Source: an uncultured Candidatus Saccharibacteria bacterium (GTDB lineage: Bacteria; Patescibacteriota; Minisyncoccia; Phycocordibacterales; WO2-35-19). Taken from it: a stretch of DNA of 64,000 bases. The first letter of the stretch is position 1. Each line of letters opens with the position of its first letter. The notes under the pieces were generated by a model that saw only the letters and a program-made list of their open reading frames with translations, was not told where the DNA came from and searched no databases. This document shows positions 1 to 64,000 of the stretch, one piece after another. The DNA is taken from contig CAZJPJ010000005.1 of the NCBI GenBank assembly GCA_964548205.1, positions 1,021 through 65,020 on the forward strand, given 5' to 3'. The position numbers and the translations under genes were made by a program.

Positions 1-1008
1 AAGGGTTTGGCTGTTCGCCAATTAAAAAGTTACGCGAGCTGGGTTCAGACCGTTAAGGATTGTTGTGTCAAAAATATTTCTCGAAATGCACGGATATTTT
101 TCTGCTGAAAAATTCCTCGTGCTCGCTCCGTCGAGCCTCGCAAGGCATTTCTTAAAATATTTTTTGACTCACAAACAATTTTTAGCAGTCTGAATCCCAT
201 CGAACATTGTTATAAGTTTTTTCGTTTAGAAAATATTAGAGTCTCAAGACTTTAATAAGATAAAAGATAAAGAAATCAATCAAATCACGGCGGTCTAGTT
301 CCAATTTTTATAAAATATAAAATTAGGACTGGGTGAAACTGACTAATATCGGTGAATTTCAATCAGCTTTTAGCTACTAGCTTCTAGCTTTTAGTGAAAG
401 AAGGAGAAGAATACCGAGGGAAGTTTGTGAATTGAATAATCAACACAAGTAAAGAGTGTACCTACAAAGTGAGTAAAGGTGTCCCAGCCCTATAGGTTTG
501 GATCAGATATCCGAAAGCTATTTTGAGAGAGATCTCTCATAAGGTATGTAACTCGTTAAGTCTAGTTGCTTGTGTTGACTAGGGGGGTGTGTACTAGTCA
601 TGCTCCCCGACAATTATTCAATTCATAAATACCCGTAGAGACTAAACGTCAGTCCGGCAGAAATGCCGAGAAGCTATAGTCCATTGCCACAAGTAATTGT
701 GGGTATCAAGCGTGAGACAGGTTGGTCTCCTATCTACTGCAGGCGTTGATTCTTGAAGGGATTTGCCCCTAGTACGAGAGGACCGGGGTGAACTGACCTC
801 TGGTGTACCTGCTGTTCTGCCAAGAGCACCGCAGGGTAGCTAAGTCGGGGCGGAGTTACCGCATGATAACCTCTGAAAGCATCTAAGAGGGAAGCTAGCC
901 TTAAGATTAGGAATCGTTGAGACTCGTAGGAGATGACTACGTTGATAGGCGTTAGGTGTAAGCACAGTAATGTGTTGAGCCGAGACGTACTAATGTTTCG
1001 ATTTTACT
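1..1008 (+). rRNA. rrl: 23S rRNA, 3' portion (truncated by window start), interrupted by a group I intron at 54-710
   Basis: Conserved LSU sequence ggctgttcgccaattaaa...gcgagctgggttcagaccgt (PTC region, E. coli ~2560-2593) stops at 53 and resumes at 711 with cgtgagacaggttggtctcctatc. Sarcin-ricin loop agtacgagaggaccgg at 771-786. 3'-terminal ...gtactaatg near 988-996. Exact 3' end approximate. Confidence 0.9.
54..710 (+). ncRNA. Group I self-splicing intron inserted in 23S rRNA after the U2593 equivalent (no ORF / no homing endonuclease gene)
   Basis: Exon 1 ends in U (..gaccgu) and the insert ends in G (..gggtatcaaG), as required for group I splicing. Catalytic-core signature cgtagagactaaacgtcagtccggcagaaatgccgagaagctatagtcc (622-681) closely parallels the Tetrahymena P7/P3 core (cagacuaaaugucggucgg...auauagucggac). 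No ORF >60 aa inside. Confidence 0.8.
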
Positions 1009-1114
1009 TCTACTATTTTAGTAGGGTTGGAAATTTAAAAATCTACAAACAATCTTGTCACGTGATACAGTTTCATCTGTGTCTTTATACCTTTAAACAT
1101 AATTTGAATTTTAG

Positions 1115-1227
1115 AAGTTGGTGATTCGTCGCAGAGGTCACACCCGATCTCATTCCGAACTCGGAAGTTAAGCTCTGTTGAGGCGATGGTACTGTGCAAA
1201 CGGGAGAGTAGCTAGTCGCCAACTTCT
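1115..1227 (+). rRNA. rrf: 5S rRNA
   Basis: Helix I pairing gaagttggtg...cgccaacttc. Conserved internal ...cacccgatctcattccgaactcggaagttaagc... and ...gggagagtagc... typical of bacterial 5S. Lies ~110 nt downstream of the 23S end. Confidence 0.85.
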
Positions 1228-1251
1228 AGGATTTAATCTAATAGTAAATGA

Positions 1252-2643
1252 TTGTATAATGCTTGTATGAACGATTGGGCAAGCAGGCGCAAGAATATAT
1301 ATTTAGGGAGTGTGGTAGTACTTTTTACTGCTGCTTCTTTTTTTATGTTTTATAAGTTTTGGTACCAAGCTCCGACTTGTAACGACAATCTAAAAAATGG
1401 TGATGAAACTGGTATAGATTGCGGAGGTTCTTGTTCGTTGATTTGTAGCTCAGAGGCGATTTCACCTATAGTGCGATGGGACCCCAGACTATTTGAGGTT
1501 CTAAGTGGTGTATGGAGCGCTGTGGTATATGTAGAAAACCCAAACTTGAATGCTGATGCTGTCGTAAACTACAAATTTTCTATCTATGGTCAAAATAATG
1601 AACTGATTTCAGAAAGAAGTGGTTTGACTCTTCTTCCCAAAAATAAAACAGTGGGTGTTTTTGAAGGCTCAATACAGCTTGGCAACAAGAGGCCTGCCAG
1701 AGCTATTTTTGAAATAGATAAAAAAATAATATGGCGTAAAGACGTAAAGGGAGATTCTGTAACAATTACACACAGTCCTATATTGCGCGCAGAAAAATCT
1801 CCTAGAGTAGAGGCAGAGGTGGCGAATAACAACGTTGATGATATCGAGAATATAGAGCTAGTGGCGGTTGTGTTTGATACCAAAGACAACGCAATAGCTG
1901 CCTCGCGTACTTTTATAGAAAAGATAAGAAAGAATGAGAAGAAAGAAGTATTTTTTACTTGGCCCACACCATTTGATCTTGGTTCTAGAGTCTGTCAAAA
2001 ACCTTCAAATATAATACTTGCTATAGACAGATCTGGTTCTATGGCAGCGATATCAAAAAACCCTCCTGAGCCGCTCACTTCTGTGAAAGAGGCAGCTAGT
2101 TTGTTTGTAGAAAGTTTGTATGGGGAAGATAAGGTTGGGGTATTATCGTTTGCCACAAGTGCGTCAAGTCCTATCGATAGCGGTCTAAGTAGTGATATAG
2201 ACAATACTATTGCAGCCATTGATTCAATACAGATACTAGAGAATGGAACTCAGTTTACTAATATATATGACGCTCTAAGGGGGGCTAGACAGGAACTTTT
2301 GTCTGCAGATAATTCAAACAAAGTGTTGATACTTTTGACTGATGGAGACCCAACTTACCCTAGGGATCCGGAAGGTAAAACTGAGGATGACGATAAATTG
2401 TATGCTCGAAAATCTGCACTTCTAGAAGCTCAGAAGGCTAGGCAAGATGGCATAAACATTTTTACTATAGGCTTGGGAGAAGAGGTAAATGAAGATTTTC
2501 TAAAACAATTAACTTTTTCCCAATCAAATTATTTCAAAGCTCCTACAGCTAATGACCTTAAGTCTATTTATAGCAGTATATCTACTGCTATCTGTAAAGA
2601 AACACCGGCTTATATAGAAATTACCTATAAGATACTAAACTAA
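1252..2643 (+). CDS. Membrane-anchored von Willebrand factor type A (vWA) domain protein with Cys-rich N-terminal segment
   Basis: N-terminal TM helix (LGSVVVLFTAASFFMFYKFW). MIDAS motif LAIDRSGSM (DxSxS), downstream T and D (LTDGDPT) of a vWA fold. CGGSCSLIC Cys cluster. Start may be the internal ATG at 1267. Confidence 0.65.
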   Translation: MYNACMNDWASRRKNIYLGSVVVLFTAASFFMFYKFWYQAPTCNDNLKNGDETGIDCGGSCSLICSSEAISPIVRWDPRLFEVLSGVWSAVVYVENPNLNADAVVNYKFSIYGQNNELISERSGLTLLPKNKTVGVFEGSIQLGNKRPARAIFEIDKKIIWRKDVKGDSVTITHSPILRAEKSPRVEAEVANNNVDDIENIELVAVVFDTKDNAIAASRTFIEKIRKNEKKEVFFTWPTPFDLGSRVCQKPSNIILAIDRSGSMAAISKNPPEPLTSVKEAASLFVESLYGEDKVGVLSFATSASSPIDSGLSSDIDNTIAAIDSIQILENGTQFTNIYDALRGARQELLSADNSNKVLILLTDGDPTYPRDPEGKTEDDDKLYARKSALLEAQKARQDGINIFTIGLGEEVNEDFLKQLTFSQSNYFKAPTANDLKSIYSSISTAICKETPAYIEITYKILN

Positions 2644-3773
2644 TGCATACTTTTATAAAAAAAGTATTGCAAACAGATTGGTTGATACTTGCTCCTGTTA
2701 TGATCTTGTCTTTGTTTGGCTTGTTTACCATGAAGTCTTTTATTGGTCAGTCCGAATTTTTCTCGAGACAAATAATATGGATACTGATCGCTTCTACTAC
2801 TTTTCTTGTTGCTTCAAATATAGATTGGAGGTTTCTGAGGCGTACTTCTGTTGCGGTAGTATTATATTCGATAGTACTACTCTTGTTAGCTGTCTTGTTT
2901 TTTATTGGGTCGGTTTTCAAGGGAGCTCAGAGTTGGTTTGATATTGGTTTGTTTGCCTTTCAGCCAGTAGATATCGCTAAGATAGTGCTTATAATTGTCC
3001 TCTCAAAATACTTTTCACGTCGCCATATAGAAATCGCTAATGTAAGACATATACTTGTCTCTGGATTATATGCATTTTTGATATTCATACTCATTGTCAT
3101 GCAACCTGATTTTGGGTCATCGATAATCATATTGAGTATTTGGCTCGGTATGATAATGGTGTCTGGAGTATCAAAAAAACACTTATTAGTGGTAGCTGGT
3201 ATAGGTATCCTATCTATTTTCACATTGTGGTTCTTTGTATTTGCTGACTATCAGAAGACCAGAATAATATCGTTTTTGAATCCACTAGAAGACCTGCAAG
3301 GCGCTGGTTACAATGCCTACCAGTCCACTATAGCAGTTGGTTCCGGTCAGATTTTTGGTAAGGGTTTTGGTTTAGGCAGTCAATCCAAATTAGAATTTTT
3401 ACCAGAGCACGAAACAGACTTTATTTTTGCCGCTTTTGCAGAGGAGTGGGGGATTGTAGGTGCGGGGATGATTTTTTCTCTATTTTCAATCCTATTTTAT
3501 AGGATTATGAATATTGCTCGTTCGGGTATATCTAACTTTGAAACCTTGTTTGCGTTCGGGGTATTTTTTGTGCTGCTGTCCCATTTTGTTATACATGTAG
3601 GAATGAATCTGGCTCTTTTACCAGTTACGGGTATTACTATGCCGTTTATGAGCTACGGGGGCTCACATTTGGTTGCAGAGTACTTGTCGCTTGGAATGAT
3701 AGTCGGTATGAATAATTATTCGAGTCAAGGCAAGAGGGAATCAAACCAAAACGAAATGTTAGGAGCTATATAG
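2643..3773 (+). CDS. SEDS-family peptidoglycan polymerase (FtsW/RodA)
   Basis: 10-TM profile. Conserved FtsW/RodA block NPLEDLQGAGYNAYQSTIAVGSGQIFGKGFGLGSQSK...PEHETDFIFAAFAEEWG. Confidence 0.8.
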   Translation: MHTFIKKVLQTDWLILAPVMILSLFGLFTMKSFIGQSEFFSRQIIWILIASTTFLVASNIDWRFLRRTSVAVVLYSIVLLLLAVLFFIGSVFKGAQSWFDIGLFAFQPVDIAKIVLIIVLSKYFSRRHIEIANVRHILVSGLYAFLIFILIVMQPDFGSSIIILSIWLGMIMVSGVSKKHLLVVAGIGILSIFTLWFFVFADYQKTRIISFLNPLEDLQGAGYNAYQSTIAVGSGQIFGKGFGLGSQSKLEFLPEHETDFIFAAFAEEWGIVGAGMIFSLFSILFYRIMNIARSGISNFETLFAFGVFFVLLSHFVIHVGMNLALLPVTGITMPFMSYGGSHLVAEYLSLGMIVGMNNYSSQGKRESNQNEMLGAI

Positions 3774-4913
3774 AGTTATCGTTTTTCCAAACATTTCTTC
3801 AAAAGAAAAATTATTTTCTATCTTCTCTTTTATTTTTTTTCCAAATTCTTTAGCCTCTTTAGGATGCTCAAACATGTAGGTTATTGCTTCTGCAATTTCG
3901 CGTGGATTGTTTTTGTGGACTAAAATTCCATCTACTGTATCATAAATAATCTCAGGGATACCACCTACGCTTGTCGATACTATCGGTACGCCACATATAC
4001 CTGCTTCAAGTATTGCGAAAGGCAGATTTTCATTTTTTGAAGGAAACAGGAATAGATCAGCGTTACCAAGTAGTTTTTTTGCATTATCAACAAAGCCTAG
4101 TAATACTACGTTTTTTTCAAGACCTAGATTCTTAATTTGAGTTTCTAGGGCGTGTCTTTCTTCTCCTTCACCTGCTATGTAATAAACCATCTTGTCTCTG
4201 ATTTCCACAGGTAGCCTACCTAATCCTTGAATAGCTATATCCAAACTTTTGTTTTTGTGTAGCTCAGCAGTTGTAAAGATAACCAGAGCTTTATCCTTGC
4301 GGGGAATTATCATGTCGGCTTGATCTTTGCTAAGCGTTTGAAAAGGGACTATACCGTTATGTATGACCTTTATTTTACCCTGAATGAAGGGGAGCCAAGA
4401 GATATCTTTTGCTGTTTTGATAGAGACCGCTATTGTTGTATGAGATAGTAAGACAGTGAGCCAATGAAAAAATAAGATGATGGTCTTTGCCACGAAACTC
4501 CTGTCTTCATTAAAAGCCCATCCATGTGATGTAAAAATTATTTTTTTTATCCCAATAATTCTTCCAGCGAGTGTCCCAAGGCCTCCAGCCTTTGAGCTAT
4601 TTAGGTGCAATATGTCTGGCTTTTGATCTTTTATTATTCGCCAAAGTTCAAAAAAATTTACAATATCTTTCGAAGGATTGATGTCTCTTTGAGAAGATAA
4701 TATTTTTATAACCTGTATGTTTTTATTTTGGAGCTCTTCTCTTAGTTTATCTCCTTCTCCGCAAGCCACAATGACTTCAAATTTTTCTTTGGGTAGGTTT
4801 GTGGCTAGGTCGTAGACATACTTTTGAGCCCCTCCAAAATTACCTTTGGTTATTACAAATAATATTTTTTTCTTCATACTCATTTGCGCTGCATCAATAA
4901 TCGATTCTCTCAC
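3759..4913 (-). CDS. Glycosyltransferase, GT4 family (GT-B, retaining)
   Basis: C-terminal GT4 signature ...NENLPFAILEAGICGVPIVSTSVGGIPEII. N-terminal MKKKILFVITKGNFGGAQKY. Confidence 0.7.
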   Translation of the reverse strand: MRESIIDAAQMSMKKKILFVITKGNFGGAQKYVYDLATNLPKEKFEVIVACGEGDKLREELQNKNIQVIKILSSQRDINPSKDIVNFFELWRIIKDQKPDILHLNSSKAGGLGTLAGRIIGIKKIIFTSHGWAFNEDRSFVAKTIILFFHWLTVLLSHTTIAVSIKTAKDISWLPFIQGKIKVIHNGIVPFQTLSKDQADMIIPRKDKALVIFTTAELHKNKSLDIAIQGLGRLPVEIRDKMVYYIAGEGEERHALETQIKNLGLEKNVVLLGFVDNAKKLLGNADLFLFPSKNENLPFAILEAGICGVPIVSTSVGGIPEIIYDTVDGILVHKNNPREIAEAITYMFEHPKEAKEFGKKIKEKIENNFSFEEMFGKTITLYSS

Positions 4914-5003
4914 AGTAAGGGGGGTACTTCAAGTCGAAATAACATACAGCCAAATAATATTGCAATTTGGTAATTTTTTAATTATAAGGTATAATAATAA
5001 ATC

Positions 5004-6332
5004 ATGACAATTTCCAGAAAAAGGGAAGCCGCCATACTTTTTATTGCTGACTTCCTTATTCTTTATGCGTCACTTTGGCTTACATTACTTGTGAGGTATT
5101 GGGGGATACCTAGTGAGCATATCTGGAACATCCACTTTTCTCCGTTTACTATCATTATTTCGGTATGGATACTGGTTTATTTTATATCAGGATTATATGA
5201 GAAACACACTCTTATTCTAAAAAGCAGGCTACCTTCTACTGTATTTAATGCGCAGCTTGTAAATAGTTTTATTGCCGTACTATTTTTTTACTTCATCCCT
5301 TATTTTGGTATTGCTCCTAAGACAAATCTCTTCATATATCTATTGATCTCATTAATATTGGTGATTTTGTGGAGAGTCTATGGAGATAAATTTGTAAGCC
5401 CGTCAGTCAAGCAAAAGGGTATCATCGTTGGAAGTGGGGAGGAGATGAAAGACTTACTTTTAGAAGTGAACGGGAATTCAAGATACGGTTTAGAATTTGT
5501 TTCCTCCATTGATCTAGAAAAAATTGAAGGATTAGACTTCCAAAATGAAATCTTAAATCGGGTTTATTCAGAAGAAATCCAAACAATAGCCATTGATTTA
5601 AAAAATGAAAAAGTAGAACCTATTCTGCCTCACTTGTACAATCTTATTTTTTCGAAAGTAAAATTTATCGATATGTATAAAGTTTATGAAGATATTTTCG
5701 ATAGAGTACCGCTTTCTTTGGTTAGGTATAATTGGTTTTTAGAAAATATTTCTACTGAGAGCGTGACTGTCTATGATGTACCAAAACGCCTAATGGATAT
5801 AACCATTTCATTGCTCATAGGCCTGCCCTCACTACTAATATATCCTCTTGTTTATATTCTTATAAAGTTAGACGACAGAGGAGAAGTTTTTTTTGAACAA
5901 GAAAGAGTGGGCCAAAACAATAAAATAATAAAATTAAAAAAATTCAGGACTATATCACACAACGGGGATCAGGAAATGATAACAAATGTTGGAAAGTTTT
6001 TTAGAAAGATGCGGATAGACGAATTGCCTCAGTTGTGGAATGTTTTGAAAGGGGACATGTCTCTCATAGGTCCTAGGCCAGAAATTCCAAAACTAGTGAA
6101 GCATTATGAAGAAGAGATCCCGTATTACAACATTAGGCATCTGATAAAACCAGGCCTTTCTGGTTGGGCACAGTTGTACCATATAGATCCACCAAAAGTG
6201 GTAGCTGATGCTGATAAGACTCGTATTAAATTGTCATATGATTTTTATTATATTAAGAATAGATCCCTGATGCTTGATCTAAAAATTGCTCTAAAGACCA
6301 TTAAAGCTTTGATGTCTAGGAGTGGTGTTTAG
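5004..6332 (+). CDS. Polyprenyl-phosphate hexose-1-phosphate transferase (WbaP/bacterial sugar transferase family), initiating enzyme
   Basis: 4-5 N-terminal TM helices. C-terminal Bac_transf-type block RPLSLVRYNWF...KRLMDITISLLIGLPSLLIYP...DELPQLWNVLKGDMSLIGPRPE. Confidence 0.8.
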   Translation: MTISRKREAAILFIADFLILYASLWLTLLVRYWGIPSEHIWNIHFSPFTIIISVWILVYFISGLYEKHTLILKSRLPSTVFNAQLVNSFIAVLFFYFIPYFGIAPKTNLFIYLLISLILVILWRVYGDKFVSPSVKQKGIIVGSGEEMKDLLLEVNGNSRYGLEFVSSIDLEKIEGLDFQNEILNRVYSEEIQTIAIDLKNEKVEPILPHLYNLIFSKVKFIDMYKVYEDIFDRVPLSLVRYNWFLENISTESVTVYDVPKRLMDITISLLIGLPSLLIYPLVYILIKLDDRGEVFFEQERVGQNNKIIKLKKFRTISHNGDQEMITNVGKFFRKMRIDELPQLWNVLKGDMSLIGPRPEIPKLVKHYEEEIPYYNIRHLIKPGLSGWAQLYHIDPPKVVADADKTRIKLSYDFYYIKNRSLMLDLKIALKTIKALMSRSGV

Positions 6333-6372
6333 GTGCTGGTAAAAAGATTTGGCTATGGTAGTATAGCCTTGA

Positions 6373-7638
6373 ATGGCAAAGTACAAATTTTGGACAATTA
6401 TCATTTTTGCTGCTGCTATTTGGGCTGCTTTTTTTGTGTTTAATTCTGAGAAAAGTGCAGAATCTGATTATAAATTCAAGTTAGGGCTAGATCTTTCTGG
6501 TGGGACGCATTTGGTTTACAAAGCAGACACTTCTGAGTTGGGTTCTAATGATGTTGACGGTGCAATGAATGCCCTTCGTGATGTAATAGAACGCAGGGTA
6601 AACTTGTTCGGTGTTTCTGAACCCATAGTGCAGGTAGAACAAGGTGGGGTATTTGGTGACGAGAGCGAACAAAGGCTTATCGTCGAATTGCCCGGAGTTA
6701 CGAATGTAGAGGATGCTGTAAAACAAATTGGGGAGACTCCTATTCTGGATTTTCAAATTCTTGATCCAGAAACTAATGAGTTTTACATTACTGGTTTGAC
6801 TGGCCGTCAACTAGAGAAGGCAGTACTACAGTTTGATCAAAATTTTCAAAATAAACCTATTATAGGACTTTCTTTTAATGATGAGGGAGCAGTTTTATTT
6901 TCTGAGATAACCAAGAATAACATAGGAAAAGTTTTAGGTGTTTTTCTTGATGGCGAACTAATAGAAGCACCATACATAAGGGAGGAAATTACGGGAGGTC
7001 AAGCGGTTATAACAGGTGACTTTTCTATTGATGAAGCAAAGGCTGTAGTAAGGAATTTGAATTACGGAGCATTGCCTATGCCAATAAACCTAATAAGTAC
7101 CGAGACTATCGGGGCCACTCTCGGGAGTGAGGCTTTAAATAATGGTGTAAACGCTGCAGTTATAGGTATGATCCTTGTGGCTTGTTTTATGGTGCTTTAC
7201 TATCGATTGCCGGGTCTGGTTTCTGTTATTGCTCTGGGTGTATATACTCTTATGATGCTTGTTTTGTTCAAGGTTGTTCCGGTGACAATAACGGCTGCAG
7301 GTATAGCAGGTTTAATCATATCAGTAGGTATGGCTATAGATGCAAATATCATCATCTTTGAAAGAATGAGGGAGGAGTTCTCTGAAAGAGAGAATCAAGA
7401 AGAAGCTATCAGAAAAGCTTTCGAACATGCTTGGTCAGCGATAAGAGATGGTAACTTAACTACAATTCTCGGAGCAATCGTACTGTTTTGGTTTGGAACA
7501 TCTGGTGTCGAGGGTTTCGCTTTGGTCCTTGGTCTTGGAACAATAGTTTCGATGATTTCGGCCATGATAGTATCAAAGACTTTTATGCTGTCTCTTCCGA
7601 AGATGCCAAAATTTCTAAGAAGTTCAGGATTTAAATAA
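6373..7638 (+). CDS. secD: Protein translocase subunit SecD
   Basis: N-terminal TM, then GLDLSGGTHLVY periplasmic domain. C-terminal 6-TM SSD-like region with ...AIDANIIIFERMREE. Confidence 0.85.
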   Translation: MAKYKFWTIIIFAAAIWAAFFVFNSEKSAESDYKFKLGLDLSGGTHLVYKADTSELGSNDVDGAMNALRDVIERRVNLFGVSEPIVQVEQGGVFGDESEQRLIVELPGVTNVEDAVKQIGETPILDFQILDPETNEFYITGLTGRQLEKAVLQFDQNFQNKPIIGLSFNDEGAVLFSEITKNNIGKVLGVFLDGELIEAPYIREEITGGQAVITGDFSIDEAKAVVRNLNYGALPMPINLISTETIGATLGSEALNNGVNAAVIGMILVACFMVLYYRLPGLVSVIALGVYTLMMLVLFKVVPVTITAAGIAGLIISVGMAIDANIIIFERMREEFSERENQEEAIRKAFEHAWSAIRDGNLTTILGAIVLFWFGTSGVEGFALVLGLGTIVSMISAMIVSKTFMLSLPKMPKFLRSSGFK

Positions 7639-7639
7639 T

Positions 7640-8539
7640 ATGTTTGCTGTCAAAAATAGAAAAATATTTTTTACACTATCACTTGTCATGGTGCTAATTT
7701 CCTATGTACTGATGATTGTCTGGGGTTTCAATGTCGGTACTGATTTTAAAGGGGGTTTTATAGCTGAAATCAGGTATGTGTCCTTGCCTCAAAAATCTCT
7801 GGTAGAAGAATCTGTATCTAGTCTTGGTCTGGGCAATGCTTCGATTCGAGCTGCGGGTAGCAATGGTTATATTATAAGGATGGCTGATTTGACGATAGAA
7901 CAGCAAGAGAATTTAAAGCAAAAGCTTTTAACTAGTACTGGAGATTTTGAAATAGAAAGGTTTAATTCTGTCGGGCCTACAATAGGTAAAGAGCTTCAAG
8001 AAAAAGCTATCATTGCAATCGCCGGTATAATAATAATCACAGTTGTTTTTATAGCGTATTCATTTAGACAAATATCTAAACCGATCTCCTCCTGGAAGTA
8101 CGGTTTAGTTTCGATAGTTGCTCTTGTTCATGACATATCCATTCCTGCTGGAGCGGCTGTCATATTGGGGAGGTTTTATGGTATGGAAATAGATGCCCTG
8201 TTTATCACTGCTCTCTTGTCACTCCTTGGCTATTCTATAAATGACACAATAATTATCTTTGATCGTATTAGGACCAACCTAAATAAGAATAAAGATTCTA
8301 ATCTTAAAGAATCTTTTGATTATACTATTGGCAAAAGTCTATCAGAGACATATGGTAGGTCCATAAACACATCTCTTACCGTGTTTCTGGTGTTAGTCTC
8401 ATTGTATTTCTTTGGTGCAGCTTCAATCAAGTTCTTTATACTAACACTAATCGTAGGAACAATAGCTGGAGCATATTCTTCCATATACATAGCAGCACCT
8501 CTACTTGTGTCTATAAATAAGCAAAAGCAGGGTTCTTAA
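7640..8539 (+). CDS. secF: Protein translocase subunit SecF
   Basis: DFKGGF motif, 6 TM helices, IIIFDRIRTN block. Immediately follows secD. Confidence 0.85.
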   Translation: MFAVKNRKIFFTLSLVMVLISYVLMIVWGFNVGTDFKGGFIAEIRYVSLPQKSLVEESVSSLGLGNASIRAAGSNGYIIRMADLTIEQQENLKQKLLTSTGDFEIERFNSVGPTIGKELQEKAIIAIAGIIIITVVFIAYSFRQISKPISSWKYGLVSIVALVHDISIPAGAAVILGRFYGMEIDALFITALLSLLGYSINDTIIIFDRIRTNLNKNKDSNLKESFDYTIGKSLSETYGRSINTSLTVFLVLVSLYFFGAASIKFFILTLIVGTIAGAYSSIYIAAPLLVSINKQKQGS

Positions 8540-8573
8540 CAGCTCTAAATGCTGATGTGTTAATATACTTCTT

Positions 8574-8897
8574 ATGGATAGTAGAAGTAATTTTTATCTA
8601 ACATTTAGTGTTTGGCTGGTCATACTTCCTCTTCTTGGTATACCAAATATCTGGAAAACATATCTTACTTTGTTCTCAGGAATTTTTTTGATGCTGGTTG
8701 TTATAGGGCCCGCGGCTATGAATAATATAGTTATGCAGGAAAAAATGAAGGCAAAGAGAAAGCAGGTTCGGCCCAAGAAAAATATTGCTATTGAAAATAT
8801 AGATTTTGAAAGTGAAATGCTAGAAACAGAGCAAAAAGCAAAAAGTAAAACAAAATCATCAAACGTTGACACTAGAACTGACGATGAAAAGATATGA
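8574..8897 (+). CDS. Small membrane protein with Lys/Glu-rich C-terminal tail (hypothetical)
   Basis: Two predicted TM helices, then a charged tail. Co-directional with secDF. An antisense ORF of similar size exists, so strand choice rests on operon context. Confidence 0.35.
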   Translation: MDSRSNFYLTFSVWLVILPLLGIPNIWKTYLTLFSGIFLMLVVIGPAAMNNIVMQEKMKAKRKQVRPKKNIAIENIDFESEMLETEQKAKSKTKSSNVDTRTDDEKI

Positions 8898-10087
8898 GTT
8901 TGTTATCAAAAGGTAAATTTCAAGCAGTACTTTTCTTCATAGCTATAATAATTGTTGTTTATACATCTGTAATATATAGTGAGACAAAATACCAAACTAC
9001 TTCTACTGCTAGTCTGTATTTATCTGAAACAATTAGAGAAGAACTAGAAGTTGTTCATATGGAAACTCCTGAACCATTGAAGGCGGTGTATATGTCTCAA
9101 TGCGCAGCTTCTACAGATGAATTTCGATCACATTTATTAAGTCTGATAAAAGAGACAGAGTTGAATTCTATCATTATTGATATAAAAGATTATACTGGGA
9201 GCGTATCTTTTGTAACCGGAAATACTGTTATAGATGAGATAGGTGGAAAAGGTTGTAAGGTGCCTGATATGAAAGAATATGTCCGTTTTTTACATGAAAA
9301 CGAAATATACGTGATTGGGAGGCTGACTGTGTTCCAAGATCCAGCTTTTACAAATAAATATCCTGAATATGCAGTTAAAAGTAAGAAAACTGGGGGGGTG
9401 TGGAGAGATAGAAAAGGGCTCGCTTTTGTAGATGTCGGGGCGCGACCATTTTGGGAATATGTATTCAACATAGCAAAAGCGGCTCACGAGATAGGTTTTG
9501 ACGAAATAAATTTTGATTATATTAGGTTCCCATCGGATGGAGATATGAAAGATACTTTTTTTAGCCATACGGGGACCACTACAAAGAAAGCAATGCTCAA
9601 GGAATTTTTTGCAGAATTAGACAAAGAAATGGGCGCTGCTGAAATAAAGACATCTGCAGATATATTTGGAATGACTACTACAAATAGAGATGATCTAAAT
9701 ATTGGTCAGATATTGGAATACGCTCTTATGCATTTTGATTATGTTGCTCCCATGGTCTATCCTTCTCATTACCCAAACGGTTTTAATGGTTGGGATGATC
9801 CGAATAAGGTGCCATATGATATTGTGAAATTTAGTATGAGCTCGGCTCTAAGAAGAAGTGATTTCCTGTATTTAGAGATAGCAAGTTCTTCTCCAAGTAG
9901 TCCCATGCTAAAACGTATCAAGCCAGAACAATTGAGAACGTGGATACAAGATTTTGATTATCCAGTTACATATACTTCTAGTATGGTGGAAGATCAGTTA
10001 AAGGCAGTCTATGATTCGGGTTTGACCTCATGGATGCTGTGGGACCCAAGCAATTATTATACAAGGGAATCACTACAATCAAACTAA
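8894..10087 (+). CDS. TIM-barrel glycoside-hydrolase-like protein (DUF4015/GHL-type), membrane anchored
   Basis: N-terminal TM. Block GFDEINFDYIRFPSDGD and ...VIGRLTVFQDPAF... resemble the putative glycosyl hydrolase domain families (recalled from memory). Needs HMM confirmation. Confidence 0.5.
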   Translation: MSLLSKGKFQAVLFFIAIIIVVYTSVIYSETKYQTTSTASLYLSETIREELEVVHMETPEPLKAVYMSQCAASTDEFRSHLLSLIKETELNSIIIDIKDYTGSVSFVTGNTVIDEIGGKGCKVPDMKEYVRFLHENEIYVIGRLTVFQDPAFTNKYPEYAVKSKKTGGVWRDRKGLAFVDVGARPFWEYVFNIAKAAHEIGFDEINFDYIRFPSDGDMKDTFFSHTGTTTKKAMLKEFFAELDKEMGAAEIKTSADIFGMTTTNRDDLNIGQILEYALMHFDYVAPMVYPSHYPNGFNGWDDPNKVPYDIVKFSMSSALRRSDFLYLEIASSSPSSPMLKRIKPEQLRTWIQDFDYPVTYTSSMVEDQLKAVYDSGLTSWMLWDPSNYYTRESLQSN

Positions 10088-10115
10088 AATAATCCGTGGT
10101 AGAATAATATTGTAA

Positions 10116-11918
10116 ATGAGTGACAATTCACCAAGAATAACTTATTTTGCTGAAACAGACGCAAGAAATAATCGCGTCAAGTTTGGTATCAAGGACGAAG
10201 ACAGGCTTCGACATGTTTATTCTATCGGCAAGACCGGTATGGGTAAGAGTACGATGCTTGAGAATATGGCCATACAGGATATTAGAAACGGTAACGGTAT
10301 GGCTTTTTTAGACCCACACGGCAAAACAGCCGATCTTTTGCTTGACTATATACCGGAAGAGAGGATAAAAGATGTTATATATTTTGCTCCATTTGATACT
10401 GATTACCCCATATCTTTCAATGTGATGGAAGATGTCGGTCCCGATCGCAGACACTTAGTTGTTTCAGGCCTTATGAGTGCTTTTGAAAAGATTTGGGTCG
10501 ATGCTTGGAGTGCTAGAATGGCTTATATCTTGCAGAATACACTGGCAGCGCTTCTAGAATATCCGGGCGCTACGATGTTGGGTATAAACAGGATGCTAAG
10601 TGATAAGGTCTATAGAAATAAAGTTGTCGATAATATAAAAGACCCGACAGTTAAATCTTTTTGGACAGAGGAATTTGCCAAGTATACAGATAGGTTTGCA
10701 GCTGAAGCTACTCCTGCCATACAAAACAAAGTTGGTCAGTTCACGTCAAACCCCCTAATAAGAAACATAATAGGTCAGCCAAAGTCTTCTTTTGATATAA
10801 GAAAAGCTATGGATGAAAAAAAGATCATCATAGTAAATCTTTCAAAGGGTTTGGTGGGTGAGAATAATGCAAACCTTTTGGGTTCGATGTTGGTAACCAA
10901 GATTTATCTTGCAGCTATGTCTAGAGCAGATGCTTCTCCAAGTGAGTTAAAAAAATTGCCGAATTTTTATCTTTATGTAGACGAGTTTCAATCTTTTGCA
11001 AATAAGAGTTTCGCAGACATATTGTCTGAGGCTAGGAAGTATAAACTTTCTTTAAATATTACTCATCAATACATAGAGCAGATGGCAGAGGAGGTGAGAG
11101 CGGCTGTGTTTGGAAATGTCGGTACCATGGTGTCTTTCAGGGTGGGTTCTTTTGATGCAGAGATACTAGAAAAGGAATTTGCGCCAGTTTTTACTATGGA
11201 AGATATAGTAAATCTTGGTTTTGCGCAGATTTATCTAAAACTCATGATCGATAATGTGGCATCTTCACCCTTTAGTGCTACTACATTGCCCCCTATAGAG
11301 CCACCCAAGATTTCATTTAAGGAAGAGGTAATGAATAATTCTAGAAAAGTATACGCTACGCCTAAAAATGAGGTAGAAGCAGAAATAAAAGCTTGGCATG
11401 AATCAGAAATTCCTCAAAATAATAACGTGATCAAGAAAGCTGGGCCTATGCCAGTAGATAGGGACAGGAAAAATTTTAAAGACGTTGTTGTTAAGAAGAA
11501 CGAAGTAGATAAAAAAGACATAGATAGAAAATTTGAATCTAAAACAGTGGATAATGGTAAAGCTGGCGAGATACCAAACAAGACAAATGTTTTAGCAGAT
11601 GCGATAAAAGTAGCTATGACGAGTAGAGGTGGAGGTGTAGCCACTCTAGAAAATAACGAAAAGCAGGACAAGATTTCATTGAAGGAGTTGGTCAAAGATA
11701 ATAAAAACTCACATAAGCAAGCAAGTCCAGAGAATCTATCGGCTCTAAAAGATGCGCTAACTAAGGTCACAAAGGACAATAGAGATCAGAGTAAGGTTAG
11801 ACCGGAAGATGATGGCTCAAAGACTAACAGCAATGCACAAAAAAAAGAGTCGAATAATGAAGAAAAAAAGGCCAAAGAAGTCTCGGCTGAAGTTTTAAAT
11901 AAAATATTGAATAGCTAA
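10116..11918 (+). CDS. P-loop NTPase of the TraG/VirD4/HerA-like (DUF87-type) superfamily with Lys/Glu-rich low-complexity C-terminus
   Basis: Walker A GKTGMGKST. Walker B-like FYLYVDEFQSF. ~150-aa K/E/D-rich tail. Confidence 0.6.
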   Translation: MSDNSPRITYFAETDARNNRVKFGIKDEDRLRHVYSIGKTGMGKSTMLENMAIQDIRNGNGMAFLDPHGKTADLLLDYIPEERIKDVIYFAPFDTDYPISFNVMEDVGPDRRHLVVSGLMSAFEKIWVDAWSARMAYILQNTLAALLEYPGATMLGINRMLSDKVYRNKVVDNIKDPTVKSFWTEEFAKYTDRFAAEATPAIQNKVGQFTSNPLIRNIIGQPKSSFDIRKAMDEKKIIIVNLSKGLVGENNANLLGSMLVTKIYLAAMSRADASPSELKKLPNFYLYVDEFQSFANKSFADILSEARKYKLSLNITHQYIEQMAEEVRAAVFGNVGTMVSFRVGSFDAEILEKEFAPVFTMEDIVNLGFAQIYLKLMIDNVASSPFSATTLPPIEPPKISFKEEVMNNSRKVYATPKNEVEAEIKAWHESEIPQNNNVIKKAGPMPVDRDRKNFKDVVVKKNEVDKKDIDRKFESKTVDNGKAGEIPNKTNVLADAIKVAMTSRGGGVATLENNEKQDKISLKELVKDNKNSHKQASPENLSALKDALTKVTKDNRDQSKVRPEDDGSKTNSNAQKKESNNEEKKAKEVSAEVLNKILNS

Positions 11919-11949
11919 AAAAACGTGTTAAAATAGGCATGAAATCAAC

Positions 11950-13095
11950 ATGTCTAAGAGGATACTCATATTTTCTACTGCCTACTTTCCATTTGTTGGC
12001 GGGGCAGAAGTTGCAGTTAAAGAGATCACCGATCGAATTTCGGGTGTAGAGTTCGATATGATTACAGCAAAGATGAAGAAAGGATTGCCATTCAAGGAGA
12101 AAGTAGGAAATGTGAATGTATATAGATTGGGAGTCGGAGTGCCAATAATAGACAAACTCCTGCTACCTTTTGATGGGGCTTTTTTTACCAACCATCTTAA
12201 AAAGAAGAATAGCTATGGTGCATATTGGTGTGTTATGTCTACATACGCAAGCGGGGCTGCGTATATAAGCAACATGTTCTCAAAAGTAAAAGTTCCGATC
12301 GTTTTAAACTTACAAGAAGGGGACTCGGAGGAATATTTTAGTAGAAAATGGTTCGGTCTTATCAATTTATCATGGAGATTGGCATTGAAATTTTCTAGCC
12401 ATATCACTGTCTTGAGTAGTTCGCTAAAAGAGAGAGCTCTAAGGTTTGGATACAAGGGTGATTTGGATGTCATACCAAACGCTGTAGATGTTGGTTATTT
12501 TTCTAAACAAATTCATGCTTCAGAAAGAATTGAGATCAGAGATAAATGGAAGGTTGCAAGTGAGGACATTGTCCTTATAACAACTTCTAGGTTAAATGAA
12601 AAAAATGGTATAGCAGACGTTATAAAGTCGCTGCCTCATCTCCAAAATGTGGTATTTGTGGTTTGTGGCGATGGTGAGTTAAGGGGGTCATTAGAAAAGA
12701 GTGCAAGGGAGTTAGGAGTAGAGCGGAGAGTTGTTTTTCTTGGTAATATTTCTCATGCTGATTTACCAAAGTATCTACAAGCCGCTGATATATTTATAAG
12801 GCCTTCTCTGTCAGAAGGATTCGGGGTTTCTTTTGTAGAGGCAATGGCTGCCAAAATTCCAGTTATAGCTACTCCAGTTGGCGGAATAGTTGATTTTGTC
12901 AGAGACGGAGAGACTGGTTATTTGTGCAAACCACATGATTATCTTAGTATTGTCGATACCGTTAGACGGGTGATTAATGATGAAAATAAAGGCAAAGTTG
13001 TAAACACAGCGTTTGAAATGGTAAAGGAGAAGTATGATTGGGATAGGATTGCGCCGAAAGTATTAGAAGTGTTTGATAAAATTGGTAAAAGATAA
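11950..13095 (+). CDS. Glycosyltransferase, GT4 family
   Basis: EGFGVSFVEAMAAKIPVIATPVGG GT4 signature. N-terminal MSKRILIFSTAYFPFVGGAE. Confidence 0.75.
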   Translation: MSKRILIFSTAYFPFVGGAEVAVKEITDRISGVEFDMITAKMKKGLPFKEKVGNVNVYRLGVGVPIIDKLLLPFDGAFFTNHLKKKNSYGAYWCVMSTYASGAAYISNMFSKVKVPIVLNLQEGDSEEYFSRKWFGLINLSWRLALKFSSHITVLSSSLKERALRFGYKGDLDVIPNAVDVGYFSKQIHASERIEIRDKWKVASEDIVLITTSRLNEKNGIADVIKSLPHLQNVVFVVCGDGELRGSLEKSARELGVERRVVFLGNISHADLPKYLQAADIFIRPSLSEGFGVSFVEAMAAKIPVIATPVGGIVDFVRDGETGYLCKPHDYLSIVDTVRRVINDENKGKVVNTAFEMVKEKYDWDRIAPKVLEVFDKIGKR

Positions 13096-13105
13096 TATCA
13101 GGTAT

Positions 13106-14059
13106 ATGAAAAATATTTTAGTAACAGGGTGTGCTGGTTTTATAGGAAGTAATTTTTGTCGACAGTTTGCTGATCAGTTTTCTAATGTAAAGGTTATAGG
13201 TCTAGACGATCTTTCCAGTGGTAGAAGGGAAGTGATAGATAAGAGAGTAAAATTCTATAAAGGCTCCATAATAAATGAAAAATTAGTTGAAAACATATTT
13301 AAGACAGAGAAGCCTGAGTATGTGTTCCATTTTGCAGCCATACCTAGGGTTTCTTTTTCGGTTGAAGAACCTGTCAAAACTACTGATGCAAATGTGTTGG
13401 GCACTGTTGTCATATTAAATGCCGCTCGCAAGTATTCGGTCAAGAGAGTCGTATTGTCCTCTTCTTCTTCTGTTTATGGTGGGGCAAAAAAATTACCAAC
13501 AAAAGAAATAGAAAATTTACCTGATCCAAAATCTCCTTATGCTGGACAGAAGTATTGCGACGAGGTTTTTTGTAAAATCTTTGGTGATATATATAAGCTT
13601 GATACAGTCTGTCTACGATATTTCAATGTATATGGTCCGGGTCAGTATGGGGATTCTGCTTATTCTACTGTCATATCTGCTTGGCTAGAAGCTCTGTATT
13701 TTCCAAAAAATAAAAAAGCTTTTATAGAAGGGGATGGTAATCAGTCTAGGGATTTTTGTTATGTAGACAATGTGGTTCAGGCCAATATTAAGGCTATGCA
13801 AATGAAGAAGAACTCTTTTGGAGAAGTTTTTAATATTGCTCATGGTGAAAGAACTAGTGTAAACACTGTTAAAAAGCTTATAGAAAAACATACAGAAAGA
13901 AGACTGGAATTAGAGAAGAGAGCTTCAAGAATAGGAGATGTCAAACATACTCATGCAGATATTTCTAAAGCTAAAAAATGGTTTGGATATAATCCTACCG
14001 TCACATTCGAAGAAGGACTTGTGGAAACGGTTAAGTGGTTCAAAAATAGAAAGAAATGA
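13106..14059 (+). CDS. NAD-dependent epimerase/dehydratase (extended SDR, nucleotide-sugar modifying)
   Basis: Rossmann GCAGFIGSN. Catalytic YAGQK (YxxxK). SSSSVYG. Start taken at MKNILVTG (the ORF-track start 13073 overlaps the upstream gene). Confidence 0.75.
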   Translation: MKNILVTGCAGFIGSNFCRQFADQFSNVKVIGLDDLSSGRREVIDKRVKFYKGSIINEKLVENIFKTEKPEYVFHFAAIPRVSFSVEEPVKTTDANVLGTVVILNAARKYSVKRVVLSSSSSVYGGAKKLPTKEIENLPDPKSPYAGQKYCDEVFCKIFGDIYKLDTVCLRYFNVYGPGQYGDSAYSTVISAWLEALYFPKNKKAFIEGDGNQSRDFCYVDNVVQANIKAMQMKKNSFGEVFNIAHGERTSVNTVKKLIEKHTERRLELEKRASRIGDVKHTHADISKAKKWFGYNPTVTFEEGLVETVKWFKNRKK

Positions 14060-15057
14060 AAATATTGGTGACAACAGGAATATATCCGCCAAAGATTGGA
14101 GGTCCAGCTCAGTATGCTAAAAACTTGAAAGAGGCATTTGAGAAAGCTGGCCATGATGTGCGTATTAAAACTTATGCTATCGAAAACAAATTGCCAACAG
14201 GTGCGCGTCATATTTTTTTCTTCCTAAAGATTTTACCAGTGTTAATTTCTTCAGACATCGTATACGCACTAGATACTTATAGTGTAGGGTTCCCTTCTGT
14301 TTTCGCTGCTAAAATCTTTAGGAAAAAGTGTATCATAAGGACTGGTGGGGATTTCCTCTGGGAACAATATATCGAAAGGTCTAGGAGGAAGGTTCTTTTG
14401 AGAGATTTTTATTATTCTGAAAAGACCAACTTTAGTCTGAAGGAACGAGTGATCTTCTTTGTCACAAAATGGACCCTCAACAATGCTTTCAAGGTAATTT
14501 TCTCTACTGATTGGCAGAGAAAGATATTTGCCGATGCTTACGATATTGACCTGACGAAAACGGATATAGTAGAAAACTTCTATGGTCCAAAAGAATCTGA
14601 TCTGGAACCAAAAGAAGTTGAATTCATTGCATCTAGTAGAAATCGTGTTTGGAAGAATCTTAATTTGTTAAAAATGATTTTTACAAGAATATCAAACCAA
14701 AAACCGGAAACAAAACTTTTTCTTGATCATTTGCCGTATGATAAATTTATGGAAAGAATGTCTAATTGTTTTGCTGTTATACTTATCTCTTTGGGAGACA
14801 TAAGCCCGAATATGATTTTGGACGCTATCAGACTGAATCGGCCATTTATTTGTACCAAAGAAATCGGAATCTATGATCGGATTAAAGACGCGGGTTTTTT
14901 TGTCGATCCGCAGAACGAACAAGAAATAGAAGAAGCTTTGATGTATCTTTTGACTGAAGAAGGTTATAGAGAAGCGAAGCACCGAGTATCTAGTTTTAAC
15001 TATGTTCATACATGGCAGGACATCGCAAGGGAATTTATTGATACATTAAAAAAGTAA
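14056..15057 (+). CDS. Glycosyltransferase (GT-B, GT4-like)
   Basis: N-terminal MKILVTTGIYPPKIGGPAQYAKNL typical of GT4 N-domains. ATGA start/stop overlap with the upstream gene. Confidence 0.55.
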   Translation: MKILVTTGIYPPKIGGPAQYAKNLKEAFEKAGHDVRIKTYAIENKLPTGARHIFFFLKILPVLISSDIVYALDTYSVGFPSVFAAKIFRKKCIIRTGGDFLWEQYIERSRRKVLLRDFYYSEKTNFSLKERVIFFVTKWTLNNAFKVIFSTDWQRKIFADAYDIDLTKTDIVENFYGPKESDLEPKEVEFIASSRNRVWKNLNLLKMIFTRISNQKPETKLFLDHLPYDKFMERMSNCFAVILISLGDISPNMILDAIRLNRPFICTKEIGIYDRIKDAGFFVDPQNEQEIEEALMYLLTEEGYREAKHRVSSFNYVHTWQDIAREFIDTLKK

Positions 15058-15060
15058 AAT

Positions 15061-16629
15061 ATGAAAATTATATCTTTGGGAATGGGTCAGAAGATATTTG
15101 AAGAAGACTCTACGGTCAGACAGAGAATGATTGAATACGGTAAGATTTTTGATGAGCTCCATATTGTTGTGTTTACTCCAAATTTGGAAAGATATAACAA
15201 ACAAAATATTGCCCCCAATGTATTTTTGTATCCTACGAGGTCAAAAGCAAGAATACTTTACGTGTTTGATTTTTTAAACATTGTAAGACAAATCATAGAA
15301 AAAATAGGCAATAAAGATTTGGTAATAAGCACTCAAGACCCGTTTGAAACTGGCTTGGTTGGTTTGTTGCTTAAACTTCGTTTTGGTCTGCCTCTGCAAG
15401 TCCAAATACATACTGATTTTGTAAATAAGTTTTTTATTAAACATTCAGTACTCAATTTTATTCGTTTACTTATTTCGCACCTAATTTTGCCTTATGCTGA
15501 TGGTGTTAGGGTTGTTTCCAAAAAAATCAGAGACTCGATCACTGATCTGTCTAGTAGTATAAGTATTTTACCGATTCTAACTACCACTAACGTTCAAAGC
15601 CAAAGCATAGAAAAACCAAGTATTTTTTCTATTATAACCGTAAGTAGACTAGAAAGCGAAAAAGCTATTTCGTTGGGTATCAAAGCATTTGCCAAATTTT
15701 TGGAAAATGGTATTAAGTCGAGGTATGTTATTGTTGGGGATGGCTCAGAAAGAAAAAGACTCGAAAAATTAGCCGAGGAACTTGGTGTAGCCGACAAGGT
15801 TTATTTTGTGGGTTGGCAAAACGACATTAGCCCTTTTTATGCTGGGGCAGATGCTTACCTTTCGACTTCCCTTTATGAGGGTTATGGCATGACTCTGATC
15901 GAAGCTTCTTTATCTGGCTTGCCGATTATAATGACCGATACTGGTTTGGCTGGAGATATTTTTATAGATGGCAAAAGTGCACTTGTCTGCAAACAAAATG
16001 ATGTAGTTGGTTTGGCCGAAGCGCTTTTTCATCTTGCTACTGACAAAACTTTTGCACAAAAGATTGCAGATAGTGGTAAAAAACAGGTTACAAGCAGACA
16101 GATTTCAAAAGAGGTTTATCTAGAAAGATACAAGAAGGCTTTGCTCCCATTGTTGAGTGTAAAGATTGCCGGAAATATTTTTAGTCGAGTTATTGAGTTG
16201 GTAAAAAATATGGTGGGCCATATTAGGTTGTTGCGTTTTGCGATTGGTGGGCTTTCTATTGCCTTAGCTCAAATATTGCTTCTCTATATTCTGACTGAAT
16301 TTGCTGGCTACTGGTATCTGCTTTCCTCAGCTATGTCTTTTTGTTTCGCTGTAATCACTAGTTTTCTGGTCCAGAAATATTGGGCGTTTAGGGATCATTC
16401 CAAAGAAAGAGCTGTAAGGCAGTTTATACAATTTGTTATAGTGGCCTTAATCGGTATCGCTACGAATACAGTTTCGATGTTTTTTTGGGTTGATTTGGTT
16501 CATGTTTGGTATGTTCTGGCTCAGGTATTTACGGGAGCTATAATAATGATTATTAATTTCCTAATATATAGATTTGTCATTTTTAAAAATACCTATGAAG
16601 ATTCTAATAATTACCCAGAAAATAGATAG
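15061..16629 (+). CDS. Fusion protein: GT4 glycosyltransferase + C-terminal GtrA-like 4-TM domain
   Basis: GT4 block YEGYGMTLIEASLSGLPIIMTDTGLAGDI. C-terminal LRFAIGGLSIALAQILLLYILTEFAGYWYLLSSAMSFCFAVITSFLVQKYWAFRD matches the GtrA-family pattern. Confidence 0.65.
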   Translation: MKIISLGMGQKIFEEDSTVRQRMIEYGKIFDELHIVVFTPNLERYNKQNIAPNVFLYPTRSKARILYVFDFLNIVRQIIEKIGNKDLVISTQDPFETGLVGLLLKLRFGLPLQVQIHTDFVNKFFIKHSVLNFIRLLISHLILPYADGVRVVSKKIRDSITDLSSSISILPILTTTNVQSQSIEKPSIFSIITVSRLESEKAISLGIKAFAKFLENGIKSRYVIVGDGSERKRLEKLAEELGVADKVYFVGWQNDISPFYAGADAYLSTSLYEGYGMTLIEASLSGLPIIMTDTGLAGDIFIDGKSALVCKQNDVVGLAEALFHLATDKTFAQKIADSGKKQVTSRQISKEVYLERYKKALLPLLSVKIAGNIFSRVIELVKNMVGHIRLLRFAIGGLSIALAQILLLYILTEFAGYWYLLSSAMSFCFAVITSFLVQKYWAFRDHSKERAVRQFIQFVIVALIGIATNTVSMFFWVDLVHVWYVLAQVFTGAIIMIINFLIYRFVIFKNTYEDSNNYPENR

Positions 16630-17611
16630 CTCAGATCCAGTATTAGGATTTTTCCATAATTGGGTTCTGAAACTTGCTCCCAATTTTGATAAGGTATCGG
16701 TAATTTGTCTGGAAAAAGGAAGGTTTGATTTGCCAGAAAACGTAAGAGTGTATTCGTTGGGTAAAGAAAAGGGGAGAAACATATTCAAGTACGTATCTCG
16801 TTTATACATGTATGTATTAGGTCTTGCTACGGAGTATGATGCTGTGTTTGTACATATGAATGAAGAATATATGGTTCTCGCTGGATTTTTGTGGAAGATT
16901 TTGAGAAAAAAAGTATATTTTTGGCGTAACCACCCCAAAGGCGGGGTCTTTACCAAGATTGGATGCCTTTTTGCAAATAAAATATTTGCCACTTCTCCCA
17001 AAACCTTTGTGATGAGGTATAAAAAAGCTATTCTCATGCCGGTAGGGGTGGATGTAGAAAAGTACAAAGTTCAAAGTGCAAAGCTAAAAGGAGAGAATAG
17101 CATTTTGTCTTTAGGCAGAATATCGCCGATAAAGAATATACACCTGATGGTAGAGGCGGCAGAAATACTAAAAGGTAAAAATAAAGAATTTATCTTTGAT
17201 ATTATGGGCGATCCTGTAAATAAAGAAGATTTTGAATACAGAGAGCAATTAAACAAATCTGGAGCTGTAAATTTTGCAGCTGCAGTAGCCAATGATAAGG
17301 CTCCAGAAATATATGGGTCTCACAAAATATTTATAAACATGACAGAGTCTGGAAGTATGGACAAGACAATTTTTGAAGCCATACTTTGTGGGTGTGTGCC
17401 GATAGTAGCAAATGATTTTTTTGACGAAATATTCGATCGGGAAATGATTTCGCGACTTGATGCAGGTGCCCTTGCTTCAAAAATAGAATATTGGTTAAAA
17501 CAAGGTGATTCAAGGTTTGAAGAGGCTAGAACAAGGCTTCGTAAATATGTGCTTGAAAATCACAGTTTAAATGCTTTAATAGACGGACTATGTACAGAAA
17601 TAAGAAAGTAA
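16595..17611 (+). CDS. Glycosyltransferase (GT-B, GT4-like)
   Basis: MKILIITQKID N-terminus. C-terminal GT-B fold with ...EAILCGCVPIVAND. The ORF-track start 16574 overlaps the upstream gene, so the internal ATG was preferred. Confidence 0.55.
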   Translation: MKILIITQKIDSSDPVLGFFHNWVLKLAPNFDKVSVICLEKGRFDLPENVRVYSLGKEKGRNIFKYVSRLYMYVLGLATEYDAVFVHMNEEYMVLAGFLWKILRKKVYFWRNHPKGGVFTKIGCLFANKIFATSPKTFVMRYKKAILMPVGVDVEKYKVQSAKLKGENSILSLGRISPIKNIHLMVEAAEILKGKNKEFIFDIMGDPVNKEDFEYREQLNKSGAVNFAAAVANDKAPEIYGSHKIFINMTESGSMDKTIFEAILCGCVPIVANDFFDEIFDREMISRLDAGALASKIEYWLKQGDSRFEEARTRLRKYVLENHSLNALIDGLCTEIRK

Positions 17612-19788
17612 GTGTTGTTATTCCAACCTATAATGAAGCTGATTCTATAAGGGCCACAATAGAGGCTTTTTATGCTACAGGAGTGGTGGATGAGGTTGTC
17701 GCTGTAGATAACAATGCTCTCCGTCACACTTCCTCTGAGATACAGAAAACAAAGGCTATACATATAAAAGAGGAGAGACAGGGCTATGGATATGCCTTGA
17801 TGAGAGGCTTAAATGAAGCCACTGGAGATTTGATCATAATGTGTGAGGCTGATGGCACAGCAGAGCCTAAAGATGTTTTAAAATTTCTTCTTTATAGCGA
17901 TAGCTTTCCTGTTGTTTTGAGTACGCGTACTTCTAGAGCTGCTATATTTTCTGGAGCTTTCATGCCATTTCCGGTAAGGGTGGGTAATTGGCTTTGGGCC
18001 AAGATAGTAGAAGTGTTGTTCAACGGGCCTTCTATGTCGGATATTGGTTCTACTTATAAACTCATAGATAGAGAAACTCTTGAAAAAATAAAAAAATATT
18101 TTGCGCTCTCAGATGGTGATGGTAAGTTTTCTCCAGAATTTATAATGTGGGTTATTCATGCAGGGGTTATGCCTATAGAGATACCTGTGCTATTTAAGCC
18201 ACGTATAGGTGAGTCTATGTATACAGGTAGTGTTTGGCGAGCGGCAAAACTAGGGTTTAGAGAGCTGTGGATGATCATAAAATACCGCTTGGGAATTATA
18301 AGCATGAAAAAATTGTCCAAAAAAAATATTGTTTCAAATTATGAGTTAGTTGCCATGACTCTAGTGTTTATTTCGTCTTTGTTTGTTAGGCTATTTTCTG
18401 CTTTAAGGTTTTCAAATGATGATCAGTTTATTCTTTATAGATACATCCAGAATATTGCAGATGGCAATGGTTTTGTTTATAACCTCGGCGAGAGGGTGTT
18501 GGGAGCGACAACTCCTTTGTTTACTTTGACTGGAGCTTTGTTAAAGTATCTTTTCTATTCACAAAATGTTCCAGACATAGTGGCTGTATTAAATATCATA
18601 CTCATAACTCTAGCTTCACTTTTCTTTTTTAAGTTGGTTCAGCATTTTGTTTCTCTGAGGTTTACATTATTATCTACACTTATATTTGGATTTAATCTTG
18701 CGAGAGTGATTCCAGAAGGAATGGAGACTAGCTTATTTATTCTTCTAGTACTTTCTTTTTTGCATTATATTTTTAATGCTAGAAAAAATATCTCCGCATT
18801 ATTGCTGGGTCTATTGTTGCTTACTAGACCGGATGGGGTAATCATAGCTGCATTCGGCTTGATGTACGTCTTTATAAATTTCGGTAGACAGGCCGCTATA
18901 AAGTTTGTCGTAATTACTAGTTGTGTTGTGCTTCCATGGTTGTTGTTTTCAACATTTTATTTTGGCTCATTTATTCCTCAATCGGTTATTGCTAAGACTC
19001 ATACTAACGATATTGTAAACCAAGTGAGCTATCAAGCATTCAAGGTACAATTTTCAAGTATAAGTAGAATATATTGGGGTAAATTATATGATCCTGACAA
19101 TATAAAATCCCAAATTGCTTTCAATTTGTTGCCGATGTTGGCCCTTATTGTTTTTTCACTTAGAAAAATTGACTATAAAAAATATTGGCTACTTTATGTA
19201 ATACCTCTTTCCTACCTTTTAACATATGGACTAAGTAACCCAGTCATGTTCCCGTGGTATTTAAGTCAGATGGAGCCTTTTTGGATAATCTTATCGTACG
19301 TGGGAGTTGTATATCTATATTCAATAATTAAATATAGGACTTTGGCACTTACCATGCTTGTATTATTTATAATTACCCCGCCCGCTTTTGGGTGGTATCA
19401 ATTAGTGTCAAGAAATGATCCTGGATCAAAGACCCCATTATTTGAAGTCGGAGAATATTTGAAAGATAATGTCAAAGATAGAGAAACTGTTGGGGTAAAT
19501 AACATAGGCATCATAGGTTATATAAGCGATGCTTACATAATAGATTTTTTTGGTTTGGTGAATAATGATTCTCCTTATTTTTATCCAGTAAATGAGTGTG
19601 TAGATAAGAGTATCCAGTATATTATTCCTCCAAATCTTATCCAACATTTCTCTCCTGATTGGTTGGTGGTTAGTGGTGAGACAGAGCTGACCGAATGTTT
19701 TAAAAAAGGAAAATGGTTCAAGAATAATTATCAGTTAGATCAAAGTATTAGTTCCGCGAGGATATACCGAAAATCAAATGAATTTTAA
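17590..19788 (+). CDS. Fusion protein: N-terminal GT2 polyprenyl-phosphate glycosyltransferase (DPM/Ppm-like) + C-terminal polytopic GT-C-like membrane domain
   Basis: VSVVIPTYNEADSI...VDNNALRHTS...GYGYALMRG...MCEADGT (GT2 DxD region). About 12 predicted TM helices follow, with loop YRYIQNIADGNGFVYNLGERVLGATTPLF. Confidence 0.65.
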   Translation: MYRNKKVSVVIPTYNEADSIRATIEAFYATGVVDEVVAVDNNALRHTSSEIQKTKAIHIKEERQGYGYALMRGLNEATGDLIIMCEADGTAEPKDVLKFLLYSDSFPVVLSTRTSRAAIFSGAFMPFPVRVGNWLWAKIVEVLFNGPSMSDIGSTYKLIDRETLEKIKKYFALSDGDGKFSPEFIMWVIHAGVMPIEIPVLFKPRIGESMYTGSVWRAAKLGFRELWMIIKYRLGIISMKKLSKKNIVSNYELVAMTLVFISSLFVRLFSALRFSNDDQFILYRYIQNIADGNGFVYNLGERVLGATTPLFTLTGALLKYLFYSQNVPDIVAVLNIILITLASLFFFKLVQHFVSLRFTLLSTLIFGFNLARVIPEGMETSLFILLVLSFLHYIFNARKNISALLLGLLLLTRPDGVIIAAFGLMYVFINFGRQAAIKFVVITSCVVLPWLLFSTFYFGSFIPQSVIAKTHTNDIVNQVSYQAFKVQFSSISRIYWGKLYDPDNIKSQIAFNLLPMLALIVFSLRKIDYKKYWLLYVIPLSYLLTYGLSNPVMFPWYLSQMEPFWIILSYVGVVYLYSIIKYRTLALTMLVLFIITPPAFGWYQLVSRNDPGSKTPLFEVGEYLKDNVKDRETVGVNNIGIIGYISDAYIIDFFGLVNNDSPYFYPVNECVDKSIQYIIPPNLIQHFSPDWLVVSGETELTECFKKGKWFKNNYQLDQSISSARIYRKSNEF

Positions 19789-21043
19789 AGATTTAGATAT
19801 AAATAATTTTAACAATGCTCTTATTTTTTTGGATATCGATGGAACCATCACTGAAGATAAGTCTCAAAAAATAGATGCGGTAGAGTTGCTTAAAATAAAA
19901 GAATTGCAATATAAAAACAAACTATACCTTTGTTCTAATGGTAATAATAGTAATATTTTTAGTAACCTGATTGGTGTGCCATATATACAAAATCGTAAAC
20001 CGTTTATTGGTAAGAGCGCGAGAAATATTTTGAGAAATTTTGATTCTAAAACTACTAATAAATTTGTCATAGGTGACAAATTTTTGACAGATGGCCTGTT
20101 TGCTTTACTAGCTAAGTCGCGGTTTATAAAAATTAGACACAAAGTCGGTGATAAGAGGACCTTGTTTGAGAGATTATCCTACCTTTTTGATGATATTGTG
20201 TGGTTCTTTTATCAAATTTTCATATTGGTAAGGCCCTTGTCGTGGGTAAAAAGTTTGCTTGTGTTTGCGCCAATCTTTTTTGCAGGAGAGATATTTGAAA
20301 TATCGATCATAACAAAAGCACTCAAGGCTTTTGTGGCGTTCTGCTTTGCTTCTAGTTTTGTTTATGTACTAAATGATATTGCAGATCGAGAAGTAGATAG
20401 AAAACATATGTTTAAAAAATATAGACCTCTAGCAAACGGTGCTATAGGTATCGGGAGTGCGTACTTTATCGCCCTTACTCTTGTTGTGTTTTTATTTAGT
20501 CTGCTATCTTTTGTTCCGGAAATAATAATACCCATTACAATCTACATTGTATTAAATGGTCTATACACTATATGGCTAAAACATATAGCAGTCTTAGACA
20601 TTATATTAGTGTCATCTTTTTATTTGCTAAGAGTCTTGGTGGGGGGTGTGGCTGTAGGGGTATATATTTCACCTTGGATTATTATGTGTGCATTCTTCGG
20701 TTCACTGTTTGTTATATCTGGTAAAAGGAGAGCGGAACATGCTAAGAAAAATAGGAGGCAGGTCCTAGACGACTATTCAGACAAAGCTCTTGATTATATA
20801 TTAGCCATATCTTCTTCCTTGGCTGTTATGGGTTATGCTATCTGGAGTGTTGTTGAGCACGATTCGCCATACCTAGTGTATTCCACAATATTTGTAGTTT
20901 TCTCTCTTTTCCGAGTTTTAAATCGAGTGTATACTCATCCTGAAGAAGCAGAGTCACCTGAGATACTAGTTTTTAAAGATGTTTATATACTCTCAGCCTT
21001 TATATTTTGGGTAATATATATGTATATTATTTTTTATCAATAA
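19778..21043 (+). CDS. Fusion protein: HAD-superfamily phosphatase (YqeG/IIIA-like) + UbiA-family polyprenyl-phosphate (phospho)glycosyl/prenyl transferase
   Basis: HAD motif I FLDIDGTIT at N-terminus. UbiA aspartate-rich motif VLNDIADREVDRKH, a second Asp-rich region DDYSDKALD, 8-9 TM helices. Confidence 0.65.
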   Translation: MNFKDLDINNFNNALIFLDIDGTITEDKSQKIDAVELLKIKELQYKNKLYLCSNGNNSNIFSNLIGVPYIQNRKPFIGKSARNILRNFDSKTTNKFVIGDKFLTDGLFALLAKSRFIKIRHKVGDKRTLFERLSYLFDDIVWFFYQIFILVRPLSWVKSLLVFAPIFFAGEIFEISIITKALKAFVAFCFASSFVYVLNDIADREVDRKHMFKKYRPLANGAIGIGSAYFIALTLVVFLFSLLSFVPEIIIPITIYIVLNGLYTIWLKHIAVLDIILVSSFYLLRVLVGGVAVGVYISPWIIMCAFFGSLFVISGKRRAEHAKKNRRQVLDDYSDKALDYILAISSSLAVMGYAIWSVVEHDSPYLVYSTIFVVFSLFRVLNRVYTHPEEAESPEILVFKDVYILSAFIFWVIYMYIIFYQ

Positions 21044-21058
21044 ATAAAATTGTAGAAT

Positions 21059-22093
21059 ATGACCTATTTTATTACAGGGGGTTCGGGTTTTTTGGGAATA
21101 AACATGGTCAGATACCTCTTGGAAAGGGGGCACAATATTGTTTCCTATGATCTTCTCCCTTTTGATTATCCTGAGAAAGATAAAATAAAATGGATAGTAG
21201 GAGACATAAGGAACAAAGATTTTCTCAAAAGTAGTATGCAGGGAAGTGATATAGTTATTCATACTGCCGCTGCACTTCCTTTGTACAGTACAGAAGATAT
21301 AAGAACAACTGATATAGATGGCACTAGGAATGTATGTGAATCAGCTCTAGAAAATGGGATAAAGCGCATGATCCATATATCTTCTACTGCTGTATATGGT
21401 ATCCCAGATCACCATCCTTTATATGAGACTGATAAGCTTGATGGTGTTGGAGAATATGGTAAGGCAAAAATTGCCGCAGAGGACATATGCAAAGATTATA
21501 GAAGTAAGGGTCTTGTGGTACCTATACTAAGACCAAAATCTTTTATTGGCCCAGAGCGCTTGGGGGTTTTTGCTTTATTTTATGATTGGGCTGCTACAGG
21601 ACATGGGTTTCCAATGATAGGGAATGGCAAGAATAGGTATCAACTCATGGACGTAGAGGATTTTTGTGAGGGTATTTATCTTGCTTCAACTTTAGAAGAA
21701 GAAAAAGTGAACGATGTTTTTAATTTTGGAGCAAAAGAGTTTACTACTATGGGCGAAGATTATCAGGCAGTACTTGATAGGGCAGGGTTTAATAAAAAGA
21801 TTTCGGGCTGGCCTGCAGCACCCATGATCTGGGCTCTTCGAGTTTTAGAATTTTTCAACCTTTCACCACTTTATAAATGGGTCTATGAGACTGCAAGTAA
21901 AGATAGTTTTGTATCAATAGAAAAGGCGGAAAGGGTACTTGGTTGGAAGCCGAAGTTTTCAAACAAAGATGCCCTCGTGAGAAATTATGAATGGTATTTG
22001 GAACACAAAGATAGTTTTATCGGCCAGAGTGGTGTAAACCACAGAGTACCTTGGAAGCAGGGTGTACTATCATTGGTAAAAAAGTTTTTCTAA
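21059..22093 (+). CDS. NAD-dependent epimerase/dehydratase (extended SDR)
   Basis: ITGGSGFLGINMVRYLLERGH Rossmann motif. YGKAK catalytic YxxxK. Confidence 0.75.
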   Translation: MTYFITGGSGFLGINMVRYLLERGHNIVSYDLLPFDYPEKDKIKWIVGDIRNKDFLKSSMQGSDIVIHTAAALPLYSTEDIRTTDIDGTRNVCESALENGIKRMIHISSTAVYGIPDHHPLYETDKLDGVGEYGKAKIAAEDICKDYRSKGLVVPILRPKSFIGPERLGVFALFYDWAATGHGFPMIGNGKNRYQLMDVEDFCEGIYLASTLEEEKVNDVFNFGAKEFTTMGEDYQAVLDRAGFNKKISGWPAAPMIWALRVLEFFNLSPLYKWVYETASKDSFVSIEKAERVLGWKPKFSNKDALVRNYEWYLEHKDSFIGQSGVNHRVPWKQGVLSLVKKFF

Positions 22094-22111
22094 TTTTATC
22101 TAAAAATCTAA

Positions 22112-22152
22112 AAATGAAACCCCGCCCTCGGCTTTCGCCTCGGGCGGGGTGA
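22112..22152 (-). terminator. GC-rich hairpin terminator between convergent genes (U-tract on minus-strand transcript)
   Basis: ccccgccc(22120-22127)...gggcgggg(22142-22149) stem. On the minus transcript it is followed by uuucauuuuu. Confidence 0.6.
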
Positions 22153-22173
22153 AGAACTTGTGGGGGAAAGGGG

Positions 22174-22707
22174 CTAGATCCACCCCTTCAACCAATGGTG
22201 GAAGCGAGACACCCGCTCCCACAAAATATAGATCGGTGCGCACCAGATTTGAATGTGGGGGTTGCCCAACTCGTACGGTACCTTTCCTGGGTCAAGGATC
22301 CCGACAACCTTGAACTCCAGCTTTTCGGCCACCCACTTGCATCGCATAGCGTGCATGGGGTGGGCGAGGATGACGATACTCTTGAGTTGCGGGCGCGCCG
22401 CCCTCAATATTAAGAAGAAATCGCGAGTGCTGATGTGGTCGGCTCCAGGTTTGCCGACTACCACAGGGGAGTTTTGGGCGATACCCTCAAACTCCCACTG
22501 AAGGGTGAGGGGTTTCCGAAGGTTCTCCTCATAATTCAGGCCAGCTTCAGCTAGTGCTCTATTGCTCGGGTTTATGGGGTCCCCGAGCTTTATGGTCCCA
22601 AACGGGACCACTGCGATGGTGTCAAAAGGGGGAATCACCGCCCCCTGATATGTCTTGAGGTACTTGGAAGGACCCCAGTACCCAAAGAGTTTTTGAAATG
22701 TACTCAC
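22174..22707 (-). CDS. DUF218 (YdcF/ElyC-like) domain protein, inside a GC-rich island; GTG start with AGGAGG SD
   Basis: ...HISTRDFFLILRAA...KSIVILAHPMHAMRCKWVAEKLEF matches the DUF218 S-R-N-T-x-E-N ... VTS-x-x-H-M-x-R motif pair. ORF-track start 22914 replaced by GTG at 22705-22707, preceded by aggagg (22712-22717 rc) at 5-nt spacing. Local GC ~55% versus ~38% genome. Confidence 0.55.
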   Translation of the reverse strand: MSTFQKLFGYWGPSKYLKTYQGAVIPPFDTIAVVPFGTIKLGDPINPSNRALAEAGLNYEENLRKPLTLQWEFEGIAQNSPVVVGKPGADHISTRDFFLILRAARPQLKSIVILAHPMHAMRCKWVAEKLEFKVVGILDPGKVPYELGNPHIQIWCAPIYILWERVSRFHHWLKGWI

Positions 22708-22715
22708 TTTTCCTC

Positions 22716-23450
22716 CTAATTTACAGGTTGTGAAAGGTTTTTCTTGGCGAAGTATTCTACGCCAAGAATTTTGTAAACGGGTAGCCCAAAGAGGTTGGCA
22801 ACGATCCATGTCTGCCAGTACCTCTGGGCGATCATTGGACTGTTCGGGTCGTCGTCCCCCTTCATGGGGGTAGAGACGAACCAAAGTTTTTCTTTTGGGT
22901 GGTAGTGTCTCCACACCATCCGAGCCCTACGTATGTGAGCTCCGTTGCCGACAATGATCGACGGGCCGATAGTAGTGCCGCCATTGACCTCGAGCGCTTT
23001 TGCCACCAGAAGCTCTCTTTCGTCAGTGGTACTCGATGCGTTGCCAGCATTTTTAATCCGGCCAAACAAAGAGTTACGAAGTGCGAGAACTTTTTTACTT
23101 GCAAATTCTTTTGATCCCTCGGGGTTATCTCGGAATTCGCATGAAAAAATACGTGAGTCCGGATACTCGTACGCCAGTAGAATGGCGAGCAGTGTGGTGT
23201 TGAGAGACATACACGTTAGCCCCTGTTCGTTTGCTGCATACGATATCAGGAATACGTTTTTTATTCCGTCATTGCTGGGCAATTCATGCCGTTCGTCTAT
23301 CTCCATCCAAGGTATGAATAGGGATAGTATTCGAGATACTAGCCATGATGTCAAAAACCTGATCACAGCCGGCTTACCAAGAAGCCGGAGAAATTTTTGT
23401 TCCACGATTTCAATCTCCTTCTTTTGTGATTTAAGCATAAAATTTGGCAT
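22716..23450 (-). CDS. DUF218-like domain protein (divergent paralog of downstream gene), GC-rich island
   Basis: ...NASSTTDERELLVAKALEVNGGTTIGPSIIVGNGAHIRRARMVW parallels SRNTYENA...LVTSAFHMPRA of DUF218. N-terminal TM helix. Confidence 0.45.
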   Translation of the reverse strand: MPNFMLKSQKKEIEIVEQKFLRLLGKPAVIRFLTSWLVSRILSLFIPWMEIDERHELPSNDGIKNVFLISYAANEQGLTCMSLNTTLLAILLAYEYPDSRIFSCEFRDNPEGSKEFASKKVLALRNSLFGRIKNAGNASSTTDERELLVAKALEVNGGTTIGPSIIVGNGAHIRRARMVWRHYHPKEKLWFVSTPMKGDDDPNSPMIAQRYWQTWIVANLFGLPVYKILGVEYFAKKNLSQPVN

Positions 23451-23489
23451 TTTGCAAGTTTAGTCTTGCCTTTATTTTAACACTCTTTT

Positions 23490-25175
23490 TTGTTACTTTT
23501 ACTACACATGAATTTGTCAAAAAAGGAACTGCTAGTTTTCTTGGGATTAATTATTTTGTTTTTTGCTCTGCGGCTGCCGGGAGTTACTACCCCATACCAT
23601 CAAGATGAATACAAATGGCCGCTTTATGCCGAAGAGAAGGTCTATGCTCCAGGGAGCGTACCTCACCCTCCACTTACAGAATTTATTTATAGAGTGGTGG
23701 GCAAACATATAGGGTTAGACAATTTTAGATTCATCCCCCTAACTTTTGGTTTTATAAATTTATTTCTACTTTTCTATCTTGTCTCTTTTATTTTTGATCG
23801 CAAGACTGCTTTTTGGGCTGTCGGACTCCATACTGTATCTTTCTACTCCATACTTGCTAACCTTATGGTCGATGTGGATGGTAGTGTTATGCCCTTTTTC
23901 TTTCTTACCTCTCTAATTGGTTATTACAAGATGAGGCTTCTTGATTTCAAACTTGTCAGACAAAATATAAAATGGCCCATCTTACTTCTCTTGGGTATCG
24001 TGGGAGGATTTCTTATCAAAGTCAGTTTCTTTTTGAGCATCGCTGCTATAGGAGCAGATTTTTTGTTTGAAAAAAGAGTTTTCTCTGATAAGAAAAAAGT
24101 ATTGAAATATAGTTTTTATGCATCACTCGCAATGTTGGGGCTTGTGCTTATACTTCTCTCTATCAAATATATATTCCCGTTTTTTGATCTGTCAAAAGCT
24201 CTTAAATATTGGGAGCATTTCGCTGTGTTTAGTGGCAGAGGTTGGGGTCAGACGTTTATACAGTTTGCAAAGTCTCTTATGTACATTTCACCGATGCTTC
24301 TCTTGCCTCTTGCTTTTGTAAACAGAGATCTTTGGGCCAGAGCGAGACCAATGTTTCTATTTCTATTTTTTGCTACAGTTTTCTATCTCTTGGTCTTTGA
24401 TTTCTCTTTGGGTGCTATCGACAGGTATTTTCAGTTTGCAGTGGTACCGCTATCTATAATAGTAGGTTCTATATTTGCAAGCTATATAAAATGGGAAGAT
24501 GCGAAGGAGTTTAGAGAGAAGAAATATTTGTATATATCTATATCTATCGCAGTAATTATATTCCTTATCCAATTGTTGCCACATGTAGCACCGCCTCTGT
24601 ATCCTAAAAGTGAATGGGTAGGCAGGGTCTTTTCTTTAGAGTGGAACTTATTGTTCCCATTTATGGGTGGTTCTGGACCGATACCGTTTTATATGTCTTT
24701 TGGTTTTATAGCACTTAGCTTCATTGCTTCTTTGGTTTTTGTTGTATCAGCTATATTTAGACGAAAGATTATTAGTTTTGCTCTACTTTCTGTACTTATA
24801 TTAGGACTTTCTTACAACTTTGCTTTTACACAAGAATACTTATTTGGCAAGATAAATGGTAGCTCCAAAAATCTTGTAAAAGAAGCACTCGAGTATATAG
24901 AGAAAGATCAAAAAATAAAAAAAGTTGTGGTTTATAATGATAACGGTGGATGGGATGTAAGGAAAACCGGCAAGTATGCTCGTAGGATGTATGCTACTCC
25001 AGAGTTTGAAGATGAATATAAAGAATATCTAGAGGCTTTTAGTGGTCATGTTATGTTTGTGGGTGTACCAACACTATATAAGAATAGTTTTTATCAACAA
25101 TATTTTGATTCTTGCGAAGTTGTTTATACAAAGAGAGATAAACAAATCGGGTCTAAAATATATAAATGTAATTAG
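23490..25175 (+). CDS. GT-C fold membrane glycosyltransferase (ArnT/PMT-like, lipid-phosphosugar dependent)
   Basis: 12-13 TM helices. First extracytoplasmic loop PYHQDEYKWPLY (DE motif as in ArnT/PMT family). Large C-terminal soluble domain. Confidence 0.55.
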   Translation: MLLLLHMNLSKKELLVFLGLIILFFALRLPGVTTPYHQDEYKWPLYAEEKVYAPGSVPHPPLTEFIYRVVGKHIGLDNFRFIPLTFGFINLFLLFYLVSFIFDRKTAFWAVGLHTVSFYSILANLMVDVDGSVMPFFFLTSLIGYYKMRLLDFKLVRQNIKWPILLLLGIVGGFLIKVSFFLSIAAIGADFLFEKRVFSDKKKVLKYSFYASLAMLGLVLILLSIKYIFPFFDLSKALKYWEHFAVFSGRGWGQTFIQFAKSLMYISPMLLLPLAFVNRDLWARARPMFLFLFFATVFYLLVFDFSLGAIDRYFQFAVVPLSIIVGSIFASYIKWEDAKEFREKKYLYISISIAVIIFLIQLLPHVAPPLYPKSEWVGRVFSLEWNLLFPFMGGSGPIPFYMSFGFIALSFIASLVFVVSAIFRRKIISFALLSVLILGLSYNFAFTQEYLFGKINGSSKNLVKEALEYIEKDQKIKKVVVYNDNGGWDVRKTGKYARRMYATPEFEDEYKEYLEAFSGHVMFVGVPTLYKNSFYQQYFDSCEVVYTKRDKQIGSKIYKCN

Positions 25176-25179
25176 ATAA

Positions 25180-26088
25180 ATGAAGCCACACTGCTCCATC
25201 TGCGACACCTCCTCTATATTTCTTTTAAATAAAGATGAGCATGATCTGTATAAGTGTCCAAAATGTCAGCTTGTCTTTGTGTACCCAGAGCCCCCCTCTA
25301 CTTTTCTGCAAGAAAATCTATATTCTGCCGAGTCTGGTTATATGTCTAATCGGGCTAGACAAGATTTATCTAAAGATAAAGAACAGAAAAGAGTCAGTGT
25401 TGTATTCGATTATTTTCAAAGGCATAACCCTAAGGGTCTAATGCTCGATGTCGGTTGTGGTAATGGTCAGATGATGTATTGGGCACAAAAAAGAGGGATA
25501 GAAAGTAAGGGGGTAGAGCTAAACAAAAGAACAGCAGATAGAGCGCTGGAGTACGGTTTTGAAGTTTATAATGGTTTTTTAGAGGATGCGCCATTTGATA
25601 AAAAATCATTCGACTATGTATTCCTCGGAGAAATAATAGAACATGTTATTGATCCAAGAGTCTTTGTAAGACAGACCGCTTCTTTTTTGAGAGAAGAGGG
25701 ACTAGTAGGTATCACTACACCCAATATTGACTGCCCGTGGTCAAAAACCACTTTTTTTTATTATAAAATATTTGGTATACCTTGGTCTTCGGTTACACCA
25801 CCATACCACCTAAACCAGTTTGATTCTGCCAATCTAGATTTGCTTATGAGGCAAGAAGGTTTTACAGAAGTGCTTACAAAATATCTAAGAATACCTCCCC
25901 TCAAATACGAGCTCGGCATGTTGCATCTCATAAAGAGATACAAAAAAAGTAAAAAATTTAGAGACCTACTCTTCGCTATTTTTTCTTTTGCTCTTTATTC
26001 TATAACCCATCTTTTCTTTAGGTTGTTGCATCCGATCTGGGGCAAAGATTTTCAGATGGTAAAAGTTTATAAATATGCAAAAAAATAA
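25180..26088 (+). CDS. Class I SAM-dependent methyltransferase with N-terminal CxxC...CxxC zinc ribbon
   Basis: CSIC...CPKC. Motif I LDVGCGNGQM. Motif post-I DYVFLGEIIEHV. Confidence 0.7.
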   Translation: MKPHCSICDTSSIFLLNKDEHDLYKCPKCQLVFVYPEPPSTFLQENLYSAESGYMSNRARQDLSKDKEQKRVSVVFDYFQRHNPKGLMLDVGCGNGQMMYWAQKRGIESKGVELNKRTADRALEYGFEVYNGFLEDAPFDKKSFDYVFLGEIIEHVIDPRVFVRQTASFLREEGLVGITTPNIDCPWSKTTFFYYKIFGIPWSSVTPPYHLNQFDSANLDLLMRQEGFTEVLTKYLRIPPLKYELGMLHLIKRYKKSKKFRDLLFAIFSFALYSITHLFFRLLHPIWGKDFQMVKVYKYAKK

Positions 26089-27184
26089 GATTCTTTTTTT
26101 GATAAATAAATTAGGTACAGGTGGGGCAGAGAATGTCTTTTTGAAAGATGCTAACCACCTTACTAATCTAGGTTATGATGTGTACTTCTCTCTTGTCTTC
26201 GGTGACCCAGAAGAACAGCCCCTTTTGTCAAAACTGAATGTACCCAAAGAAAAAATACTTTTTTGCGAAGCGAAAAACCTCTTTGATTTAAAAGCTTTAT
26301 ACAGATTAGTTCAATTTATCAAAAAAAATAATATCAATGTATTGTATTCGACCCTAAACGAAGCCAATATTTTCTCAAGACTATCAGCCTTTTGGCGGCA
26401 TGGCGCTAGAGTAATCATACGAGAGGCGAATGTGGCAGACCCTAAACCTTTGAAGTTTAAATTTCTTGATTTAGTTTTAAATATTTTTGTTAAAAAAATA
26501 GTCTGCGTCTCAGAGGAGGTAAAAGACTCTCTTCTTAAATATTTGTGGCTATATAGAAGAAAAATGGTTGTCTTGCCAAACGGGGTAGATATACCAGTCA
26601 AACAGAAAGATTATTCTTATATGAATATGGCAAAAGAAATAAAAGAACCTGTAAGATTTTTAAATGTCGGAAGCCTGACTATTAAGAAGGGACATAAAAT
26701 ATTAATAGAAGCGTGTGCTTTGGTGCAAAAAGAAGCTCCTGATTGTTTTAGTCTCGATATAATAGGGGATGGAGTAGAGAGAGAAAATTTGGAAAAATTA
26801 ATTAAAGATATAAATTTAGAAGACAAAGTTAAGTTGTTAGGTAAACAAGATAAAGAGAAAGTAGGAGAGCATTATTTAAATTCAGATGTTTTTTTGCTCT
26901 CTTCTCTTTGGGAAGGTTCTCCAAATGTTCTACTCGAAGCTATGTCTTACGGGCTTGTCTGTATATCGACTAGAGTAAGTGGGGCTCTTGATATGATAGA
27001 AGATGGGGTATCGGGGCACCTTGTACCAAAAGGAGATAGTAAGGCTCTAGTAGAAAAAATGCTCGAAGTAATAAAGGATCAAGAAAATTTTCAGACTATT
27101 GGTAACAATGCTCGCAAGAAGATGATTGAAGAATACGCTTTTCCTATTTATATAAAAAGGCTTGAAAATGTATTAAGTCTATAG
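26075..27184 (+). CDS. Glycosyltransferase, GT4 family
   Basis: WEGSPNVLLEAMSYGLVCISTRVSGALDMIEDGVSG GT4 C-terminal signature. Confidence 0.75.
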   Translation: MQKNKILFLINKLGTGGAENVFLKDANHLTNLGYDVYFSLVFGDPEEQPLLSKLNVPKEKILFCEAKNLFDLKALYRLVQFIKKNNINVLYSTLNEANIFSRLSAFWRHGARVIIREANVADPKPLKFKFLDLVLNIFVKKIVCVSEEVKDSLLKYLWLYRRKMVVLPNGVDIPVKQKDYSYMNMAKEIKEPVRFLNVGSLTIKKGHKILIEACALVQKEAPDCFSLDIIGDGVERENLEKLIKDINLEDKVKLLGKQDKEKVGEHYLNSDVFLLSSLWEGSPNVLLEAMSYGLVCISTRVSGALDMIEDGVSGHLVPKGDSKALVEKMLEVIKDQENFQTIGNNARKKMIEEYAFPIYIKRLENVLSL

Positions 27185-27186
27185 AT

Positions 27187-28011
27187 ATGCAGAATTTGGC
27201 GAAAAAAGAATACTGGGATTCTGTGTACCAACCCATGGGGCCACATTCTCATGAAGAAGAAACATTTCTCAAGAAGGCGAAAAATTGGGTCAAAAACCAA
27301 ACTCGAGACTACAGCAATTTTATAATGTGGGAAAGAGTGGTGCCTAAGTATTTAAAGAAAGATAATTCTCTAAAAATTATAGAAATCGGCTGTGCCCCCG
27401 GAAAGTATTTGATAAACTTCAGCAAACAATATAGTTACAATGTTTTTGGGGTGGAGTATTCAGAAAAAGGCTTACAAATTACAAAAAATAATTTTATATC
27501 AGAAGGCTTGAACCCAGAGAATGTGATAAAGGCAGATTTTTTTGATAAAGACTTTCATAGCAATTATCACGAAAAGTTTGATCTCGTGTTCTCCAGAGGT
27601 TTTATCGAACATTATGATGATGTAAAAAGTGTGGTCGATCTTCATTTAAGCTTGATCAAAAAAGGAGGACTTGTGATTGTCTCAATTCCAAACCTGTCTG
27701 GGCTAAATAAGTTTTTTGGCAAATTTTTTAATATAGATTCGTACAATCTTCACAATACTTCTATAATGAGTCGCAAATCATTTAGCGAATTATTTGATCC
27801 AGAAAAAGTAGAAATGGTATTTTGTGATTATGTAGGGGTCTTTAGTTTCGGTCTATTCAATACAAACCGTAGATGGAAGTATTTTTTACACAGAGTCTTA
27901 CTTATTGTACAGAGACCTTTTGATTTCTTGCTAAGAATTTTGTTCGATAAACCTACTTTAAGGTCTAAATATTCTTCTCCTTATCTTATGTTCATTGGTC
28001 GCAAAAAATGA
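27187..28011 (+). CDS. SAM-dependent methyltransferase
   Basis: Motif I IIEIGCAPGKY. FDLVFSRGFIEHYDD. Confidence 0.65.
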   Translation: MQNLAKKEYWDSVYQPMGPHSHEEETFLKKAKNWVKNQTRDYSNFIMWERVVPKYLKKDNSLKIIEIGCAPGKYLINFSKQYSYNVFGVEYSEKGLQITKNNFISEGLNPENVIKADFFDKDFHSNYHEKFDLVFSRGFIEHYDDVKSVVDLHLSLIKKGGLVIVSIPNLSGLNKFFGKFFNIDSYNLHNTSIMSRKSFSELFDPEKVEMVFCDYVGVFSFGLFNTNRRWKYFLHRVLLIVQRPFDFLLRILFDKPTLRSKYSSPYLMFIGRKK

Positions 28012-28942
28012 TAAACTCGCATGTATGAATGCCCTAAAAAATAGGCTAAGGCCTGTGTGGAATTCGCCCTTGGTCTGGGATTGTAGAGGGCATTTTTTTG
28101 CCTTGAGGGAGAAGTTGTCGGGCTATAAACTGGCCAAACGAGATTTCTTCGAAAAGATGGGGTATGAGCTCAACCTAGATAACCCTCAGACTTTTAGCGA
28201 ACATATTGTCCATAAAAAAATATTTGATCGCGATCCCTTGCTGCCTATTCTTGCAGATAAATACAAAGTTAGAGAATATATAAAGAAGTTTTTAGGAGAA
28301 GAAGAGTCGCAAAAAATCCTAATACCACTTTTATTCGAGACACAGAACCCTGAGACTATTCCGTTCGATATATTGGAGCGTGAATATATCATCAAGACCA
28401 ATCATAATTCTGGCCCTCACTTCATTGTAGAAAATAACAAGAGTATCGATAGGGAAGAAATAATTGCTAAACTCAAAAATCAGCTCAAATACTCTTATGG
28501 GATACTGAAGCACGAATGGGCGTATTCTAAGATAAGTCCAAAAAGAGTAGTGGTTGAAAGGTTGATCAGAGATGAGCAAGGAGCTCTACCAAAAGACTTC
28601 AAATTTCATATGATTAAGGGAGAGTGTGCTTTTATCCAAGTAGATTTTGATCGCTTTATAGATCATTCAAGGACTTTGTATGATAAAGATTGGAATCGAA
28701 TAGGTGCTACTTTAAAATTTAAACAAGGGAGAGAAGAACCAAGGCCGAAAAATTTTGACCAAATGCTACAGTTGGCTCAAAAGCTTTCAAAGCCGTTCGA
28801 CTATGTGAGAGTCGATTTGTATACAACTCAAGACAAGGTCTATTTGGGAGAGATGACCCATTATCCGGGGTCGGGCATGGAGCCCTTTACTCCCATAGAT
28901 TATGATTATAAGTTTGGAGAATATTGGGGGGATGCAAAATAA
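27995..28942 (+). CDS. ATP-grasp fold protein, TupA-like (glycan amino-acid/amide ligase family)
   Basis: DFKFHMIKGECAFIQVDFDRF and VRVDLYTTQDKVYLGEMT blocks typical of the TupA-like ATP-grasp family (recalled pattern). Needs HMM check. Confidence 0.5.
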   Translation: MVAKNDKLACMNALKNRLRPVWNSPLVWDCRGHFFALREKLSGYKLAKRDFFEKMGYELNLDNPQTFSEHIVHKKIFDRDPLLPILADKYKVREYIKKFLGEEESQKILIPLLFETQNPETIPFDILEREYIIKTNHNSGPHFIVENNKSIDREEIIAKLKNQLKYSYGILKHEWAYSKISPKRVVVERLIRDEQGALPKDFKFHMIKGECAFIQVDFDRFIDHSRTLYDKDWNRIGATLKFKQGREEPRPKNFDQMLQLAQKLSKPFDYVRVDLYTTQDKVYLGEMTHYPGSGMEPFTPIDYDYKFGEYWGDAK

Positions 28943-30266
28943 AGATATATCAAAAATAATATCTATCATTTCTACGGAAAAAAAGTATCCGAATTTTCCC
29001 TATGATGACTCTAAGTTGAAATCAGATATTACAAAATTGCTTGCCCAATTGGGGCTTGATCCGATAAATCCATTTGGAGACTATGTAAAAAAGGGAGGCA
29101 CGGTCCTCATTAAGCCAAATTGGGTTAGGGATTATAATCCAAAGGGAAACTTTGATTGTCTTGTGACTCACACTTCAATAATAAAAAACATAATGGAGCT
29201 ACTCGTCACTGCTCTTCAAGGGCAAGGTAGGATAATAATAGGTGATGCCCCTCTTCAAAATTGCAATTTTGATAATTTGATAAAAATATCGGGCTTTATA
29301 GATGTTGTAGATATTTTTAAATCGAGAAACCCAGGTATTGAAATAATTGTTGAAGATTGGAGGCTAACCCTCCTTAAAAGTTCTGATTCTTCAGATTCTA
29401 TTGCCCAGATTCAAAGAATGACCGAGGAAGCGTCATCCCAAAGGTACTCTTTGATAGATTTGGCAGAAGAAAGTTTTCTTGAAGATATTTCAGATAAGTC
29501 TGATCGTTTTCGTGTTACAAAATACAAACCAAGCTTACTTAAAAAGCATCACTCTAAAGGCAAGCACGAGTACTTGGTAACAAAACGTATTTTTGAAGTC
29601 GATTTTGTTATCAATCTTCCGAAACTGAAAACTCATATAAAAGCTGGTATCACTGGAGCTCTAAAAAATTTGGTAGGCATAAATGGTCATAAGGAGTTTC
29701 TGCCTCACCATATAAAAGGATCGAGCGAAGAAGGGGGAGACAATTATAAATACAAAAATTATTTTAGAGCCAAGTACGAAGATTTGTATGATTATCTGTG
29801 GGAGAATTTCAACAACATATCTGTGTGGAAACGCAGAGTTTTGATAAAGCTTGTTAGGGTGTTGGAATCTTTGTCTGTAATATTTGGAAAAGAAGCTATA
29901 ACCGCTGGAAGTTGGTCAGGTAATGATACTATCTGGCGTACTACTCTAGATCTGAATCACATACTTTACTTCAAGGGTAAACCAAAAAAAGTTTTAAATA
30001 TTGTCGATGGCGTGATCGCAGGAGAAGGGGATGGTCCGTTAGAACCTCTACCAAAACCTGTTGGTGTTTTGATTGCAGGCGAGAATCCCGCTTTGGTTGA
30101 TGCCGCTGTGTCTAAGCTTGTTGGTTATAAAATAGAAAATATCAAAACTGTCAGTAATGCTCTTTATAATGAAAAATCAAAATTCAGAATTTCCCCTAAA
30201 GAGGTAAGTGAAATGATAGATAGTCTACCTGTTTTTGATTTTAAGAAACCAAAATACTGGCAATAG
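28932..30266 (+). CDS. DUF362 domain protein
   Basis: VLIKPNWV...VTHTSII...GDAP...INLPKLKTHIKAGITGALKNLVGI fits the DUF362 pattern. Start placed at MQNKD (ATG overlapping the upstream stop) rather than 28902. Confidence 0.5.
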   Translation: MQNKDISKIISIISTEKKYPNFPYDDSKLKSDITKLLAQLGLDPINPFGDYVKKGGTVLIKPNWVRDYNPKGNFDCLVTHTSIIKNIMELLVTALQGQGRIIIGDAPLQNCNFDNLIKISGFIDVVDIFKSRNPGIEIIVEDWRLTLLKSSDSSDSIAQIQRMTEEASSQRYSLIDLAEESFLEDISDKSDRFRVTKYKPSLLKKHHSKGKHEYLVTKRIFEVDFVINLPKLKTHIKAGITGALKNLVGINGHKEFLPHHIKGSSEEGGDNYKYKNYFRAKYEDLYDYLWENFNNISVWKRRVLIKLVRVLESLSVIFGKEAITAGSWSGNDTIWRTTLDLNHILYFKGKPKKVLNIVDGVIAGEGDGPLEPLPKPVGVLIAGENPALVDAAVSKLVGYKIENIKTVSNALYNEKSKFRISPKEVSEMIDSLPVFDFKKPKYWQ

Positions 30267-31084
30267 TGATGATAAGTTTAAGTATAATCATACCGACATA
30301 CAAACGCCCAGAGCTTCTCAAAAGGTGTTTAATGAGTGTGGTCAAAGAAAGAGGAGATTTCGAAATATTCGTTATAGACGATGCCTCGAATGATACCACA
30401 GAAGAAGTGGTAAGGAGCCTAAATGACGAAAGAATAGTATACCTTCTTCAGGATAAAAATAGGGGAGTAAACGCCGCTAGGAACAGAGCCATTGGTCTTT
30501 CAAAAAGCGAATGGGTTTTTTGCCTAGATGACGATGATGAGTTATTGCCCGGGGCCATAGATTTGATAAGTAAGAGACTGTCAGAAATGCCTCAAAATTA
30601 TAATGTTGCTTACTTTAATTCAAAAATTAAACGAGATGCTGGTGATTTGATTGGCGGATTCCAGTTTGGTGCCGAAAACTTTTTTGATCCAAGTTACCTT
30701 GAGACTATGACAAAGTATAACCTTAAAGGTGATTGCAAGCCTGCATTCAGGAAGGTTTTGTTTGACAATCAAAGATATAAGTTTCCAGAATCGGTTAATG
30801 GTTTCGAATCTTATACTATGAATATAATAGCTAAAGACAATAAAGGTATTAGGTATTGGAAAGATGTGGTCACTCTTATTCATCAAGAGAGTGCTCTAAT
30901 AGACCGCCTTAGTGTCACTGCTTCCAAGAAAAATCCTTGGCCGCTTCTTGTGCTTCATGTAAAGCAGCTATTTGAACATTTTATTTTTTATACAAAAAAA
31001 CCTATCTTTTTATACAAAAAAATAAAAGACATCATAAAACTTTTGGTGAGGTCTTTGTTTTCTTTGTTCGGTATCAGGTGGTAG
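30266..31084 (+). CDS. Glycosyltransferase, GT2 family
   Basis: LSIIIPTYKRPELL...VIDDASND...CLDDDDEL (DxD) GT-A signature. Confidence 0.75.
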   Translation: MMISLSIIIPTYKRPELLKRCLMSVVKERGDFEIFVIDDASNDTTEEVVRSLNDERIVYLLQDKNRGVNAARNRAIGLSKSEWVFCLDDDDELLPGAIDLISKRLSEMPQNYNVAYFNSKIKRDAGDLIGGFQFGAENFFDPSYLETMTKYNLKGDCKPAFRKVLFDNQRYKFPESVNGFESYTMNIIAKDNKGIRYWKDVVTLIHQESALIDRLSVTASKKNPWPLLVLHVKQLFEHFIFYTKKPIFLYKKIKDIIKLLVRSLFSLFGIRW

Positions 31085-32327
31085 CTTTTCTTTCTAGGCC
31101 ATAGCTAAGCGCCAAAGAAAAACCGTTGCCTATAATCCTACTCACTATAAGTCCCCATATGCTGAAAAAATATGCTCCAGCTATCATAATTGAAATGTTG
31201 AATAGCGGGTTCGCGATGTTGTAAGTGTATATTTTTGTTGACTTAGAAGCAAACATGAAAGATACAACAAAACTAGTAGTCGCGGATATGGCGGCTGCTA
31301 GGACATAGACTTGAGAGTAGGGTGCTGATTCTATGTATTCTGGGAATAAAAATTTGTATACAAAGGGAGCAAGTAGTATATAGATTATCGCAAAACCTAA
31401 AGAAAAAATAAGAAGTCTGGATATTTTGTTTCCAATTTGAGATCTAAAATCATCATGGTTTGCTACTGACATTTTCGGCATAGCCACTGTCGATATCGGT
31501 CTTATTAGGCTGATGAATTTTTCTGGAATATTTGAAGCAAAAGCGTATATAGCTAGATCTGAGGCCCCAAGTAGATGGAACACTAAGATATTATCAATAT
31601 GGAGGGATATTAGGGGCAAAATGCTCGATAGGCTAAGTTTTTTTCCATAATCTATAGAACTTTCTTCTTCCAAGTTGTTAGAAACATATTTATTATTTAC
31701 TCTCAAATATATAAGAATATTTATGATTGTAGAGGAGAGATAATTTACTATAACCAAAGCTGTAGTTTGTGGAAAAATGATTATACAGGCAAACATCATC
31801 GAATGGTAAAATACGCTTGAAATCTGTCCTAGTGAAAAGGTGGCGGAGAATTCTTTTTTCCCAGACAAAAAAGCTGACCAAGTATTGAAAGCACTTCCTA
31901 TTGGTATTAGGATGGCTATAGCAATAAGGGAATAAGACAGAGAAGTATTTTCATTCAAAAGATAATAAAGAGATGCCGCTAGACCAACTACAAGTGGTAT
32001 AACTCCGTATTTTAATTGTATAAAGACCGATCTTTTTAAGATACCATCATATCCTCTAGCGACAGCTTGTGTAACTGCTGCATTCATGCCGGTTAGCGTC
32101 AAAGTGCCTATGACAGAAGCAAAAGATATAAGAAACTGGTAATTACCATATATTTCTTTTGAAACATATTGAGCAAATAATATAGAAAGGACCAATGAAA
32201 AAGCGCTAGAAATTATGGTATTCAAATTGAGCCAAAAACTGTTCTTTAGAAGATAGACCATATCTGTCTTGGTATATTTTTCGCTCCAACGTAAGAGGTT
32301 ATAAAACTTGTTTTTCATTAGTATCAA
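31074..32327 (-). CDS. Oligosaccharide flippase (Wzx / MOP superfamily polysaccharide biosynthesis protein)
   Basis: About 12 TM helices. Size and hydropathy match Wzx. Sits in the glycan cluster next to the ligase-like gene. Confidence 0.6.
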   Translation of the reverse strand: MILMKNKFYNLLRWSEKYTKTDMVYLLKNSFWLNLNTIISSAFSLVLSILFAQYVSKEIYGNYQFLISFASVIGTLTLTGMNAAVTQAVARGYDGILKRSVFIQLKYGVIPLVVGLAASLYYLLNENTSLSYSLIAIAILIPIGSAFNTWSAFLSGKKEFSATFSLGQISSVFYHSMMFACIIIFPQTTALVIVNYLSSTIINILIYLRVNNKYVSNNLEEESSIDYGKKLSLSSILPLISLHIDNILVFHLLGASDLAIYAFASNIPEKFISLIRPISTVAMPKMSVANHDDFRSQIGNKISRLLIFSLGFAIIYILLAPFVYKFLFPEYIESAPYSQVYVLAAAISATTSFVVSFMFASKSTKIYTYNIANPLFNISIMIAGAYFFSIWGLIVSRIIGNGFSLALSYGLERKATT

Positions 32328-32348
32328 ATATATGGTATTATACCTGTC

Positions 32349-34547
32349 ATGTCTAACAAGTTGCTGAAGGCTGTAGTAATGGTAGGGCTTTTTGCCATAC
32401 CATTTGTGCCACTTATTATAACTAAGTCTTTGTTTTTCCCTTTTATCACTGGTAAGGCTTTTGTCTTCAGGTTGATTGTAGAAATAATATTTGCCGCTTG
32501 GATAATATTGGCGATCAGGGATTCTGAGTACAGATTAAAATTTTCTTGGATTAGTGGCGCACTGCTTCTTTTTCTTGTGACTATTGGTGTTGCTAATGTT
32601 TTTAGCGAGAACCCTTTCAAAAGTTTTTGGAGCAACTATGAACGCATGGAGGGTTTTCTCGGGCTTTTGCATTTCGTGGGCTATTTTGTGGTGGCTGGGA
32701 CAGTGCTTAAAGACCAAAAAATTTGGGATAAGTTGTTCATGACAAATCTTTTAGCCAGTGCTGTCGTTGCTATATATTCTTTCTTCCAACTTGCAGGTAA
32801 AATCGCTATTAACCAAGGAGGAGTGAGAGTTGACGGTACTTTTGGTAACGCAGGCTACCTGGGTATCTATATGGTTTTTCAAATATTTATAGCAGCCCTA
32901 CTACTTTTGCGACAAAGGCCAAGCTATCAGAAGTATTTAATAGGACTCGTAGGATTGATGAATTTGAGCGTTCTATATTTCACTGCTACTAGAGGCGCCA
33001 TTATAGGTTTTGGTTTTGGTGTATTTGTTACTCTACTTATTTTGATTGCCAGGGCAGAGAGAGGTACCAAGATAAAAAAATGGGGAATCGGCGCTATCGC
33101 CACAGGTGTCTTCTTAATCGGAATATTTGTAGCAATACGCAACACTTCGTTTGTCCAGAATAGTCCGGTTCTCACTAGGTTTGCCAATTCATCTTTGAGT
33201 GAAATTAAGACACAGGGTAGGTATTTTGTTTGGCCGATGGCCATAAATGGTTTTGTAGAGAGGCCAGTATTTGGTTGGGGCCAAGAAAGTTTCAACTATG
33301 TTTTTAATAAGTATTATGACCCTCGGATGTACAATCAGGAGCCTTGGTTCGATAGAACTCATAATACTATTCTTGATTGGGCTATTGCTGGAGGAGCTTT
33401 GGGTGCTCTGTCTTATCTTTCTATCTGGGGAGCACTTGGCTACTATTTGTTTAGCAAAAAAAACCAGTTGTTTGAAGATAAAAGAGAACAAGCTTTGATA
33501 TTTGGGCTCCTATCTGCTTATTTTCTAAATAACATATTTGTTTTCGATCAGATAGGTAGCTACATCATGTTTATGTTGGTTTTGGCCTATGTCCACCATG
33601 CTACCGATACAGGATCTGTTGGTATTTGGCGCAAACTCTCGCTCTCGATTCGTAAGACTTTTGATTCTGAAAGTAAAAGATCGATAGCAGAATCAGTGGT
33701 GGTGCTTTTGTTTGTTGCTGCTCTTTATTTCTTCAATTTTCTACCTTGGCAACAAAACAAGCAAATAATGGCAGCACTTCAAGCAAATGCTTCCTCTGAT
33801 CTCTCAGCTCCAGAAGTGTTTGGTGCACCTCTTAAAGATTATAGTATGGGATTTCCAGAAGCTTTGGAGCACACTTCTCAGGTGGCTATAGCATTATCTA
33901 TGAATCAAAGTGTGCCAGCAGATTTGAAGTTGGAGCTATTTGAATCTATAGATAAAGCGTTCTTGGCCCAACTTGAAAAAGTGCCAAACGATGCAAGATA
34001 TAGATTGTTCTACGGCATCTTTCTTTCTCGTTATGGTTGGTATGGTAGAGCTGTAGAGCAGTTGAATATAGCGAGGGAATTATCTCCAAAGAAACAGGGA
34101 ATACTGTTTGAGCTTTCTTCGAACCTGCTTCTTGATGGTAAGGTCAAAGAATCTGCTGCTGTCGCCAAAGAAGCATACATGTTAGAACCAAATTACAAAG
34201 AGGCAAGAATAATATATGGCCTGACCTCGCTTGCTGCAGGAGACACTATAGCCTCAAAAGAAGCTTTTGAAGGTATAAGTGAATCAGAGCTAATTTTTGA
34301 TGACAGATATATGACCGTCCTGCTTTCATTGCAAAGATATTCTGAGATAGTAAGTGTTGCGAAAAGACGAATAGCTCTCGATCCAAGCAATATAAACCAC
34401 TATATAACTTTAACCGCAGCTTATTTGCAGGCGGGGGACAGGGCAGGAGCTGTAAGAACGCTAAGAGAAGTGATATCTCTCGACCCGTCTTTTAAAGAAA
34501 GAGGTGAGTACTATATAAATGAAATCCAAGCCGGTAGAAACCCCTAA
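32349..34547 (+). CDS. O-antigen ligase-like (Wzy_C) polytopic membrane protein with C-terminal TPR-repeat domain
   Basis: N-terminal ~420 aa with 10-12 TM helices and Wzy_C-like loop (...ATRGAIIGFGFGVF...). C-terminal ~250 aa of TPR-like repeats (...YKEARIIYGLTSLAAGD...). Confidence 0.6.
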   Translation: MSNKLLKAVVMVGLFAIPFVPLIITKSLFFPFITGKAFVFRLIVEIIFAAWIILAIRDSEYRLKFSWISGALLLFLVTIGVANVFSENPFKSFWSNYERMEGFLGLLHFVGYFVVAGTVLKDQKIWDKLFMTNLLASAVVAIYSFFQLAGKIAINQGGVRVDGTFGNAGYLGIYMVFQIFIAALLLLRQRPSYQKYLIGLVGLMNLSVLYFTATRGAIIGFGFGVFVTLLILIARAERGTKIKKWGIGAIATGVFLIGIFVAIRNTSFVQNSPVLTRFANSSLSEIKTQGRYFVWPMAINGFVERPVFGWGQESFNYVFNKYYDPRMYNQEPWFDRTHNTILDWAIAGGALGALSYLSIWGALGYYLFSKKNQLFEDKREQALIFGLLSAYFLNNIFVFDQIGSYIMFMLVLAYVHHATDTGSVGIWRKLSLSIRKTFDSESKRSIAESVVVLLFVAALYFFNFLPWQQNKQIMAALQANASSDLSAPEVFGAPLKDYSMGFPEALEHTSQVAIALSMNQSVPADLKLELFESIDKAFLAQLEKVPNDARYRLFYGIFLSRYGWYGRAVEQLNIARELSPKKQGILFELSSNLLLDGKVKESAAVAKEAYMLEPNYKEARIIYGLTSLAAGDTIASKEAFEGISESELIFDDRYMTVLLSLQRYSEIVSVAKRRIALDPSNINHYITLTAAYLQAGDRAGAVRTLREVISLDPSFKERGEYYINEIQAGRNP

Positions 34548-34647
34548 ATTCGGTTTTCCACAGCCTACTTGCAAAAAAACACGAAGTATGCTATACTTGA
34601 TGTGTGAGTGCGGTTATTGTTATATCCGCATCGAATATCTGCGAAAG

Positions 34648-34670
34648 GGCCCCTTTTAGGGGTTTTTTCG
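34648..34670 (+). terminator. Weak hairpin + T-tract (possible terminator)
   Basis: cccc-tttta-gggg followed by tttttt. Short stem, so low confidence. Confidence 0.3.
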
Positions 34671-35060
34671 TATAGAAACAAAAAAACCATGATGGGCTTG
34701 CGTGTCTATAACTTTTTTCTATAATAAGTATTGGAAAAAGTGTAGTAAAAAGTGTAGTTGTGTGGGTGACGGTTCGCACTCACATAGATGTTCAATTTGG
34801 AGATAGCTTCCGTCATCCGCACAAATACATTTTGAAAAAATAAAAAAATAATTTAGAAAATAAAAAAATGTTTTCTAAAAAATAAAAAGTTATCCACATT
34901 TTTTTTCTAAAAAATATTTACGAATAATTTTTTTAGAGAGATAATTATAGTAGGTCGATTACAGAGTGCGCACTAAAATCGCTCTGAGATTTTAAAAAAA
35001 TTTAAGAGTCTCCAATTTAATCAAAATTTTTTTTACAAAAAATTTTGAAACAAAAATAAA

Positions 35061-35144
35061 ATGGCTACAAAGAAAAAGACAACTAAGAAGAAGGCTGCTC
35101 CTAAGAAGAAAGCAGCTAAGAAAACTTCAAAGAAGAGAGCGTAA
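35061..35144 (+). CDS. 27-aa highly basic Lys/Ala-rich peptide (MATKKKTTKKKAAPKKKAAKKTSKKRA), hypothetical
   Basis: ATG...TAA ORF absent from the track (<60 aa). Sits alone in a 690-bp AT-rich intergenic region. A strong terminator follows immediately. Confidence 0.35.
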   Translation: MATKKKTTKKKAAPKKKAAKKTSKKRA

Positions 35145-35165
35145 TATACTCTTTTCCCACTTAAA

Positions 35166-35203
35166 CAAAAATCCTTCGTTTCATACGAAGGATTTTTGTT
35201 TAT
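35166..35203 (+). terminator. Rho-independent terminator
   Basis: aaaaatccttcgt-ttcat-acgaaggattttt perfect 13-bp stem followed by tgttt. Confidence 0.75.
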
Positions 35204-35239
35204 GCACTACTTGTTTTTTTATGTTAATATGCCCCTGTC

Positions 35240-37684
35240 ATGGCATTTCTAGATAAGATTTTTGGGGATCCAAATGCGAAGGCTATTAAGGGCTATAAGC
35301 CTTTGGTGGAGAAGATAAATAGCCTGGAAGAAGGTCTTGAAAAACTTACAGATGATGAACTTAAGGCTAAGACTTCAGAGTTTCGAAAGCGTTTGGAAGA
35401 GGGCGTGACTTTGGACGACCTGCTACCAGAGGCATTTGCCGCTGTAAGAGAAGCCAGCAAGAGGACTTTGGGCCTGCGGCATTTTGATGTCCAACTTATT
35501 GGAGGTATTGCAATGCACAAAGGGGGAATTGCTGAGATGCGTACCGGAGAGGGAAAGACTTTGGTTGCCACACTGCCAGCATATCTCAATGCGCTTAGTG
35601 GTAGTGTCCATGTGGTGACGGTAAACGATTATCTAGCAAGGAGAGATGCGGTGTGGATGGGGCAGATATACAGCGCGCTCGGGTTGCAGGTGGCTGTTAT
35701 CGCGCACGAGGCATCTTTTTTGTATGATCCGACGATCAAAAATTCCAAATCACAAATTCCAAATAATACAGAAACTCAAAATCAAAATGACCAAAATACA
35801 GAGCTAGATAAGGAGAGAGATGAGAAAGGAAGCTTCCATGTGGTGCAAGAATTTTTGAGGTCAATCTCAAGAAAAGAGGCTTATAGAGCAGATATCACAT
35901 ATGGTACTAATAGTGAGTTTGGTTTTGATTATTTGCGCGACAATCTAGAGTATCGTAAAGAAAACATAAGACAACACGAGCACAACTTTGCCATCGTGGA
36001 CGAAATAGACTCGATACTTATCGATGAGGCTAGGACTCCACTCATTATATCTGCTCCGGCGGCAGACTCGGATCAGCTTTATACTAAGTTTGCTTCGATT
36101 GCTGAAAGATTGGAAAAAGACAAAGATTATGAAGTAGATGAGAAGTTGCATTCAGTACTTATAACGAACGATGGTATCAGTAGGGCCGAAAATCTTTTGG
36201 GTATAGATAATATATATACAGAGGGGGGTATCAAAATGGTGCACCATCTGGAAGTAGCCCTCAAAGCTAAGGCTCTATACCATAGAGATACTGAGTATGT
36301 AGTACGTCCGTCAGCTGATGGAGGGGAAATAGTGATAGTGGATACCTATACAGGTAGGTTGCAACCGGGTAGGAGATGGTCGGAAGGTTTGCATCAGGCT
36401 ATAGAAGCTAAAGAAGGTTTGAATATACAGAAAGAGTCAAAAACTTATGCTTCTATTACATATCAAAATTATTTTAGAATGTACAAGAAGCTTTCTGGTA
36501 TGACAGGTACAGCTGCTACTTCCAAGGAAGAGTTTTATAAAGTGTATGGTCTCGATACTTTGGTAGTGCCAACTAATAAACCGACTGCAAGGATAGACAA
36601 AAACGATCTTATTTTCCAAACAGAAAACGGTAAGCTCAAGGCTATTGCCAGAAAAGTGAAAGAGCTTCAGAAGAACGGTCAACCTGTACTCATAGGTACT
36701 GTCTCGATCGAGAACAATGAAATGTTGTCGCAATATTTGAAGACTGAAGGGGTGCAGTTTGAGATGCTTAATGCCAAAAACCACGAAAGAGAGGGAGAGA
36801 TCATAGCACAAGCTGGTAGAAAAGGGGCAGTGACAGTAGCTACCAACATGGCAGGTAGAGGGGTGGACATAAAACTTGGCGGCAATCCTGCTACAGCGGA
36901 AGAATATGAGGAAGTTAAAAATCTGGGAGGGTTATTTGTCTTGGGTACAGAAAGACATGACGCAAGGCGTATAGACAACCAATTGCGCGGAAGATCGGGA
37001 AGGCAGGGGGATCCGGGAGAAACGCAGTTTTTCGTCTCACTTGAAGATAGGATAATGAGAGTTTTTGCGGCTGATACTGTAAAGAATATGATGGGACGTC
37101 TTGGTCTCGCTGAGGATGAAGCAATTGAGAATAAGCTAATAACACGCTCACTTGAAAATGCTCAAGAGCGCATAGAGGGAATAAACTTCGATGCTAGAAA
37201 GCATGTGCTTGAGTATGACGATGTGCTCAATTTTCAACGTAAGACTTTTTATGAACGCAGAAGAAATATTTTGGAGAACGAAGAAGATGAGCAGAAGAGA
37301 GCAGTAAAGCTGCAGGTCAACGATATGTATTGGGTAGATCATCTTGAGACAATGGATTATCTGCGAAGTAGTGTAAACTTGCGAGCTTATGGTCAGAGGG
37401 ATCCGCTTGTGGAGTACAAAAAAGAAGGGTTAAGGCTTTTTAAGGACATGGAGGAGGCTATAAAAAATACAATCGAAGAAAATCTGAAGAAACTTGAAGA
37501 GCAACAGATAACTTTAGCCACGAGTGAAGTGCAAAAACAAGCAAACCTGATAACAAATGAAAATGTTTCAAATCCTGCATCTAGTAGCTCTTCTGTGACT
37601 TCTGGCCAGTATGCAAATGTTGGTCGTAATGACCCATGTCCATGTGGTAGTGGCAAAAAATTCAAAAAATGCCACGGGGCATAA
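35240..37684 (+). CDS. secA: Preprotein translocase ATPase SecA
   Basis: MAFLDKIFGDPNAKAIKGYKP N-terminus. DEAD-motor blocks (MRTGEGKTLVATLPAYLNAL, IVDEIDSILIDEARTPLIIS). C-terminal zinc finger CPCGSGKKFKKCHG. Confidence 0.95.
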   Translation: MAFLDKIFGDPNAKAIKGYKPLVEKINSLEEGLEKLTDDELKAKTSEFRKRLEEGVTLDDLLPEAFAAVREASKRTLGLRHFDVQLIGGIAMHKGGIAEMRTGEGKTLVATLPAYLNALSGSVHVVTVNDYLARRDAVWMGQIYSALGLQVAVIAHEASFLYDPTIKNSKSQIPNNTETQNQNDQNTELDKERDEKGSFHVVQEFLRSISRKEAYRADITYGTNSEFGFDYLRDNLEYRKENIRQHEHNFAIVDEIDSILIDEARTPLIISAPAADSDQLYTKFASIAERLEKDKDYEVDEKLHSVLITNDGISRAENLLGIDNIYTEGGIKMVHHLEVALKAKALYHRDTEYVVRPSADGGEIVIVDTYTGRLQPGRRWSEGLHQAIEAKEGLNIQKESKTYASITYQNYFRMYKKLSGMTGTAATSKEEFYKVYGLDTLVVPTNKPTARIDKNDLIFQTENGKLKAIARKVKELQKNGQPVLIGTVSIENNEMLSQYLKTEGVQFEMLNAKNHEREGEIIAQAGRKGAVTVATNMAGRGVDIKLGGNPATAEEYEEVKNLGGLFVLGTERHDARRIDNQLRGRSGRQGDPGETQFFVSLEDRIMRVFAADTVKNMMGRLGLAEDEAIENKLITRSLENAQERIEGINFDARKHVLEYDDVLNFQRKTFYERRRNILENEEDEQKRAVKLQVNDMYWVDHLETMDYLRSSVNLRAYGQRDPLVEYKKEGLRLFKDMEEAIKNTIEENLKKLEEQQITLATSEVQKQANLITNENVSNPASSSSSVTSGQYANVGRNDPCPCGSGKKFKKCHGA

Positions 37685-37760
37685 GCCTCATTTTCTCTAA
37701 ATTGTAGCGATGCATCGCTACAAAACGGTACTTTCTTTTTAGGTCAATTTTGGGTAAGCT

Positions 37761-38198
37761 GTGGATATGAATTGTCCGTATTGTACGTTGCCTGAAATAA
37801 AGGAAAGAAAAATAGTCGAAAACGAGTTAGCTTGGGCGTTTCCGACAAATATACCTATAACAATCGGGCACACTCTTGTGATACCCAAGAGACATGTTGC
37901 CAAATATGAAGAGCTAACAAATAAGGAAAGAGAAGCGTTAGAAGAGATAAGAGCCAAAATAGTAGTAGCACTTAAAAAGGGTTTTGATGCAGAGGGGTTT
38001 AATTATGCTTGGAACGAAGAGAAGCTTGCTGGGCAATCGGTACCACATTTTCATCTACATATTGTCCCAAGAAAAGAAGGTGATACTGGTATATATGAAT
38101 ACGAGCCACGCAAGTTTTTATATAGACCTGGAGAAAGGGGGATTTCTCTAGAAGAGGAGTTGAGAAAAGTGGCAGATATTATCAAAGCGAATATATGA
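37761..38198 (+). CDS. HIT-family (histidine triad) nucleotide hydrolase
   Basis: HFHLHIVPR histidine triad. N-terminal CPYC. Confidence 0.8.
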   Translation: MDMNCPYCTLPEIKERKIVENELAWAFPTNIPITIGHTLVIPKRHVAKYEELTNKEREALEEIRAKIVVALKKGFDAEGFNYAWNEEKLAGQSVPHFHLHIVPRKEGDTGIYEYEPRKFLYRPGERGISLEEELRKVADIIKANI

Positions 38199-38611
38199 AC
38201 GAAATAAAATTACAAGTAGGGGTGAAGGTATTTTTGAGGAATAGAGAGGGGAAGTTTTTGCTAGTACGTAGGAATACGGAGAAATATAAAAACGTAAGAG
38301 GTGAATGGGATATTGTAGGAGGTAGGATTGATCCCGGAAGCAAGCTATTAGATAATCTTATGAGAGAGGTAAAGGAGGAAACACAGCTTGTAATATTAAG
38401 TGAACCAAAACTATTATTTGCTCAAGATATAATACCTAATCCTGAAAGGCACATTGTTAGACTTACATATGTGGCTTACGGGGAAGGTGAACTAGTTTTG
38501 GATACTGAAGAAAATGATGAATACGAATGGCTTAGTTTGGAAGAGATGAAAAATAAAGAAGATTTGGATATTTATGTAAAGGAAATATTGGATTTGAATC
38601 TGGTGGAATAA
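38195..38611 (+). CDS. NUDIX hydrolase
   Basis: Nudix box GGRIDPGSKLLDNLMREVKEETQL (Gx5Ex7REVxEEtQ). Confidence 0.8.
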   Translation: MNEIKLQVGVKVFLRNREGKFLLVRRNTEKYKNVRGEWDIVGGRIDPGSKLLDNLMREVKEETQLVILSEPKLLFAQDIIPNPERHIVRLTYVAYGEGELVLDTEENDEYEWLSLEEMKNKEDLDIYVKEILDLNLVE

Positions 38612-38650
38612 TATGAAAAAAATACCTGAATTTGGGATAAAACGATAGAA

Positions 38651-39129
38651 TGAGGAAAGGAGAGACGGTGGTTGTGCTGTTGTGTTTGATCCAATCGGTA
38701 AAAAATTTGCTGTAAACAAATTTGAAAATGGACTCGGTCTAATATCTGGGGGGTCTTGATAAAGGAGAAGATATAGAGAGTGGGATCTTAAGAGAAGTGA
38801 CAGAAGAGAGTGGCTTGTATGATTTTGGGCATACTGAAAAGGTGGATGAGGCACTGACTCATTACTACAATATACTTAGGAGCGTGAATCGTGTGGCTCA
38901 TGCTACGTGTCTACTTATAATACTAAAAAGTACTGAAACAAAAAATGTTCATTTGGAAGAACATGAAAAATTTTCATTATGCTGGGCTGATCTAAATGAA
39001 ATTTTGGATAATTGGAATCTGCACAACGAAAATCATGACCATGACCACTGGATTTATTTTATGAAAAAAGCTGTTGCAAGGATCGAAGAGCTTGGCTACA
39101 GCACAGTCAGCAACTTACAACAATCCTAA
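38651..39129 (+). pseudogene. NUDIX hydrolase paralog disrupted by +1 frameshift at a G6 homopolymer (38748-38753)
   Basis: Frame c encodes ..DGGCAVVFDPIGKKFAVNKFENGLGLISGG then a stop. The next frame continues GLDKGEDIESGILREVTEESGL (complete Nudix box) into ORF 38797-39129. Start codon upstream is also unclear. Confidence 0.55.
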
Positions 39130-39203
39130 AAACTCATACTTTTTCACACATTATTTTGCTACGATCGTAGGAAAATAATGGGAGTCGATTTTTTATAAAA
39201 TTT

Positions 39204-39848
39204 TTGGTAATGTTCTTGTATATGGCTAAAGCACAAGATAAGGATGTATTTAAAAAGGTGGCTAATTTTGTCTATGAGACTAGTATCCATAGCCAAACTC
39301 CTCGCTCAGGGCTATGGTTTTTGGGTAGCGGACGGCAGTCGGTAGCTGAGCATCTTTTTCATGTAGCTATGATCGCCTATGCGCTCGCTTACTTCGAGCC
39401 CAAGGCAGACAAAAACAAAGTAATACTGATGGCTCTCTTCCATGACATTGGAGAAGGTAGGACATCAGACCACAATTATATACACCAGCGTTACGGGAGA
39501 CTTTCAGAACCGGAGGCAGTCAAAGATATATCAGAAAGTGTACCTTTTGGAAAAGAAATACTAGAACTTTTTAGTGAAGAACAAGAGCGCAAGACTCTAG
39601 AGGCTCAAATAGTGAAGGATGCAGATCAGCTCGAGTGGATAGCGACACTCAGAGCAGAGCAGGAAAAGGGGAATTTGAAAGCAAAGAGCTGGATAAATGT
39701 CGCTTCAAAGCGCATCAAGACTTCGGCTGGTAAAAAGCTCATACAAGAACTCATCAAAACTCATCCTGACGCGTGGTGGTTTGATGTCAAAGATAAGTGG
39801 TTTATAGATAGAGATAAAAAACATCAAAAATGGAATGCTAATAAGTAG
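39204..39848 (+). CDS. HD-domain phosphohydrolase (YfbR-like 5'-deoxynucleotidase family)
   Basis: HLFHVAMIAYAL...ALFHDIGEGRTSD (H...HD metal-binding motif). Confidence 0.75.
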   Translation: MVMFLYMAKAQDKDVFKKVANFVYETSIHSQTPRSGLWFLGSGRQSVAEHLFHVAMIAYALAYFEPKADKNKVILMALFHDIGEGRTSDHNYIHQRYGRLSEPEAVKDISESVPFGKEILELFSEEQERKTLEAQIVKDADQLEWIATLRAEQEKGNLKAKSWINVASKRIKTSAGKKLIQELIKTHPDAWWFDVKDKWFIDRDKKHQKWNANK

Positions 39849-39940
39849 TAGTCTCAATATATTTGGGCTTCGAATAGCGATGGAAATAAGGAATAAATTG
39901 GGGTAATATTTAGTAACTTATTACAAGTAATATCTATAAG

Positions 39941-40357
39941 ATGGTTGGGATAAATTATTTGGCCATTATAGTCGCGTCAGTACTTTCTATGGTTGTGGGG
40001 GCTATTTGGTACGGGCCGCTTTTTGGTAAAAAGTGGGCGGAGATAGTCGGGGCAGATATGAATGATATGGAGGCGAGGAAAAAAATGCAGAAAGGAGCCA
40101 CCAAGCTTTATGTCGTTCAGTTTTTGCTGACACTGTTTCAAGTCTATGTGTTGGCACATTTTATAAAAGGGTGGAGCGATGTATCTGCTATCGAATCGTC
40201 GCTTTGGATCTGGGCTGGGTTTGTGATGCCTACTATCGCAGGTACTGCTATGTGGAACAATGATAGCGCACGGATTTCATGGGCCAGGTTTCTAATACAA
40301 TCGGGCTACCAGATCGTATTGTTTGTAATGTTTGCCTTTATTTTGGGTAATTGGTAA
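39941..40357 (+). CDS. DUF1761 family membrane protein
   Basis: MVGINYLAIIVASVLSMVVGAIWYGPLFGKKW N-terminus typical of DUF1761. 4 TM helices. Confidence 0.55.
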   Translation: MVGINYLAIIVASVLSMVVGAIWYGPLFGKKWAEIVGADMNDMEARKKMQKGATKLYVVQFLLTLFQVYVLAHFIKGWSDVSAIESSLWIWAGFVMPTIAGTAMWNNDSARISWARFLIQSGYQIVLFVMFAFILGNW

Positions 40358-41010
40358 AGATGATCGAGAGCTTTGTAGATTTTATAGTTGCTAACCTCCT
40401 ACCCCTCGGAGGAGTTGGGGTTTTTCTGGCCTCTGTACTTGAAGAGGTGGTAGCTCCGATACCGAGCGCTCTTATTATGACCATGAGCGGGTTTGTTTTC
40501 GTCACGGGGTCAGTATCTTTGCATAGCCTCTATGCCCTTGTTTTTAAGGTAGCGATACCAGCGGCTCTAGGAGTGACTTTGGGGTCCTATGTAGTCTTTT
40601 TTGCTGCCAAATATGGAGGCAAGATACTGATTGATCGTTTTGGTAAATATATAGGTCTTTATTATAGCGATATAGAAAAACTAAGTCAGAAACTTCAGGG
40701 TACAAAAAGAGATGAATTGATAATAGCTAGCGCTAGAGTCATACCTATTATCCCAAGTGTAGCCATATCTGCTCTTTGTGGCATTGTAAACATGAGTGTA
40801 TATAAGTACTTCGTAATTTCTTTTCTCGGTACTTTTGTGAGAGGGCTTATTCTTGGTGTGGTTGGTTGGCAGGTTGGTAATATATATAGCAAATACGCAA
40901 CTCATATTTCTAAAATAGAGAGTTTTGTTTTGATTTTGATCGCTCTTGGAGTTGTCTTGTTTGTAGCTTTTAGGTGGGTTCACAAAGATAGGTTTTCCAC
41001 TGCCGCCTGA
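40351..41010 (+). CDS. DedA/VTT-family membrane protein
   Basis: Size and TM topology. LPLGGVGVFLASVLEEVVAPIPSALIM resembles the DedA re-entrant motif region. Confidence 0.5.
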   Translation: MVKMIESFVDFIVANLLPLGGVGVFLASVLEEVVAPIPSALIMTMSGFVFVTGSVSLHSLYALVFKVAIPAALGVTLGSYVVFFAAKYGGKILIDRFGKYIGLYYSDIEKLSQKLQGTKRDELIIASARVIPIIPSVAISALCGIVNMSVYKYFVISFLGTFVRGLILGVVGWQVGNIYSKYATHISKIESFVLILIALGVVLFVAFRWVHKDRFSTAA

Positions 41011-41059
41011 TCTATTTGTGTCTCAAATTGCTAAAATATAGAAGTAATATTTATAGTAA

Positions 41060-42106
41060 ATGCAAAGGCATACCATTCAAGTAGGTTTCTTTCTGCTACT
41101 GTTTACAGCTGCATTGGTGGCTACTTTTTTTATATTTAGATCTTTTATTTGGGTGATATTTTTGTCCGCGGTTCTAGCAGTATCTTTTCATCCTCTATAT
41201 TTATTCTTTATAAGAAAATGGGGGAAAGAACATTCTCACATATCGGCTTTTGCTACTATATTTGTCATCTCTGTCTGTATCATTGTACCTTTGGGTCTCA
41301 TTTCAATAGCATTGGTGAAAGATGCAGCCTCAGTATACAACTCCATCGCTTTTGGCGACGGAGCTTCTCAGTTTATATCTAAAGCCAACAGAATAGTTAC
41401 TGATGTTGAAAAAATTTTTGCTGTTAATTTGCTTGAACTAGATATCGATATAGGTACTTATGCAAGAAATTTGCTATTGTGGTTTATCGATCACTTCGAC
41501 AATCTTTTTGCCATAGTAATAAACGGGATTTTGAAATTCTTGCTTATGCTTATGGCTCTCTACTACATGCTTATACACGCGACTTCTATAAAAAAGATAC
41601 TTCTTTTGTGGAGTCCGCTACCAAATTCATATGATAAAGAGATCATGGCTGAGTTAAAAACATCTTTCGATGCAGTCTTTAAAGGCAGAATACTGGTGGC
41701 CGTAGCCCAAGGTGCTTTTATGGGTATAGGTTTTGCGATTTTCGGATTATCCAACTCTGTTCTCTGGGGTTTCGTGACCGCTATCGCGGCTCTGATACCG
41801 ATAGTTGGTACGGCGGTAGTGTCTATACCTGCCGTGGCCTTCCTGTTCCTTGCGGGTTCTCTTTGGAAAGGTGTCGGCCTGCTTTTGTGGAGTGCTGTTG
41901 CTGTTGGTATGGTAGATAATATACTTTCTTTTTACTTTTTCAGGGGGAAAATAAGTGTTCATCCTCTCATAATACTTTTCTCAGTATTAGGTGGAGTTGA
42001 ACTATTCGGAGCCATAGGATATCTTGTTGGCCCAGTTATTATAAGTAGCCTAGTGGCCCTCAGTCGCATCTACCCTTTCATTATGGACCAAAAAACTGAA
42101 GTTTAA
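41060..42106 (+). CDS. AI-2E family transporter (PerM/UPF0118)
   Basis: 8-TM protein of ~350 aa with the conserved C-terminal half (...ILVAVAQGAFMGIGFAIFGL...). Confidence 0.6.
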   Translation: MQRHTIQVGFFLLLFTAALVATFFIFRSFIWVIFLSAVLAVSFHPLYLFFIRKWGKEHSHISAFATIFVISVCIIVPLGLISIALVKDAASVYNSIAFGDGASQFISKANRIVTDVEKIFAVNLLELDIDIGTYARNLLLWFIDHFDNLFAIVINGILKFLLMLMALYYMLIHATSIKKILLLWSPLPNSYDKEIMAELKTSFDAVFKGRILVAVAQGAFMGIGFAIFGLSNSVLWGFVTAIAALIPIVGTAVVSIPAVAFLFLAGSLWKGVGLLLWSAVAVGMVDNILSFYFFRGKISVHPLIILFSVLGGVELFGAIGYLVGPVIISSLVALSRIYPFIMDQKTEV

Positions 42107-43342
42107 ATGGGAGGCTATAAACAAAAAGTTCTTATGTTTGGATGGGAATTCCCGCCATACAATAGTGGCGGACTGGGTGTAGCTTGTGCTGGTATGACCA
42201 AGGCATTATCTGCAAAGGGTACAGAGGTATCTTTTGTTTTGCCTTATAAGATACCAGTCATGGCACCTTGGTTGAATTTCTTATTTGCTGATAGTAAAAA
42301 AGTGTTTAAAAGTGTTCAGGAGATGCAGCAATATACCTCTGGCTACCAAAGTCACATGTCTGTTTCTGAAAGGTCTTCTTTAGAATCACAGATCAGACTG
42401 GTAGAAGACGATAGTCTGATTGGTAGAGTCAGGGCTTATGCGCAGGGCGCCTCTGAGATAGCTATGAACAATAGTCATAATATTATACATGCTCATGATT
42501 GGTTGACTTATCTTGCAGGGGTAGAAGCAAAGAAGGTTTCTAAAAAGCCATTCGTTGCCCATGTGCACGCTACGGAATTTGATAGAAGTGGGGGAGATAG
42601 TGTCAATGGCGCAGTTTACGACATAGAAAAGGCGGGTTTGGATGCTGCTGATGTAGTGGTAACAGTCTCAGGACGGACTAAAAATGTTGTCAGTAAAAAA
42701 TATGGTATAAAAGAAGACAAAATAAAAGTGGTATACAACGGCGCTGAATTTAATTCTTCTACAAACAAAATATACCCGCTTGTTGAAAGGTTGAAAAGCA
42801 ATGGATCGAAAATTGTCTTATTTGCAGGAAGGATCACTATACAAAAAGGACCTGACTATTTTGTTTCTCTTGCAGAAAAAATATTGAAGCACTACAAAGA
42901 TGTGTATTTTGTAGTTTCTGGTAGTGGCGATATGGAGCCTCAGATGATTTCTGAAGTTGCCAGTAGGGGAATTGCCGATAAGTTTATTTTCTGCGGTTTC
43001 TTAAGAGGAGAAGAGTTGGCCTACGTATATAGGGCTTCTGATATTTATGTGATGCCTTCCGTCTCTGAACCATTTGGTCTATTGCCTGTTGAAGTTATGC
43101 TATCAGATACACCTGTGTTGGTATCAAAAGAATCTGGTGTTAGTGAGATATTGTCAAATGCTCTGAAGTCTCACTTTTGGGACATAGACGATATGGCAGA
43201 TAAAGTGATATCAGTATTGACTCACGGTAGATTGAAAAGACATTTGCAAGAAAACGGCAAGGTAGAAGCAAAAGGTATCCACTGGGGCAAGGCGGCGGAT
43301 TCTCTTATTTCGTTATATAATTCTCTTATTCCGAGTTATTAA
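42107..43342 (+). CDS. Glycogen/alpha-glucan synthase-like glycosyltransferase (GT-B; GT5/GT4)
   Basis: N-terminal WEFPPYNSGGLGVACAGMTKAL (GlgA-like KxGGL region). C-terminal EPFGLLPVEVM. Confidence 0.6.
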   Translation: MGGYKQKVLMFGWEFPPYNSGGLGVACAGMTKALSAKGTEVSFVLPYKIPVMAPWLNFLFADSKKVFKSVQEMQQYTSGYQSHMSVSERSSLESQIRLVEDDSLIGRVRAYAQGASEIAMNNSHNIIHAHDWLTYLAGVEAKKVSKKPFVAHVHATEFDRSGGDSVNGAVYDIEKAGLDAADVVVTVSGRTKNVVSKKYGIKEDKIKVVYNGAEFNSSTNKIYPLVERLKSNGSKIVLFAGRITIQKGPDYFVSLAEKILKHYKDVYFVVSGSGDMEPQMISEVASRGIADKFIFCGFLRGEELAYVYRASDIYVMPSVSEPFGLLPVEVMLSDTPVLVSKESGVSEILSNALKSHFWDIDDMADKVISVLTHGRLKRHLQENGKVEAKGIHWGKAADSLISLYNSLIPSY

Positions 43343-43357
43343 TACTCAATATAGAGA

Positions 43358-44611
43358 ATGCCTTCTGTTTGTTTTTATTTCCAAGTACATCAACCAATGC
43401 GTGTGCGCAAGTACCGTGTGTTTGATGTTGGTAATGATAGTAATTATTTCAATGATTCTTCTGGTACCAGTCTCGACAATAAATTTATCATCGACAAAGT
43501 TGCAAAGAAGAGTTATCTACCAGCTAACGCTGTATTGCTTGAAAACATAAAAAGAAACCCAGATTTTAAGGTTAGTTTTTCGATATCTGGGCTTGCTCTC
43601 GAGCAGTTTGAAAAATACTACCCAGAAGTAATAGATTCATTTAAAGCCTTGGTTGACACCGGAAATGTTGAGCTTCTGTCTGAGACTTACTACCATTCGC
43701 TATCATCAATTTATTCTGAGGCGGAGTTCATTTCGCAAATCAGAAAGCATAGACAGAAACTTCGTGAGTTGTTTGGAGTATCCCCAAATGTTTTTAGAAA
43801 CACAGAACTGATATACAACAACGATATAGCTAGGATGGTTGAAAATATGGGTTATAGGGCGATTTTGGCTGAAGGAGCCGATCATATATTGGGATGGAGA
43901 AGCCCTACTTTTGTTTACAAACCAGCTGGAGCAGATAAGTTGAAATTACTCCTAAAGCACTACAAACTCTCTGATGACATAGCTTTTCGTTTTAGTCAGA
44001 AGAGTTGGAATGAGTGGCCACTTACTACTGATAAATTCGCACAGTGGGTTAGCTCTCACAATGGCAACGGTCACGCTGTGAATCTGTTTATGGATTATGA
44101 GACTTTTGGTGAACATCAGTGGGAAGATACTGGTATATTTGAGTTTTTGCGTCATTTGCCAGAAGCGATATTGAGCGATCCTGACAATGAGTTTTTGACA
44201 CCATCAGAAGTTACTAGCAAGTACCAACCTGTTGCAGAGCTCGATGTGCCTCATCACACATCTTGGGCTGACACAGAGAGAGATTTATCTGCTTGGTTAT
44301 CAAACGATTTGCAACGAGAGGCTATAGATTCTCTTTATGCACTAGAGAATGATGTTAATTTTATAGATGATAAAGATCTAGAAGAAGATTGGAGAAGGCT
44401 GCAAACTAGTGACCACTTTTACTATATGTGTACTAAGTTTTGGAACGATGGTGATGTCCACAAGTACTTTAGTCCTTATGAATCGCCACACGAAGCCTTC
44501 ATTGCTTATATGAACGCACTTCAAGATATGAGGCTTAGAATTGATGCCGCAAAAAAGGCGGAGCAAAATGGAATAAAAATAAGAAAGATAAAACCTCTGC
44601 GTTTTAATTAA
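43358..44611 (+). CDS. Glycoside hydrolase family 57 (alpha-amylase/branching-enzyme family)
   Basis: N-terminal CFYFQVHQPMR (GH57 HQP motif). Adjacent to the glucan synthase and GH15 genes. Confidence 0.65.
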   Translation: MPSVCFYFQVHQPMRVRKYRVFDVGNDSNYFNDSSGTSLDNKFIIDKVAKKSYLPANAVLLENIKRNPDFKVSFSISGLALEQFEKYYPEVIDSFKALVDTGNVELLSETYYHSLSSIYSEAEFISQIRKHRQKLRELFGVSPNVFRNTELIYNNDIARMVENMGYRAILAEGADHILGWRSPTFVYKPAGADKLKLLLKHYKLSDDIAFRFSQKSWNEWPLTTDKFAQWVSSHNGNGHAVNLFMDYETFGEHQWEDTGIFEFLRHLPEAILSDPDNEFLTPSEVTSKYQPVAELDVPHHTSWADTERDLSAWLSNDLQREAIDSLYALENDVNFIDDKDLEEDWRRLQTSDHFYYMCTKFWNDGDVHKYFSPYESPHEAFIAYMNALQDMRLRIDAAKKAEQNGIKIRKIKPLRFN

Positions 44612-44630
44612 TTGTGATAAAATGTGAGGC

Positions 44631-46574
44631 ATGGCTCGCTCAATAGTTCTGGGTAACGGCAATACTTTAGTATGTTTTGATCAGTTTGGTCAGATCAGAG
44701 ATTTTTATTATCCGTATGTAGGTCAGGAAAATCATATTGGCCAAAATCAGGTCCATAAGATCGGAGTATTTTCCGAAGGAAATTTTCATTGGGTTGACGA
44801 TGGTAGTTGGAGCGTAAATTCATATTATGGAGATGAGAGCATGGTGGCAGTCTTTGAATGGAGAAATGTTCAAATGGAATTGAGTATAAAATCGAAAGAT
44901 GTCCTGTATAATGAGGCAAACATCTTGCTCAGAAAATACGAGGTCCAAAACATTTCTAAAAGAAGAAGACAAATAAAGTTTTACACAAATCAACAATTTA
45001 AAATAAGTGACACAAACCATGCTGATACGGCTTATTATTCTTCCTTGCTTCAAGCCATAGTGCACTATAAGGGCAGAAGAGTATTTTTGGTTGGTGGCTT
45101 ATCAAATAATGAAAGTTTTGATGATTACTCGATAGGCTTCAACGGTGTTTTGGGTAAAGAGGGGACATGGAAAGATGCTGAAGACGGTAAATTGTCCCAA
45201 AACTCTATCGAGCACGGTCAAGTTGACTCTGTTTTGGGCTGGACTTTTGATATAGATCCGGGTGAGGCAAGGACTTTGTATTGTTGGGTTATTGTAGGCG
45301 AAACGTATAGAGAGGTAGATAAGTTGCGCAGAGAGATATCGGAGAAGGGCTGTGAGCATATTATCGAATCGACAACAGATTTTTGGCACGCTTGGGCACA
45401 ACAAGTAGAAGTGAAGACAAGCAATATATCTCAAAAAGCATCTTCTTTGTTCAGAAATTCTCTTTTTGTGATGAAGACCCATTCGGATAATAATGGGGGG
45501 ATATTGGCCTCTGGTGATGCTGGAAATATCCAATATGGGGGAGATACATATGCATATATATGGCCTCGGGATGCGTGTTTTAGTGCTTGGGTATTTGATA
45601 TGGCCGGTTTTGGGGACATATCTAAGCGGTTTTATGATTTTGCTCACAATATCCTTACCGATGAAGGGTATGTACTGCATAAATATCAGCCCGACAAATC
45701 CCTCGGGAGCTCTTGGCATCCTTGGGTTCAGCGGGGCCACAAACAGCTAGCTATCCAAGAAGATGAGACAGCTATACTACTGGTGGGCCTATGGGAACAC
45801 TATATAAGACACAAAGATCTTGAATTTATAGAAGAGCTATACAATCCGTTTATAAAAAAAGTAGCCGAATTTCTAATATATTTCAAAAACAAAGAGACAA
45901 GTCTGCCATTTTCTAGTTATGACCTATGGGAGGAACGTTATGGAGTATCTGTTTTCACTTCATCTGTTGTTTTTGGAGCTTTGGTCGCTGCACATAATTT
46001 TGCTCGAGTACTAGGAAAAGAAGATGATTCGAAAATGTTTATGTTTGAGGCAGAAAAAATAAGAAAGGCGATAGTCACTACTCTCTGGGATGCGGATAAC
46101 AAATTTTTTTTTGGTCTAATCGATGGAGACAATGGTCTAATAAAAGATAATCGTGTAGATATAAGTAGTTTTTATGGAGTATTTCGATTCGGAGTACTCT
46201 CATGTGATGATCCGAGAATGAAAGAAGCCTTTTTGGTAATAAGATCCAGATTGACTTCTGGGGGTGTTGGATTTGCGAGATATGAGGGTGATAATTATAA
46301 CAGGATGCATCCTGATACTCCCGGCAACCCTTGGGTTATAACCACTATGTGGGTAGCACAGTATCTTATAGCGGTAGCTAAAAAGGCAGAAGATCTGGAT
46401 TACCCAAGGGTTTTGATTGAGTGGGTGGCAGAGGTTTCTGATGGTTCGGTCTTGCCGGAACAGCTGGATCCATATACCAAGTCTTTTGTATCTGCAACGC
46501 CGCTTGTGTGGAGTCACGCAGAGTTTATAAGGACGATTATAGAGTTAGATCAGAAGTTAAAAAAAATGATATAA
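44631..46574 (+). CDS. Glycoside hydrolase family 15 (glucoamylase/glucodextranase-like)
   Basis: YIWPRDACFSAW (GH15 WxRD catalytic region). N-terminal beta-sandwich plus C-terminal (alpha/alpha)6 size. Confidence 0.7.
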   Translation: MARSIVLGNGNTLVCFDQFGQIRDFYYPYVGQENHIGQNQVHKIGVFSEGNFHWVDDGSWSVNSYYGDESMVAVFEWRNVQMELSIKSKDVLYNEANILLRKYEVQNISKRRRQIKFYTNQQFKISDTNHADTAYYSSLLQAIVHYKGRRVFLVGGLSNNESFDDYSIGFNGVLGKEGTWKDAEDGKLSQNSIEHGQVDSVLGWTFDIDPGEARTLYCWVIVGETYREVDKLRREISEKGCEHIIESTTDFWHAWAQQVEVKTSNISQKASSLFRNSLFVMKTHSDNNGGILASGDAGNIQYGGDTYAYIWPRDACFSAWVFDMAGFGDISKRFYDFAHNILTDEGYVLHKYQPDKSLGSSWHPWVQRGHKQLAIQEDETAILLVGLWEHYIRHKDLEFIEELYNPFIKKVAEFLIYFKNKETSLPFSSYDLWEERYGVSVFTSSVVFGALVAAHNFARVLGKEDDSKMFMFEAEKIRKAIVTTLWDADNKFFFGLIDGDNGLIKDNRVDISSFYGVFRFGVLSCDDPRMKEAFLVIRSRLTSGGVGFARYEGDNYNRMHPDTPGNPWVITTMWVAQYLIAVAKKAEDLDYPRVLIEWVAEVSDGSVLPEQLDPYTKSFVSATPLVWSHAEFIRTIIELDQKLKKMI

Positions 46575-46580
46575 AAATAA

Positions 46581-49259
46581 ATGAATAGAGATCAAAATAC
46601 TTCTTTAAGCGCTCACTATGCCAAATCTTATTCTGAGGTTTTGGCTAATTTTAATTCTACAGAAGAAGGACTTTCTAGAGAGGATGTAGATGTGCGACTT
46701 AAGGAGTACGGCAGAAATATTTTCCATCCATATAAATCTGATTCTATTTTCAAGATAGCAATAAATCAGTTCGCTAGCCCTCTCATGTATGTATTACTGA
46801 TCGCTGGTTTTGTGGTGCTTATTTTTTCTGGGTGGACTGACAGTGCAATTATTTTTTTGGTAATAATACTAAATGCTTTAATCGGTATTTTCGAGGAAAC
46901 AAAGTCTAGAAATTCCATGCAGGCTTTATTAAATTTTTCTAAATCTAATGCAAAGGTTATTAGAGAAGGCGTGGAAAGAAGTGTCAGTGATGAAGAGGTA
47001 GTACCCGGCGACATACTGGTATTAAGACAAGGTGATAAGGTGGTTGCTGACGCTAGGATAATAAGCGCGAGTGGTTTTAGGGTAGTGGAGTCTTCTCTTA
47101 CAGGAGAATCTGAACCAGTAGAGAAGAATACTGATATATTGGTTTCCGATACAGAGTTGCCGGATCAGTTAAATATGGTCTTTAGGGGGACATTGGCTGT
47201 GGCAGGGAATGCCACTGCCGTAGTTGTCGCGATTGGTAGTAATACAGTATTTGGTAAAGTGGCAGAAAAAGTTTCTCTTATAGATGCTGAGATGCCTCTA
47301 AAACAAAAGATAAGAAAACTCTCTCAATATATAGGTATAGCTATCTTTCTTTGTGTAACTGCTTTTTTTTATATCGGAATTTTTAGAGGTATGCCGATAT
47401 TCGATATTTTTATGGCAAGTGTAGCTATGGCCGTGTCTTTGATACCAGAGGGCCTGCCTGTTGTTATAACATTGGTTTTGGCAAAGGGTGTCTATCGTAT
47501 GGCTAAAAGAAATGCTTTGGTCAAAAATATGCAAGCTGTAGAGGCTTTGGGGCAAGCAAGTATTATTGCAGTAGATAAAACTGGTACTATAACAAAAAAT
47601 GAACTCACTGTATTGTCTGTATATATAAACAATAAGGAGTATTCTGTTACTGGGTCTGGTTATGACCCAAAGGGAGACATAATATATAAAGATGAGATAA
47701 TCGAAGTTCTCAATCATCCTGACCTTGTTTTTGCTGGGAAGATTGCTTCGCTCTCTGCTGATGCAAGTATATCTATAAATGAAAAAGGGAGCGCTCAGGT
47801 ATCTGGAGATCCAACGGAAGCGGCTATGTTGGTCTTTGGTGAAAAAATTGGATTTAAACAATCAGAAGCCATGGCAGAACAGCCAATGGTTTTTGAAAAG
47901 CCTTTTAGTTATGAAAGTCGTTTTCACTTTACTTTACATAAAGATGGAGATAGGTATTTAGGTATTGCTGTTGGGGAGCCAGAAAGTTTGATCACCCATA
48001 TTTCAAAAGTTTGGACACTCGACGGAGAAACAGAAATATCAAACAAAAATTATGAAGACATAGAAGCAAAGATAGAATTATTTGGTTCTAAAGGTTTGAG
48101 GGTTATCATGTTCGCTTCTTGCTATCTGGAAGAGCCGTCTATTGATTTTGGATTTATGCCAAAACTTTCATTTGGGGGCCTTTTTGGTATGGCGGACGTC
48201 TTAAGAGAGGGGGTAGTTGAAGCTATCGATAAAACCAGAGAAGCTGGGATACGTGTAGTTATGATAACGGGAGACCATCTCGGTACAGCTAAAGCTATTG
48301 CCGCAGAAGCTCATATATGGAAAGAGGGGGATATTGTCATCTCAGGTAAGGACTTACATACTTTAAGAATAAATGATGAAGGAGATTTAGGTAATGTTAG
48401 TGTGTTTGGTAGAGTTTTACCAGAACATAAACTTGAGATAGTGGAGGCTTATAAGCGTAAGGGTGAAATTGTGGGCATGACTGGAGATGGGGTAAATGAC
48501 GCAATGTCACTACGTGCAGCTCATCTTGGTATGGCAATGGGCGAAGGGGGGACGGATGTGGCAAAAGAAGCATCGGATATTATTCTTTTGGATAACAATT
48601 TTAATACTATAGTAGAAGCCATATCTGAAGGACGGGCTATATACTCTACTATTAAAAAGGTAGTTTTGTACTTGTTGTCAACAGGTATAGGAGAGTTTTT
48701 GTCTATTGCTGGGGCAATAATTTTAGGGTTTGATGTACCACTTTTGCCTAGTCAGATATTATGGTTAAATCTAGTTACGAATGGGGTAGTGGTAGTGGCT
48801 CTCGCCTTTGAACCAAAGCCAGATATTGTCAAAAGCAGAAGGTCTAGTGGAGAGATATATGGCAGGGATGAGTTTTTTAGGTCTATGATTATGGGGGCGG
48901 TGATGATGATTGGGACTTTATACATTTTTGAAAAAAATATCGAGTTTGGTTTTGTGGCAGCTTCGACTCTTGCATTGTCTCTACTCGCTATATTTCAATG
49001 GTTTAATATATGGAACTGTAGGTCTAGTATCGGGTCGGCATTTTATAAACCGTTTTCAAATAAGTACTTGATTCTGTCTGTGTTGGCTTCTCTTGCTCTC
49101 CATTTGTTTGCCGTATATACTCCGATTATGCAAAGTCTTTTAAAGACCCAGTCAATGTATTTGAGTGATTGGTTGCTCCTGTTCATTATAGGTTCATCTA
49201 TCGTGTGGGTAGAAGAATTGAGAAAGCTATCTGTTAGAATGTATGCTAATAAATATTAA
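46581..49259 (+). CDS. P-type cation-transporting ATPase (type II, Ca2+/Mg2+-like)
   Basis: DKTGTITKNE phosphorylation motif. TGES actuator motif. MITGDH. GDGVNDAMSL hinge. 10 TM helices. Confidence 0.85.
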   Translation: MNRDQNTSLSAHYAKSYSEVLANFNSTEEGLSREDVDVRLKEYGRNIFHPYKSDSIFKIAINQFASPLMYVLLIAGFVVLIFSGWTDSAIIFLVIILNALIGIFEETKSRNSMQALLNFSKSNAKVIREGVERSVSDEEVVPGDILVLRQGDKVVADARIISASGFRVVESSLTGESEPVEKNTDILVSDTELPDQLNMVFRGTLAVAGNATAVVVAIGSNTVFGKVAEKVSLIDAEMPLKQKIRKLSQYIGIAIFLCVTAFFYIGIFRGMPIFDIFMASVAMAVSLIPEGLPVVITLVLAKGVYRMAKRNALVKNMQAVEALGQASIIAVDKTGTITKNELTVLSVYINNKEYSVTGSGYDPKGDIIYKDEIIEVLNHPDLVFAGKIASLSADASISINEKGSAQVSGDPTEAAMLVFGEKIGFKQSEAMAEQPMVFEKPFSYESRFHFTLHKDGDRYLGIAVGEPESLITHISKVWTLDGETEISNKNYEDIEAKIELFGSKGLRVIMFASCYLEEPSIDFGFMPKLSFGGLFGMADVLREGVVEAIDKTREAGIRVVMITGDHLGTAKAIAAEAHIWKEGDIVISGKDLHTLRINDEGDLGNVSVFGRVLPEHKLEIVEAYKRKGEIVGMTGDGVNDAMSLRAAHLGMAMGEGGTDVAKEASDIILLDNNFNTIVEAISEGRAIYSTIKKVVLYLLSTGIGEFLSIAGAIILGFDVPLLPSQILWLNLVTNGVVVVALAFEPKPDIVKSRRSSGEIYGRDEFFRSMIMGAVMMIGTLYIFEKNIEFGFVAASTLALSLLAIFQWFNIWNCRSSIGSAFYKPFSNKYLILSVLASLALHLFAVYTPIMQSLLKTQSMYLSDWLLLFIIGSSIVWVEELRKLSVRMYANKY

Positions 49260-49307
49260 TTTTCATATCGGTTTGCCTATTGAGCTTAATTTGTTAACTT
49301 TGTATCT

Positions 49308-50252
49308 ATGTTTTTTTTGAATATAAAGAGAATTTTTAAAAAACCTCTAAGGGTAGTGACCCACAATGGTAAGTTTCATGCTGATGATGTATTTGCTTGC
49401 GCGGCGGTATCATTGTGGGCAGAAAAAAGAGGTTTACCTGTAAAGGTTGCTCGGACTCGTGATTGGAGCATGATAGAAAAGGCCGACATAGTCTTTGATG
49501 TCGGGGGAATATATGATGAATGCAAAATGCGTTTTGACCACCACCAGAAGGGGGGTGCTGGTAAGAGAGAAAATGGTATACCTTATGCCGCATTTGGTTT
49601 GGTCTGGAAAAAGATTGGCGAAGATTTGTCAGGAAACATAGAGATTGCTAGAAAAGTAGATAGTTTTTTGGGTAGTTCTATAGATGCGGCAGATAATGGG
49701 ATTATTCTTTCAGATATAGCCAAGTTTGGTTTTAGAGAATATTGTCTTGAAGATATAGTAGAGAACATGTTTAACAAAATGAAGCCTCAACAGGAGGCTG
49801 ACCGAGCTTTTGGAAATGCCGTTAATTTTGCAAAAACATTGCTTTATTTTGAAATCAATGAAGCCAAAAGAAAGTTTGTTGATACTGTGGAAGTAAGGAA
49901 AATGATAAGGGTCCAAAATTCGCCGAATATTTTAATATTGGATAAACACTGTTATTGGGCAGAGGCGGCTAGTGAAGACAAGAGTGTGAAGGTGGTTGTA
50001 TATCCTAGATCTTATGATAATGAATATTCGATACAAACAGCTTGTGATAACGTATATGATTACAATAGCCAACGATTCGAAGCTCCACAAGAGTGGTGGG
50101 GTCTTATGACCAATGATCTAGAGAAAGCATCTGGAGTGGTGGGGGCAGTTTTTTGTAGCAACAAGGGTTGGTTTTGTGTAGCAAAAACCAAGGAGGCGGC
50201 TATCGAGCTTGCAAAGCGGGCTTTGCAAGCAACTACTAGTAGTGTAGAGTAA
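49308..50252 (+). CDS. MYG1/UPF0160 family metal-dependent hydrolase
   Basis: VVTHNGKFHADDVFACA and FDHHQ motifs. Confidence 0.7.
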   Translation: MFFLNIKRIFKKPLRVVTHNGKFHADDVFACAAVSLWAEKRGLPVKVARTRDWSMIEKADIVFDVGGIYDECKMRFDHHQKGGAGKRENGIPYAAFGLVWKKIGEDLSGNIEIARKVDSFLGSSIDAADNGIILSDIAKFGFREYCLEDIVENMFNKMKPQQEADRAFGNAVNFAKTLLYFEINEAKRKFVDTVEVRKMIRVQNSPNILILDKHCYWAEAASEDKSVKVVVYPRSYDNEYSIQTACDNVYDYNSQRFEAPQEWWGLMTNDLEKASGVVGAVFCSNKGWFCVAKTKEAAIELAKRALQATTSSVE

Positions 50253-51659
50253 GTGGTAATGGAAAATGAGCAATATAAGCTAACGGTTGGTCTTGAGGTA
50301 CACGCTGAACTCGCTACATCTACAAAGATGTTTTGTTCTTGCAAAAACGATCCTGATGAGCAAAGGCCAAATGTAAACATATGTCCGGTCTGCCTAGCTC
50401 ATCCTGGTACACTACCTGTGCCAAACAAACAGGCGATAAAGAAGATTTTTGAGGTGGGGCTTGCTATAGGGGGAGAGATTCAAAATGTCAGTGAATTTGA
50501 CCGTAAGAATTATTTTTACCCTGATATACCAAAAGGATACCAAATAAGCCAGTACAAATTTCCATTTGTTTCTGGAGGTATTTTGGCTGGAGTAGATATA
50601 GAAAGGGTACATCTCGAGGAAGATACTGCCAAGTCTACACACTCCACCACTCATAGCTTAGTAGATTTTAACAGAGCTGGGGTGCCTCTTATGGAGCTTG
50701 TTACAAAGCCGTGTATTCATGAGCCTGAAAAAGTGTCTGAATTTGCTAGAGAGCTGCAACTTTTGCTGCAGTATATCGGTGCAGCTAGGGCAAATATGGA
50801 AAAGGGTGAAATGAGAGTTGAAGCAAATATTTCAGTCAGTAAAGATGACAAGTTGGGCACAAAAGTGGAGGTGAAGAATTTAAACTCAATAAAATCTGCT
50901 CAAAAAGCAGTAGAGTATGAATATAAAAGACAGATCGAAGTTCTTGAATCGGGGGGGGATATTGTACAGGAGACCAGAGGATGGGATGACCAGAAGTTCG
51001 AGACGTTTAGTCAAAGAAAGAAGGAAAGCTCTCATGATTATCGATATTTTCCTGACCCTGATTTGCCAAAAATATCTATTTCTGAAGATTCTGATCTTCA
51101 CCCGAATAATTTGGCAGAATCTATCCCCAAAACACCCATTACAAAGCGCAGCGAATTTGCAACCAAGTATGGAATAAAAGACGCAGATATCGAGTTTTTT
51201 GTGTATGACTACTTGATGTCCGATCTTTTTGAAGCTGCCGCATCTGGTTTAGATAGTAAAGAGGAGTACCAACTACTCTCAAACTACATAGTTACTGACG
51301 TGGCGTCACTCGATGATGAACAGAAAAAGATTGATCCTAATCAACTGACAGACTTGGTAAAGTTGATTAGAAACGGAGACCTTTCATCAAGGGGGGCGAA
51401 GGATCTAATACCGCATTTCCACCTTGGCGGAAAAGCTTTTGATATTGCAAAAGAGAAGGGTTTGTTGCAGGTTACAGATAGGGCGGCACTGGAGTCTATA
51501 GTAGATAAGGTAGTGACAGAGAATGAAAAAGTTGCAAATGAGTATAAGGCCGGTAAAGAGGCTTCATTGCAGTTTCTAATAGGTATGTGTATGAAGGAGG
51601 CTAAAGGTGCAGGGAACCCAAAAGTATTTAAGGAGATACTCTCAACCCGTCTTTCGTAG
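50253..51659 (+). CDS. gatB: Asp-tRNA(Asn)/Glu-tRNA(Gln) amidotransferase subunit B
   Basis: LTVGLEVHAELATSTKMFCSC...NICPVCLAHPGTLP N-terminal cradle domain. C-terminal YqeY-like tail. Confidence 0.9.
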   Translation: MVMENEQYKLTVGLEVHAELATSTKMFCSCKNDPDEQRPNVNICPVCLAHPGTLPVPNKQAIKKIFEVGLAIGGEIQNVSEFDRKNYFYPDIPKGYQISQYKFPFVSGGILAGVDIERVHLEEDTAKSTHSTTHSLVDFNRAGVPLMELVTKPCIHEPEKVSEFARELQLLLQYIGAARANMEKGEMRVEANISVSKDDKLGTKVEVKNLNSIKSAQKAVEYEYKRQIEVLESGGDIVQETRGWDDQKFETFSQRKKESSHDYRYFPDPDLPKISISEDSDLHPNNLAESIPKTPITKRSEFATKYGIKDADIEFFVYDYLMSDLFEAAASGLDSKEEYQLLSNYIVTDVASLDDEQKKIDPNQLTDLVKLIRNGDLSSRGAKDLIPHFHLGGKAFDIAKEKGLLQVTDRAALESIVDKVVTENEKVANEYKAGKEASLQFLIGMCMKEAKGAGNPKVFKEILSTRLS

Positions 51660-52254
51660 AGAACTTTTCCAACATGACGTTGTATTTATTAGGGCTCCCA
51701 ACAATTTTCAGTATCGGCTCTTGCTGAAGTAGTTTGTTCCAGCGGTTTTTACTTATATAATCATCCTTGCTGGAAATACATATGTCCGAATCCGTGCCAG
51801 AATGGATCTGAAGTGAAGCCTCAACAATGTCATTCTTTAGCACCTTTCTTATACAGAACGGTCCGTTGAAAACATGCCCCCTGCGCTTATATTTGGAATT
51901 AAAATATTTTGCATAAGCCGTCTGAACCCTCTGCATGTACACCGACGCACTGCCCATAGAAATATTGCGTATAAGGAGATCGAAGCCCTTCTTGTGAATA
52001 CTGAAGGCAATCAGGTCCACCTCCTTTCTATTGTAGATATCGTCAATTTTATTTTTGCCAATACGGAATTCTTTTTTCTTCAAAAAAGTAGATATATACC
52101 AATGGGTATTGAATACATTTGCGGGGGAGACTAAGTGAGTTATATAAAAAACAAATCTAACAGAGTCTTCTGAGTCTAAGAAAACATCAGAGCCGCCTGC
52201 ACCAGTGTTCCATACCCTAAAAAAAGTATTCTCAGTTATATCTGTGTACCTCAT
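51628..52254 (-). CDS. IS200/COG1943-like (PF01797-type Y1 HUH transposase family) protein with degenerate HUH motif; probably domesticated/solitary
   Basis: FRVWNTGAGGSDVFLDSEDSVRFVFYITHLVSP parallels YHV.nRGn...iF.ddeD...fl...NHVHLL (only one His retained). KRRGHVFNGPFCIRKV parallels the family block GHLFQGRF. The 3' end overlaps gatB by 32 nt, leaving no room for an IS end. Confidence 0.45.
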   Translation of the reverse strand: MRYTDITENTFFRVWNTGAGGSDVFLDSEDSVRFVFYITHLVSPANVFNTHWYISTFLKKKEFRIGKNKIDDIYNRKEVDLIAFSIHKKGFDLLIRNISMGSASVYMQRVQTAYAKYFNSKYKRRGHVFNGPFCIRKVLKNDIVEASLQIHSGTDSDICISSKDDYISKNRWNKLLQQEPILKIVGSPNKYNVMLEKFSTKDGLRVSP

Positions 52255-52910
52255 CTTTCCAAGTTCTAGTTCTTATATACCCACTCTATAGAATAACAGG
52301 TTATAACATATACCTACGAATCTCAATAACATGTGTGGAGAACCATATGCGTACCTCGACTTCTAATATGTCTCTTTGAGCGTCAATTATTGAATAAGTG
52401 ACCGACATGTTGCTTTATCAACGTCAAAATATTGACTAAAAACTGTCATATTTGCGCCCGTAAATATTTATTGGTACAAAAAATAAAAAGAAGAACAACA
52501 TCTTTATACATTTTAAAATTAAATAAAAAAATAAGAACACTTCAGAATGACACTTCGGTATGTAGGTCACCTGCTATTTTTATAATTTTACATGCACTGA
52601 AAACATCTAATTTTAGTTTACTATAGTACTCTGCCCAAGAGTCCAAATAAATATAGTATATAGCAGGAGAGTGAAGGATTAATAATTATTCAGTACCAAA
52701 AAAAATGCAGGGCATTTCAACAAGAGCTTTTGCCACAGATCAGTGTCAAAAAAACAAAAAAAGAAAAATAAGGCCTCTCATCAAATGTTCCAGAGTTGTT
52801 ATGTTCCCATAATTTCTATCATAACTACATAAATAGGGGGGCAATTAGAACATGGTTGATATATCATATATGTGATAATTAAATGGCCTGAAAGAAGCCT
52901 ATTTACAAGT

Positions 52911-53159
52911 CTATTCTTCATGCCGTACCTCTATTTTCCTAACTGTGTTTTTCATGTCCTCTCTTTCTTCCATTGGTATGTTCATAAGATCAACAATACG
53001 ATACAGATCATCCTTTTTGTAAAGTCTATAATTATTGAGAGGGTGACGATAGGCGACAAGCTTTCCGGTCTTGTCCCAGTTGCGCAATGTTTGTCTAGTA
53101 ACCTTCAAAATCCTAGAAGTCTCTTTTATTGTTATAAAGTCATGTGGATCTGAGCTCAT
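52911..53159 (-). CDS. Small HTH DNA-binding protein, excisionase/MerR (HTH_17) type
   Basis: ITIKETSRILKVTRQTLRNWDKTGKLVAYRHPLNNYRLYKKDDL is a canonical excisionase-family HTH. 82 aa. Divergent from the giant gene. Confidence 0.65.
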   Translation of the reverse strand: MSSDPHDFITIKETSRILKVTRQTLRNWDKTGKLVAYRHPLNNYRLYKKDDLYRIVDLMNIPMEEREDMKNTVRKIEVRHEE

Positions 53160-53484
53160 GTTGTTATTTCAATATTATTAAAGACATTATGAAACACTAT
53201 AAAACATTATAAACAAACGATCTAAAATTGTACATGTATAATAATGTTAATAATCTTTATATTATATTTTGGTTTATTATTTTGGATTTTTTATATATTA
53301 GGAGAGTTTTGTCTTTCTTTTGTATTTGGGATTGGTATGGCCCTTTCCGTTGTTAGTATGGATGTTGTTAGTATGGATATAGTGAGTATAGTACGGTGAT
53401 TTTTATTATTTTTATGTTTATTTTGCATATTACTTTTCCCCATTTTTTTTTTAGAATTGCTGATTGTGTCTGTAAAATTATTAT
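53160..53484. promoter_or_regulatory. Divergent intergenic control region with perfect tandem 15-bp direct repeat (gttgttagtatggat x2, 53349-53378) and further half-repeats
   Basis: Tandem repeat read directly. Additional acattat(g)aaaca direct repeats at ~53185-53215. AT-rich. Lies between the HTH gene and the giant ORF. Confidence 0.4.
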
Positions 53485-56400
53485 GTGGATGAAGCATTAA
53501 TAATTAAGGAGAAGAAGTACATCTCGTCAAAGCGAGCATCTGAACTGACAGGCTATACCAGTGACTACATTGGACAACTGGCCAAAAAGGGGAAAATCGC
53601 TTATGAAAATATTGGTAGGACTACTTACGTTGTTGAGGATGAAATTTTGTCGTATAAGAGCATTAGTACTTATAGGTCAAGATCTAAAAAGAATTCTCTA
53701 AGTAGTAAATCGGATAAAAGTGACAATAAGAATAGATCGAAGGAGTATCAAGAAAGCGACTTAATGAATGATTTGAAAAATTTTGTTCTTATTGACAAGG
53801 ATCTTTATGAAGAATCTGAAGATAGTGATGTTTCTCGGAATGACGATATTTCTATGGGATATGGTAGGAATAAGGTTCTTGATACAAAAATAAAATATGA
53901 ATCTGATAGTTCAGATCTCATTCCTCAGACTGTTAGAAATATAGACATTCTAAGTGCGCGATATGTTGCACTTAGGGCTGTGAGAAATAGTATTGAGGAT
54001 AGAAATCATGGCAAGGTGTCTAGATTCAATAAATTTATTTTTTTTGTTCCAGTAGTGATACTCGTTATTTTGTTCGGTAATATTCTAGGTACATTCAATC
54101 AGGTTGCAAAGAATTTCAGGGTAGGAAATCTGGCTAATCAAACTAAAACAGAGTTGGTTTATATTTATAAGCCAACATTCGACAACTTGATTAGTAATTA
54201 TAAAAAAATAGGGTCTATATTTGATAGAGTTAGTCTTGCAAATAACTCTGCTGCTGTGGCCAATTCTTCTAAATTTGTCGGTATCAAGAATTGGCTAGGG
54301 GATATAGGTATGGTTATTTTTAAGCCCTGGCTTGCTAATGATTCTCCAGTTGTGATTGAAAACCAAATTGTAAAAGAAACCGTTAGAGAGGTGGTGTCGG
54401 GATCATCTGGGATATCTACATCAAAAACTGTGTATGTAGAAAACAATGACAAAAGTTATGTCGAGTATGTAGATCAGAAATTTTTTCAACTCAAAGACTA
54501 TGTCGATACTATAATGTCTAGAACTGTTAGTAGAGATCAGCTTTCGAGGCAGAATGATACCATTGTTAGTGTTTTGGGAAGGACTTCTTCTGGTAGCGGT
54601 GCTAGCTCTGGGGTGTCAAATCTTTTAGAGCTTGATGATGTCAGTTTGTCTTCTCTCAGTTATGGTAATCTGCTTATGTACAACGGTTCAGAATGGGTCA
54701 ATGTATCCACTAGCTCACTTGGTATAATAGGTGGAAGTAGTAGTCCTGGTGGTTCTAGTGGTTTTATACAATACAATAACAGCGGTACTTTCGGTGGAGC
54801 CAATAATTTTCTTTGGGACAGTACAAACGAAAGGCTTGGTCTCGGTACTACTTCTCCTTATGCAAAACTGTCGGTAGTGGGAGAGGTTGTAGCTGCATAT
54901 TTTACTTCTACCACAACTGCAACGTCAACATTCGGAGGCAATCTTGCAATTGGAGGTACTGGAACTTCGACAAGTGCAGGAGGCCTCAACCTCACCGGCG
55001 GCTGCTTTGCGATCAACGGAAATTGTCTGTCTATTGGAGGGGGAGGTTTATCAAGTTACGATGCGTGGACGCATCCTGCATATGGTGGCAGTGCTACAAC
55101 TTCACTTCTAACGTTATCAAATGGATTTTTAGCAACAGCTTCTTCTACGATAGTAGGTAATGCTACTACCACAGGATCACAAGGTGTAGGTGCTCTTTTT
55201 GTAAACAGCGATTACATCACAGACTTTACTGGTACTGGTCTTGTGATTTCAGGCACATCTCTTTCTGCCTCTCTAGGTACTTCTATTGATCTAACTTCTG
55301 AAGTTACTGGAACGTTGCCTGTTGCTAATGGTGGAACCGGTACAACTTCTCTGAATGATCTTATAACTCTCGGCACTCACACTAGTGGAAATTACCTAGC
55401 AACTCTATCTGGAACTACAAATCAAATCACTGTTACTGGTTCCGGTTCTGAAACTGCTACTCCTACTCTTTCTATACCAAACCAATTTAATATTCAACAA
55501 GCGTCGACAACAATTCTTTCAGTTCATGGAGGGGGTTTATATGTTGGTACGACTGCCACAACCACAATACTTGGAACTGCCACATCTACATTCGGTGCAG
55601 GTATACAAGCTAGTTATTTAAATCTAACTGGAACATCTGCTACTTCGACTGCATCGAGCGGTATAAACCTCACCGGCGGCTGCTTTGCGATCAACGGAAA
55701 TTGTCTGTCTATTGGAGGGGGAGGTTTATCAAGTTACGATGCGTGGACGCATCCTGCATATGGTGGCAGTGCTACAACTTCACTTCTAACGTTATCAAAT
55801 GGATTTTTAGCAACAGCTTCTTCTACGATTGTGGGAGATGCTACTACTACTGGAACATTTTCTGTAGGAACTAGGCTTCACGTTACAGATCAAGGGTTTG
55901 GTACCACCACTCTAACAGGTTTATCTATATCAGGCTCTGCTACCTCCACCTCCAACGTAGGTCTAAACCTTACATCAGGATGTTTCGCCATTAACGGCAC
56001 ATGTCTTTCGACTGGCGGAGGAGGTGGCGGGTCTGACACTGTTTGGCTAGAGGCGTATGCTGGTGGTACGGGAGTTAATCAAAATACAACTACATATCTT
56101 ACTCCCGGTGATTCTGCTTTTACTTCAGGTTCAACTACTCGTTTTCCTGCCCCGTCTGATATTACTGACGCTACAATTTGTGTGCATATAAGTTCTGATC
56201 AGCCAGCAAGTCAAGACCTGACAGTTGCGCTTCAAGATGATGATGTAGATACAGCAGCTGTATTGATTATCCCAGGGGGTTCTACTGCTGTGAACAGCCC
56301 ATATTGCAGTACAACAGCAAGCGTTAGTGTAGCAAAGGGTTCTTTGTTGAGGTACCGCTTCAGTCAGGCAGCTGGGGCGTCTTCTTCTGGTGGTGTTAGA

Positions 56401-59400
56401 AAAGTTTCAGTATCATTGACTACTAGTTCAGGAAGTGGGGGTAGTGGTCTAACTTCTTATGACGCTTGGGGACACCCGCTATTTGGTCTTTCTGCCACTA
56501 CCTCTCAACTCCTTATCGGTACAACTACAGCATCAAACTATCAACTCAGTATTAGCTCTTCAACCGCTCCTCAACTCTCCCTCTCAGCCGGAGCGGGCTT
56601 TGCTCAAACTACATTTAGAAACGATGGTACTAACTTCTATATATCTACAACTACAGTAGCTGGTAACGCCACCACATCTACAAGCGCTCTCGAGATAGCT
56701 CTAGGGGGCTTCGGTACCACTACAGTACGTGGTCTAAACATAAACGGTCAAGCTACTTCTACTTCAAATGTTGGCCTCAACCTCACCGGTGGTTGCTTTG
56801 CTATCAATGGAACATGTCTATCAACTGGTGGAGGGGGAGGTTTATCAAGTTATGACGCATGGACCCACCCATCATATGGAGGTAGTGCTACAACTTCACT
56901 TCTAACGTTATCAAATGGACTTTTGGCTACCGCTTCTTCAACAATCTCTTCTTCTCTTTATCTACCCTCATTATCACAAGGATTTTTGTACAATGGTTCA
57001 AATGGTTTAACGAGTACTATCGCATCCTCATCAGTTAATCTTTCTTGGTTCAACAATGATTCGGGATATTTATCAAGCTATGACGCTTGGGGACACCCAC
57101 TATTTGGTCTTTCTGCCACTACCTCTCAACTCCTTATCGGTACAACTACAGCATCAAACTATCAACTCAGTATTAGCTCTTCAACCGCTCCTCAGCTAGC
57201 TCTATCTGCTGGGGAAGGAATAAATCAATGGTCTTTCCGAAATGCTGGAGGCAACTTTTACCTGTCTACTACCACTGTATCCGGTAACGCAACTACGAGT
57301 ATTAGCGCGCTTTCTATAATTGGGTCAAGCGGATATGTTAGCGTTGGAGCGACAAGTACACCATTTGCTAAGCTTTCGGTCCAACAAGATTCGGCAAACA
57401 ACGCTTTTGTTATCGGCAATTCTTCTGGTACTAGCATGCTTGTGGACGAGAATGGCAGGGTCGCAATAGGTACAGCTACCATACCTTCTTTTACCGGCAC
57501 AACAAAATTTACGGTTAGTGGTACGTCTGGGACAAATGCAATCGTTAGAGATACAACTAGTTTTTCTTCAATAATTTCTCAAGGGGCTACTGAAGGCAAT
57601 CTTATACTTCAAGATACTGGGGCATCTTCTAACTCCCAAGCTTTTAACTGGAATTCAAATGATGGGACGCTATCACTTAGGGTGTTGAACGATGCAATAA
57701 ATGGTGTCATCAGTACACCTTTCGCTATATCTAGCAATGGTAATGTTGGCATCAATACATCTCCAAGTAGTATAAAGGTTAGTATAATTGCAAACGACAA
57801 TGATGGACTATCGATATCTAATGGTACCAACAGTACATTATTGTTTACACCCGTGGGTAATGGTCAATTTAGGCTTAAGACTGATTCTAGTGGTAGGTGG
57901 ATAAGTTTTGCTGACGGAGCTGGGAACGCTGATACTATGGTTGTAAGAGATGGAAGGGTTGGTGTTGCAACTACCACTCCTTCATATGCATTAAATTCTT
58001 ATTCCTCTTCCGCTCCTCAACTCTCCCTCTCAGCCGGAGCGGGCTTTGCTCAAACTACATTTAGAAACGATGGTACTAACTTCTATATATCTACAACTAC
58101 AGTAGCTGGTAACGCCACCACATCTACAAGCGCTCTCGAGATAGCTCTAGGGGGCTTCGGTACCACTACAGTCAGAGGTCTAAACATAAATGGTCAAGCT
58201 ACTTCTACTTCAAATGTTGGCCTCAACCTCACCTCCGGCTGCTTCGCCATAAACGGCACCTGTCTATCGACTGGAGGAGGTGGTGGTGCCTCCACAACAC
58301 TCCTTGCTGATTTCAATACTTTCTCTAACACCAACAACTTTACTGGAGCAGTTGGTCTCTCTTCCTCAACCCCATTTGCTCGTCTTTCTATCAATGCTGA
58401 TGCAGGAGAAGCTGGTCTCGTAGTCGGTTCTACCACAGGCACCTCTTTCATTGTAGATAAGAATGGGATGGTGGGTATTGGGACTGCGGTGCCAACAAAA
58501 GCGTTGACAATCTCTGATTCTGGTGCAACACACACTATCGGCAACGGGGCATTATCGATAAATTCACTTGGTACCACTGCGATCCTAGAATTGTTTGACT
58601 CATCTTCAGAAGGTCTTGCTATAAACAGTATATCTTCAAATACCGCTTTTACAAACGATGGCTATATTAGTTTCGAGCCTGGACTTGTAGAGTCTATGAG
58701 ACTTACAACGGGTGGCAGTTTAGGTCTGGGTACGACAACTCCTTGGGCAAAATTGTCTGTCGGTATAACGGGGGGAGACAGTGTTCCTGAATTTGTCGTG
58801 GGGGGTTCGAGCTCTACTTACTTTCTAGTAAATGATGTTGGTAATGTTGGTATAAAGACCTCTTCCCCGACATCTGCCCTAGATGTGAATGGTAGAATTG
58901 TACAAAGGGGCAGTGTTGCAGCAAATCTGAATGCATATCTAAATACCAATGCAGGTAGTGTTGCGTCGGCTACAAACTTGGCTCCTGGTTTATTGGTGTA
59001 CAACGATGGATTCGGTGGTAATTTTGGTCTTGATATCGGCAATGAAAGCGGCTCTTATTACACAAGAATTTTTGCAGGTGATGGCTATGGCATAGGATTT
59101 GCATTTAGTAGGGGCGCTGCACCAACGTCTCAAAGTGCTTTTGATGAGGTTATGTTTATAAAGAGTAATGGTATGGTGGGTGTGGGTACTACTACTCCTG
59201 GTTATCAACTCACAATCGCTTCCAGTACTGGCCCTCAGCTTGCACTTTCTGCTGGCGCTGGCATTAATCAGTGGTCATTTAGGAATGCAGGAGGAAACTT
59301 ATACATATCCACCACAACAATAGATGGGTTAGCAACTACATCAGTTAGCTCCTTTTCAATATTGACTTCATCCGGTAATGTCGGTATACGTACTGATTCG

Positions 59401-61287
59401 CCCGCTTCGGCTCTGCAGATCGCAAGCGGACAAATTTTTGCACCAAATGGTTCTATAAGCGCCCCTTCTTATAGTTTTGGTAATGATAGTAATACTGGGT
59501 TTTATCTATCAACTGGAGATGCAATTGCCTTAACATCTGGTGGCACTTCTGTATTTCAGACTGAAGGCACAACCGGACATTTATTTACTGACTCAATATT
59601 TGCCGACTCTTCTGGTGTAGAGGCTTCTTATTCTACACAGGCTACAGCTGTAAATTCTTCTGCTGGTTCAAGTGGGGCTAGCTCAGGAGCAATAAATGCT
59701 ATTTCTGATGGAGGTGGTTCAAGTATTAAAGGTGCTTTTCATGCTGGTTTGTTCGGTTCTTCAGTAGTAGATACTACCAACTGGTATGCGCTCATAGGTC
59801 AACGTATGGGAGGTACTAATTGGGACAGTACCCCTGCCGCTCTGACTCAAGGCGACTACATTCCCGGCATAGGTTTTGCAGGACAAAGCAATACAACACA
59901 AGGTACTGGTATGGAACTTTCTGCTTCTATACAGGGTATTATTGATGGAACGGTTTCAAGCGGTGTAATGCCTATTGGTTTAATGTTCCGAACCTCTTCT
60001 ACTGATAGTACTGCTCTAGCCGAAAGGTTAAGAATCTCAAGTGCAGGAAACATTGGTGTTGCTACCTCTACACCTTGGAGGAGTCTTTCTATAAATGGGA
60101 CGGCTGCGATTTCTGGTCTCTCAAACGACTCTACAGGGTACTATGTTTGTTTAAACACAACGACGTATGAGATGTCTACTTCTACCACAGCTTGTGGAGC
60201 ATCGTCTTTGAGATTTAAGAAAAACGTTCAAGATATAAACTATGGGTTAGATGCAGTTTTGAATCTAAGGCCTGTGTCATTTGATTACAAGGATACTTAT
60301 ATAAAGAATGGCCCTAAACAACTTGGATTTATAGCAGAAGAGGTAGCTAATGTGATACCGGAACTTGTGGCATACAATGACGCAGGAGAGATACAGGGTC
60401 TAGATTATCCAAAATTTACAAGTGTCTTGGTAAGGGGCTTGCAGGAGCTTAATATAAAGTTTGAATCGCTACAACAGCAAAGCGCTTTTGCTAATGCTCA
60501 AATACAAAGCTCGGCAAGTTCTAGTGCTATGCTTATCAACCAATCTGGCACAGGAGATATATTACAACTACAAAGTGAAGGGCATAGCGTGTTTGTAATA
60601 AACAATGATGGTAACGCTACTCTTATCTCAAAATCCAAACCCGAAGATTTGGTGGGAGTACTTACTATAAATAATTCAAAAGGCGAAATATTTAGTGTAA
60701 ACAGTGAAGGAGATTTGAAAGTGGGTGGTTATATATATGCAGGTAGAGATACTGCGGGTTCTGTAACTATAGAAGGGGGGGAAGCCGGAGTAGATGTGTT
60801 CTTCAGTAGGCCTTATCCAAATGCTCCTAAAATAGTCATTACTCCACAATCTTTGACTGATGCTCAGTATGCAATAACAGAAAAAAGATCAGATGGATTT
60901 AGGATAGCTCTAAACAAAGCTACAGCGGCGGAGTTGGTGTTTGATTGGATAGCAATATATCAACCAGAAGCAACTAGCTTTATAAAGATCGGAGGAAGTA
61001 TTAATACTAATAACAATACACACACAAGTGAGGAAGTAGCAGGAGTAAGCGATGAAAATAATAACGCAACATCTACACCCATAGAAAATCAAACAGACAG
61101 CTCAGATGACTCAGGTATATACATAAACACAACGGACGAAGATTTTATAGATAATAATACCGAAGTTATAACAGAAGAATTATTAGATTTAGGTGAAGAT
61201 GTTGGTAACAACTCTGTAGAAGAAAATATAGACATTTCTTCAGGGTTGTCTACAGATACTAATAATGACGACGAACCTTATCCGTGA
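53485..61287 (+). CDS. Giant (2600 aa) surface protein: HTH-like N-terminus, single TM, Gly/Ser/Thr-rich beta-repeat region with recurrent Cys pairs, C-terminal peptidase S74-type intramolecular chaperone domain, acidic tail
   Basis: aa 10-55 SKRASELTGYTSDYIGQLAKKGKIAYENIGRTTYVVEDEIL (excisionase-type HTH). TM FIFFVPVVILVILFGNILGTF (~aa 185-205). At least 6 copies of GLNLTGGCFAINGxCLSxGGGG. Near C-terminus LRFKKNVQDINYGLDAVLNLRPVSFDYKD...GFIAEEVANVIPELVAY...GLDYPKFTSVLVRGLQELN (60208-60480) matches the tail-fibre/endosialidase intramolecular chaperone domain. Confidence 0.7.
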   Translation: MDEALIIKEKKYISSKRASELTGYTSDYIGQLAKKGKIAYENIGRTTYVVEDEILSYKSISTYRSRSKKNSLSSKSDKSDNKNRSKEYQESDLMNDLKNFVLIDKDLYEESEDSDVSRNDDISMGYGRNKVLDTKIKYESDSSDLIPQTVRNIDILSARYVALRAVRNSIEDRNHGKVSRFNKFIFFVPVVILVILFGNILGTFNQVAKNFRVGNLANQTKTELVYIYKPTFDNLISNYKKIGSIFDRVSLANNSAAVANSSKFVGIKNWLGDIGMVIFKPWLANDSPVVIENQIVKETVREVVSGSSGISTSKTVYVENNDKSYVEYVDQKFFQLKDYVDTIMSRTVSRDQLSRQNDTIVSVLGRTSSGSGASSGVSNLLELDDVSLSSLSYGNLLMYNGSEWVNVSTSSLGIIGGSSSPGGSSGFIQYNNSGTFGGANNFLWDSTNERLGLGTTSPYAKLSVVGEVVAAYFTSTTTATSTFGGNLAIGGTGTSTSAGGLNLTGGCFAINGNCLSIGGGGLSSYDAWTHPAYGGSATTSLLTLSNGFLATASSTIVGNATTTGSQGVGALFVNSDYITDFTGTGLVISGTSLSASLGTSIDLTSEVTGTLPVANGGTGTTSLNDLITLGTHTSGNYLATLSGTTNQITVTGSGSETATPTLSIPNQFNIQQASTTILSVHGGGLYVGTTATTTILGTATSTFGAGIQASYLNLTGTSATSTASSGINLTGGCFAINGNCLSIGGGGLSSYDAWTHPAYGGSATTSLLTLSNGFLATASSTIVGDATTTGTFSVGTRLHVTDQGFGTTTLTGLSISGSATSTSNVGLNLTSGCFAINGTCLSTGGGGGGSDTVWLEAYAGGTGVNQNTTTYLTPGDSAFTSGSTTRFPAPSDITDATICVHISSDQPASQDLTVALQDDDVDTAAVLIIPGGSTAVNSPYCSTTASVSVAKGSLLRYRFSQAAGASSSGGVRKVSVSLTTSSGSGGSGLTSYDAWGHPLFGLSATTSQLLIGTTTASNYQLSISSSTAPQLSLSAGAGFAQTTFRNDGTNFYISTTTVAGNATTSTSALEIALGGFGTTTVRGLNINGQATSTSNVGLNLTGGCFAINGTCLSTGGGGGLSSYDAWTHPSYGGSATTSLLTLSNGLLATASSTISSSLYLPSLSQGFLYNGSNGLTSTIASSSVNLSWFNNDSGYLSSYDAWGHPLFGLSATTSQLLIGTTTASNYQLSISSSTAPQLALSAGEGINQWSFRNAGGNFYLSTTTVSGNATTSISALSIIGSSGYVSVGATSTPFAKLSVQQDSANNAFVIGNSSGTSMLVDENGRVAIGTATIPSFTGTTKFTVSGTSGTNAIVRDTTSFSSIISQGATEGNLILQDTGASSNSQAFNWNSNDGTLSLRVLNDAINGVISTPFAISSNGNVGINTSPSSIKVSIIANDNDGLSISNGTNSTLLFTPVGNGQFRLKTDSSGRWISFADGAGNADTMVVRDGRVGVATTTPSYALNSYSSSAPQLSLSAGAGFAQTTFRNDGTNFYISTTTVAGNATTSTSALEIALGGFGTTTVRGLNINGQATSTSNVGLNLTSGCFAINGTCLSTGGGGGASTTLLADFNTFSNTNNFTGAVGLSSSTPFARLSINADAGEAGLVVGSTTGTSFIVDKNGMVGIGTAVPTKALTISDSGATHTIGNGALSINSLGTTAILELFDSSSEGLAINSISSNTAFTNDGYISFEPGLVESMRLTTGGSLGLGTTTPWAKLSVGITGGDSVPEFVVGGSSSTYFLVNDVGNVGIKTSSPTSALDVNGRIVQRGSVAANLNAYLNTNAGSVASATNLAPGLLVYNDGFGGNFGLDIGNESGSYYTRIFAGDGYGIGFAFSRGAAPTSQSAFDEVMFIKSNGMVGVGTTTPGYQLTIASSTGPQLALSAGAGINQWSFRNAGGNLYISTTTIDGLATTSVSSFSILTSSGNVGIRTDSPASALQIASGQIFAPNGSISAPSYSFGNDSNTGFYLSTGDAIALTSGGTSVFQTEGTTGHLFTDSIFADSSGVEASYSTQATAVNSSAGSSGASSGAINAISDGGGSSIKGAFHAGLFGSSVVDTTNWYALIGQRMGGTNWDSTPAALTQGDYIPGIGFAGQSNTTQGTGMELSASIQGIIDGTVSSGVMPIGLMFRTSSTDSTALAERLRISSAGNIGVATSTPWRSLSINGTAAISGLSNDSTGYYVCLNTTTYEMSTSTTACGASSLRFKKNVQDINYGLDAVLNLRPVSFDYKDTYIKNGPKQLGFIAEEVANVIPELVAYNDAGEIQGLDYPKFTSVLVRGLQELNIKFESLQQQSAFANAQIQSSASSSAMLINQSGTGDILQLQSEGHSVFVINNDGNATLISKSKPEDLVGVLTINNSKGEIFSVNSEGDLKVGGYIYAGRDTAGSVTIEGGEAGVDVFFSRPYPNAPKIVITPQSLTDAQYAITEKRSDGFRIALNKATAAELVFDWIAIYQPEATSFIKIGGSINTNNNTHTSEEVAGVSDENNNATSTPIENQTDSSDDSGIYINTTDEDFIDNNTEVITEELLDLGEDVGNNSVEENIDISSGLSTDTNNDDEPYP
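54982..58235 (+). repeat. Long near-identical intragenic direct repeats inside the giant gene
   Basis: ~165-bp unit at 54982-55152, near-identical at 55666-55829, diverged at ~56774-56940. ~225-bp unit at 56563-56790, near-identical at 58008-58235, partial copy at ~57079-57215. Confidence 0.8.
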
Positions 61288-61348
61288 CTAGACGAATAGC
61301 TGCTGGAGTTTATTTAATTATAAAAATAAAAATTATTAAATTACTAAA

Positions 61349-64000
61349 ATGAAAAATGTATTCAGGAGTAATAAGAATATACTGATCGCTGTCTTGTTTC
61401 TCTGTGGTGTAATCGCGGCGCTTTCTCTAAGTATATTGCCTGGAGTGGGAGACAATACAGCCAATGTAATTGATGCTCTACCGAAGCCAGAAGTGCTCGG
61501 TGCAACCACTGATGGTTTGGTTGCATATTGGAAGTTTGATGAGGGGGCAGGTAATACTGTGACTGATCAAACTGGTGCTGGTAATGGTATAACTCTTGAG
61601 AATATAAATTGGACGAACGGAATTTTGTCTAAGGGTTTACTTTTTACCGGGGCTTTAAATGAAAGAGCTATTGCGAGTACGACAGCAAATATAACAGGAT
61701 ACCCGTTTACGTTTAGTGCTTTTATATATCCAAACGGTAATAATGGTAGCAGTAGGCCTGCGTTTAGTTTGGGTAATAGTAATAACCAATATTTTTCGGT
61801 TGGAGTAGGGGGTGGATCAACATCTAGTAATTTGTATGGGCTACTTGTTGGTAGAAATACTGTATTTGATTCTGCTCAAACTACTGGAAACAAGAATATG
61901 AATCAGTGGATGCATGTTGTTGGGGTATTTGAATCTGCCACCCAAAGAGATCTCTATTTTAATGGTCAGAAAGTGGTAACAGATACTTCACAAGTAGATT
62001 TCTTTACAAATCCGCAACGTATTAGATTCGGAGCAGTACCAGAGGCTGCTCTGACTGCGGCTTCTTGTCTTTGTATTTTAGATGAAGTGAGGATTTACAA
62101 CAGATCACTTACTGGTCAGGAGGTTTTGGATATATATAATGATGTAATAAATAATCAGGGCCAAGCAGGAGATGTAACACCTCCTGCTATAAGTTCTATT
62201 TTGGTTTCAAATATAACTGAGTCATCTGCTGATATAACATGGCAGACAGATGAGCCTGCAGATAGTGTTGTAAACTACGGTCTAACCTCTGGTTCTTTGA
62301 CTAGTCAACTCTTAGATTCAGCCACAACAACTAGTCATTCTATAAGTGTGATTAACTTGATACCAAATACTACGTATTATTATAAGATTTTGTCTAGAGA
62401 CGAAGCTGGAAATGTAAGTCTTTCTGCTACTGCAAACTTCACAACTGATGTTCCTGAAAATCCCCCAACTATAAACTCTTTTGCGGCCTCTCCTAATAGT
62501 ATAAATTCTGGTGATAGCTCTACTCTTTCTTGGGATGTTAGTGGGGCTGGATTGATAACTATAGATCAAGGTGTTGGAACTGTGACGCTTCTTAATTCAA
62601 AAGATGTGTCTCCAGTAGTAACTACTACTTATACATTAACAGCTTCAAATATAACAGGAACCTCGACTGCACAGGCCACAGTTACTCTGACAAATGAAGC
62701 GGCCGATAGACCTCCTACTCCTGTCTCTGAAAATGGTATAACCATATTAGACGCTTCTGGTAGTGATCAAGTTAATAGACCGTACACTATTTCTAGGATA
62801 TTTAAAGAGGGCGATATTCCGAATTATCCAAAAGCTGTTATAGGCGGAAGCCAGGTTGCAACCCAAGCAGATGTTAAGGCTCGCTGGGCAGACGGTAGTG
62901 TTAAACATGTAATCGTTTCTTTTATTGCAAGTGTACCAGCAAACGATAGTATAGAGGTTTCTTTCGTAAACCAAGCAACTTGTAATTGTGGCAATGGTCT
63001 TACTAGATCACAGATGCTTGATGCCAGATTTGCCTTCGATCCTCAAATCGTAGCAACACCAGGAGGTACTGTTAGTGGAAGACAAATACTTTCAGATTGG
63101 GATGGTGTAGATACAGGTTTGAATGGTAGGGGTGTGAGGTATTGGCTTAATGGGCCAATAGTGACCCAAGTTATATTGGAAGATAGGACTCCGACTAGGT
63201 CTTATGATTTGTTATTCAACGGTCATAAATCTTTCCACCCTATGTTTGTGGCAAGTTTCTATCCTTCTACTGATGAGGTGAAGGTGGAATATATAGTAGA
63301 AAATCCTTGGGTGACAGACTTACAAGATTTAAATTATGCGTTAGAATTGAAAGCCGGAGAGACAACGAAATATACTAAAGACACCTTTATTCATGAGGCT
63401 GGAGCAAGATGGAGAAAAACTTTCTGGCAAGGTTCTGAGCCTCAAGATTATCATGTCAACTACAATTTTGCGTACCTTAGTGCTGCTAAGGTAATTCCAA
63501 ATTATGATAGAAGCTTGACTATAAATGAAACTGCGATATCAGTAGAGTACAATCCATATAATAACCCTGAGCCAGCGAAGGGTGAAAACAAGGGCGATAT
63601 TTTTGGTGTTACAAACTTAGCTAAACAATATTATTGGCGTGATTTTAGTGATGGTATCGAAGAGGGCGGTTTGATGCCTAGAGATGCTACTAAGTATCTA
63701 TATACATTTGATCCAAGGCTTAGAGATGTGTTGTTCGGGGACACTGTTGTAGGTGGTGGAGGTGGGGGCACCATGGCTATGCCTGGGTATATGGCAGCTC
63801 ATTATCGAGAAGGAGACACTAATCTCATGTATAGAGATGCAAATGGTGATGATGTTGCAGATACTGATCAAGCTTTCGGCAGAGCTATATCCATAGACGC
63901 AAGACCAGATTCTCGTATTAAGCATACATATAATGAAAGAACAGGGTATCCCGCCCCTGTAGGGCCTATTTACACTAAAAGTGGTAATGGTTTTTCTTAC
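61349..64000 (+). CDS. Large secreted/anchored protein (5'-partial view, runs past window end): signal/TM, LamG-like (concanavalin-A-like) jelly-roll domain, fibronectin type III-like domain, further beta-rich domains
   Basis: Not in the ORF track (no stop in window). MKNVFRSNKNILIAVLFLCGVIAALS. LamG-like LVAYWKFDEGAGNTVTDQTG...NQWMHVVGVFES...DEVRIYNRSLT. FN3-like ITESSADITWQTDEPADSVVNYG...NTTYYYKILSRDEAGN. Confidence 0.6.
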   Translation, partial: MKNVFRSNKNILIAVLFLCGVIAALSLSILPGVGDNTANVIDALPKPEVLGATTDGLVAYWKFDEGAGNTVTDQTGAGNGITLENINWTNGILSKGLLFTGALNERAIASTTANITGYPFTFSAFIYPNGNNGSSRPAFSLGNSNNQYFSVGVGGGSTSSNLYGLLVGRNTVFDSAQTTGNKNMNQWMHVVGVFESATQRDLYFNGQKVVTDTSQVDFFTNPQRIRFGAVPEAALTAASCLCILDEVRIYNRSLTGQEVLDIYNDVINNQGQAGDVTPPAISSILVSNITESSADITWQTDEPADSVVNYGLTSGSLTSQLLDSATTTSHSISVINLIPNTTYYYKILSRDEAGNVSLSATANFTTDVPENPPTINSFAASPNSINSGDSSTLSWDVSGAGLITIDQGVGTVTLLNSKDVSPVVTTTYTLTASNITGTSTAQATVTLTNEAADRPPTPVSENGITILDASGSDQVNRPYTISRIFKEGDIPNYPKAVIGGSQVATQADVKARWADGSVKHVIVSFIASVPANDSIEVSFVNQATCNCGNGLTRSQMLDARFAFDPQIVATPGGTVSGRQILSDWDGVDTGLNGRGVRYWLNGPIVTQVILEDRTPTRSYDLLFNGHKSFHPMFVASFYPSTDEVKVEYIVENPWVTDLQDLNYALELKAGETTKYTKDTFIHEAGARWRKTFWQGSEPQDYHVNYNFAYLSAAKVIPNYDRSLTINETAISVEYNPYNNPEPAKGENKGDIFGVTNLAKQYYWRDFSDGIEEGGLMPRDATKYLYTFDPRLRDVLFGDTVVGGGGGGTMAMPGYMAAHYREGDTNLMYRDANGDDVADTDQAFGRAISIDARPDSRIKHTYNERTGYPAPVGPIYTKSGNGFSY

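What the first reader, a model, noticed from the sequence alone, without database searches (positions are those of the whole stretch)
17590..25175. Candidate lipid-linked pentose/hexose donor pathway: GT2+GT-C fusion, HAD-phosphatase+UbiA fusion, SDR epimerase and ArnT/PMT-like GT-C
The gene order resembles the mycobacterial decaprenyl-phospho-arabinose logic, but with different and fused parts. The mycobacterial route is UbiA-type polyprenyl-P phosphoribosyltransferase, then a phosphatase, then 2'-epimerisation by DprE1/DprE2, with GT-C transferases using the lipid donor. Here the phosphatase is a HAD domain fused N-terminal to the UbiA enzyme, rather than a separate PAP2 phosphatase. The only redox candidate is a single extended-SDR epimerase (21059-22093), where mycobacteria use the FAD oxidase DprE1 plus the reductase DprE2. 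One GT-C domain is fused to a GT2 polyprenyl-P-sugar synthase, and a second free GT-C enzyme sits at 23490. This suggests a compact route to polyprenyl-P-linked sugars for extracytoplasmic glycosylation.
Basis: inference. Interest (0 to 1): 0.75.

Follow-up and report, generated by a model that had tools for sequence, protein, structure and literature searches.

The report
Lipid-linked pentose sugar donor pathway
This gene block in an uncultured ultrasmall (Patescibacteria-type) bacterium most likely makes a ribose-derived sugar carried on a membrane lipid and attaches it to a surface polysaccharide outside the cell; the scheme was shown in Citrobacter in 2024, and here it is built from partly different enzymes.

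Summary
All four ORFs sit at the stated coordinates and every domain call holds. These are a GT2 fused to a GT-C, a HAD phosphatase fused to a UbiA enzyme, an extended SDR, and a free PMT_2-type GT-C.

The UbiA domain belongs to the phosphoribosyltransferase (DPPR synthase, PPPRS) clade: Rv3806c scores E 4e-37, the next UbiA structure 0.004. The four HAD motifs are conserved in 24 homologues. The fused GT-C is an AftB homologue (profile E 1e-18).

An orthologous SDR (63-86% identical) follows the UbiA gene across Patescibacteria. More distant members (31-50% identical) lie next to it in haloarchaea, Streptomyces and rhizobia. The phosphatase at those loci varies (HAD-IIIA, PHP, EEP, HAD-IB). 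No DprE1 or DprE2 homologue is present.

The logic is not new. Kelly et al. 2024 (PNAS) showed HAD-PPPRS, flippase and GT-C systems, with one SDR (ORF13) converting lipid-linked ribofuranose to xylofuranose. This locus is a variant of that kind. It has an independently fused HAD-IIIA, an AftB-like rather than GT136 transferase, a GtrA domain as flippase candidate, and a parallel GT2/PMT_2 branch.

Whether the SDR inverts C2 (arabinose) or C3 (xylose) is unresolved.

The parts
16234..16629 (+). GtrA-like transmembrane domain (aa 392-508 of the GT4-GtrA fusion ORF 15061-16629). It is the only candidate flippase for polyprenyl-P-sugars in the window.
   Evidence: PF04138, E 6.8e-22. No SMR, MATE-like or other GtrA homologue was found elsewhere in the window. 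Relatives carry an SMR gene next to UbiA, or a GtrA domain fused to the SDR (L008).
17590..18297 (+). GT2 domain of the fusion protein. It belongs to the polyprenyl-phosphate glycosyltransferase type (DPMS/GtrB/ArnC-like) and is predicted to make a polyprenyl-P-hexose.
   Evidence: PF00535, E 1.5e-16. NCBIfam AglJ and Dol-P-hexose transferase. PDB sequence hits to DPMS 5mlz and ArnC. Foldseek hits to ArnC, GtrB and DPMS.
18298..19788 (+). AftB-like GT-C domain of the fusion protein. It is predicted to be the extracytoplasmic pentofuranosyltransferase that uses the lipid-linked donor.
   Evidence: NF041481 (AftB), E 1.7e-8. An 18-sequence profile hits only AftB 9dlf, E 1.2e-18. The DD motif (D277, D278) is invariant. 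Model pLDDT is above 90, and AftB has the lowest rmsd among the GT-C matches. A homologue lies directly upstream of UbiA in most of the 18 cluster-2 loci, including Ignavibacteria and Bacteroidota loci that have no GT2.
19778..20197 (+). HAD-IIIA (YqeG/GEP4-like) phosphatase domain. It is predicted to remove the 5-phosphate from polyprenyl-P-ribose-5-P.
   Evidence: TIGR01668 E 3e-8 and TIGR01662 E 2.8e-6. PF09419 E 0.002. Invariant D19xD21GT23, S53N54 and G99D100K101..D105; K74 kept in at least 90%.
20198..21043 (+). UbiA-superfamily polyprenyl-phosphate 5-phosphoribosyltransferase (PPPRS/DPPR synthase) domain.
   Evidence: PDB 8j8j (Rv3806c), E 4.3e-37. NF008978 scores 197 bits against a cut-off of 207. 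N199D200xxD203xxxD207 and K316R317..E320 are conserved.
21059..22093 (+). Extended SDR of a distinct family that is associated with PPPRS genes. It is predicted to epimerise lipid-linked ribofuranose.
   Evidence: PF01370. Catalytic motifs are invariant. The fold is GalE-like (TM 0.73). Identity is 63-86% across Patescibacteria and it follows UbiA. More distant members lie next to a DPPRS-like UbiA in haloarchaea, Streptomyces and rhizobia.
22119..22150 (.). GC-rich hairpin between the convergent SDR gene and the inserted minus-strand genes. On the minus strand it is followed by a T-rich tract, so it is probably the terminator of the insert.
   Evidence: Inverted repeat I2: 14-nt arms with a 4-nt loop. 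Sequence read.
22174..23450 (-). Inserted pair of minus-strand ORFs (22716-23450, 244 aa; 22174-22914, 246 aa as listed). A Shine-Dalgarno-like site precedes a GTG near 22708, which is the more likely start of the second ORF. The pair is not part of the pathway and interrupts the SDR-GT-C junction seen in relatives.
   Evidence: ORFs. GC is 0.497 against 0.33-0.39 for the neighbours. The insert is absent from L001 and L085, where the GT-C gene directly follows the SDR gene. The only family hit is a weak DUF218 match (E 0.16). No plasmid hit.
23490..25175 (+). Free GT-C glycosyltransferase of the PMT_2/ArnT type (probable start ATG 23508). It is predicted to use the GT2-made polyprenyl-P-hexose, or alternatively the pentofuranose donor.
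   Evidence: PMT_2 at 25.3 bits in the window. Five of six orthologues match PMT_2, best E 3e-11. The Y36-H37-Q38-D39-E40 motif is invariant. In L008 and L050 the GT2 gene lies directly upstream of its orthologue. GT2+PMT_2 fusions exist (P0467, P0468).

Best explanation
This is a Patescibacteria version of the 'three-component' system for adding pentofuranose sugars to glycans outside the membrane. It is embedded in a Wzx/Wzy-type surface-polysaccharide gene cluster.

Inferred steps:
1. The UbiA (PPPRS) domain transfers ribose-5-phosphate from PRPP to a polyprenyl phosphate on the cytoplasmic face.
2. The fused HAD-IIIA domain removes the 5-phosphate, giving polyprenyl-P-ribofuranose.
3. The conserved extended SDR inverts one hydroxyl of the lipid-linked ribose by transient NAD-dependent oxidation and reduction, as GalE does. 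Inversion at C3 would give xylofuranose, the published precedent. Inversion at C2 would give arabinofuranose. Which one occurs is not resolved.
4. A GtrA-like domain (an SMR protein in relatives) flips the donor across the membrane.
5. The AftB-like GT-C domain transfers the pentofuranose to the polysaccharide made by the surrounding cluster.

A second, parallel branch is inferred. The GT2 domain makes a polyprenyl-P-hexose, and the free PMT_2-type GT-C uses it.

Shown here: domain identities, motif conservation and conserved gene linkage. Inferred: every substrate and product, and which GT-C uses which donor.
For: PPPRS identity. PDB 8j8j (Rv3806c) scores E 4.3e-37 over residues 150-412, with NDxxDxxxD and GKRxAE aligned. 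The next UbiA structure scores E 0.004. The three best NCBIfam hits are DPPR-synthase models.

HAD. The domain matches YqeG/HAD-IIIA models. Motifs I, II and IV are invariant in 24 homologues and the motif III lysine is kept in at least 90%. More than 100 fused homologues were found in Patescibacteria.

Functional linkage.
- In Patescibacteria loci the same parts recur in shuffled order: HAD before UbiA, after UbiA (L009, L017), or after the SDR (L020). In L041 a PHP phosphatase replaces the HAD.
- The SDR is 63-86% identical across lineages in which HAD-UbiA is only 35-51% identical.
- Thirty of the 120 listed SDR clusters share an exact contig length with a listed HAD-UbiA cluster.
- In L008 the SDR is fused to a GtrA-like membrane domain.
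- The same SDR family lies next to a DPPRS-like UbiA and an unrelated phosphatase in haloarchaea (PHP domain; 49-51% identical in three of the four records and about 500-600 nt from the UbiA gene; in Natronococcus CG52 about 3 kb away, on the far side of a GT-C gene and two other genes), in Streptomyces (EEP; 38%) and in rhizobial plasmids (HAD-IB fusion; 31%).
- In my sample, the Chryseobacterium-group, actinomycete, Nitrosomonadales and Enterovibrio loci carry DprE1- and DprE2-like genes and never this SDR. The Ignavibacteria and Bacteroidota loci carry neither. No DprE1 or DprE2 homologue is in the window.
- The closest relative (L084) has the same cluster without the SDR. This mirrors the C. 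youngae O1/O2 pair.

GT-C. The profile hits only AftB, E 1.2e-18, and the fold is confirmed.

Precedent. PMC11127046 showed biochemically that a HAD-PPPRS fusion makes lipid-P-Ribf from PRPP. It also showed genetically that one SDR (ORF13) converts the side chain to Xylf.
Against: There is no biochemical evidence for any protein of this locus.

NF008978 scores 197.4 bits, just under its cut-off of 207, and the HAD models score below their cut-offs.

The window has no MATE or SMR flippase. The GtrA domain is fused to a GT4 two genes upstream, so its role as flippase is a guess.

The GT2 domain is fused to the AftB-like GT-C here, yet in other genomes it is adjacent or fused to the PMT_2-type GT-C. 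Which transferase uses which donor is therefore ambiguous.

The SDR's nearest solved relatives all act on nucleotide sugars.

Its relationship to the characterised ORF13 could not be tested, because that sequence was not obtainable.

The GC-rich insert, with its own terminator, separates the SDR gene from the downstream GT-C gene and may uncouple their expression.
Confidence: 0.75

Rival explanations
1. Same pathway, opposite pairing of transferases. The fused GT2 and AftB-like GT-C work together: polyprenyl-P-hexose is made and used by the two halves of one protein. The free PMT_2-type GT-C at 23490 would then be the pentofuranosyltransferase.
For: The two domains form one polypeptide here and in six other clusters. 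They are adjacent genes in L001 and L085. The free GT-C directly follows SDR or UbiA in L001, L085 and L084. Kelly et al. found the GT-C tolerant of different donors.
Against: AftB, the only solved relative of the fused GT-C, uses a polyprenyl-P-pentofuranose. The AftB-like GT-C lies directly upstream of UbiA in Ignavibacteria and Bacteroidota loci that have no GT2 hit. In L008 and L050 the GT2 lies directly upstream of the PMT_2-type GT-C, and P0467 and P0468 fuse those two.
Confidence: 0.25
2. The SDR is an ordinary nucleotide-sugar epimerase or dehydratase that supplies a donor for the GT2 or GT4 enzymes of the cluster. On this view the lipid-linked ribofuranose is used without epimerisation.
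For: All sequence and structure neighbours with known function act on NDP-sugars: GalE, RmlB and UDP-GlcA epimerases. The closest relative, L084, works without the SDR.
Against: The SDR tracks the UbiA gene, not the GT2 or GT4 genes. This holds across Patescibacteria, haloarchaea (no GT2 nearby), Streptomyces and rhizobia. It is fused to a GtrA membrane domain in L008. The window already has a TviC/GalE-type epimerase at 13073-14059, only 22% identical to this SDR. The family has its own invariant C-terminal tail, HRxPWKQGxL.
Confidence: 0.12
3. The UbiA domain is a conventional aromatic or haem prenyltransferase, and the cluster has nothing to do with PRPP.
For: Pfam assigns only the generic UbiA family. 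JGI automatic names include '4-hydroxybenzoate polyprenyltransferase'.
Against: Rv3806c scores E 4e-37, while every quinone, haem or chlorophyll model scores 1e-5 or worse. The context is purely glycan-related.
Confidence: 0.02

Closest known systems
Three-component pentofuranose side-chain systems: Citrobacter youngae O1/O2 ORF12-ORF15 (Kelly et al. 2024, PNAS, PMC11127046)
   Same: Both have an N-terminal HAD phosphatase fused to a UbiA-type polyprenyl-phosphate phosphoribosyltransferase. Both have a GT-C transferase acting outside the membrane and an optional single SDR epimerase with GalE-type motifs. Both are embedded in a surface-polysaccharide locus. Close relatives differ by presence or absence of the SDR (L084 versus the window, like O1 versus O2).
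   Different: The HAD here is the capless IIIA/YqeG type, not the HAD-IB 'PRP' type. The proteobacterial fusions match NF006088 over their full length (584-609 bits), whereas the window protein matches only over its UbiA part (138 bits). This points to an independent fusion. The GT-C is AftB-like and was not shown to be GT136. No MATE or SMR gene is in the window; a GtrA domain is present instead. An extra GT2/PMT_2 branch is present. The host is Patescibacteria. Orthology of the SDR with ORF13 was not tested.
Mycobacterial decaprenyl-phospho-arabinose pathway (Rv3806c UbiA, Rv3807c, DprE1/DprE2, Rv3789, AftB and other GT-C enzymes)
   Same: The UbiA domain is a clear homologue of Rv3806c. The fused GT-C is a homologue of AftB, and in my fetched loci (Patescibacteria, Ignavibacteria, Bacteroidota) the AftB-like gene lies directly upstream of the UbiA gene. 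From memory, aftB (Rv3805c) and ubiA (Rv3806c) are likewise adjacent in M. tuberculosis; I did not check this. Both have a GtrA-like protein in the neighbourhood.
   Different: The phosphatase is a HAD domain, not the separate, non-HAD phosphatase Rv3807c. There is no DprE1 (FAD) or DprE2 (classical SDR) homologue. The SDR here shows no detectable similarity to DprE2-like proteins. The product may be xylofuranose or ribofuranose rather than arabinofuranose.
GtrA/GtrB/GtrC and ArnC/ArnT-type lipid-linked glycosylation
   Same: The GT2 domain is of the GtrB/ArnC/DPMS type, and the free GT-C is of the PMT_2/ArnT type. A GtrA-like domain is present.
   Different: Here the GT2 lacks its own membrane anchor and is fused to a GT-C. 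The module sits beside a PRPP-dependent pentofuranose branch.

Membership tests
PPPRS / DPPR-synthase clade of the UbiA superfamily | Closer to Rv3806c-type enzymes than to quinone, haem or chlorophyll prenyltransferases | tested here: met
   8j8j E 4.3e-37 against 4tq3 E 0.004. DPPRS models score E 3e-42 to 3e-58, against about 1e-5 for haem O synthase and UbiA models.
PPPRS / DPPR-synthase clade of the UbiA superfamily | Cytoplasmic loop motifs NDxxDxxxD and (K/R)R..E, needed for activity in Rv3806c and ORF15 | tested here: met
   N199, D200, D203, D207, K316 and R317 are invariant, and E320 is kept in at least 90% of 24 homologues. They align with the Rv3806c motifs. The residues' role is described in PMC11127046.
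PPPRS / DPPR-synthase clade of the UbiA superfamily | Score above the curated NCBIfam cut-off | tested here: not met
   NF008978 scores 197.4 bits against a cut-off of 207, a narrow miss. NF008977 scores 167.6 against 234.
PPPRS / DPPR-synthase clade of the UbiA superfamily | PRPP-dependent transfer of ribose-5-P to polyprenyl phosphate | not testable with these tools
   This needs an enzyme assay.
HAD superfamily phosphatase | Catalytic motifs I (DxDxT), II (S/T), III (K) and IV (GDxxxD) | tested here: met
   D19, D21, G22, T23, S53, N54, G99, D100, K101 and D105 are invariant. K74 is kept in at least 90%.
PRP-type HAD-PPPRS fusion (C. youngae ORF15, NCBIfam NF006088) | Full-length match to NF006088, including the N-terminal HAD-IB/PRP domain | tested here: not met
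   The window protein matches NF006088 only at profile positions 195-399, scoring 138 bits against a cut-off of 351. The Rhizobium and Vibrio fusions match over their full length at 609 and 584 bits, and the Rhizobium one carries a HAD-IB signal. tblastn with the PRP domain finds nothing in the Patescibacteria loci, and the window's HAD finds nothing in the PRP loci.
Three-component pentofuranose system (Kelly et al. 2024) | A dedicated MATE or SMR flippase gene in the locus | tested here: not met
   No SMR homologue is in the window. The only MOP/MATE-superfamily gene is the Wzx-type flippase at 31074-32327. A GtrA domain is present at 16234-16629. SMR genes lie next to UbiA in nine related loci.
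Three-component pentofuranose system (Kelly et al. 2024) | A GT-C transferase next to the PPPRS gene | tested here: met
   The AftB-like GT-C domain ends 11 nt inside the PPPRS ORF. The fold is confirmed. GT136 membership was not tested because no ORF12 sequence was available.
Three-component pentofuranose system (Kelly et al. 2024) | The SDR is an orthologue of ORF13, the Ribf-to-Xylf epimerase | not tested
   The ORF13 sequence appears only as an image in the supplement. The listed accessions are absent from the available collections.
Mycobacterial DPA pathway | DprE1 (FAD oxidase) plus DprE2 (classical SDR) for 2'-epimerisation | tested here: not met
   tblastn with DprE1- and DprE2-like proteins from L075 finds nothing in the 64-kb window or beside UbiA in the Patescibacteria loci; the only hit there is a weak one (53 bits) to a classical SDR about 6 kb away in L001. 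The SDR shows no BLAST similarity to DprE2-like proteins.
Extended SDR (GalE-like epimerase/dehydratase) | GxxGxxG NAD site, catalytic S/T and YxxxK, and a two-domain extended fold | tested here: met
   G7, G8, G10, G13, S108, S109, T110, Y133 and K137 are invariant. PF01370 scores E 7e-37. Foldseek's top hits are GalE enzymes, TM 0.73.
AftB-type GT-C arabinofuranosyltransferase | Sequence homology over the N-terminal transmembrane region, including the loop-1 DD motif | tested here: met
   The profile hits only 9dlf, E 1.2e-18, at positions 22-246, with 'ilDDqfi' aligned to 'IADDGLI'. D277 and D278 are invariant.
AftB-type GT-C arabinofuranosyltransferase | Transfer of arabinofuranose from a polyprenyl-P-Araf donor | not testable with these tools
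   Donor and linkage need biochemistry.

The most novel reading that the evidence does not exclude
The PPPRS-associated SDR family seen here would be a single-protein 2'-epimerase that makes polyprenyl-P-arabinofuranose without DprE1/DprE2. The family is 63-86% identical across Patescibacteria and 31-50% identical in haloarchaea, actinomycetes and rhizobia. Patescibacteria and some archaea would then build arabinofuranose-containing surface glycans with AftB-like enzymes, by a route insensitive to DprE1 inhibitors.
Probability: 0.3. Interest if true: 0.75.

Novelty: new variant of a known kind. Interest (0 to 1): 0.5.

Why it matters
Patescibacteria have tiny genomes and live on other cells, so what they display on their surface probably matters for attachment. 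This locus predicts that many of them spend conserved genes on decorating a polysaccharide with a pentofuranose carried on a lipid. None of the full-text searches I ran connected this pathway with the group.

The phosphoribosyltransferase-phosphatase-SDR trio recurs in bacteria and archaea, with the phosphatase swapped between unrelated families. This defines a clean and easily tested candidate family of lipid-linked pentose epimerases.

If that family makes arabinofuranose, it would be a second, DprE1-independent route to the donor targeted by tuberculosis drug candidates. If it makes xylofuranose, it extends the Citrobacter ORF13 finding far beyond Proteobacteria.

Tried and rejected
1. I tried to obtain the C. 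youngae O2 ORF13 sequence to test orthology with the SDR. The supplement shows the alignment only as an image. CP110301.1, BK026208.1, CP099034.1 and NZ_CP099034.1 are not in the collections. blastn of a Vibrio PRP-PPPRS gene against the E. coli genomes found nothing. The Vibrio, Cereibacter and Burkholderia PRP-PPPRS loci I could read have either no epimerase or DprE1/DprE2, and no ORF13-like SDR.

2. I looked for a solved relative of the free GT-C. Neither the single sequence nor a 6-sequence profile gave a meaningful PDB sequence hit. Profile-profile comparison with the AftB-like family was weak (probability 29%). Its GT-C assignment rests on PMT_2 matches in the orthologues.

3. I tested whether the insert at 22094-23489 is a mobile element or a known gene. 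It has no terminal repeats. Its only family hit is a weak DUF218 match (E 0.16). It has no meaningful PDB hit and no plasmid hit. The two ORFs are not paralogues.

4. The exact-sequence look-up of the window's own protein found no contig. Taxonomy therefore rests on the relatives and on the 23S insertion.

5. The C-terminal tail of the SDR as a membrane-binding amphipathic helix: the hydrophobic moment is 0.44, against 0.23 +/- 0.13 for the rest of the protein. This is suggestive only and is not used as evidence.

6. Literature searches linking the pathway to Patescibacteria found nothing.

Full report
**Observation.** All are on the + strand, and the first three are tightly packed. They lie inside a long glycan-biosynthesis cluster spanning roughly 3.7-34.5 kb. 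That cluster holds a Bac_transf initiating transferase, several GT4 genes, a GT4-GtrA fusion, methyltransferases, a TupA-like ATP-grasp, DUF362, a Wzx-type flippase and a Wzy_C/TPR protein. The window starts with the 3' end of a 23S rRNA that carries about 650 extra nucleotides, followed by a 5S rRNA. Base composition is 38% GC. All close protein relatives come from Patescibacteria (CPR) metagenome bins, the nearest named one being a Zambryskibacteria bin.

**Domain calls.** The first ORF has an N-terminal GT2 domain (PF00535, E 1.5e-16). It resembles AglJ, Dol-P-hexose transferase, DPMS and ArnC. Its C-terminal 490 residues have no Pfam hit but match mycobacterial AftB: NF041481 at E 1.7e-8, and PDB 9dlf. 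A profile of 18 homologues hits AftB and nothing else significant in the PDB (E 1.2e-18), and the loop-1 DD motif is aligned. An AlphaFold model has pLDDT 87.8, above 90 through the membrane part. Its front third matches ArnC/GtrB/DPMS. The rest matches STT3, AftB (the lowest rmsd, 6.0-6.5 Å over about 560 columns) and ArnT.

The fusion is inherited, not an error. Six other protein clusters of 727-733 aa have it. In the nearest fetched relatives the GT2 (237-242 aa) and the GT-C (473-496 aa) are separate genes: adjacent in L001 and L085, and further apart in L084. The fusion is therefore young.

The second ORF has a UbiA domain whose best solved relative is Rv3806c. PDB 8j8j scores E 4.3e-37, and the NDxxDxxxD and GKRxAE motifs align. 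The next UbiA structure scores E 0.004. Its first 140 residues match the capless YqeG/HAD-IIIA and PGP-phosphatase models weakly. Motifs I, II and IV are invariant in 24 homologues and the motif III lysine is kept in at least 90%. The third ORF is an extended SDR with an intact NAD site and an intact S/T and YxxxK catalytic set. Its fold is GalE-like. The fourth ORF is a PMT_2-type GT-C. It falls just under the Pfam cut-off here, but 5 of 6 orthologues match, best E 3e-11, and a YHQDE motif is invariant.

**Comparative evidence.** I fetched 80 loci encoding relatives of the HAD-UbiA protein and more from contig and plasmid look-ups. The same parts recur in Patescibacteria from the Zambryski-, Saccharibacteria, Pacei-, Peregrini- and Gracilibacteria groups. 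These parts are an AftB-like GT-C, a small SMR-like membrane protein, the HAD, the UbiA and the SDR.

Their order is shuffled. The HAD lies before UbiA, after UbiA (L009, L017), or after the SDR and SMR genes (L020). In L041 a PHP-domain phosphatase takes its place. In L008 the SDR is fused to a GtrA-like membrane domain.

The SDR is far more conserved than its neighbours. It is 63-86% identical where HAD-UbiA is 35-51% identical. Thirty of the 120 listed SDR clusters share an exact contig length with a listed HAD-UbiA cluster.

Outside Patescibacteria the same SDR family, with a shared C-terminal tail HRxPWKQGxL, also lies near a DPPRS-like UbiA gene:
- Haloarchaeal plasmids: 48-51% identical, with a PHP phosphatase and GT-C genes. 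In three records the SDR lies about 500-600 nt from the UbiA gene. In Natronococcus CG52 it lies about 3 kb away, on the far side of a GT-C gene and two other genes.
- A Streptomyces plasmid: 38% identical, with an EEP-family phosphatase.
- Rhizobial symbiosis plasmids, including pNGR234a: 31% identical. These carry SMR genes, a GMC oxidoreductase, a second SDR and a HAD-IB-UbiA fusion.

About 413 representative clusters match the SDR at E <= 1e-30. By contrast, loci from the Chryseobacterium group, actinomycetes, Nitrosomonadales, Enterovibrio and Cereibacter have DprE1-like and DprE2-like genes beside UbiA and lack this SDR. The Ignavibacteria and Bacteroidota loci have neither. The window has no DprE1, DprE2, SMR, PHP, EEP or GMC homologue. 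The closest relative of the window's HAD-UbiA protein (L084, 51% identical) has the same cluster but no SDR, and it has two tandem AftB-like GT-Cs.

**What is already known.** Kelly et al. 2024 (PMC11127046) described 'three-component systems' for adding pentofuranose side chains outside the membrane. In Citrobacter youngae, ORF15 is an N-terminal HAD phosphatase (PRP) fused to a UbiA-like PPPRS. It makes lipid-P-ribofuranose from PRPP, and a D18A mutant keeps the 5-phosphate. ORF14 is a MATE flippase (SMR in other systems). ORF12 is a GT-C that founds family GT136. In serotype O2 a single GalE-like SDR, ORF13, converts the ribofuranose side chain to xylofuranose. The authors report that systems for arabinofuranose-containing glycans carry DprE1/DprE2 homologues instead. 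One of their candidate loci, Rhizobium sp. CCGE531 CP032687.1, is among my SDR hits.

**What differs here.** First, the HAD is of a different subfamily. Proteobacterial fusions match NCBIfam NF006088 over their full length, and the Rhizobium one carries a HAD-IB signal. The window protein matches that model only over its UbiA part and has a YqeG-type HAD-IIIA domain. The two HAD domains do not find each other by tblastn. The fusion therefore arose independently. Second, the transferase next to UbiA is an AftB homologue. Third, the flippase candidate is a GtrA domain fused to a GT4. Fourth, there is a parallel GT2 plus PMT_2-type GT-C branch, with one GT2 domain fused to the 'other' GT-C. Fifth, the host is a lineage for which my full-text searches found nothing on this pathway.

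**Mechanism.** The steps are inferred by homology and gene linkage. PRPP plus polyprenyl-P gives polyprenyl-P-ribose-5-P (UbiA domain). Dephosphorylation follows (HAD domain). One hydroxyl is then epimerised (SDR). The donor is flipped (GtrA domain here, SMR in relatives). The AftB-like GT-C then transfers the sugar to the cluster's polysaccharide.

I pair the AftB-like GT-C with the pentofuranose donor for two reasons. AftB itself uses such a donor. Homologues also lie directly upstream of UbiA in Ignavibacteria and Bacteroidota loci that have no GT2. I pair the GT2 with the PMT_2-type GT-C because they are adjacent in L008 and L050 and fused in P0467 and P0468. The fusion in the window argues the other way, so I keep the opposite pairing as a rival at 0.25.

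The carbon inverted by the SDR is not resolved. The only characterised single-SDR case gives the C3 epimer. The AftB-like partner, and the fact that the SDR and DprE1/E2 never co-occur in my sample, are compatible with C2. I put C3 at about 0.45, C2 at about 0.3, and other outcomes at about 0.25. The ORF13 sequence that would settle orthology could not be obtained.

**The gap in the span.** Positions 22094-23489 carry two minus-strand ORFs in a 49.7% GC stretch, with a hairpin and T-tract terminator of their own. L001 and L085 have no such insert: there the GT-C gene directly follows the SDR gene. The ORFs have no convincing family, structure or plasmid match. I treat this as a foreign insertion that is not part of the pathway. 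It may uncouple expression of the downstream GT-C.

**Verdict.** It is a new variant rather than a new kind. Its most interesting part is the strongly conserved, cross-domain SDR family tied to PPPRS genes, whose product is unknown. Interest 0.5.

Noticed in passing
window 22094-23489 (ORFs 22716-23450 and 22174-22914, minus strand): A GC-rich (49.7% against 33-39%) 1.4-kb insert carries two orphan minus-strand ORFs and its own hairpin/T-tract terminator. It sits between the SDR gene and the downstream GT-C gene. L001 and L085 lack it. The only family match is a weak DUF218 hit (E 0.16). No terminal repeats were found.
   Followed up: partly
window 1-1014: The 3' end of the 23S rRNA covers 359 model positions (2567-2925) but spans 1014 nt, so about 650 nt are inserted. 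The insertion holds no ORF longer than 63 aa, so no homing endonuclease is evident. Such rRNA insertions are, to my knowledge, common in Patescibacteria.
   Followed up: partly
window 10116-11918: A 600-aa TrwB/TraG-like coupling-protein homologue (weak Pfam hits) lies in the middle of the glycan cluster. L085 has a 599-aa counterpart in the same position, upstream of the GT4 genes, so the placement is conserved.
   Followed up: no
window 53485-61287: A single 2600-aa ORF on the + strand, in a stretch with higher GC (41-45%). Not examined.
   Followed up: no
L084 3537-4931 and 5212-7925: The closest relative of the window's HAD-UbiA protein has a B12-binding radical SAM gene inserted on the minus strand between the GT2 and the GT-C genes. 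It has two tandem AftB-like GT-Cs and no SDR. This is a natural 'minus-epimerase' variant of the same cluster.
   Followed up: partly
L081 (Rhizobium sp. CCGE531 pRCCGE531b) and L086 (pNGR234a, next to nodS/nodU): Rhizobial symbiosis plasmids carry an elaborate version of the module. It has the same SDR family, two SMR genes, a GMC (FAD) oxidoreductase, a 658-aa membrane protein, a second SDR and a HAD-IB-UbiA fusion. The GMC plus second SDR could be an analogue of DprE1/DprE2. The glycan they modify is unknown.
   Followed up: partly
L082, L087 (Natronococcus, Halostagnicola plasmids): Haloarchaea have the SDR (48-51% identical to the window's) together with a DPPRS-like UbiA, a PHP-domain phosphatase, GT-C genes and a lysyl-PG-synthase-like membrane protein. 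This suggests a lipid-linked pentofuranose pathway in archaea.
   Followed up: partly

Follow-up and report, generated by a model that had tools for sequence, protein, structure and literature searches.

Islands of deviant base composition are routinely taken as recent gene transfer, and the Lawrence-Ochman amelioration model reportedly does not predict an un-ameliorated anomaly for an old transfer. For DUF218 proteins, a putative Thr/His/Glu catalytic triad has been described (PMC12176290). The three-component pentofuranose glycosylation systems include no DUF218 component, and the term DUF218 is absent from the paper that describes them (PMC11127046). Here, we analyze a 64,000-nucleotide stretch of DNA from an uncultured Candidatus Saccharibacteria bacterium (the window), in which a GC-rich island carrying two genes, g1 and g2, lies within a glycan locus. 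We hold with moderate confidence that the two genes are a DUF218-like pair, accessory to a polyprenyl-phosphate pentofuranose glycosylation locus and long resident there, and that their foreign-looking composition has been maintained.

A GC-rich operon in a glycan locus

The island (positions 22100 to 23460) has a GC content of 0.498 compared to 0.380 in the remainder of the window, the latter in agreement with the 38% given in a preliminary description. GC peaks at 0.563 in 22100 to 22399 (300-nt windows), and thus the same description's figure of ~55% for a 1.35-kb island is true of the left half, with ~50% for the whole. Composition was also said to change abruptly at both borders. On the left it does so, with GC climbing from 0.39 to 0.56 in less than 200 nt immediately past the epimerase stop at 22093, but on the right the change is more gradual and lies within the 5' end of g1. 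Overall GC is 0.541 in g2 and 0.477 in g1, and third-position GC (GC3) is 0.674 (z = 7.5) and 0.517 (z = 4.1), respectively, relative to 42 other ORFs (0.335 +/- 0.045). The island's tetranucleotide distance to background was reached by 0 of 173 equal-sized windows. Sliding-window GC, codon usage, and tetranucleotides, the checks that had been proposed, all mark the segment as strongly atypical, and the plus-strand ORFs said to crowd it number five at a length of at least 50 amino acids.

The codon shift of the island genes is a global GC shift in every codon family. NNY codons move to NNC (Asp GAC from 19% to 85%, His CAC from 27% to 80%, and Asn AAC from 27% to 70%), four-fold families lose GCT, GGT, and CCA and gain GCC, GGC/GGG, and CCC/CCG, CGN stands in place of AGA, and GAG, CAG, and AAG also increase. 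Gene orientation was rejected as the cause, as other minus-strand genes have ordinary GC3, and so was amino acid composition, as GC1/GC2 increased only about 0.06 to 0.1 while GC3 increased 0.2 to 0.35. Structured RNA was rejected because Rfam matches were at chance level under both gathering and permissive thresholds. A conserved function overlapping at the nucleotide level, or an antisense gene, was rejected because orthologues are no more identical at four-fold sites than random sequence would be. Moreover, only TTA is depleted and CTA and TCA are not; thus, antisense stop codons are not under avoidance.

The island is organized as a two-gene minus-strand operon with its own putative promoter, two Shine-Dalgarno (SD) sites, and a terminator hairpin. 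The putative sigma-70-type promoter (23429 to 23457, minus strand; TTGCAA, 17-nt spacer, TTAAAT) was read from the sequence solely as a consensus match and was absent from the output of the automatic scan, and it would yield a leader of about 16 nt. The g1 gene (22716 to 23405, minus strand; 229 aa) begins at GTG 23405 rather than ATG 23450, as set by the N termini of its 13-member homologue family, with its SD, AAGGAG, 9 nt upstream (23415 to 23420, minus strand). The g2 gene (22174 to 22707, minus strand; 177 aa) also begins with GTG. Its canonical AGGAGG (22712 to 22717, minus strand) overlaps the g1 TAG stop (22718 to 22716), all as previously noted, but the intervening AAAA makes the spacer to GTG 22707 4 nt rather than the 5 nt reported. 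The intrinsic terminator (22099 to 22150, minus strand) consists of a hairpin (22150 to 22119) with nine G-C-rich outer pairs and an inner stem, followed by UUUCAUUUUUAGAUUUUUAG. The hairpin has a dG of -29.3 kcal/mol (z = -3.84) and was also detected as an inverted repeat, and the U-tract UUUCAUUUUU follows it on the minus strand only, with none on the plus strand. The GC hairpin that had been called a terminator therefore has the stable stem and transcribed-strand U-tract of a rho-independent terminator in the minus-strand direction.

The neighbors bear out the earlier mention of surrounding glycan genes. A UbiA-family prenyl-phosphate transferase (19778 to 21043, plus strand; PF01040, E = 2.5e-21) is followed by an SDR-type NAD-dependent epimerase (21059 to 22093, plus strand; E = 7e-37) that is convergent with g2 and 81 to 85% identical among related loci. 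By eye only, the UbiA gene product was seen to carry an N-terminal DxDGT HAD-like motif. Divergent from g1 is a GT-C-type (PMT_2-like) membrane glycosyltransferase gene (23490 to 25175, plus strand), which matched PF13231 with an E value of 2.1e-5 and 25.3 bits, just under the 26.1 cutoff, and has orthologues that bear PMT_2 annotation. Its true start is likely ATG 23508, behind TGTTACTTT, an extended -10 box. The domain scan also found a GtrA domain fused to GT4 (15061 to 16629). In gene content, the flanking set is similar to the "three-component" pathway of polyprenyl-phosphate pentofuranose glycosylation.

Translation signals likewise set the island apart. Among 36 genes in the window, only the island genes have an SD at a plausible start. 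When the window and related loci were taken together, an SD core was present in 10/10 island genes and 8/74 flanking genes (Fisher p = 1.6e-8), and the contrast between island and flanks recurs in related loci. A general link between SD sites and GC richness was not seen in one related lineage, L002.

Relationship of g1 and g2 to DUF218

Both island genes are truly coding. The g1 family has 13 members with 43 to 56% identity and 41 invariant columns, exhaustive HMMER searching over 1.84 billion representatives gave 40 homologues for g2, and the AF2 models have pLDDT values of 89 for g1 and 82 for g2. Both products appear to be remote, very divergent DUF218/YdcF-like alpha/beta proteins and remote paralogues of one another. 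Individually, g1 matched PF02698 with an E value of 0.14 and 12.5 bits and g2 did not match it, such that both miss the Pfam gathering threshold of 27.6 bits, and the NCBIfam scan gave no match. At the family level, 25 of 38 g2 family members match PF02698 (best E = 3.3e-5), and weak DUF218 matches occur in 5 of 13 g1 family members. Profile matches carry precomputed PF02698 annotation, and one is named "YcdF (DUF218 family)."

A structure search with the g2 model returned 3ca8 (YdcF) as the top PDB match with a probability of 0.97; no YdcF was among the best 50 Foldseek PDB matches of the g1 model, and sequence-profile searches of the PDB gave nothing useful. When aligned by hhalign, g1 matched the g2 family with a probability of 85% and an E value of 6.6e-6, but its matches to the Pfam-positive members alone (E = 0.16) and to SanA or YdcF (E = 0.33 to 0.55) were not significant. 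Alignments showed conservation of E72, T94, H119, and R122 in g2 and of E90, T127/E129, H157, and R160 in g1, and at the level of sequence alignment these E, T, and H..R positions line up with the Pfam-positive members and SanA. Thus, what was described as two tandem DUF218 genes holds for tandem minus-strand ORFs that are DUF218-like at the superfamily level, but not for family membership by the Pfam threshold. Neither protein has an N-terminal transmembrane anchor of the SanA/ElyC type, and both therefore are probably cytoplasmic or peripheral.

Origin of the island

The closest homologues of the island genes occupy the equivalent slot of an equivalent glycan locus, between GT-C and an epimerase/UbiA or GT2 gene. 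They were found in seven other, equally AT-rich lineages, mostly Saccharibacteria MAGs, with loci of 36 to 41% GC, and with the window's own lineage included, a slot gene is present in 8/8 lineages of the sample. The slot holds g1 alone in L001, L002, L006, L007, L009, and contigs P0004 and P0006, g1 and g2 in the window and L004/L005, and a g2-type gene alone in L013. A metagenome scan added one locus only, and an exact-sequence look-up of contigs did not recover the proteins of the window itself. The slot gene is GC rich relative to its own flanks in six of the seven other lineages, and in these six and the window its GC3 is 0.50 to 0.67 versus 0.26 to 0.41 for the flanks (z = 2.3 to 9.2). 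The g1 of L002 has normal GC, and thus high GC is not required for protein function.

Silent sites suggest that this arrangement is old. Four-fold sites of the island genes are as saturated as those of the flanking genes, with excess identities of 0.047 for g1, 0.098 for g2, 0.048 for GT-C, 0.099 for the epimerase, and -0.02 for UbiA. Moreover, identities among g1 proteins rise and fall with those of the adjacent GT-C (r = 0.94 over six non-independent pairs). As low-GC homologues sit in a conserved slot and distant relatives are likewise GC rich and SD led, the composition appears to be an old peculiarity and not a fresh import. GC-rich codons and SD initiation would then have persisted through complete silent-site turnover, which would imply some selection or local bias acting on base composition and on the mode of expression.

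In the reading that we favor, the ancestor common to these lineages would already have had the pair, or one member of it, which would have been passed down with the locus, and g1 or g2 would then have been lost differentially. We infer an ancestral tandem pair and selection on its composition. The genes would form a self-contained operon of two cistrons on the minus strand (promoter, SD, g1, SD, g2, and terminator) and would fill a conserved accessory slot, mostly in Saccharibacteria MAGs, between GT-C and the SDR epimerase with the UbiA-type phosphoribosyltransferase. By analogy with SanA/ElyC, g1 and g2 may be enzymes or flux regulators that act on polyprenyl-(pyro)phosphate-linked intermediates of the pathway. 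Against antiquity, no force holding GC3 high was found, the lineages sampled number only eight, and the varying content of the slot fits gene turnover too. Moreover, an unrelated locus of another CPR genome, L011, has a GC island formed by a distant g2 family member, which favors mobility of the g2 family. A second GC island in L011 (5261 to 5968) was considered as a g1 relative and rejected for lack of similarity.

Alternatively, the slot may be an old hot spot whose DUF218-like cassettes, SD included, are young, having been refilled lineage by lineage from unsampled, GC-richer, SD-using donors. We consider such recurrent xenologous replacement unlikely on balance. The difference in slot content, the L011 island, and a GC shift over all codon families, as for foreign DNA, are consistent with repeated import, and SD initiation is rare in these genomes though typical of most bacteria. 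The nearer g2 relatives also have GC-type amino acid composition, and the g1 of L005 is just 30 to 35% identical to other g1 proteins, which indicates at least one replacement or acceleration. The nearest relatives of each island gene examined, however, are slot genes of AT-rich genomes, the distances of g1 follow those of GT-C, and silent-site saturation equals that of the flanks. The donor lineage that had been suggested was not identifiable among the g2 matches, and the exhaustive HMMER search, for which g2 was the query, found no relative above 53% identity among the 1.84 billion representatives. Finally, flanking repeats common to related loci were absent, no integrase was among the Pfam-scanned ORFs (a subset of all ORFs), and plasmid or phage origin drew no DNA or protein matches. 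A mobile cassette with terminal repeats was rejected, as the only candidate was a weak, AT-rich, 74% inverted repeat with a similar form solely in L013.

A more specific proposal, which we regard as doubtful, is that GC-rich codons and SD are actively maintained and make the inverted cassette an expression-insulated module in an otherwise SD-less, largely leaderless, AT-rich operon. It may take an excludon-like form in which read-through of the operon is antisense to g1-g2, and as the plus strand lacks a terminator, nothing there stops such read-through. High GC would then stabilize the RNA or shield a long untranslated spacer from degradation or Rho, and expression of the DUF218-like pair would be reciprocal to that of the polyprenyl-phosphate pentofuranose glycan pathway under its regulation. 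Selection would in this case have kept the base composition of a gene far from genomic equilibrium over family-level divergence.

Translational selection, in which a highly expressed gene pair acquires optimal C-ending codons with no foreignness, we consider improbable. The strong shift from NNY to NNC and the strong SD sites are suited to high expression, but four-fold families, CGN, and GAG/CAG/AAG all shift as well, which is a global GC pattern. The optimal codons usual in AT-rich bacteria follow a different pattern, and no such GC3 is seen in SecA, in GatB, or in a ribosomal protein gene of L011.

A recent horizontal acquisition from a higher-GC donor, private to this genome, was the original interpretation, and we now give it very little credence. 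Extreme GC3, the tetranucleotide outlier, and SD sites that within the window are unique to the island genes are what it would predict, but six further diverged lineages carry these genes in the same slot and show the same anomaly. The best homologues are in similarly low-GC relatives in a conserved slot, an outcome that had been named beforehand as one that would refute the interpretation. Moreover, silent sites are saturated, and no marks of mobility were found, a tRNA gene among them. Thus, among the signs of a genomic island, atypical composition was found but absence from relatives, donor homologues, and mobility marks were not. An artifact, be it an assembly chimera or a noncoding GC-rich element (structured RNA with spurious ORFs), might explain the abrupt GC jump and the many ORFs on both strands but can practically be dismissed, as the junctions are identical in independent NCBI, Logan, ENA, and JGI assemblies, which excludes a chimera, L004 and L005 are 98 to 100% identical across them, the protein families are conserved with confident folds, no Rfam family was matched, and silent sites are without nucleotide-level conservation.

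Comparison with known systems

In its sharp, gene-limited discontinuity and in its atypical codons and translation signal, the island resembles classical genomic islands and horizontally transferred genes that have not ameliorated. It differs in that an integrase, a flanking tRNA gene, and direct repeats were not found here and in that synteny is conserved over lineages with saturated silent sites. If selection maintains the composition, the island would illustrate cleanly, in nature and in single genes, that base composition and the mode of initiation need not be neutral, and it would caution against calling transfer from GC content in CPR genomes.

Like DUF218 proteins (PF02698; E. coli YdcF [PDB 3CA8], SanA, ElyC, and YgjQ), g1 and g2 appear to have a small Rossmann-like alpha/beta domain and, in alignments, positions equivalent to the proposed Glu/Thr/His triad and the H..R motif, and they have a genomic association with lipid-carrier-dependent envelope glycan synthesis. 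They differ in falling below the Pfam threshold and in forming a tandem pair, and g1 further differs in an extra N-terminal helical segment and in matching neither SanA nor YdcF significantly when compared directly. Moreover, the pair belongs to a CPR epibiont of Gram-positive type that lacks ECA and an outer membrane. The pair bears on the biochemistry of SanA/ElyC-type proteins and on epibiont surface chemistry.

Finally, the locus is alike in gene set to the three-component pentofuranose systems (Kelly et al. 2024, PMC11127046) and to the DPR/DPA pathway of mycobacteria, in that its flanking genes would encode a polyprenyl-phosphate phosphoribosyltransferase of the UbiA type, along with an SDR epimerase, a GT-C glycosyltransferase, and a GtrA-type domain. 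Here, the difference is an inverted DUF218-like gene that in every case lies between the GT-C and epimerase (or GT2) genes, which suggests that pentofuranose glycosylation loci in Saccharibacteria have a DUF218-like component not noted before.

Composition and layout of the GC-rich segment

The segment at 22100-23460 (the island) is a strong compositional outlier. Its GC content is 49.8% against 38.0% in the remaining window, with a maximum of 56% at 22100-22599 in 300-nt windows, so that the value of about 55% in the preliminary description fits the peak but not the whole. Likewise, the change proposed to be abrupt at both borders is sharp on the left, immediately past the epimerase stop at 22093, whereas on the right GC declines within the 5' part of g1, one of the two island genes. 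Checks by sliding GC, codon usage, and tetranucleotides bore out the atypical composition. Third-position GC (GC3) was 0.674 in g2 (z = 7.5) and 0.517 in g1 (z = 4.1), relative to 0.335 +/- 0.045 in 42 other ORFs, and 0 of 173 other 1361-nt windows equaled the island in tetranucleotide distance to background. The dinucleotide signature was a milder outlier, exceeded by 10 of the 173 windows.

In the island genes, C accounts for 0.31 of third positions, up from 0.13, and G for 0.26, up from 0.18. Every codon family shifts toward GC: NNC gains over NNT, GCC, GGC, GGG, CCC, CTC, GAG, CAG, and AAG increase, AGA is replaced by CGN, and TTA is almost gone. We conclude that the shift toward GC is global. 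A preference for the optimal codons typical of highly expressed genes in AT-rich bacteria was rejected, as all codon families move instead. SecA, GatB, and a ribosomal-protein gene in a locus of related type had no comparable shift.

Two minus-strand ORFs take up the segment. g1 (22716-23405, 229 aa, start set by homologue alignment) begins with GTG 9 nt downstream of the Shine-Dalgarno sequence AAGGAG, itself preceded by a promoter-like site, TTGCAA-17-TTAAAT. g2 (22174-22707, 177 aa) also begins with GTG, and its N terminus agrees with the closest homologue. As initially described, an AGGAGG (22717-22712, minus strand) overlaps the g1 stop codon, but its spacing to the g2 start is 4 nt, not 5. 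The predicted GC hairpin terminator at the island edge was confirmed at 22119-22150 (dG -29 kcal/mol, z -3.8), and because its U-tract follows on the minus strand only, it would terminate g1-g2 and not the epimerase transcript. No Rfam family matched the island as an RNA.

Initiation signals also set the two genes apart. Of the 36 genes in the window (with starts at, for instance, 5004, 6373, 10116, 32349, and 35240), g1 and g2 alone show a Shine-Dalgarno sequence at a plausible start, and none of at least 5 nt was found at plausible starts of the remaining 34. Several operon-first genes instead carry a TGnTAnAAT extended -10-like box ending 7 to 9 nt before ATG, which suggests a leaderless style and widespread leaderless mRNAs in this organism.

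Other features of the window were noted. GC3 is raised in a DUF1761 protein gene (39941-40357, plus strand; 0.489, z 3.4) and in a 208-aa ORF without a Pfam match (51628-52254, minus strand; 0.455, z 2.7), neither with a Shine-Dalgarno sequence. A giant 2600-aa ORF (53485-61287, plus strand) lies in a stretch at 44 to 46% GC; the excess stems from its second codon positions (GC2 0.52), with GC3 ordinary (0.285), and is thus an effect of amino acid composition, not the island phenomenon. Finally, the 23S rRNA 3' end spans 1014 nt (1-1014) but covers only model positions 2567 to 2925 (359 positions), implying about 650 nt of inserted sequence, which matched no Rfam intron family.

Conservation and history of the island

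All homologues with recoverable context occupy one position, inverted, with a GT-C gene on one side and an epimerase/UbiA or GT2 gene on the other. This slot holds g1 alone in L001, L002/L003, L006 and L007 (both uncultured Candidatus Saccharibacteria MAGs), L009, and two JGI contigs, g1 and g2 in L004/L005 as in the window, and a g2-type gene alone in L013. Identity to the window is 45 to 85% for flank proteins, 33 to 53% for g1, and 35 to 48% for g2. The slot gene is GC-rich relative to its own flanks in six of seven other lineages. GC3 of g1 versus flanks is 0.60 versus 0.32 in L001 (z 9.2), 0.60 versus 0.35 in L005 (z 5.1; g2, 0.65), 0.50 versus 0.36 in L006 (z 2.3), 0.52 versus 0.33 in L007 (z 3.6), and 0.51 versus 0.34 in L009 (z 4.7), and the g2-type gene of L013 has 0.56 versus 0.26-0.31. 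Only L002 is normal (0.38 versus 0.37, z 0.1), and its g1 still has AGGAGG. The Shine-Dalgarno core is present in 10/10 slot genes versus 8/74 flanking genes across loci (Fisher p = 1.6e-8). Slot genes thus stand apart from their genomes in how translation starts as well as in composition, and each of these differences is conserved.

The best reading, held with moderate confidence, is vertical persistence with some maintaining force. At four-fold degenerate sites with identical amino acids, identity between orthologues is random: it exceeds the expected value by 0.047 in g1 and 0.098 in g2, similar to the flanking GT-C (0.048), epimerase (0.099), and UbiA (-0.02) genes. Pairwise identities of g1 and the adjacent GT-C correlate (r = 0.94, six non-independent pairs); g1 of L005 is the exception, 30 to 35% identical to every other g1. 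At strain level, L004 and L005 have identical islands and flanks 97 to 100% identical. Simplest would be an ancestral g1-g2 pair passed down with the locus and then lost differentially. Neutral amelioration should have brought GC3 to about 0.3 by now, and that decay has not occurred.

The main rival, recurrent replacement from unsampled donors, seems unlikely. The family may nonetheless be mobile, as one of its distant members (g2 type) forms a single-gene GC island of its own in another CPR MAG (L011), where the locus is unrelated. That contig has two such islands (2117-2599 and 5261-5968; GC 0.61 versus about 0.44), the other encoding an unrelated 235-aa protein with GC3 of 0.82. We found no tRNA genes, no insertion-type repeat signature common to related loci, and no plasmid or phage similarity. 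The compositional observation stands, but its interpretation as a recent acquisition from a higher-GC donor does not, given the conserved slot, the recurrent GC richness, and the randomized silent sites. Nor did homology searches identify a donor lineage among g2 relatives; the best with recoverable context sit in the slot, and more distant ones are mixed in composition. An assembly chimera is excluded because independent assemblies agree at the junctions.

An AT-rich 23-nt imperfect (74%) inverted repeat (22092-22114 and 23422-23444) flanks the island almost exactly, and in L013 the slot gene lies between the arms of a similar one (3020-3042 and 3748-3770 there). None was found in L001, L005, L006, or L007, and the repeat around the island is probably due to chance.

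Relationship of g1 and g2 to DUF218

Both g1 and g2 are real protein families. The g1 family has 13 relatives (43 to 56% identity, 41 invariant columns), and its AlphaFold model (pLDDT 89) has a five-stranded parallel alpha/beta domain after an N-terminal helical segment. A word-indexed search with g2 returned nothing beyond itself, and HMMER, run exhaustively against 1.84 billion representatives, returned 40 relatives; the g2 model has pLDDT 82.

Neither protein reached the Pfam DUF218 threshold (g1, E 0.14; g2, no match) or matched NCBIfam. PF02698 is matched, however, by 25/38 g2 relatives (best E 3.3e-5), and the g2 profile returns proteins with precomputed PF02698, one named "YcdF (DUF218 family)." Among PDB matches to the g2 model, E. 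coli YdcF ranks first (3ca8; probability 0.97, TM 0.45), whereas Foldseek matched the g1 model to generic Rossmann-like folds. The motifs retained in the g2 family (listed below) are a further tie to DUF218. g1 aligns to the g2 family (hhalign probability 85%, E 6.6e-6, 150 columns). g1 had no significant match to the Pfam-positive members alone, SanA, or YdcF; the T..E and H..R motifs nonetheless line up. The DUF218 link is therefore weaker for g1 than for g2. We conclude that g2 belongs to the DUF218 superfamily as a divergent member and that g1 is related more remotely still; the proposal of two tandem DUF218 genes was right in spirit but is unproven for g1.

P0030 (2703 aa) and P0038 (1052 aa), two very long hits of the HMMER scan with g2, have 13 to 14 repeated stretches matching a short N-terminal part of g2 (residues ~22-83 and ~29-51), which may mean that a DUF218 sub-motif is genuinely repeated or may be an artefact of composition.

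Glycan locus and known systems

We conclude that the island is a conserved, inverted operon, GC-rich and Shine-Dalgarno-led, whose DUF218-like genes are accessory to a probable pentofuranose-type glycan locus, present mostly in Saccharibacteria MAGs. As first described, its neighbours are glycan genes. They encode a UbiA-family transferase (19778-21043) whose N terminus bears a DxDGT HAD-like motif, the SDR epimerase (21059-22093), the GT-C/PMT_2-like transferase (23490-25175), GT2 and GT4 transferases, including a GT4 fused to a GtrA domain (15061-16629), a TupA-like ATP-grasp protein, and methyltransferases.

The motifs kept in the g2 family (QWE, (D/S)T, AHPxHxxR, and KGWI) and the g1 family (CEF, TTDERE, and GNGAHIRRA) fall where SanA has its proposed Glu/Thr/His triad (PMC12176290). 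By analogy to SanA/ElyC and from gene context, g1 and g2 may act on polyprenyl-(pyro)phosphate-linked intermediates. The HAD-like/UbiA, epimerase, GT-C, and GtrA-fused GT4 set resembles the polyprenyl-phosphate pentofuranose "three-component" glycosylation systems, for which a DUF218 component goes unmentioned (PMC11127046). The same genes likewise resemble the mycobacterial DPR/DPA pathway.
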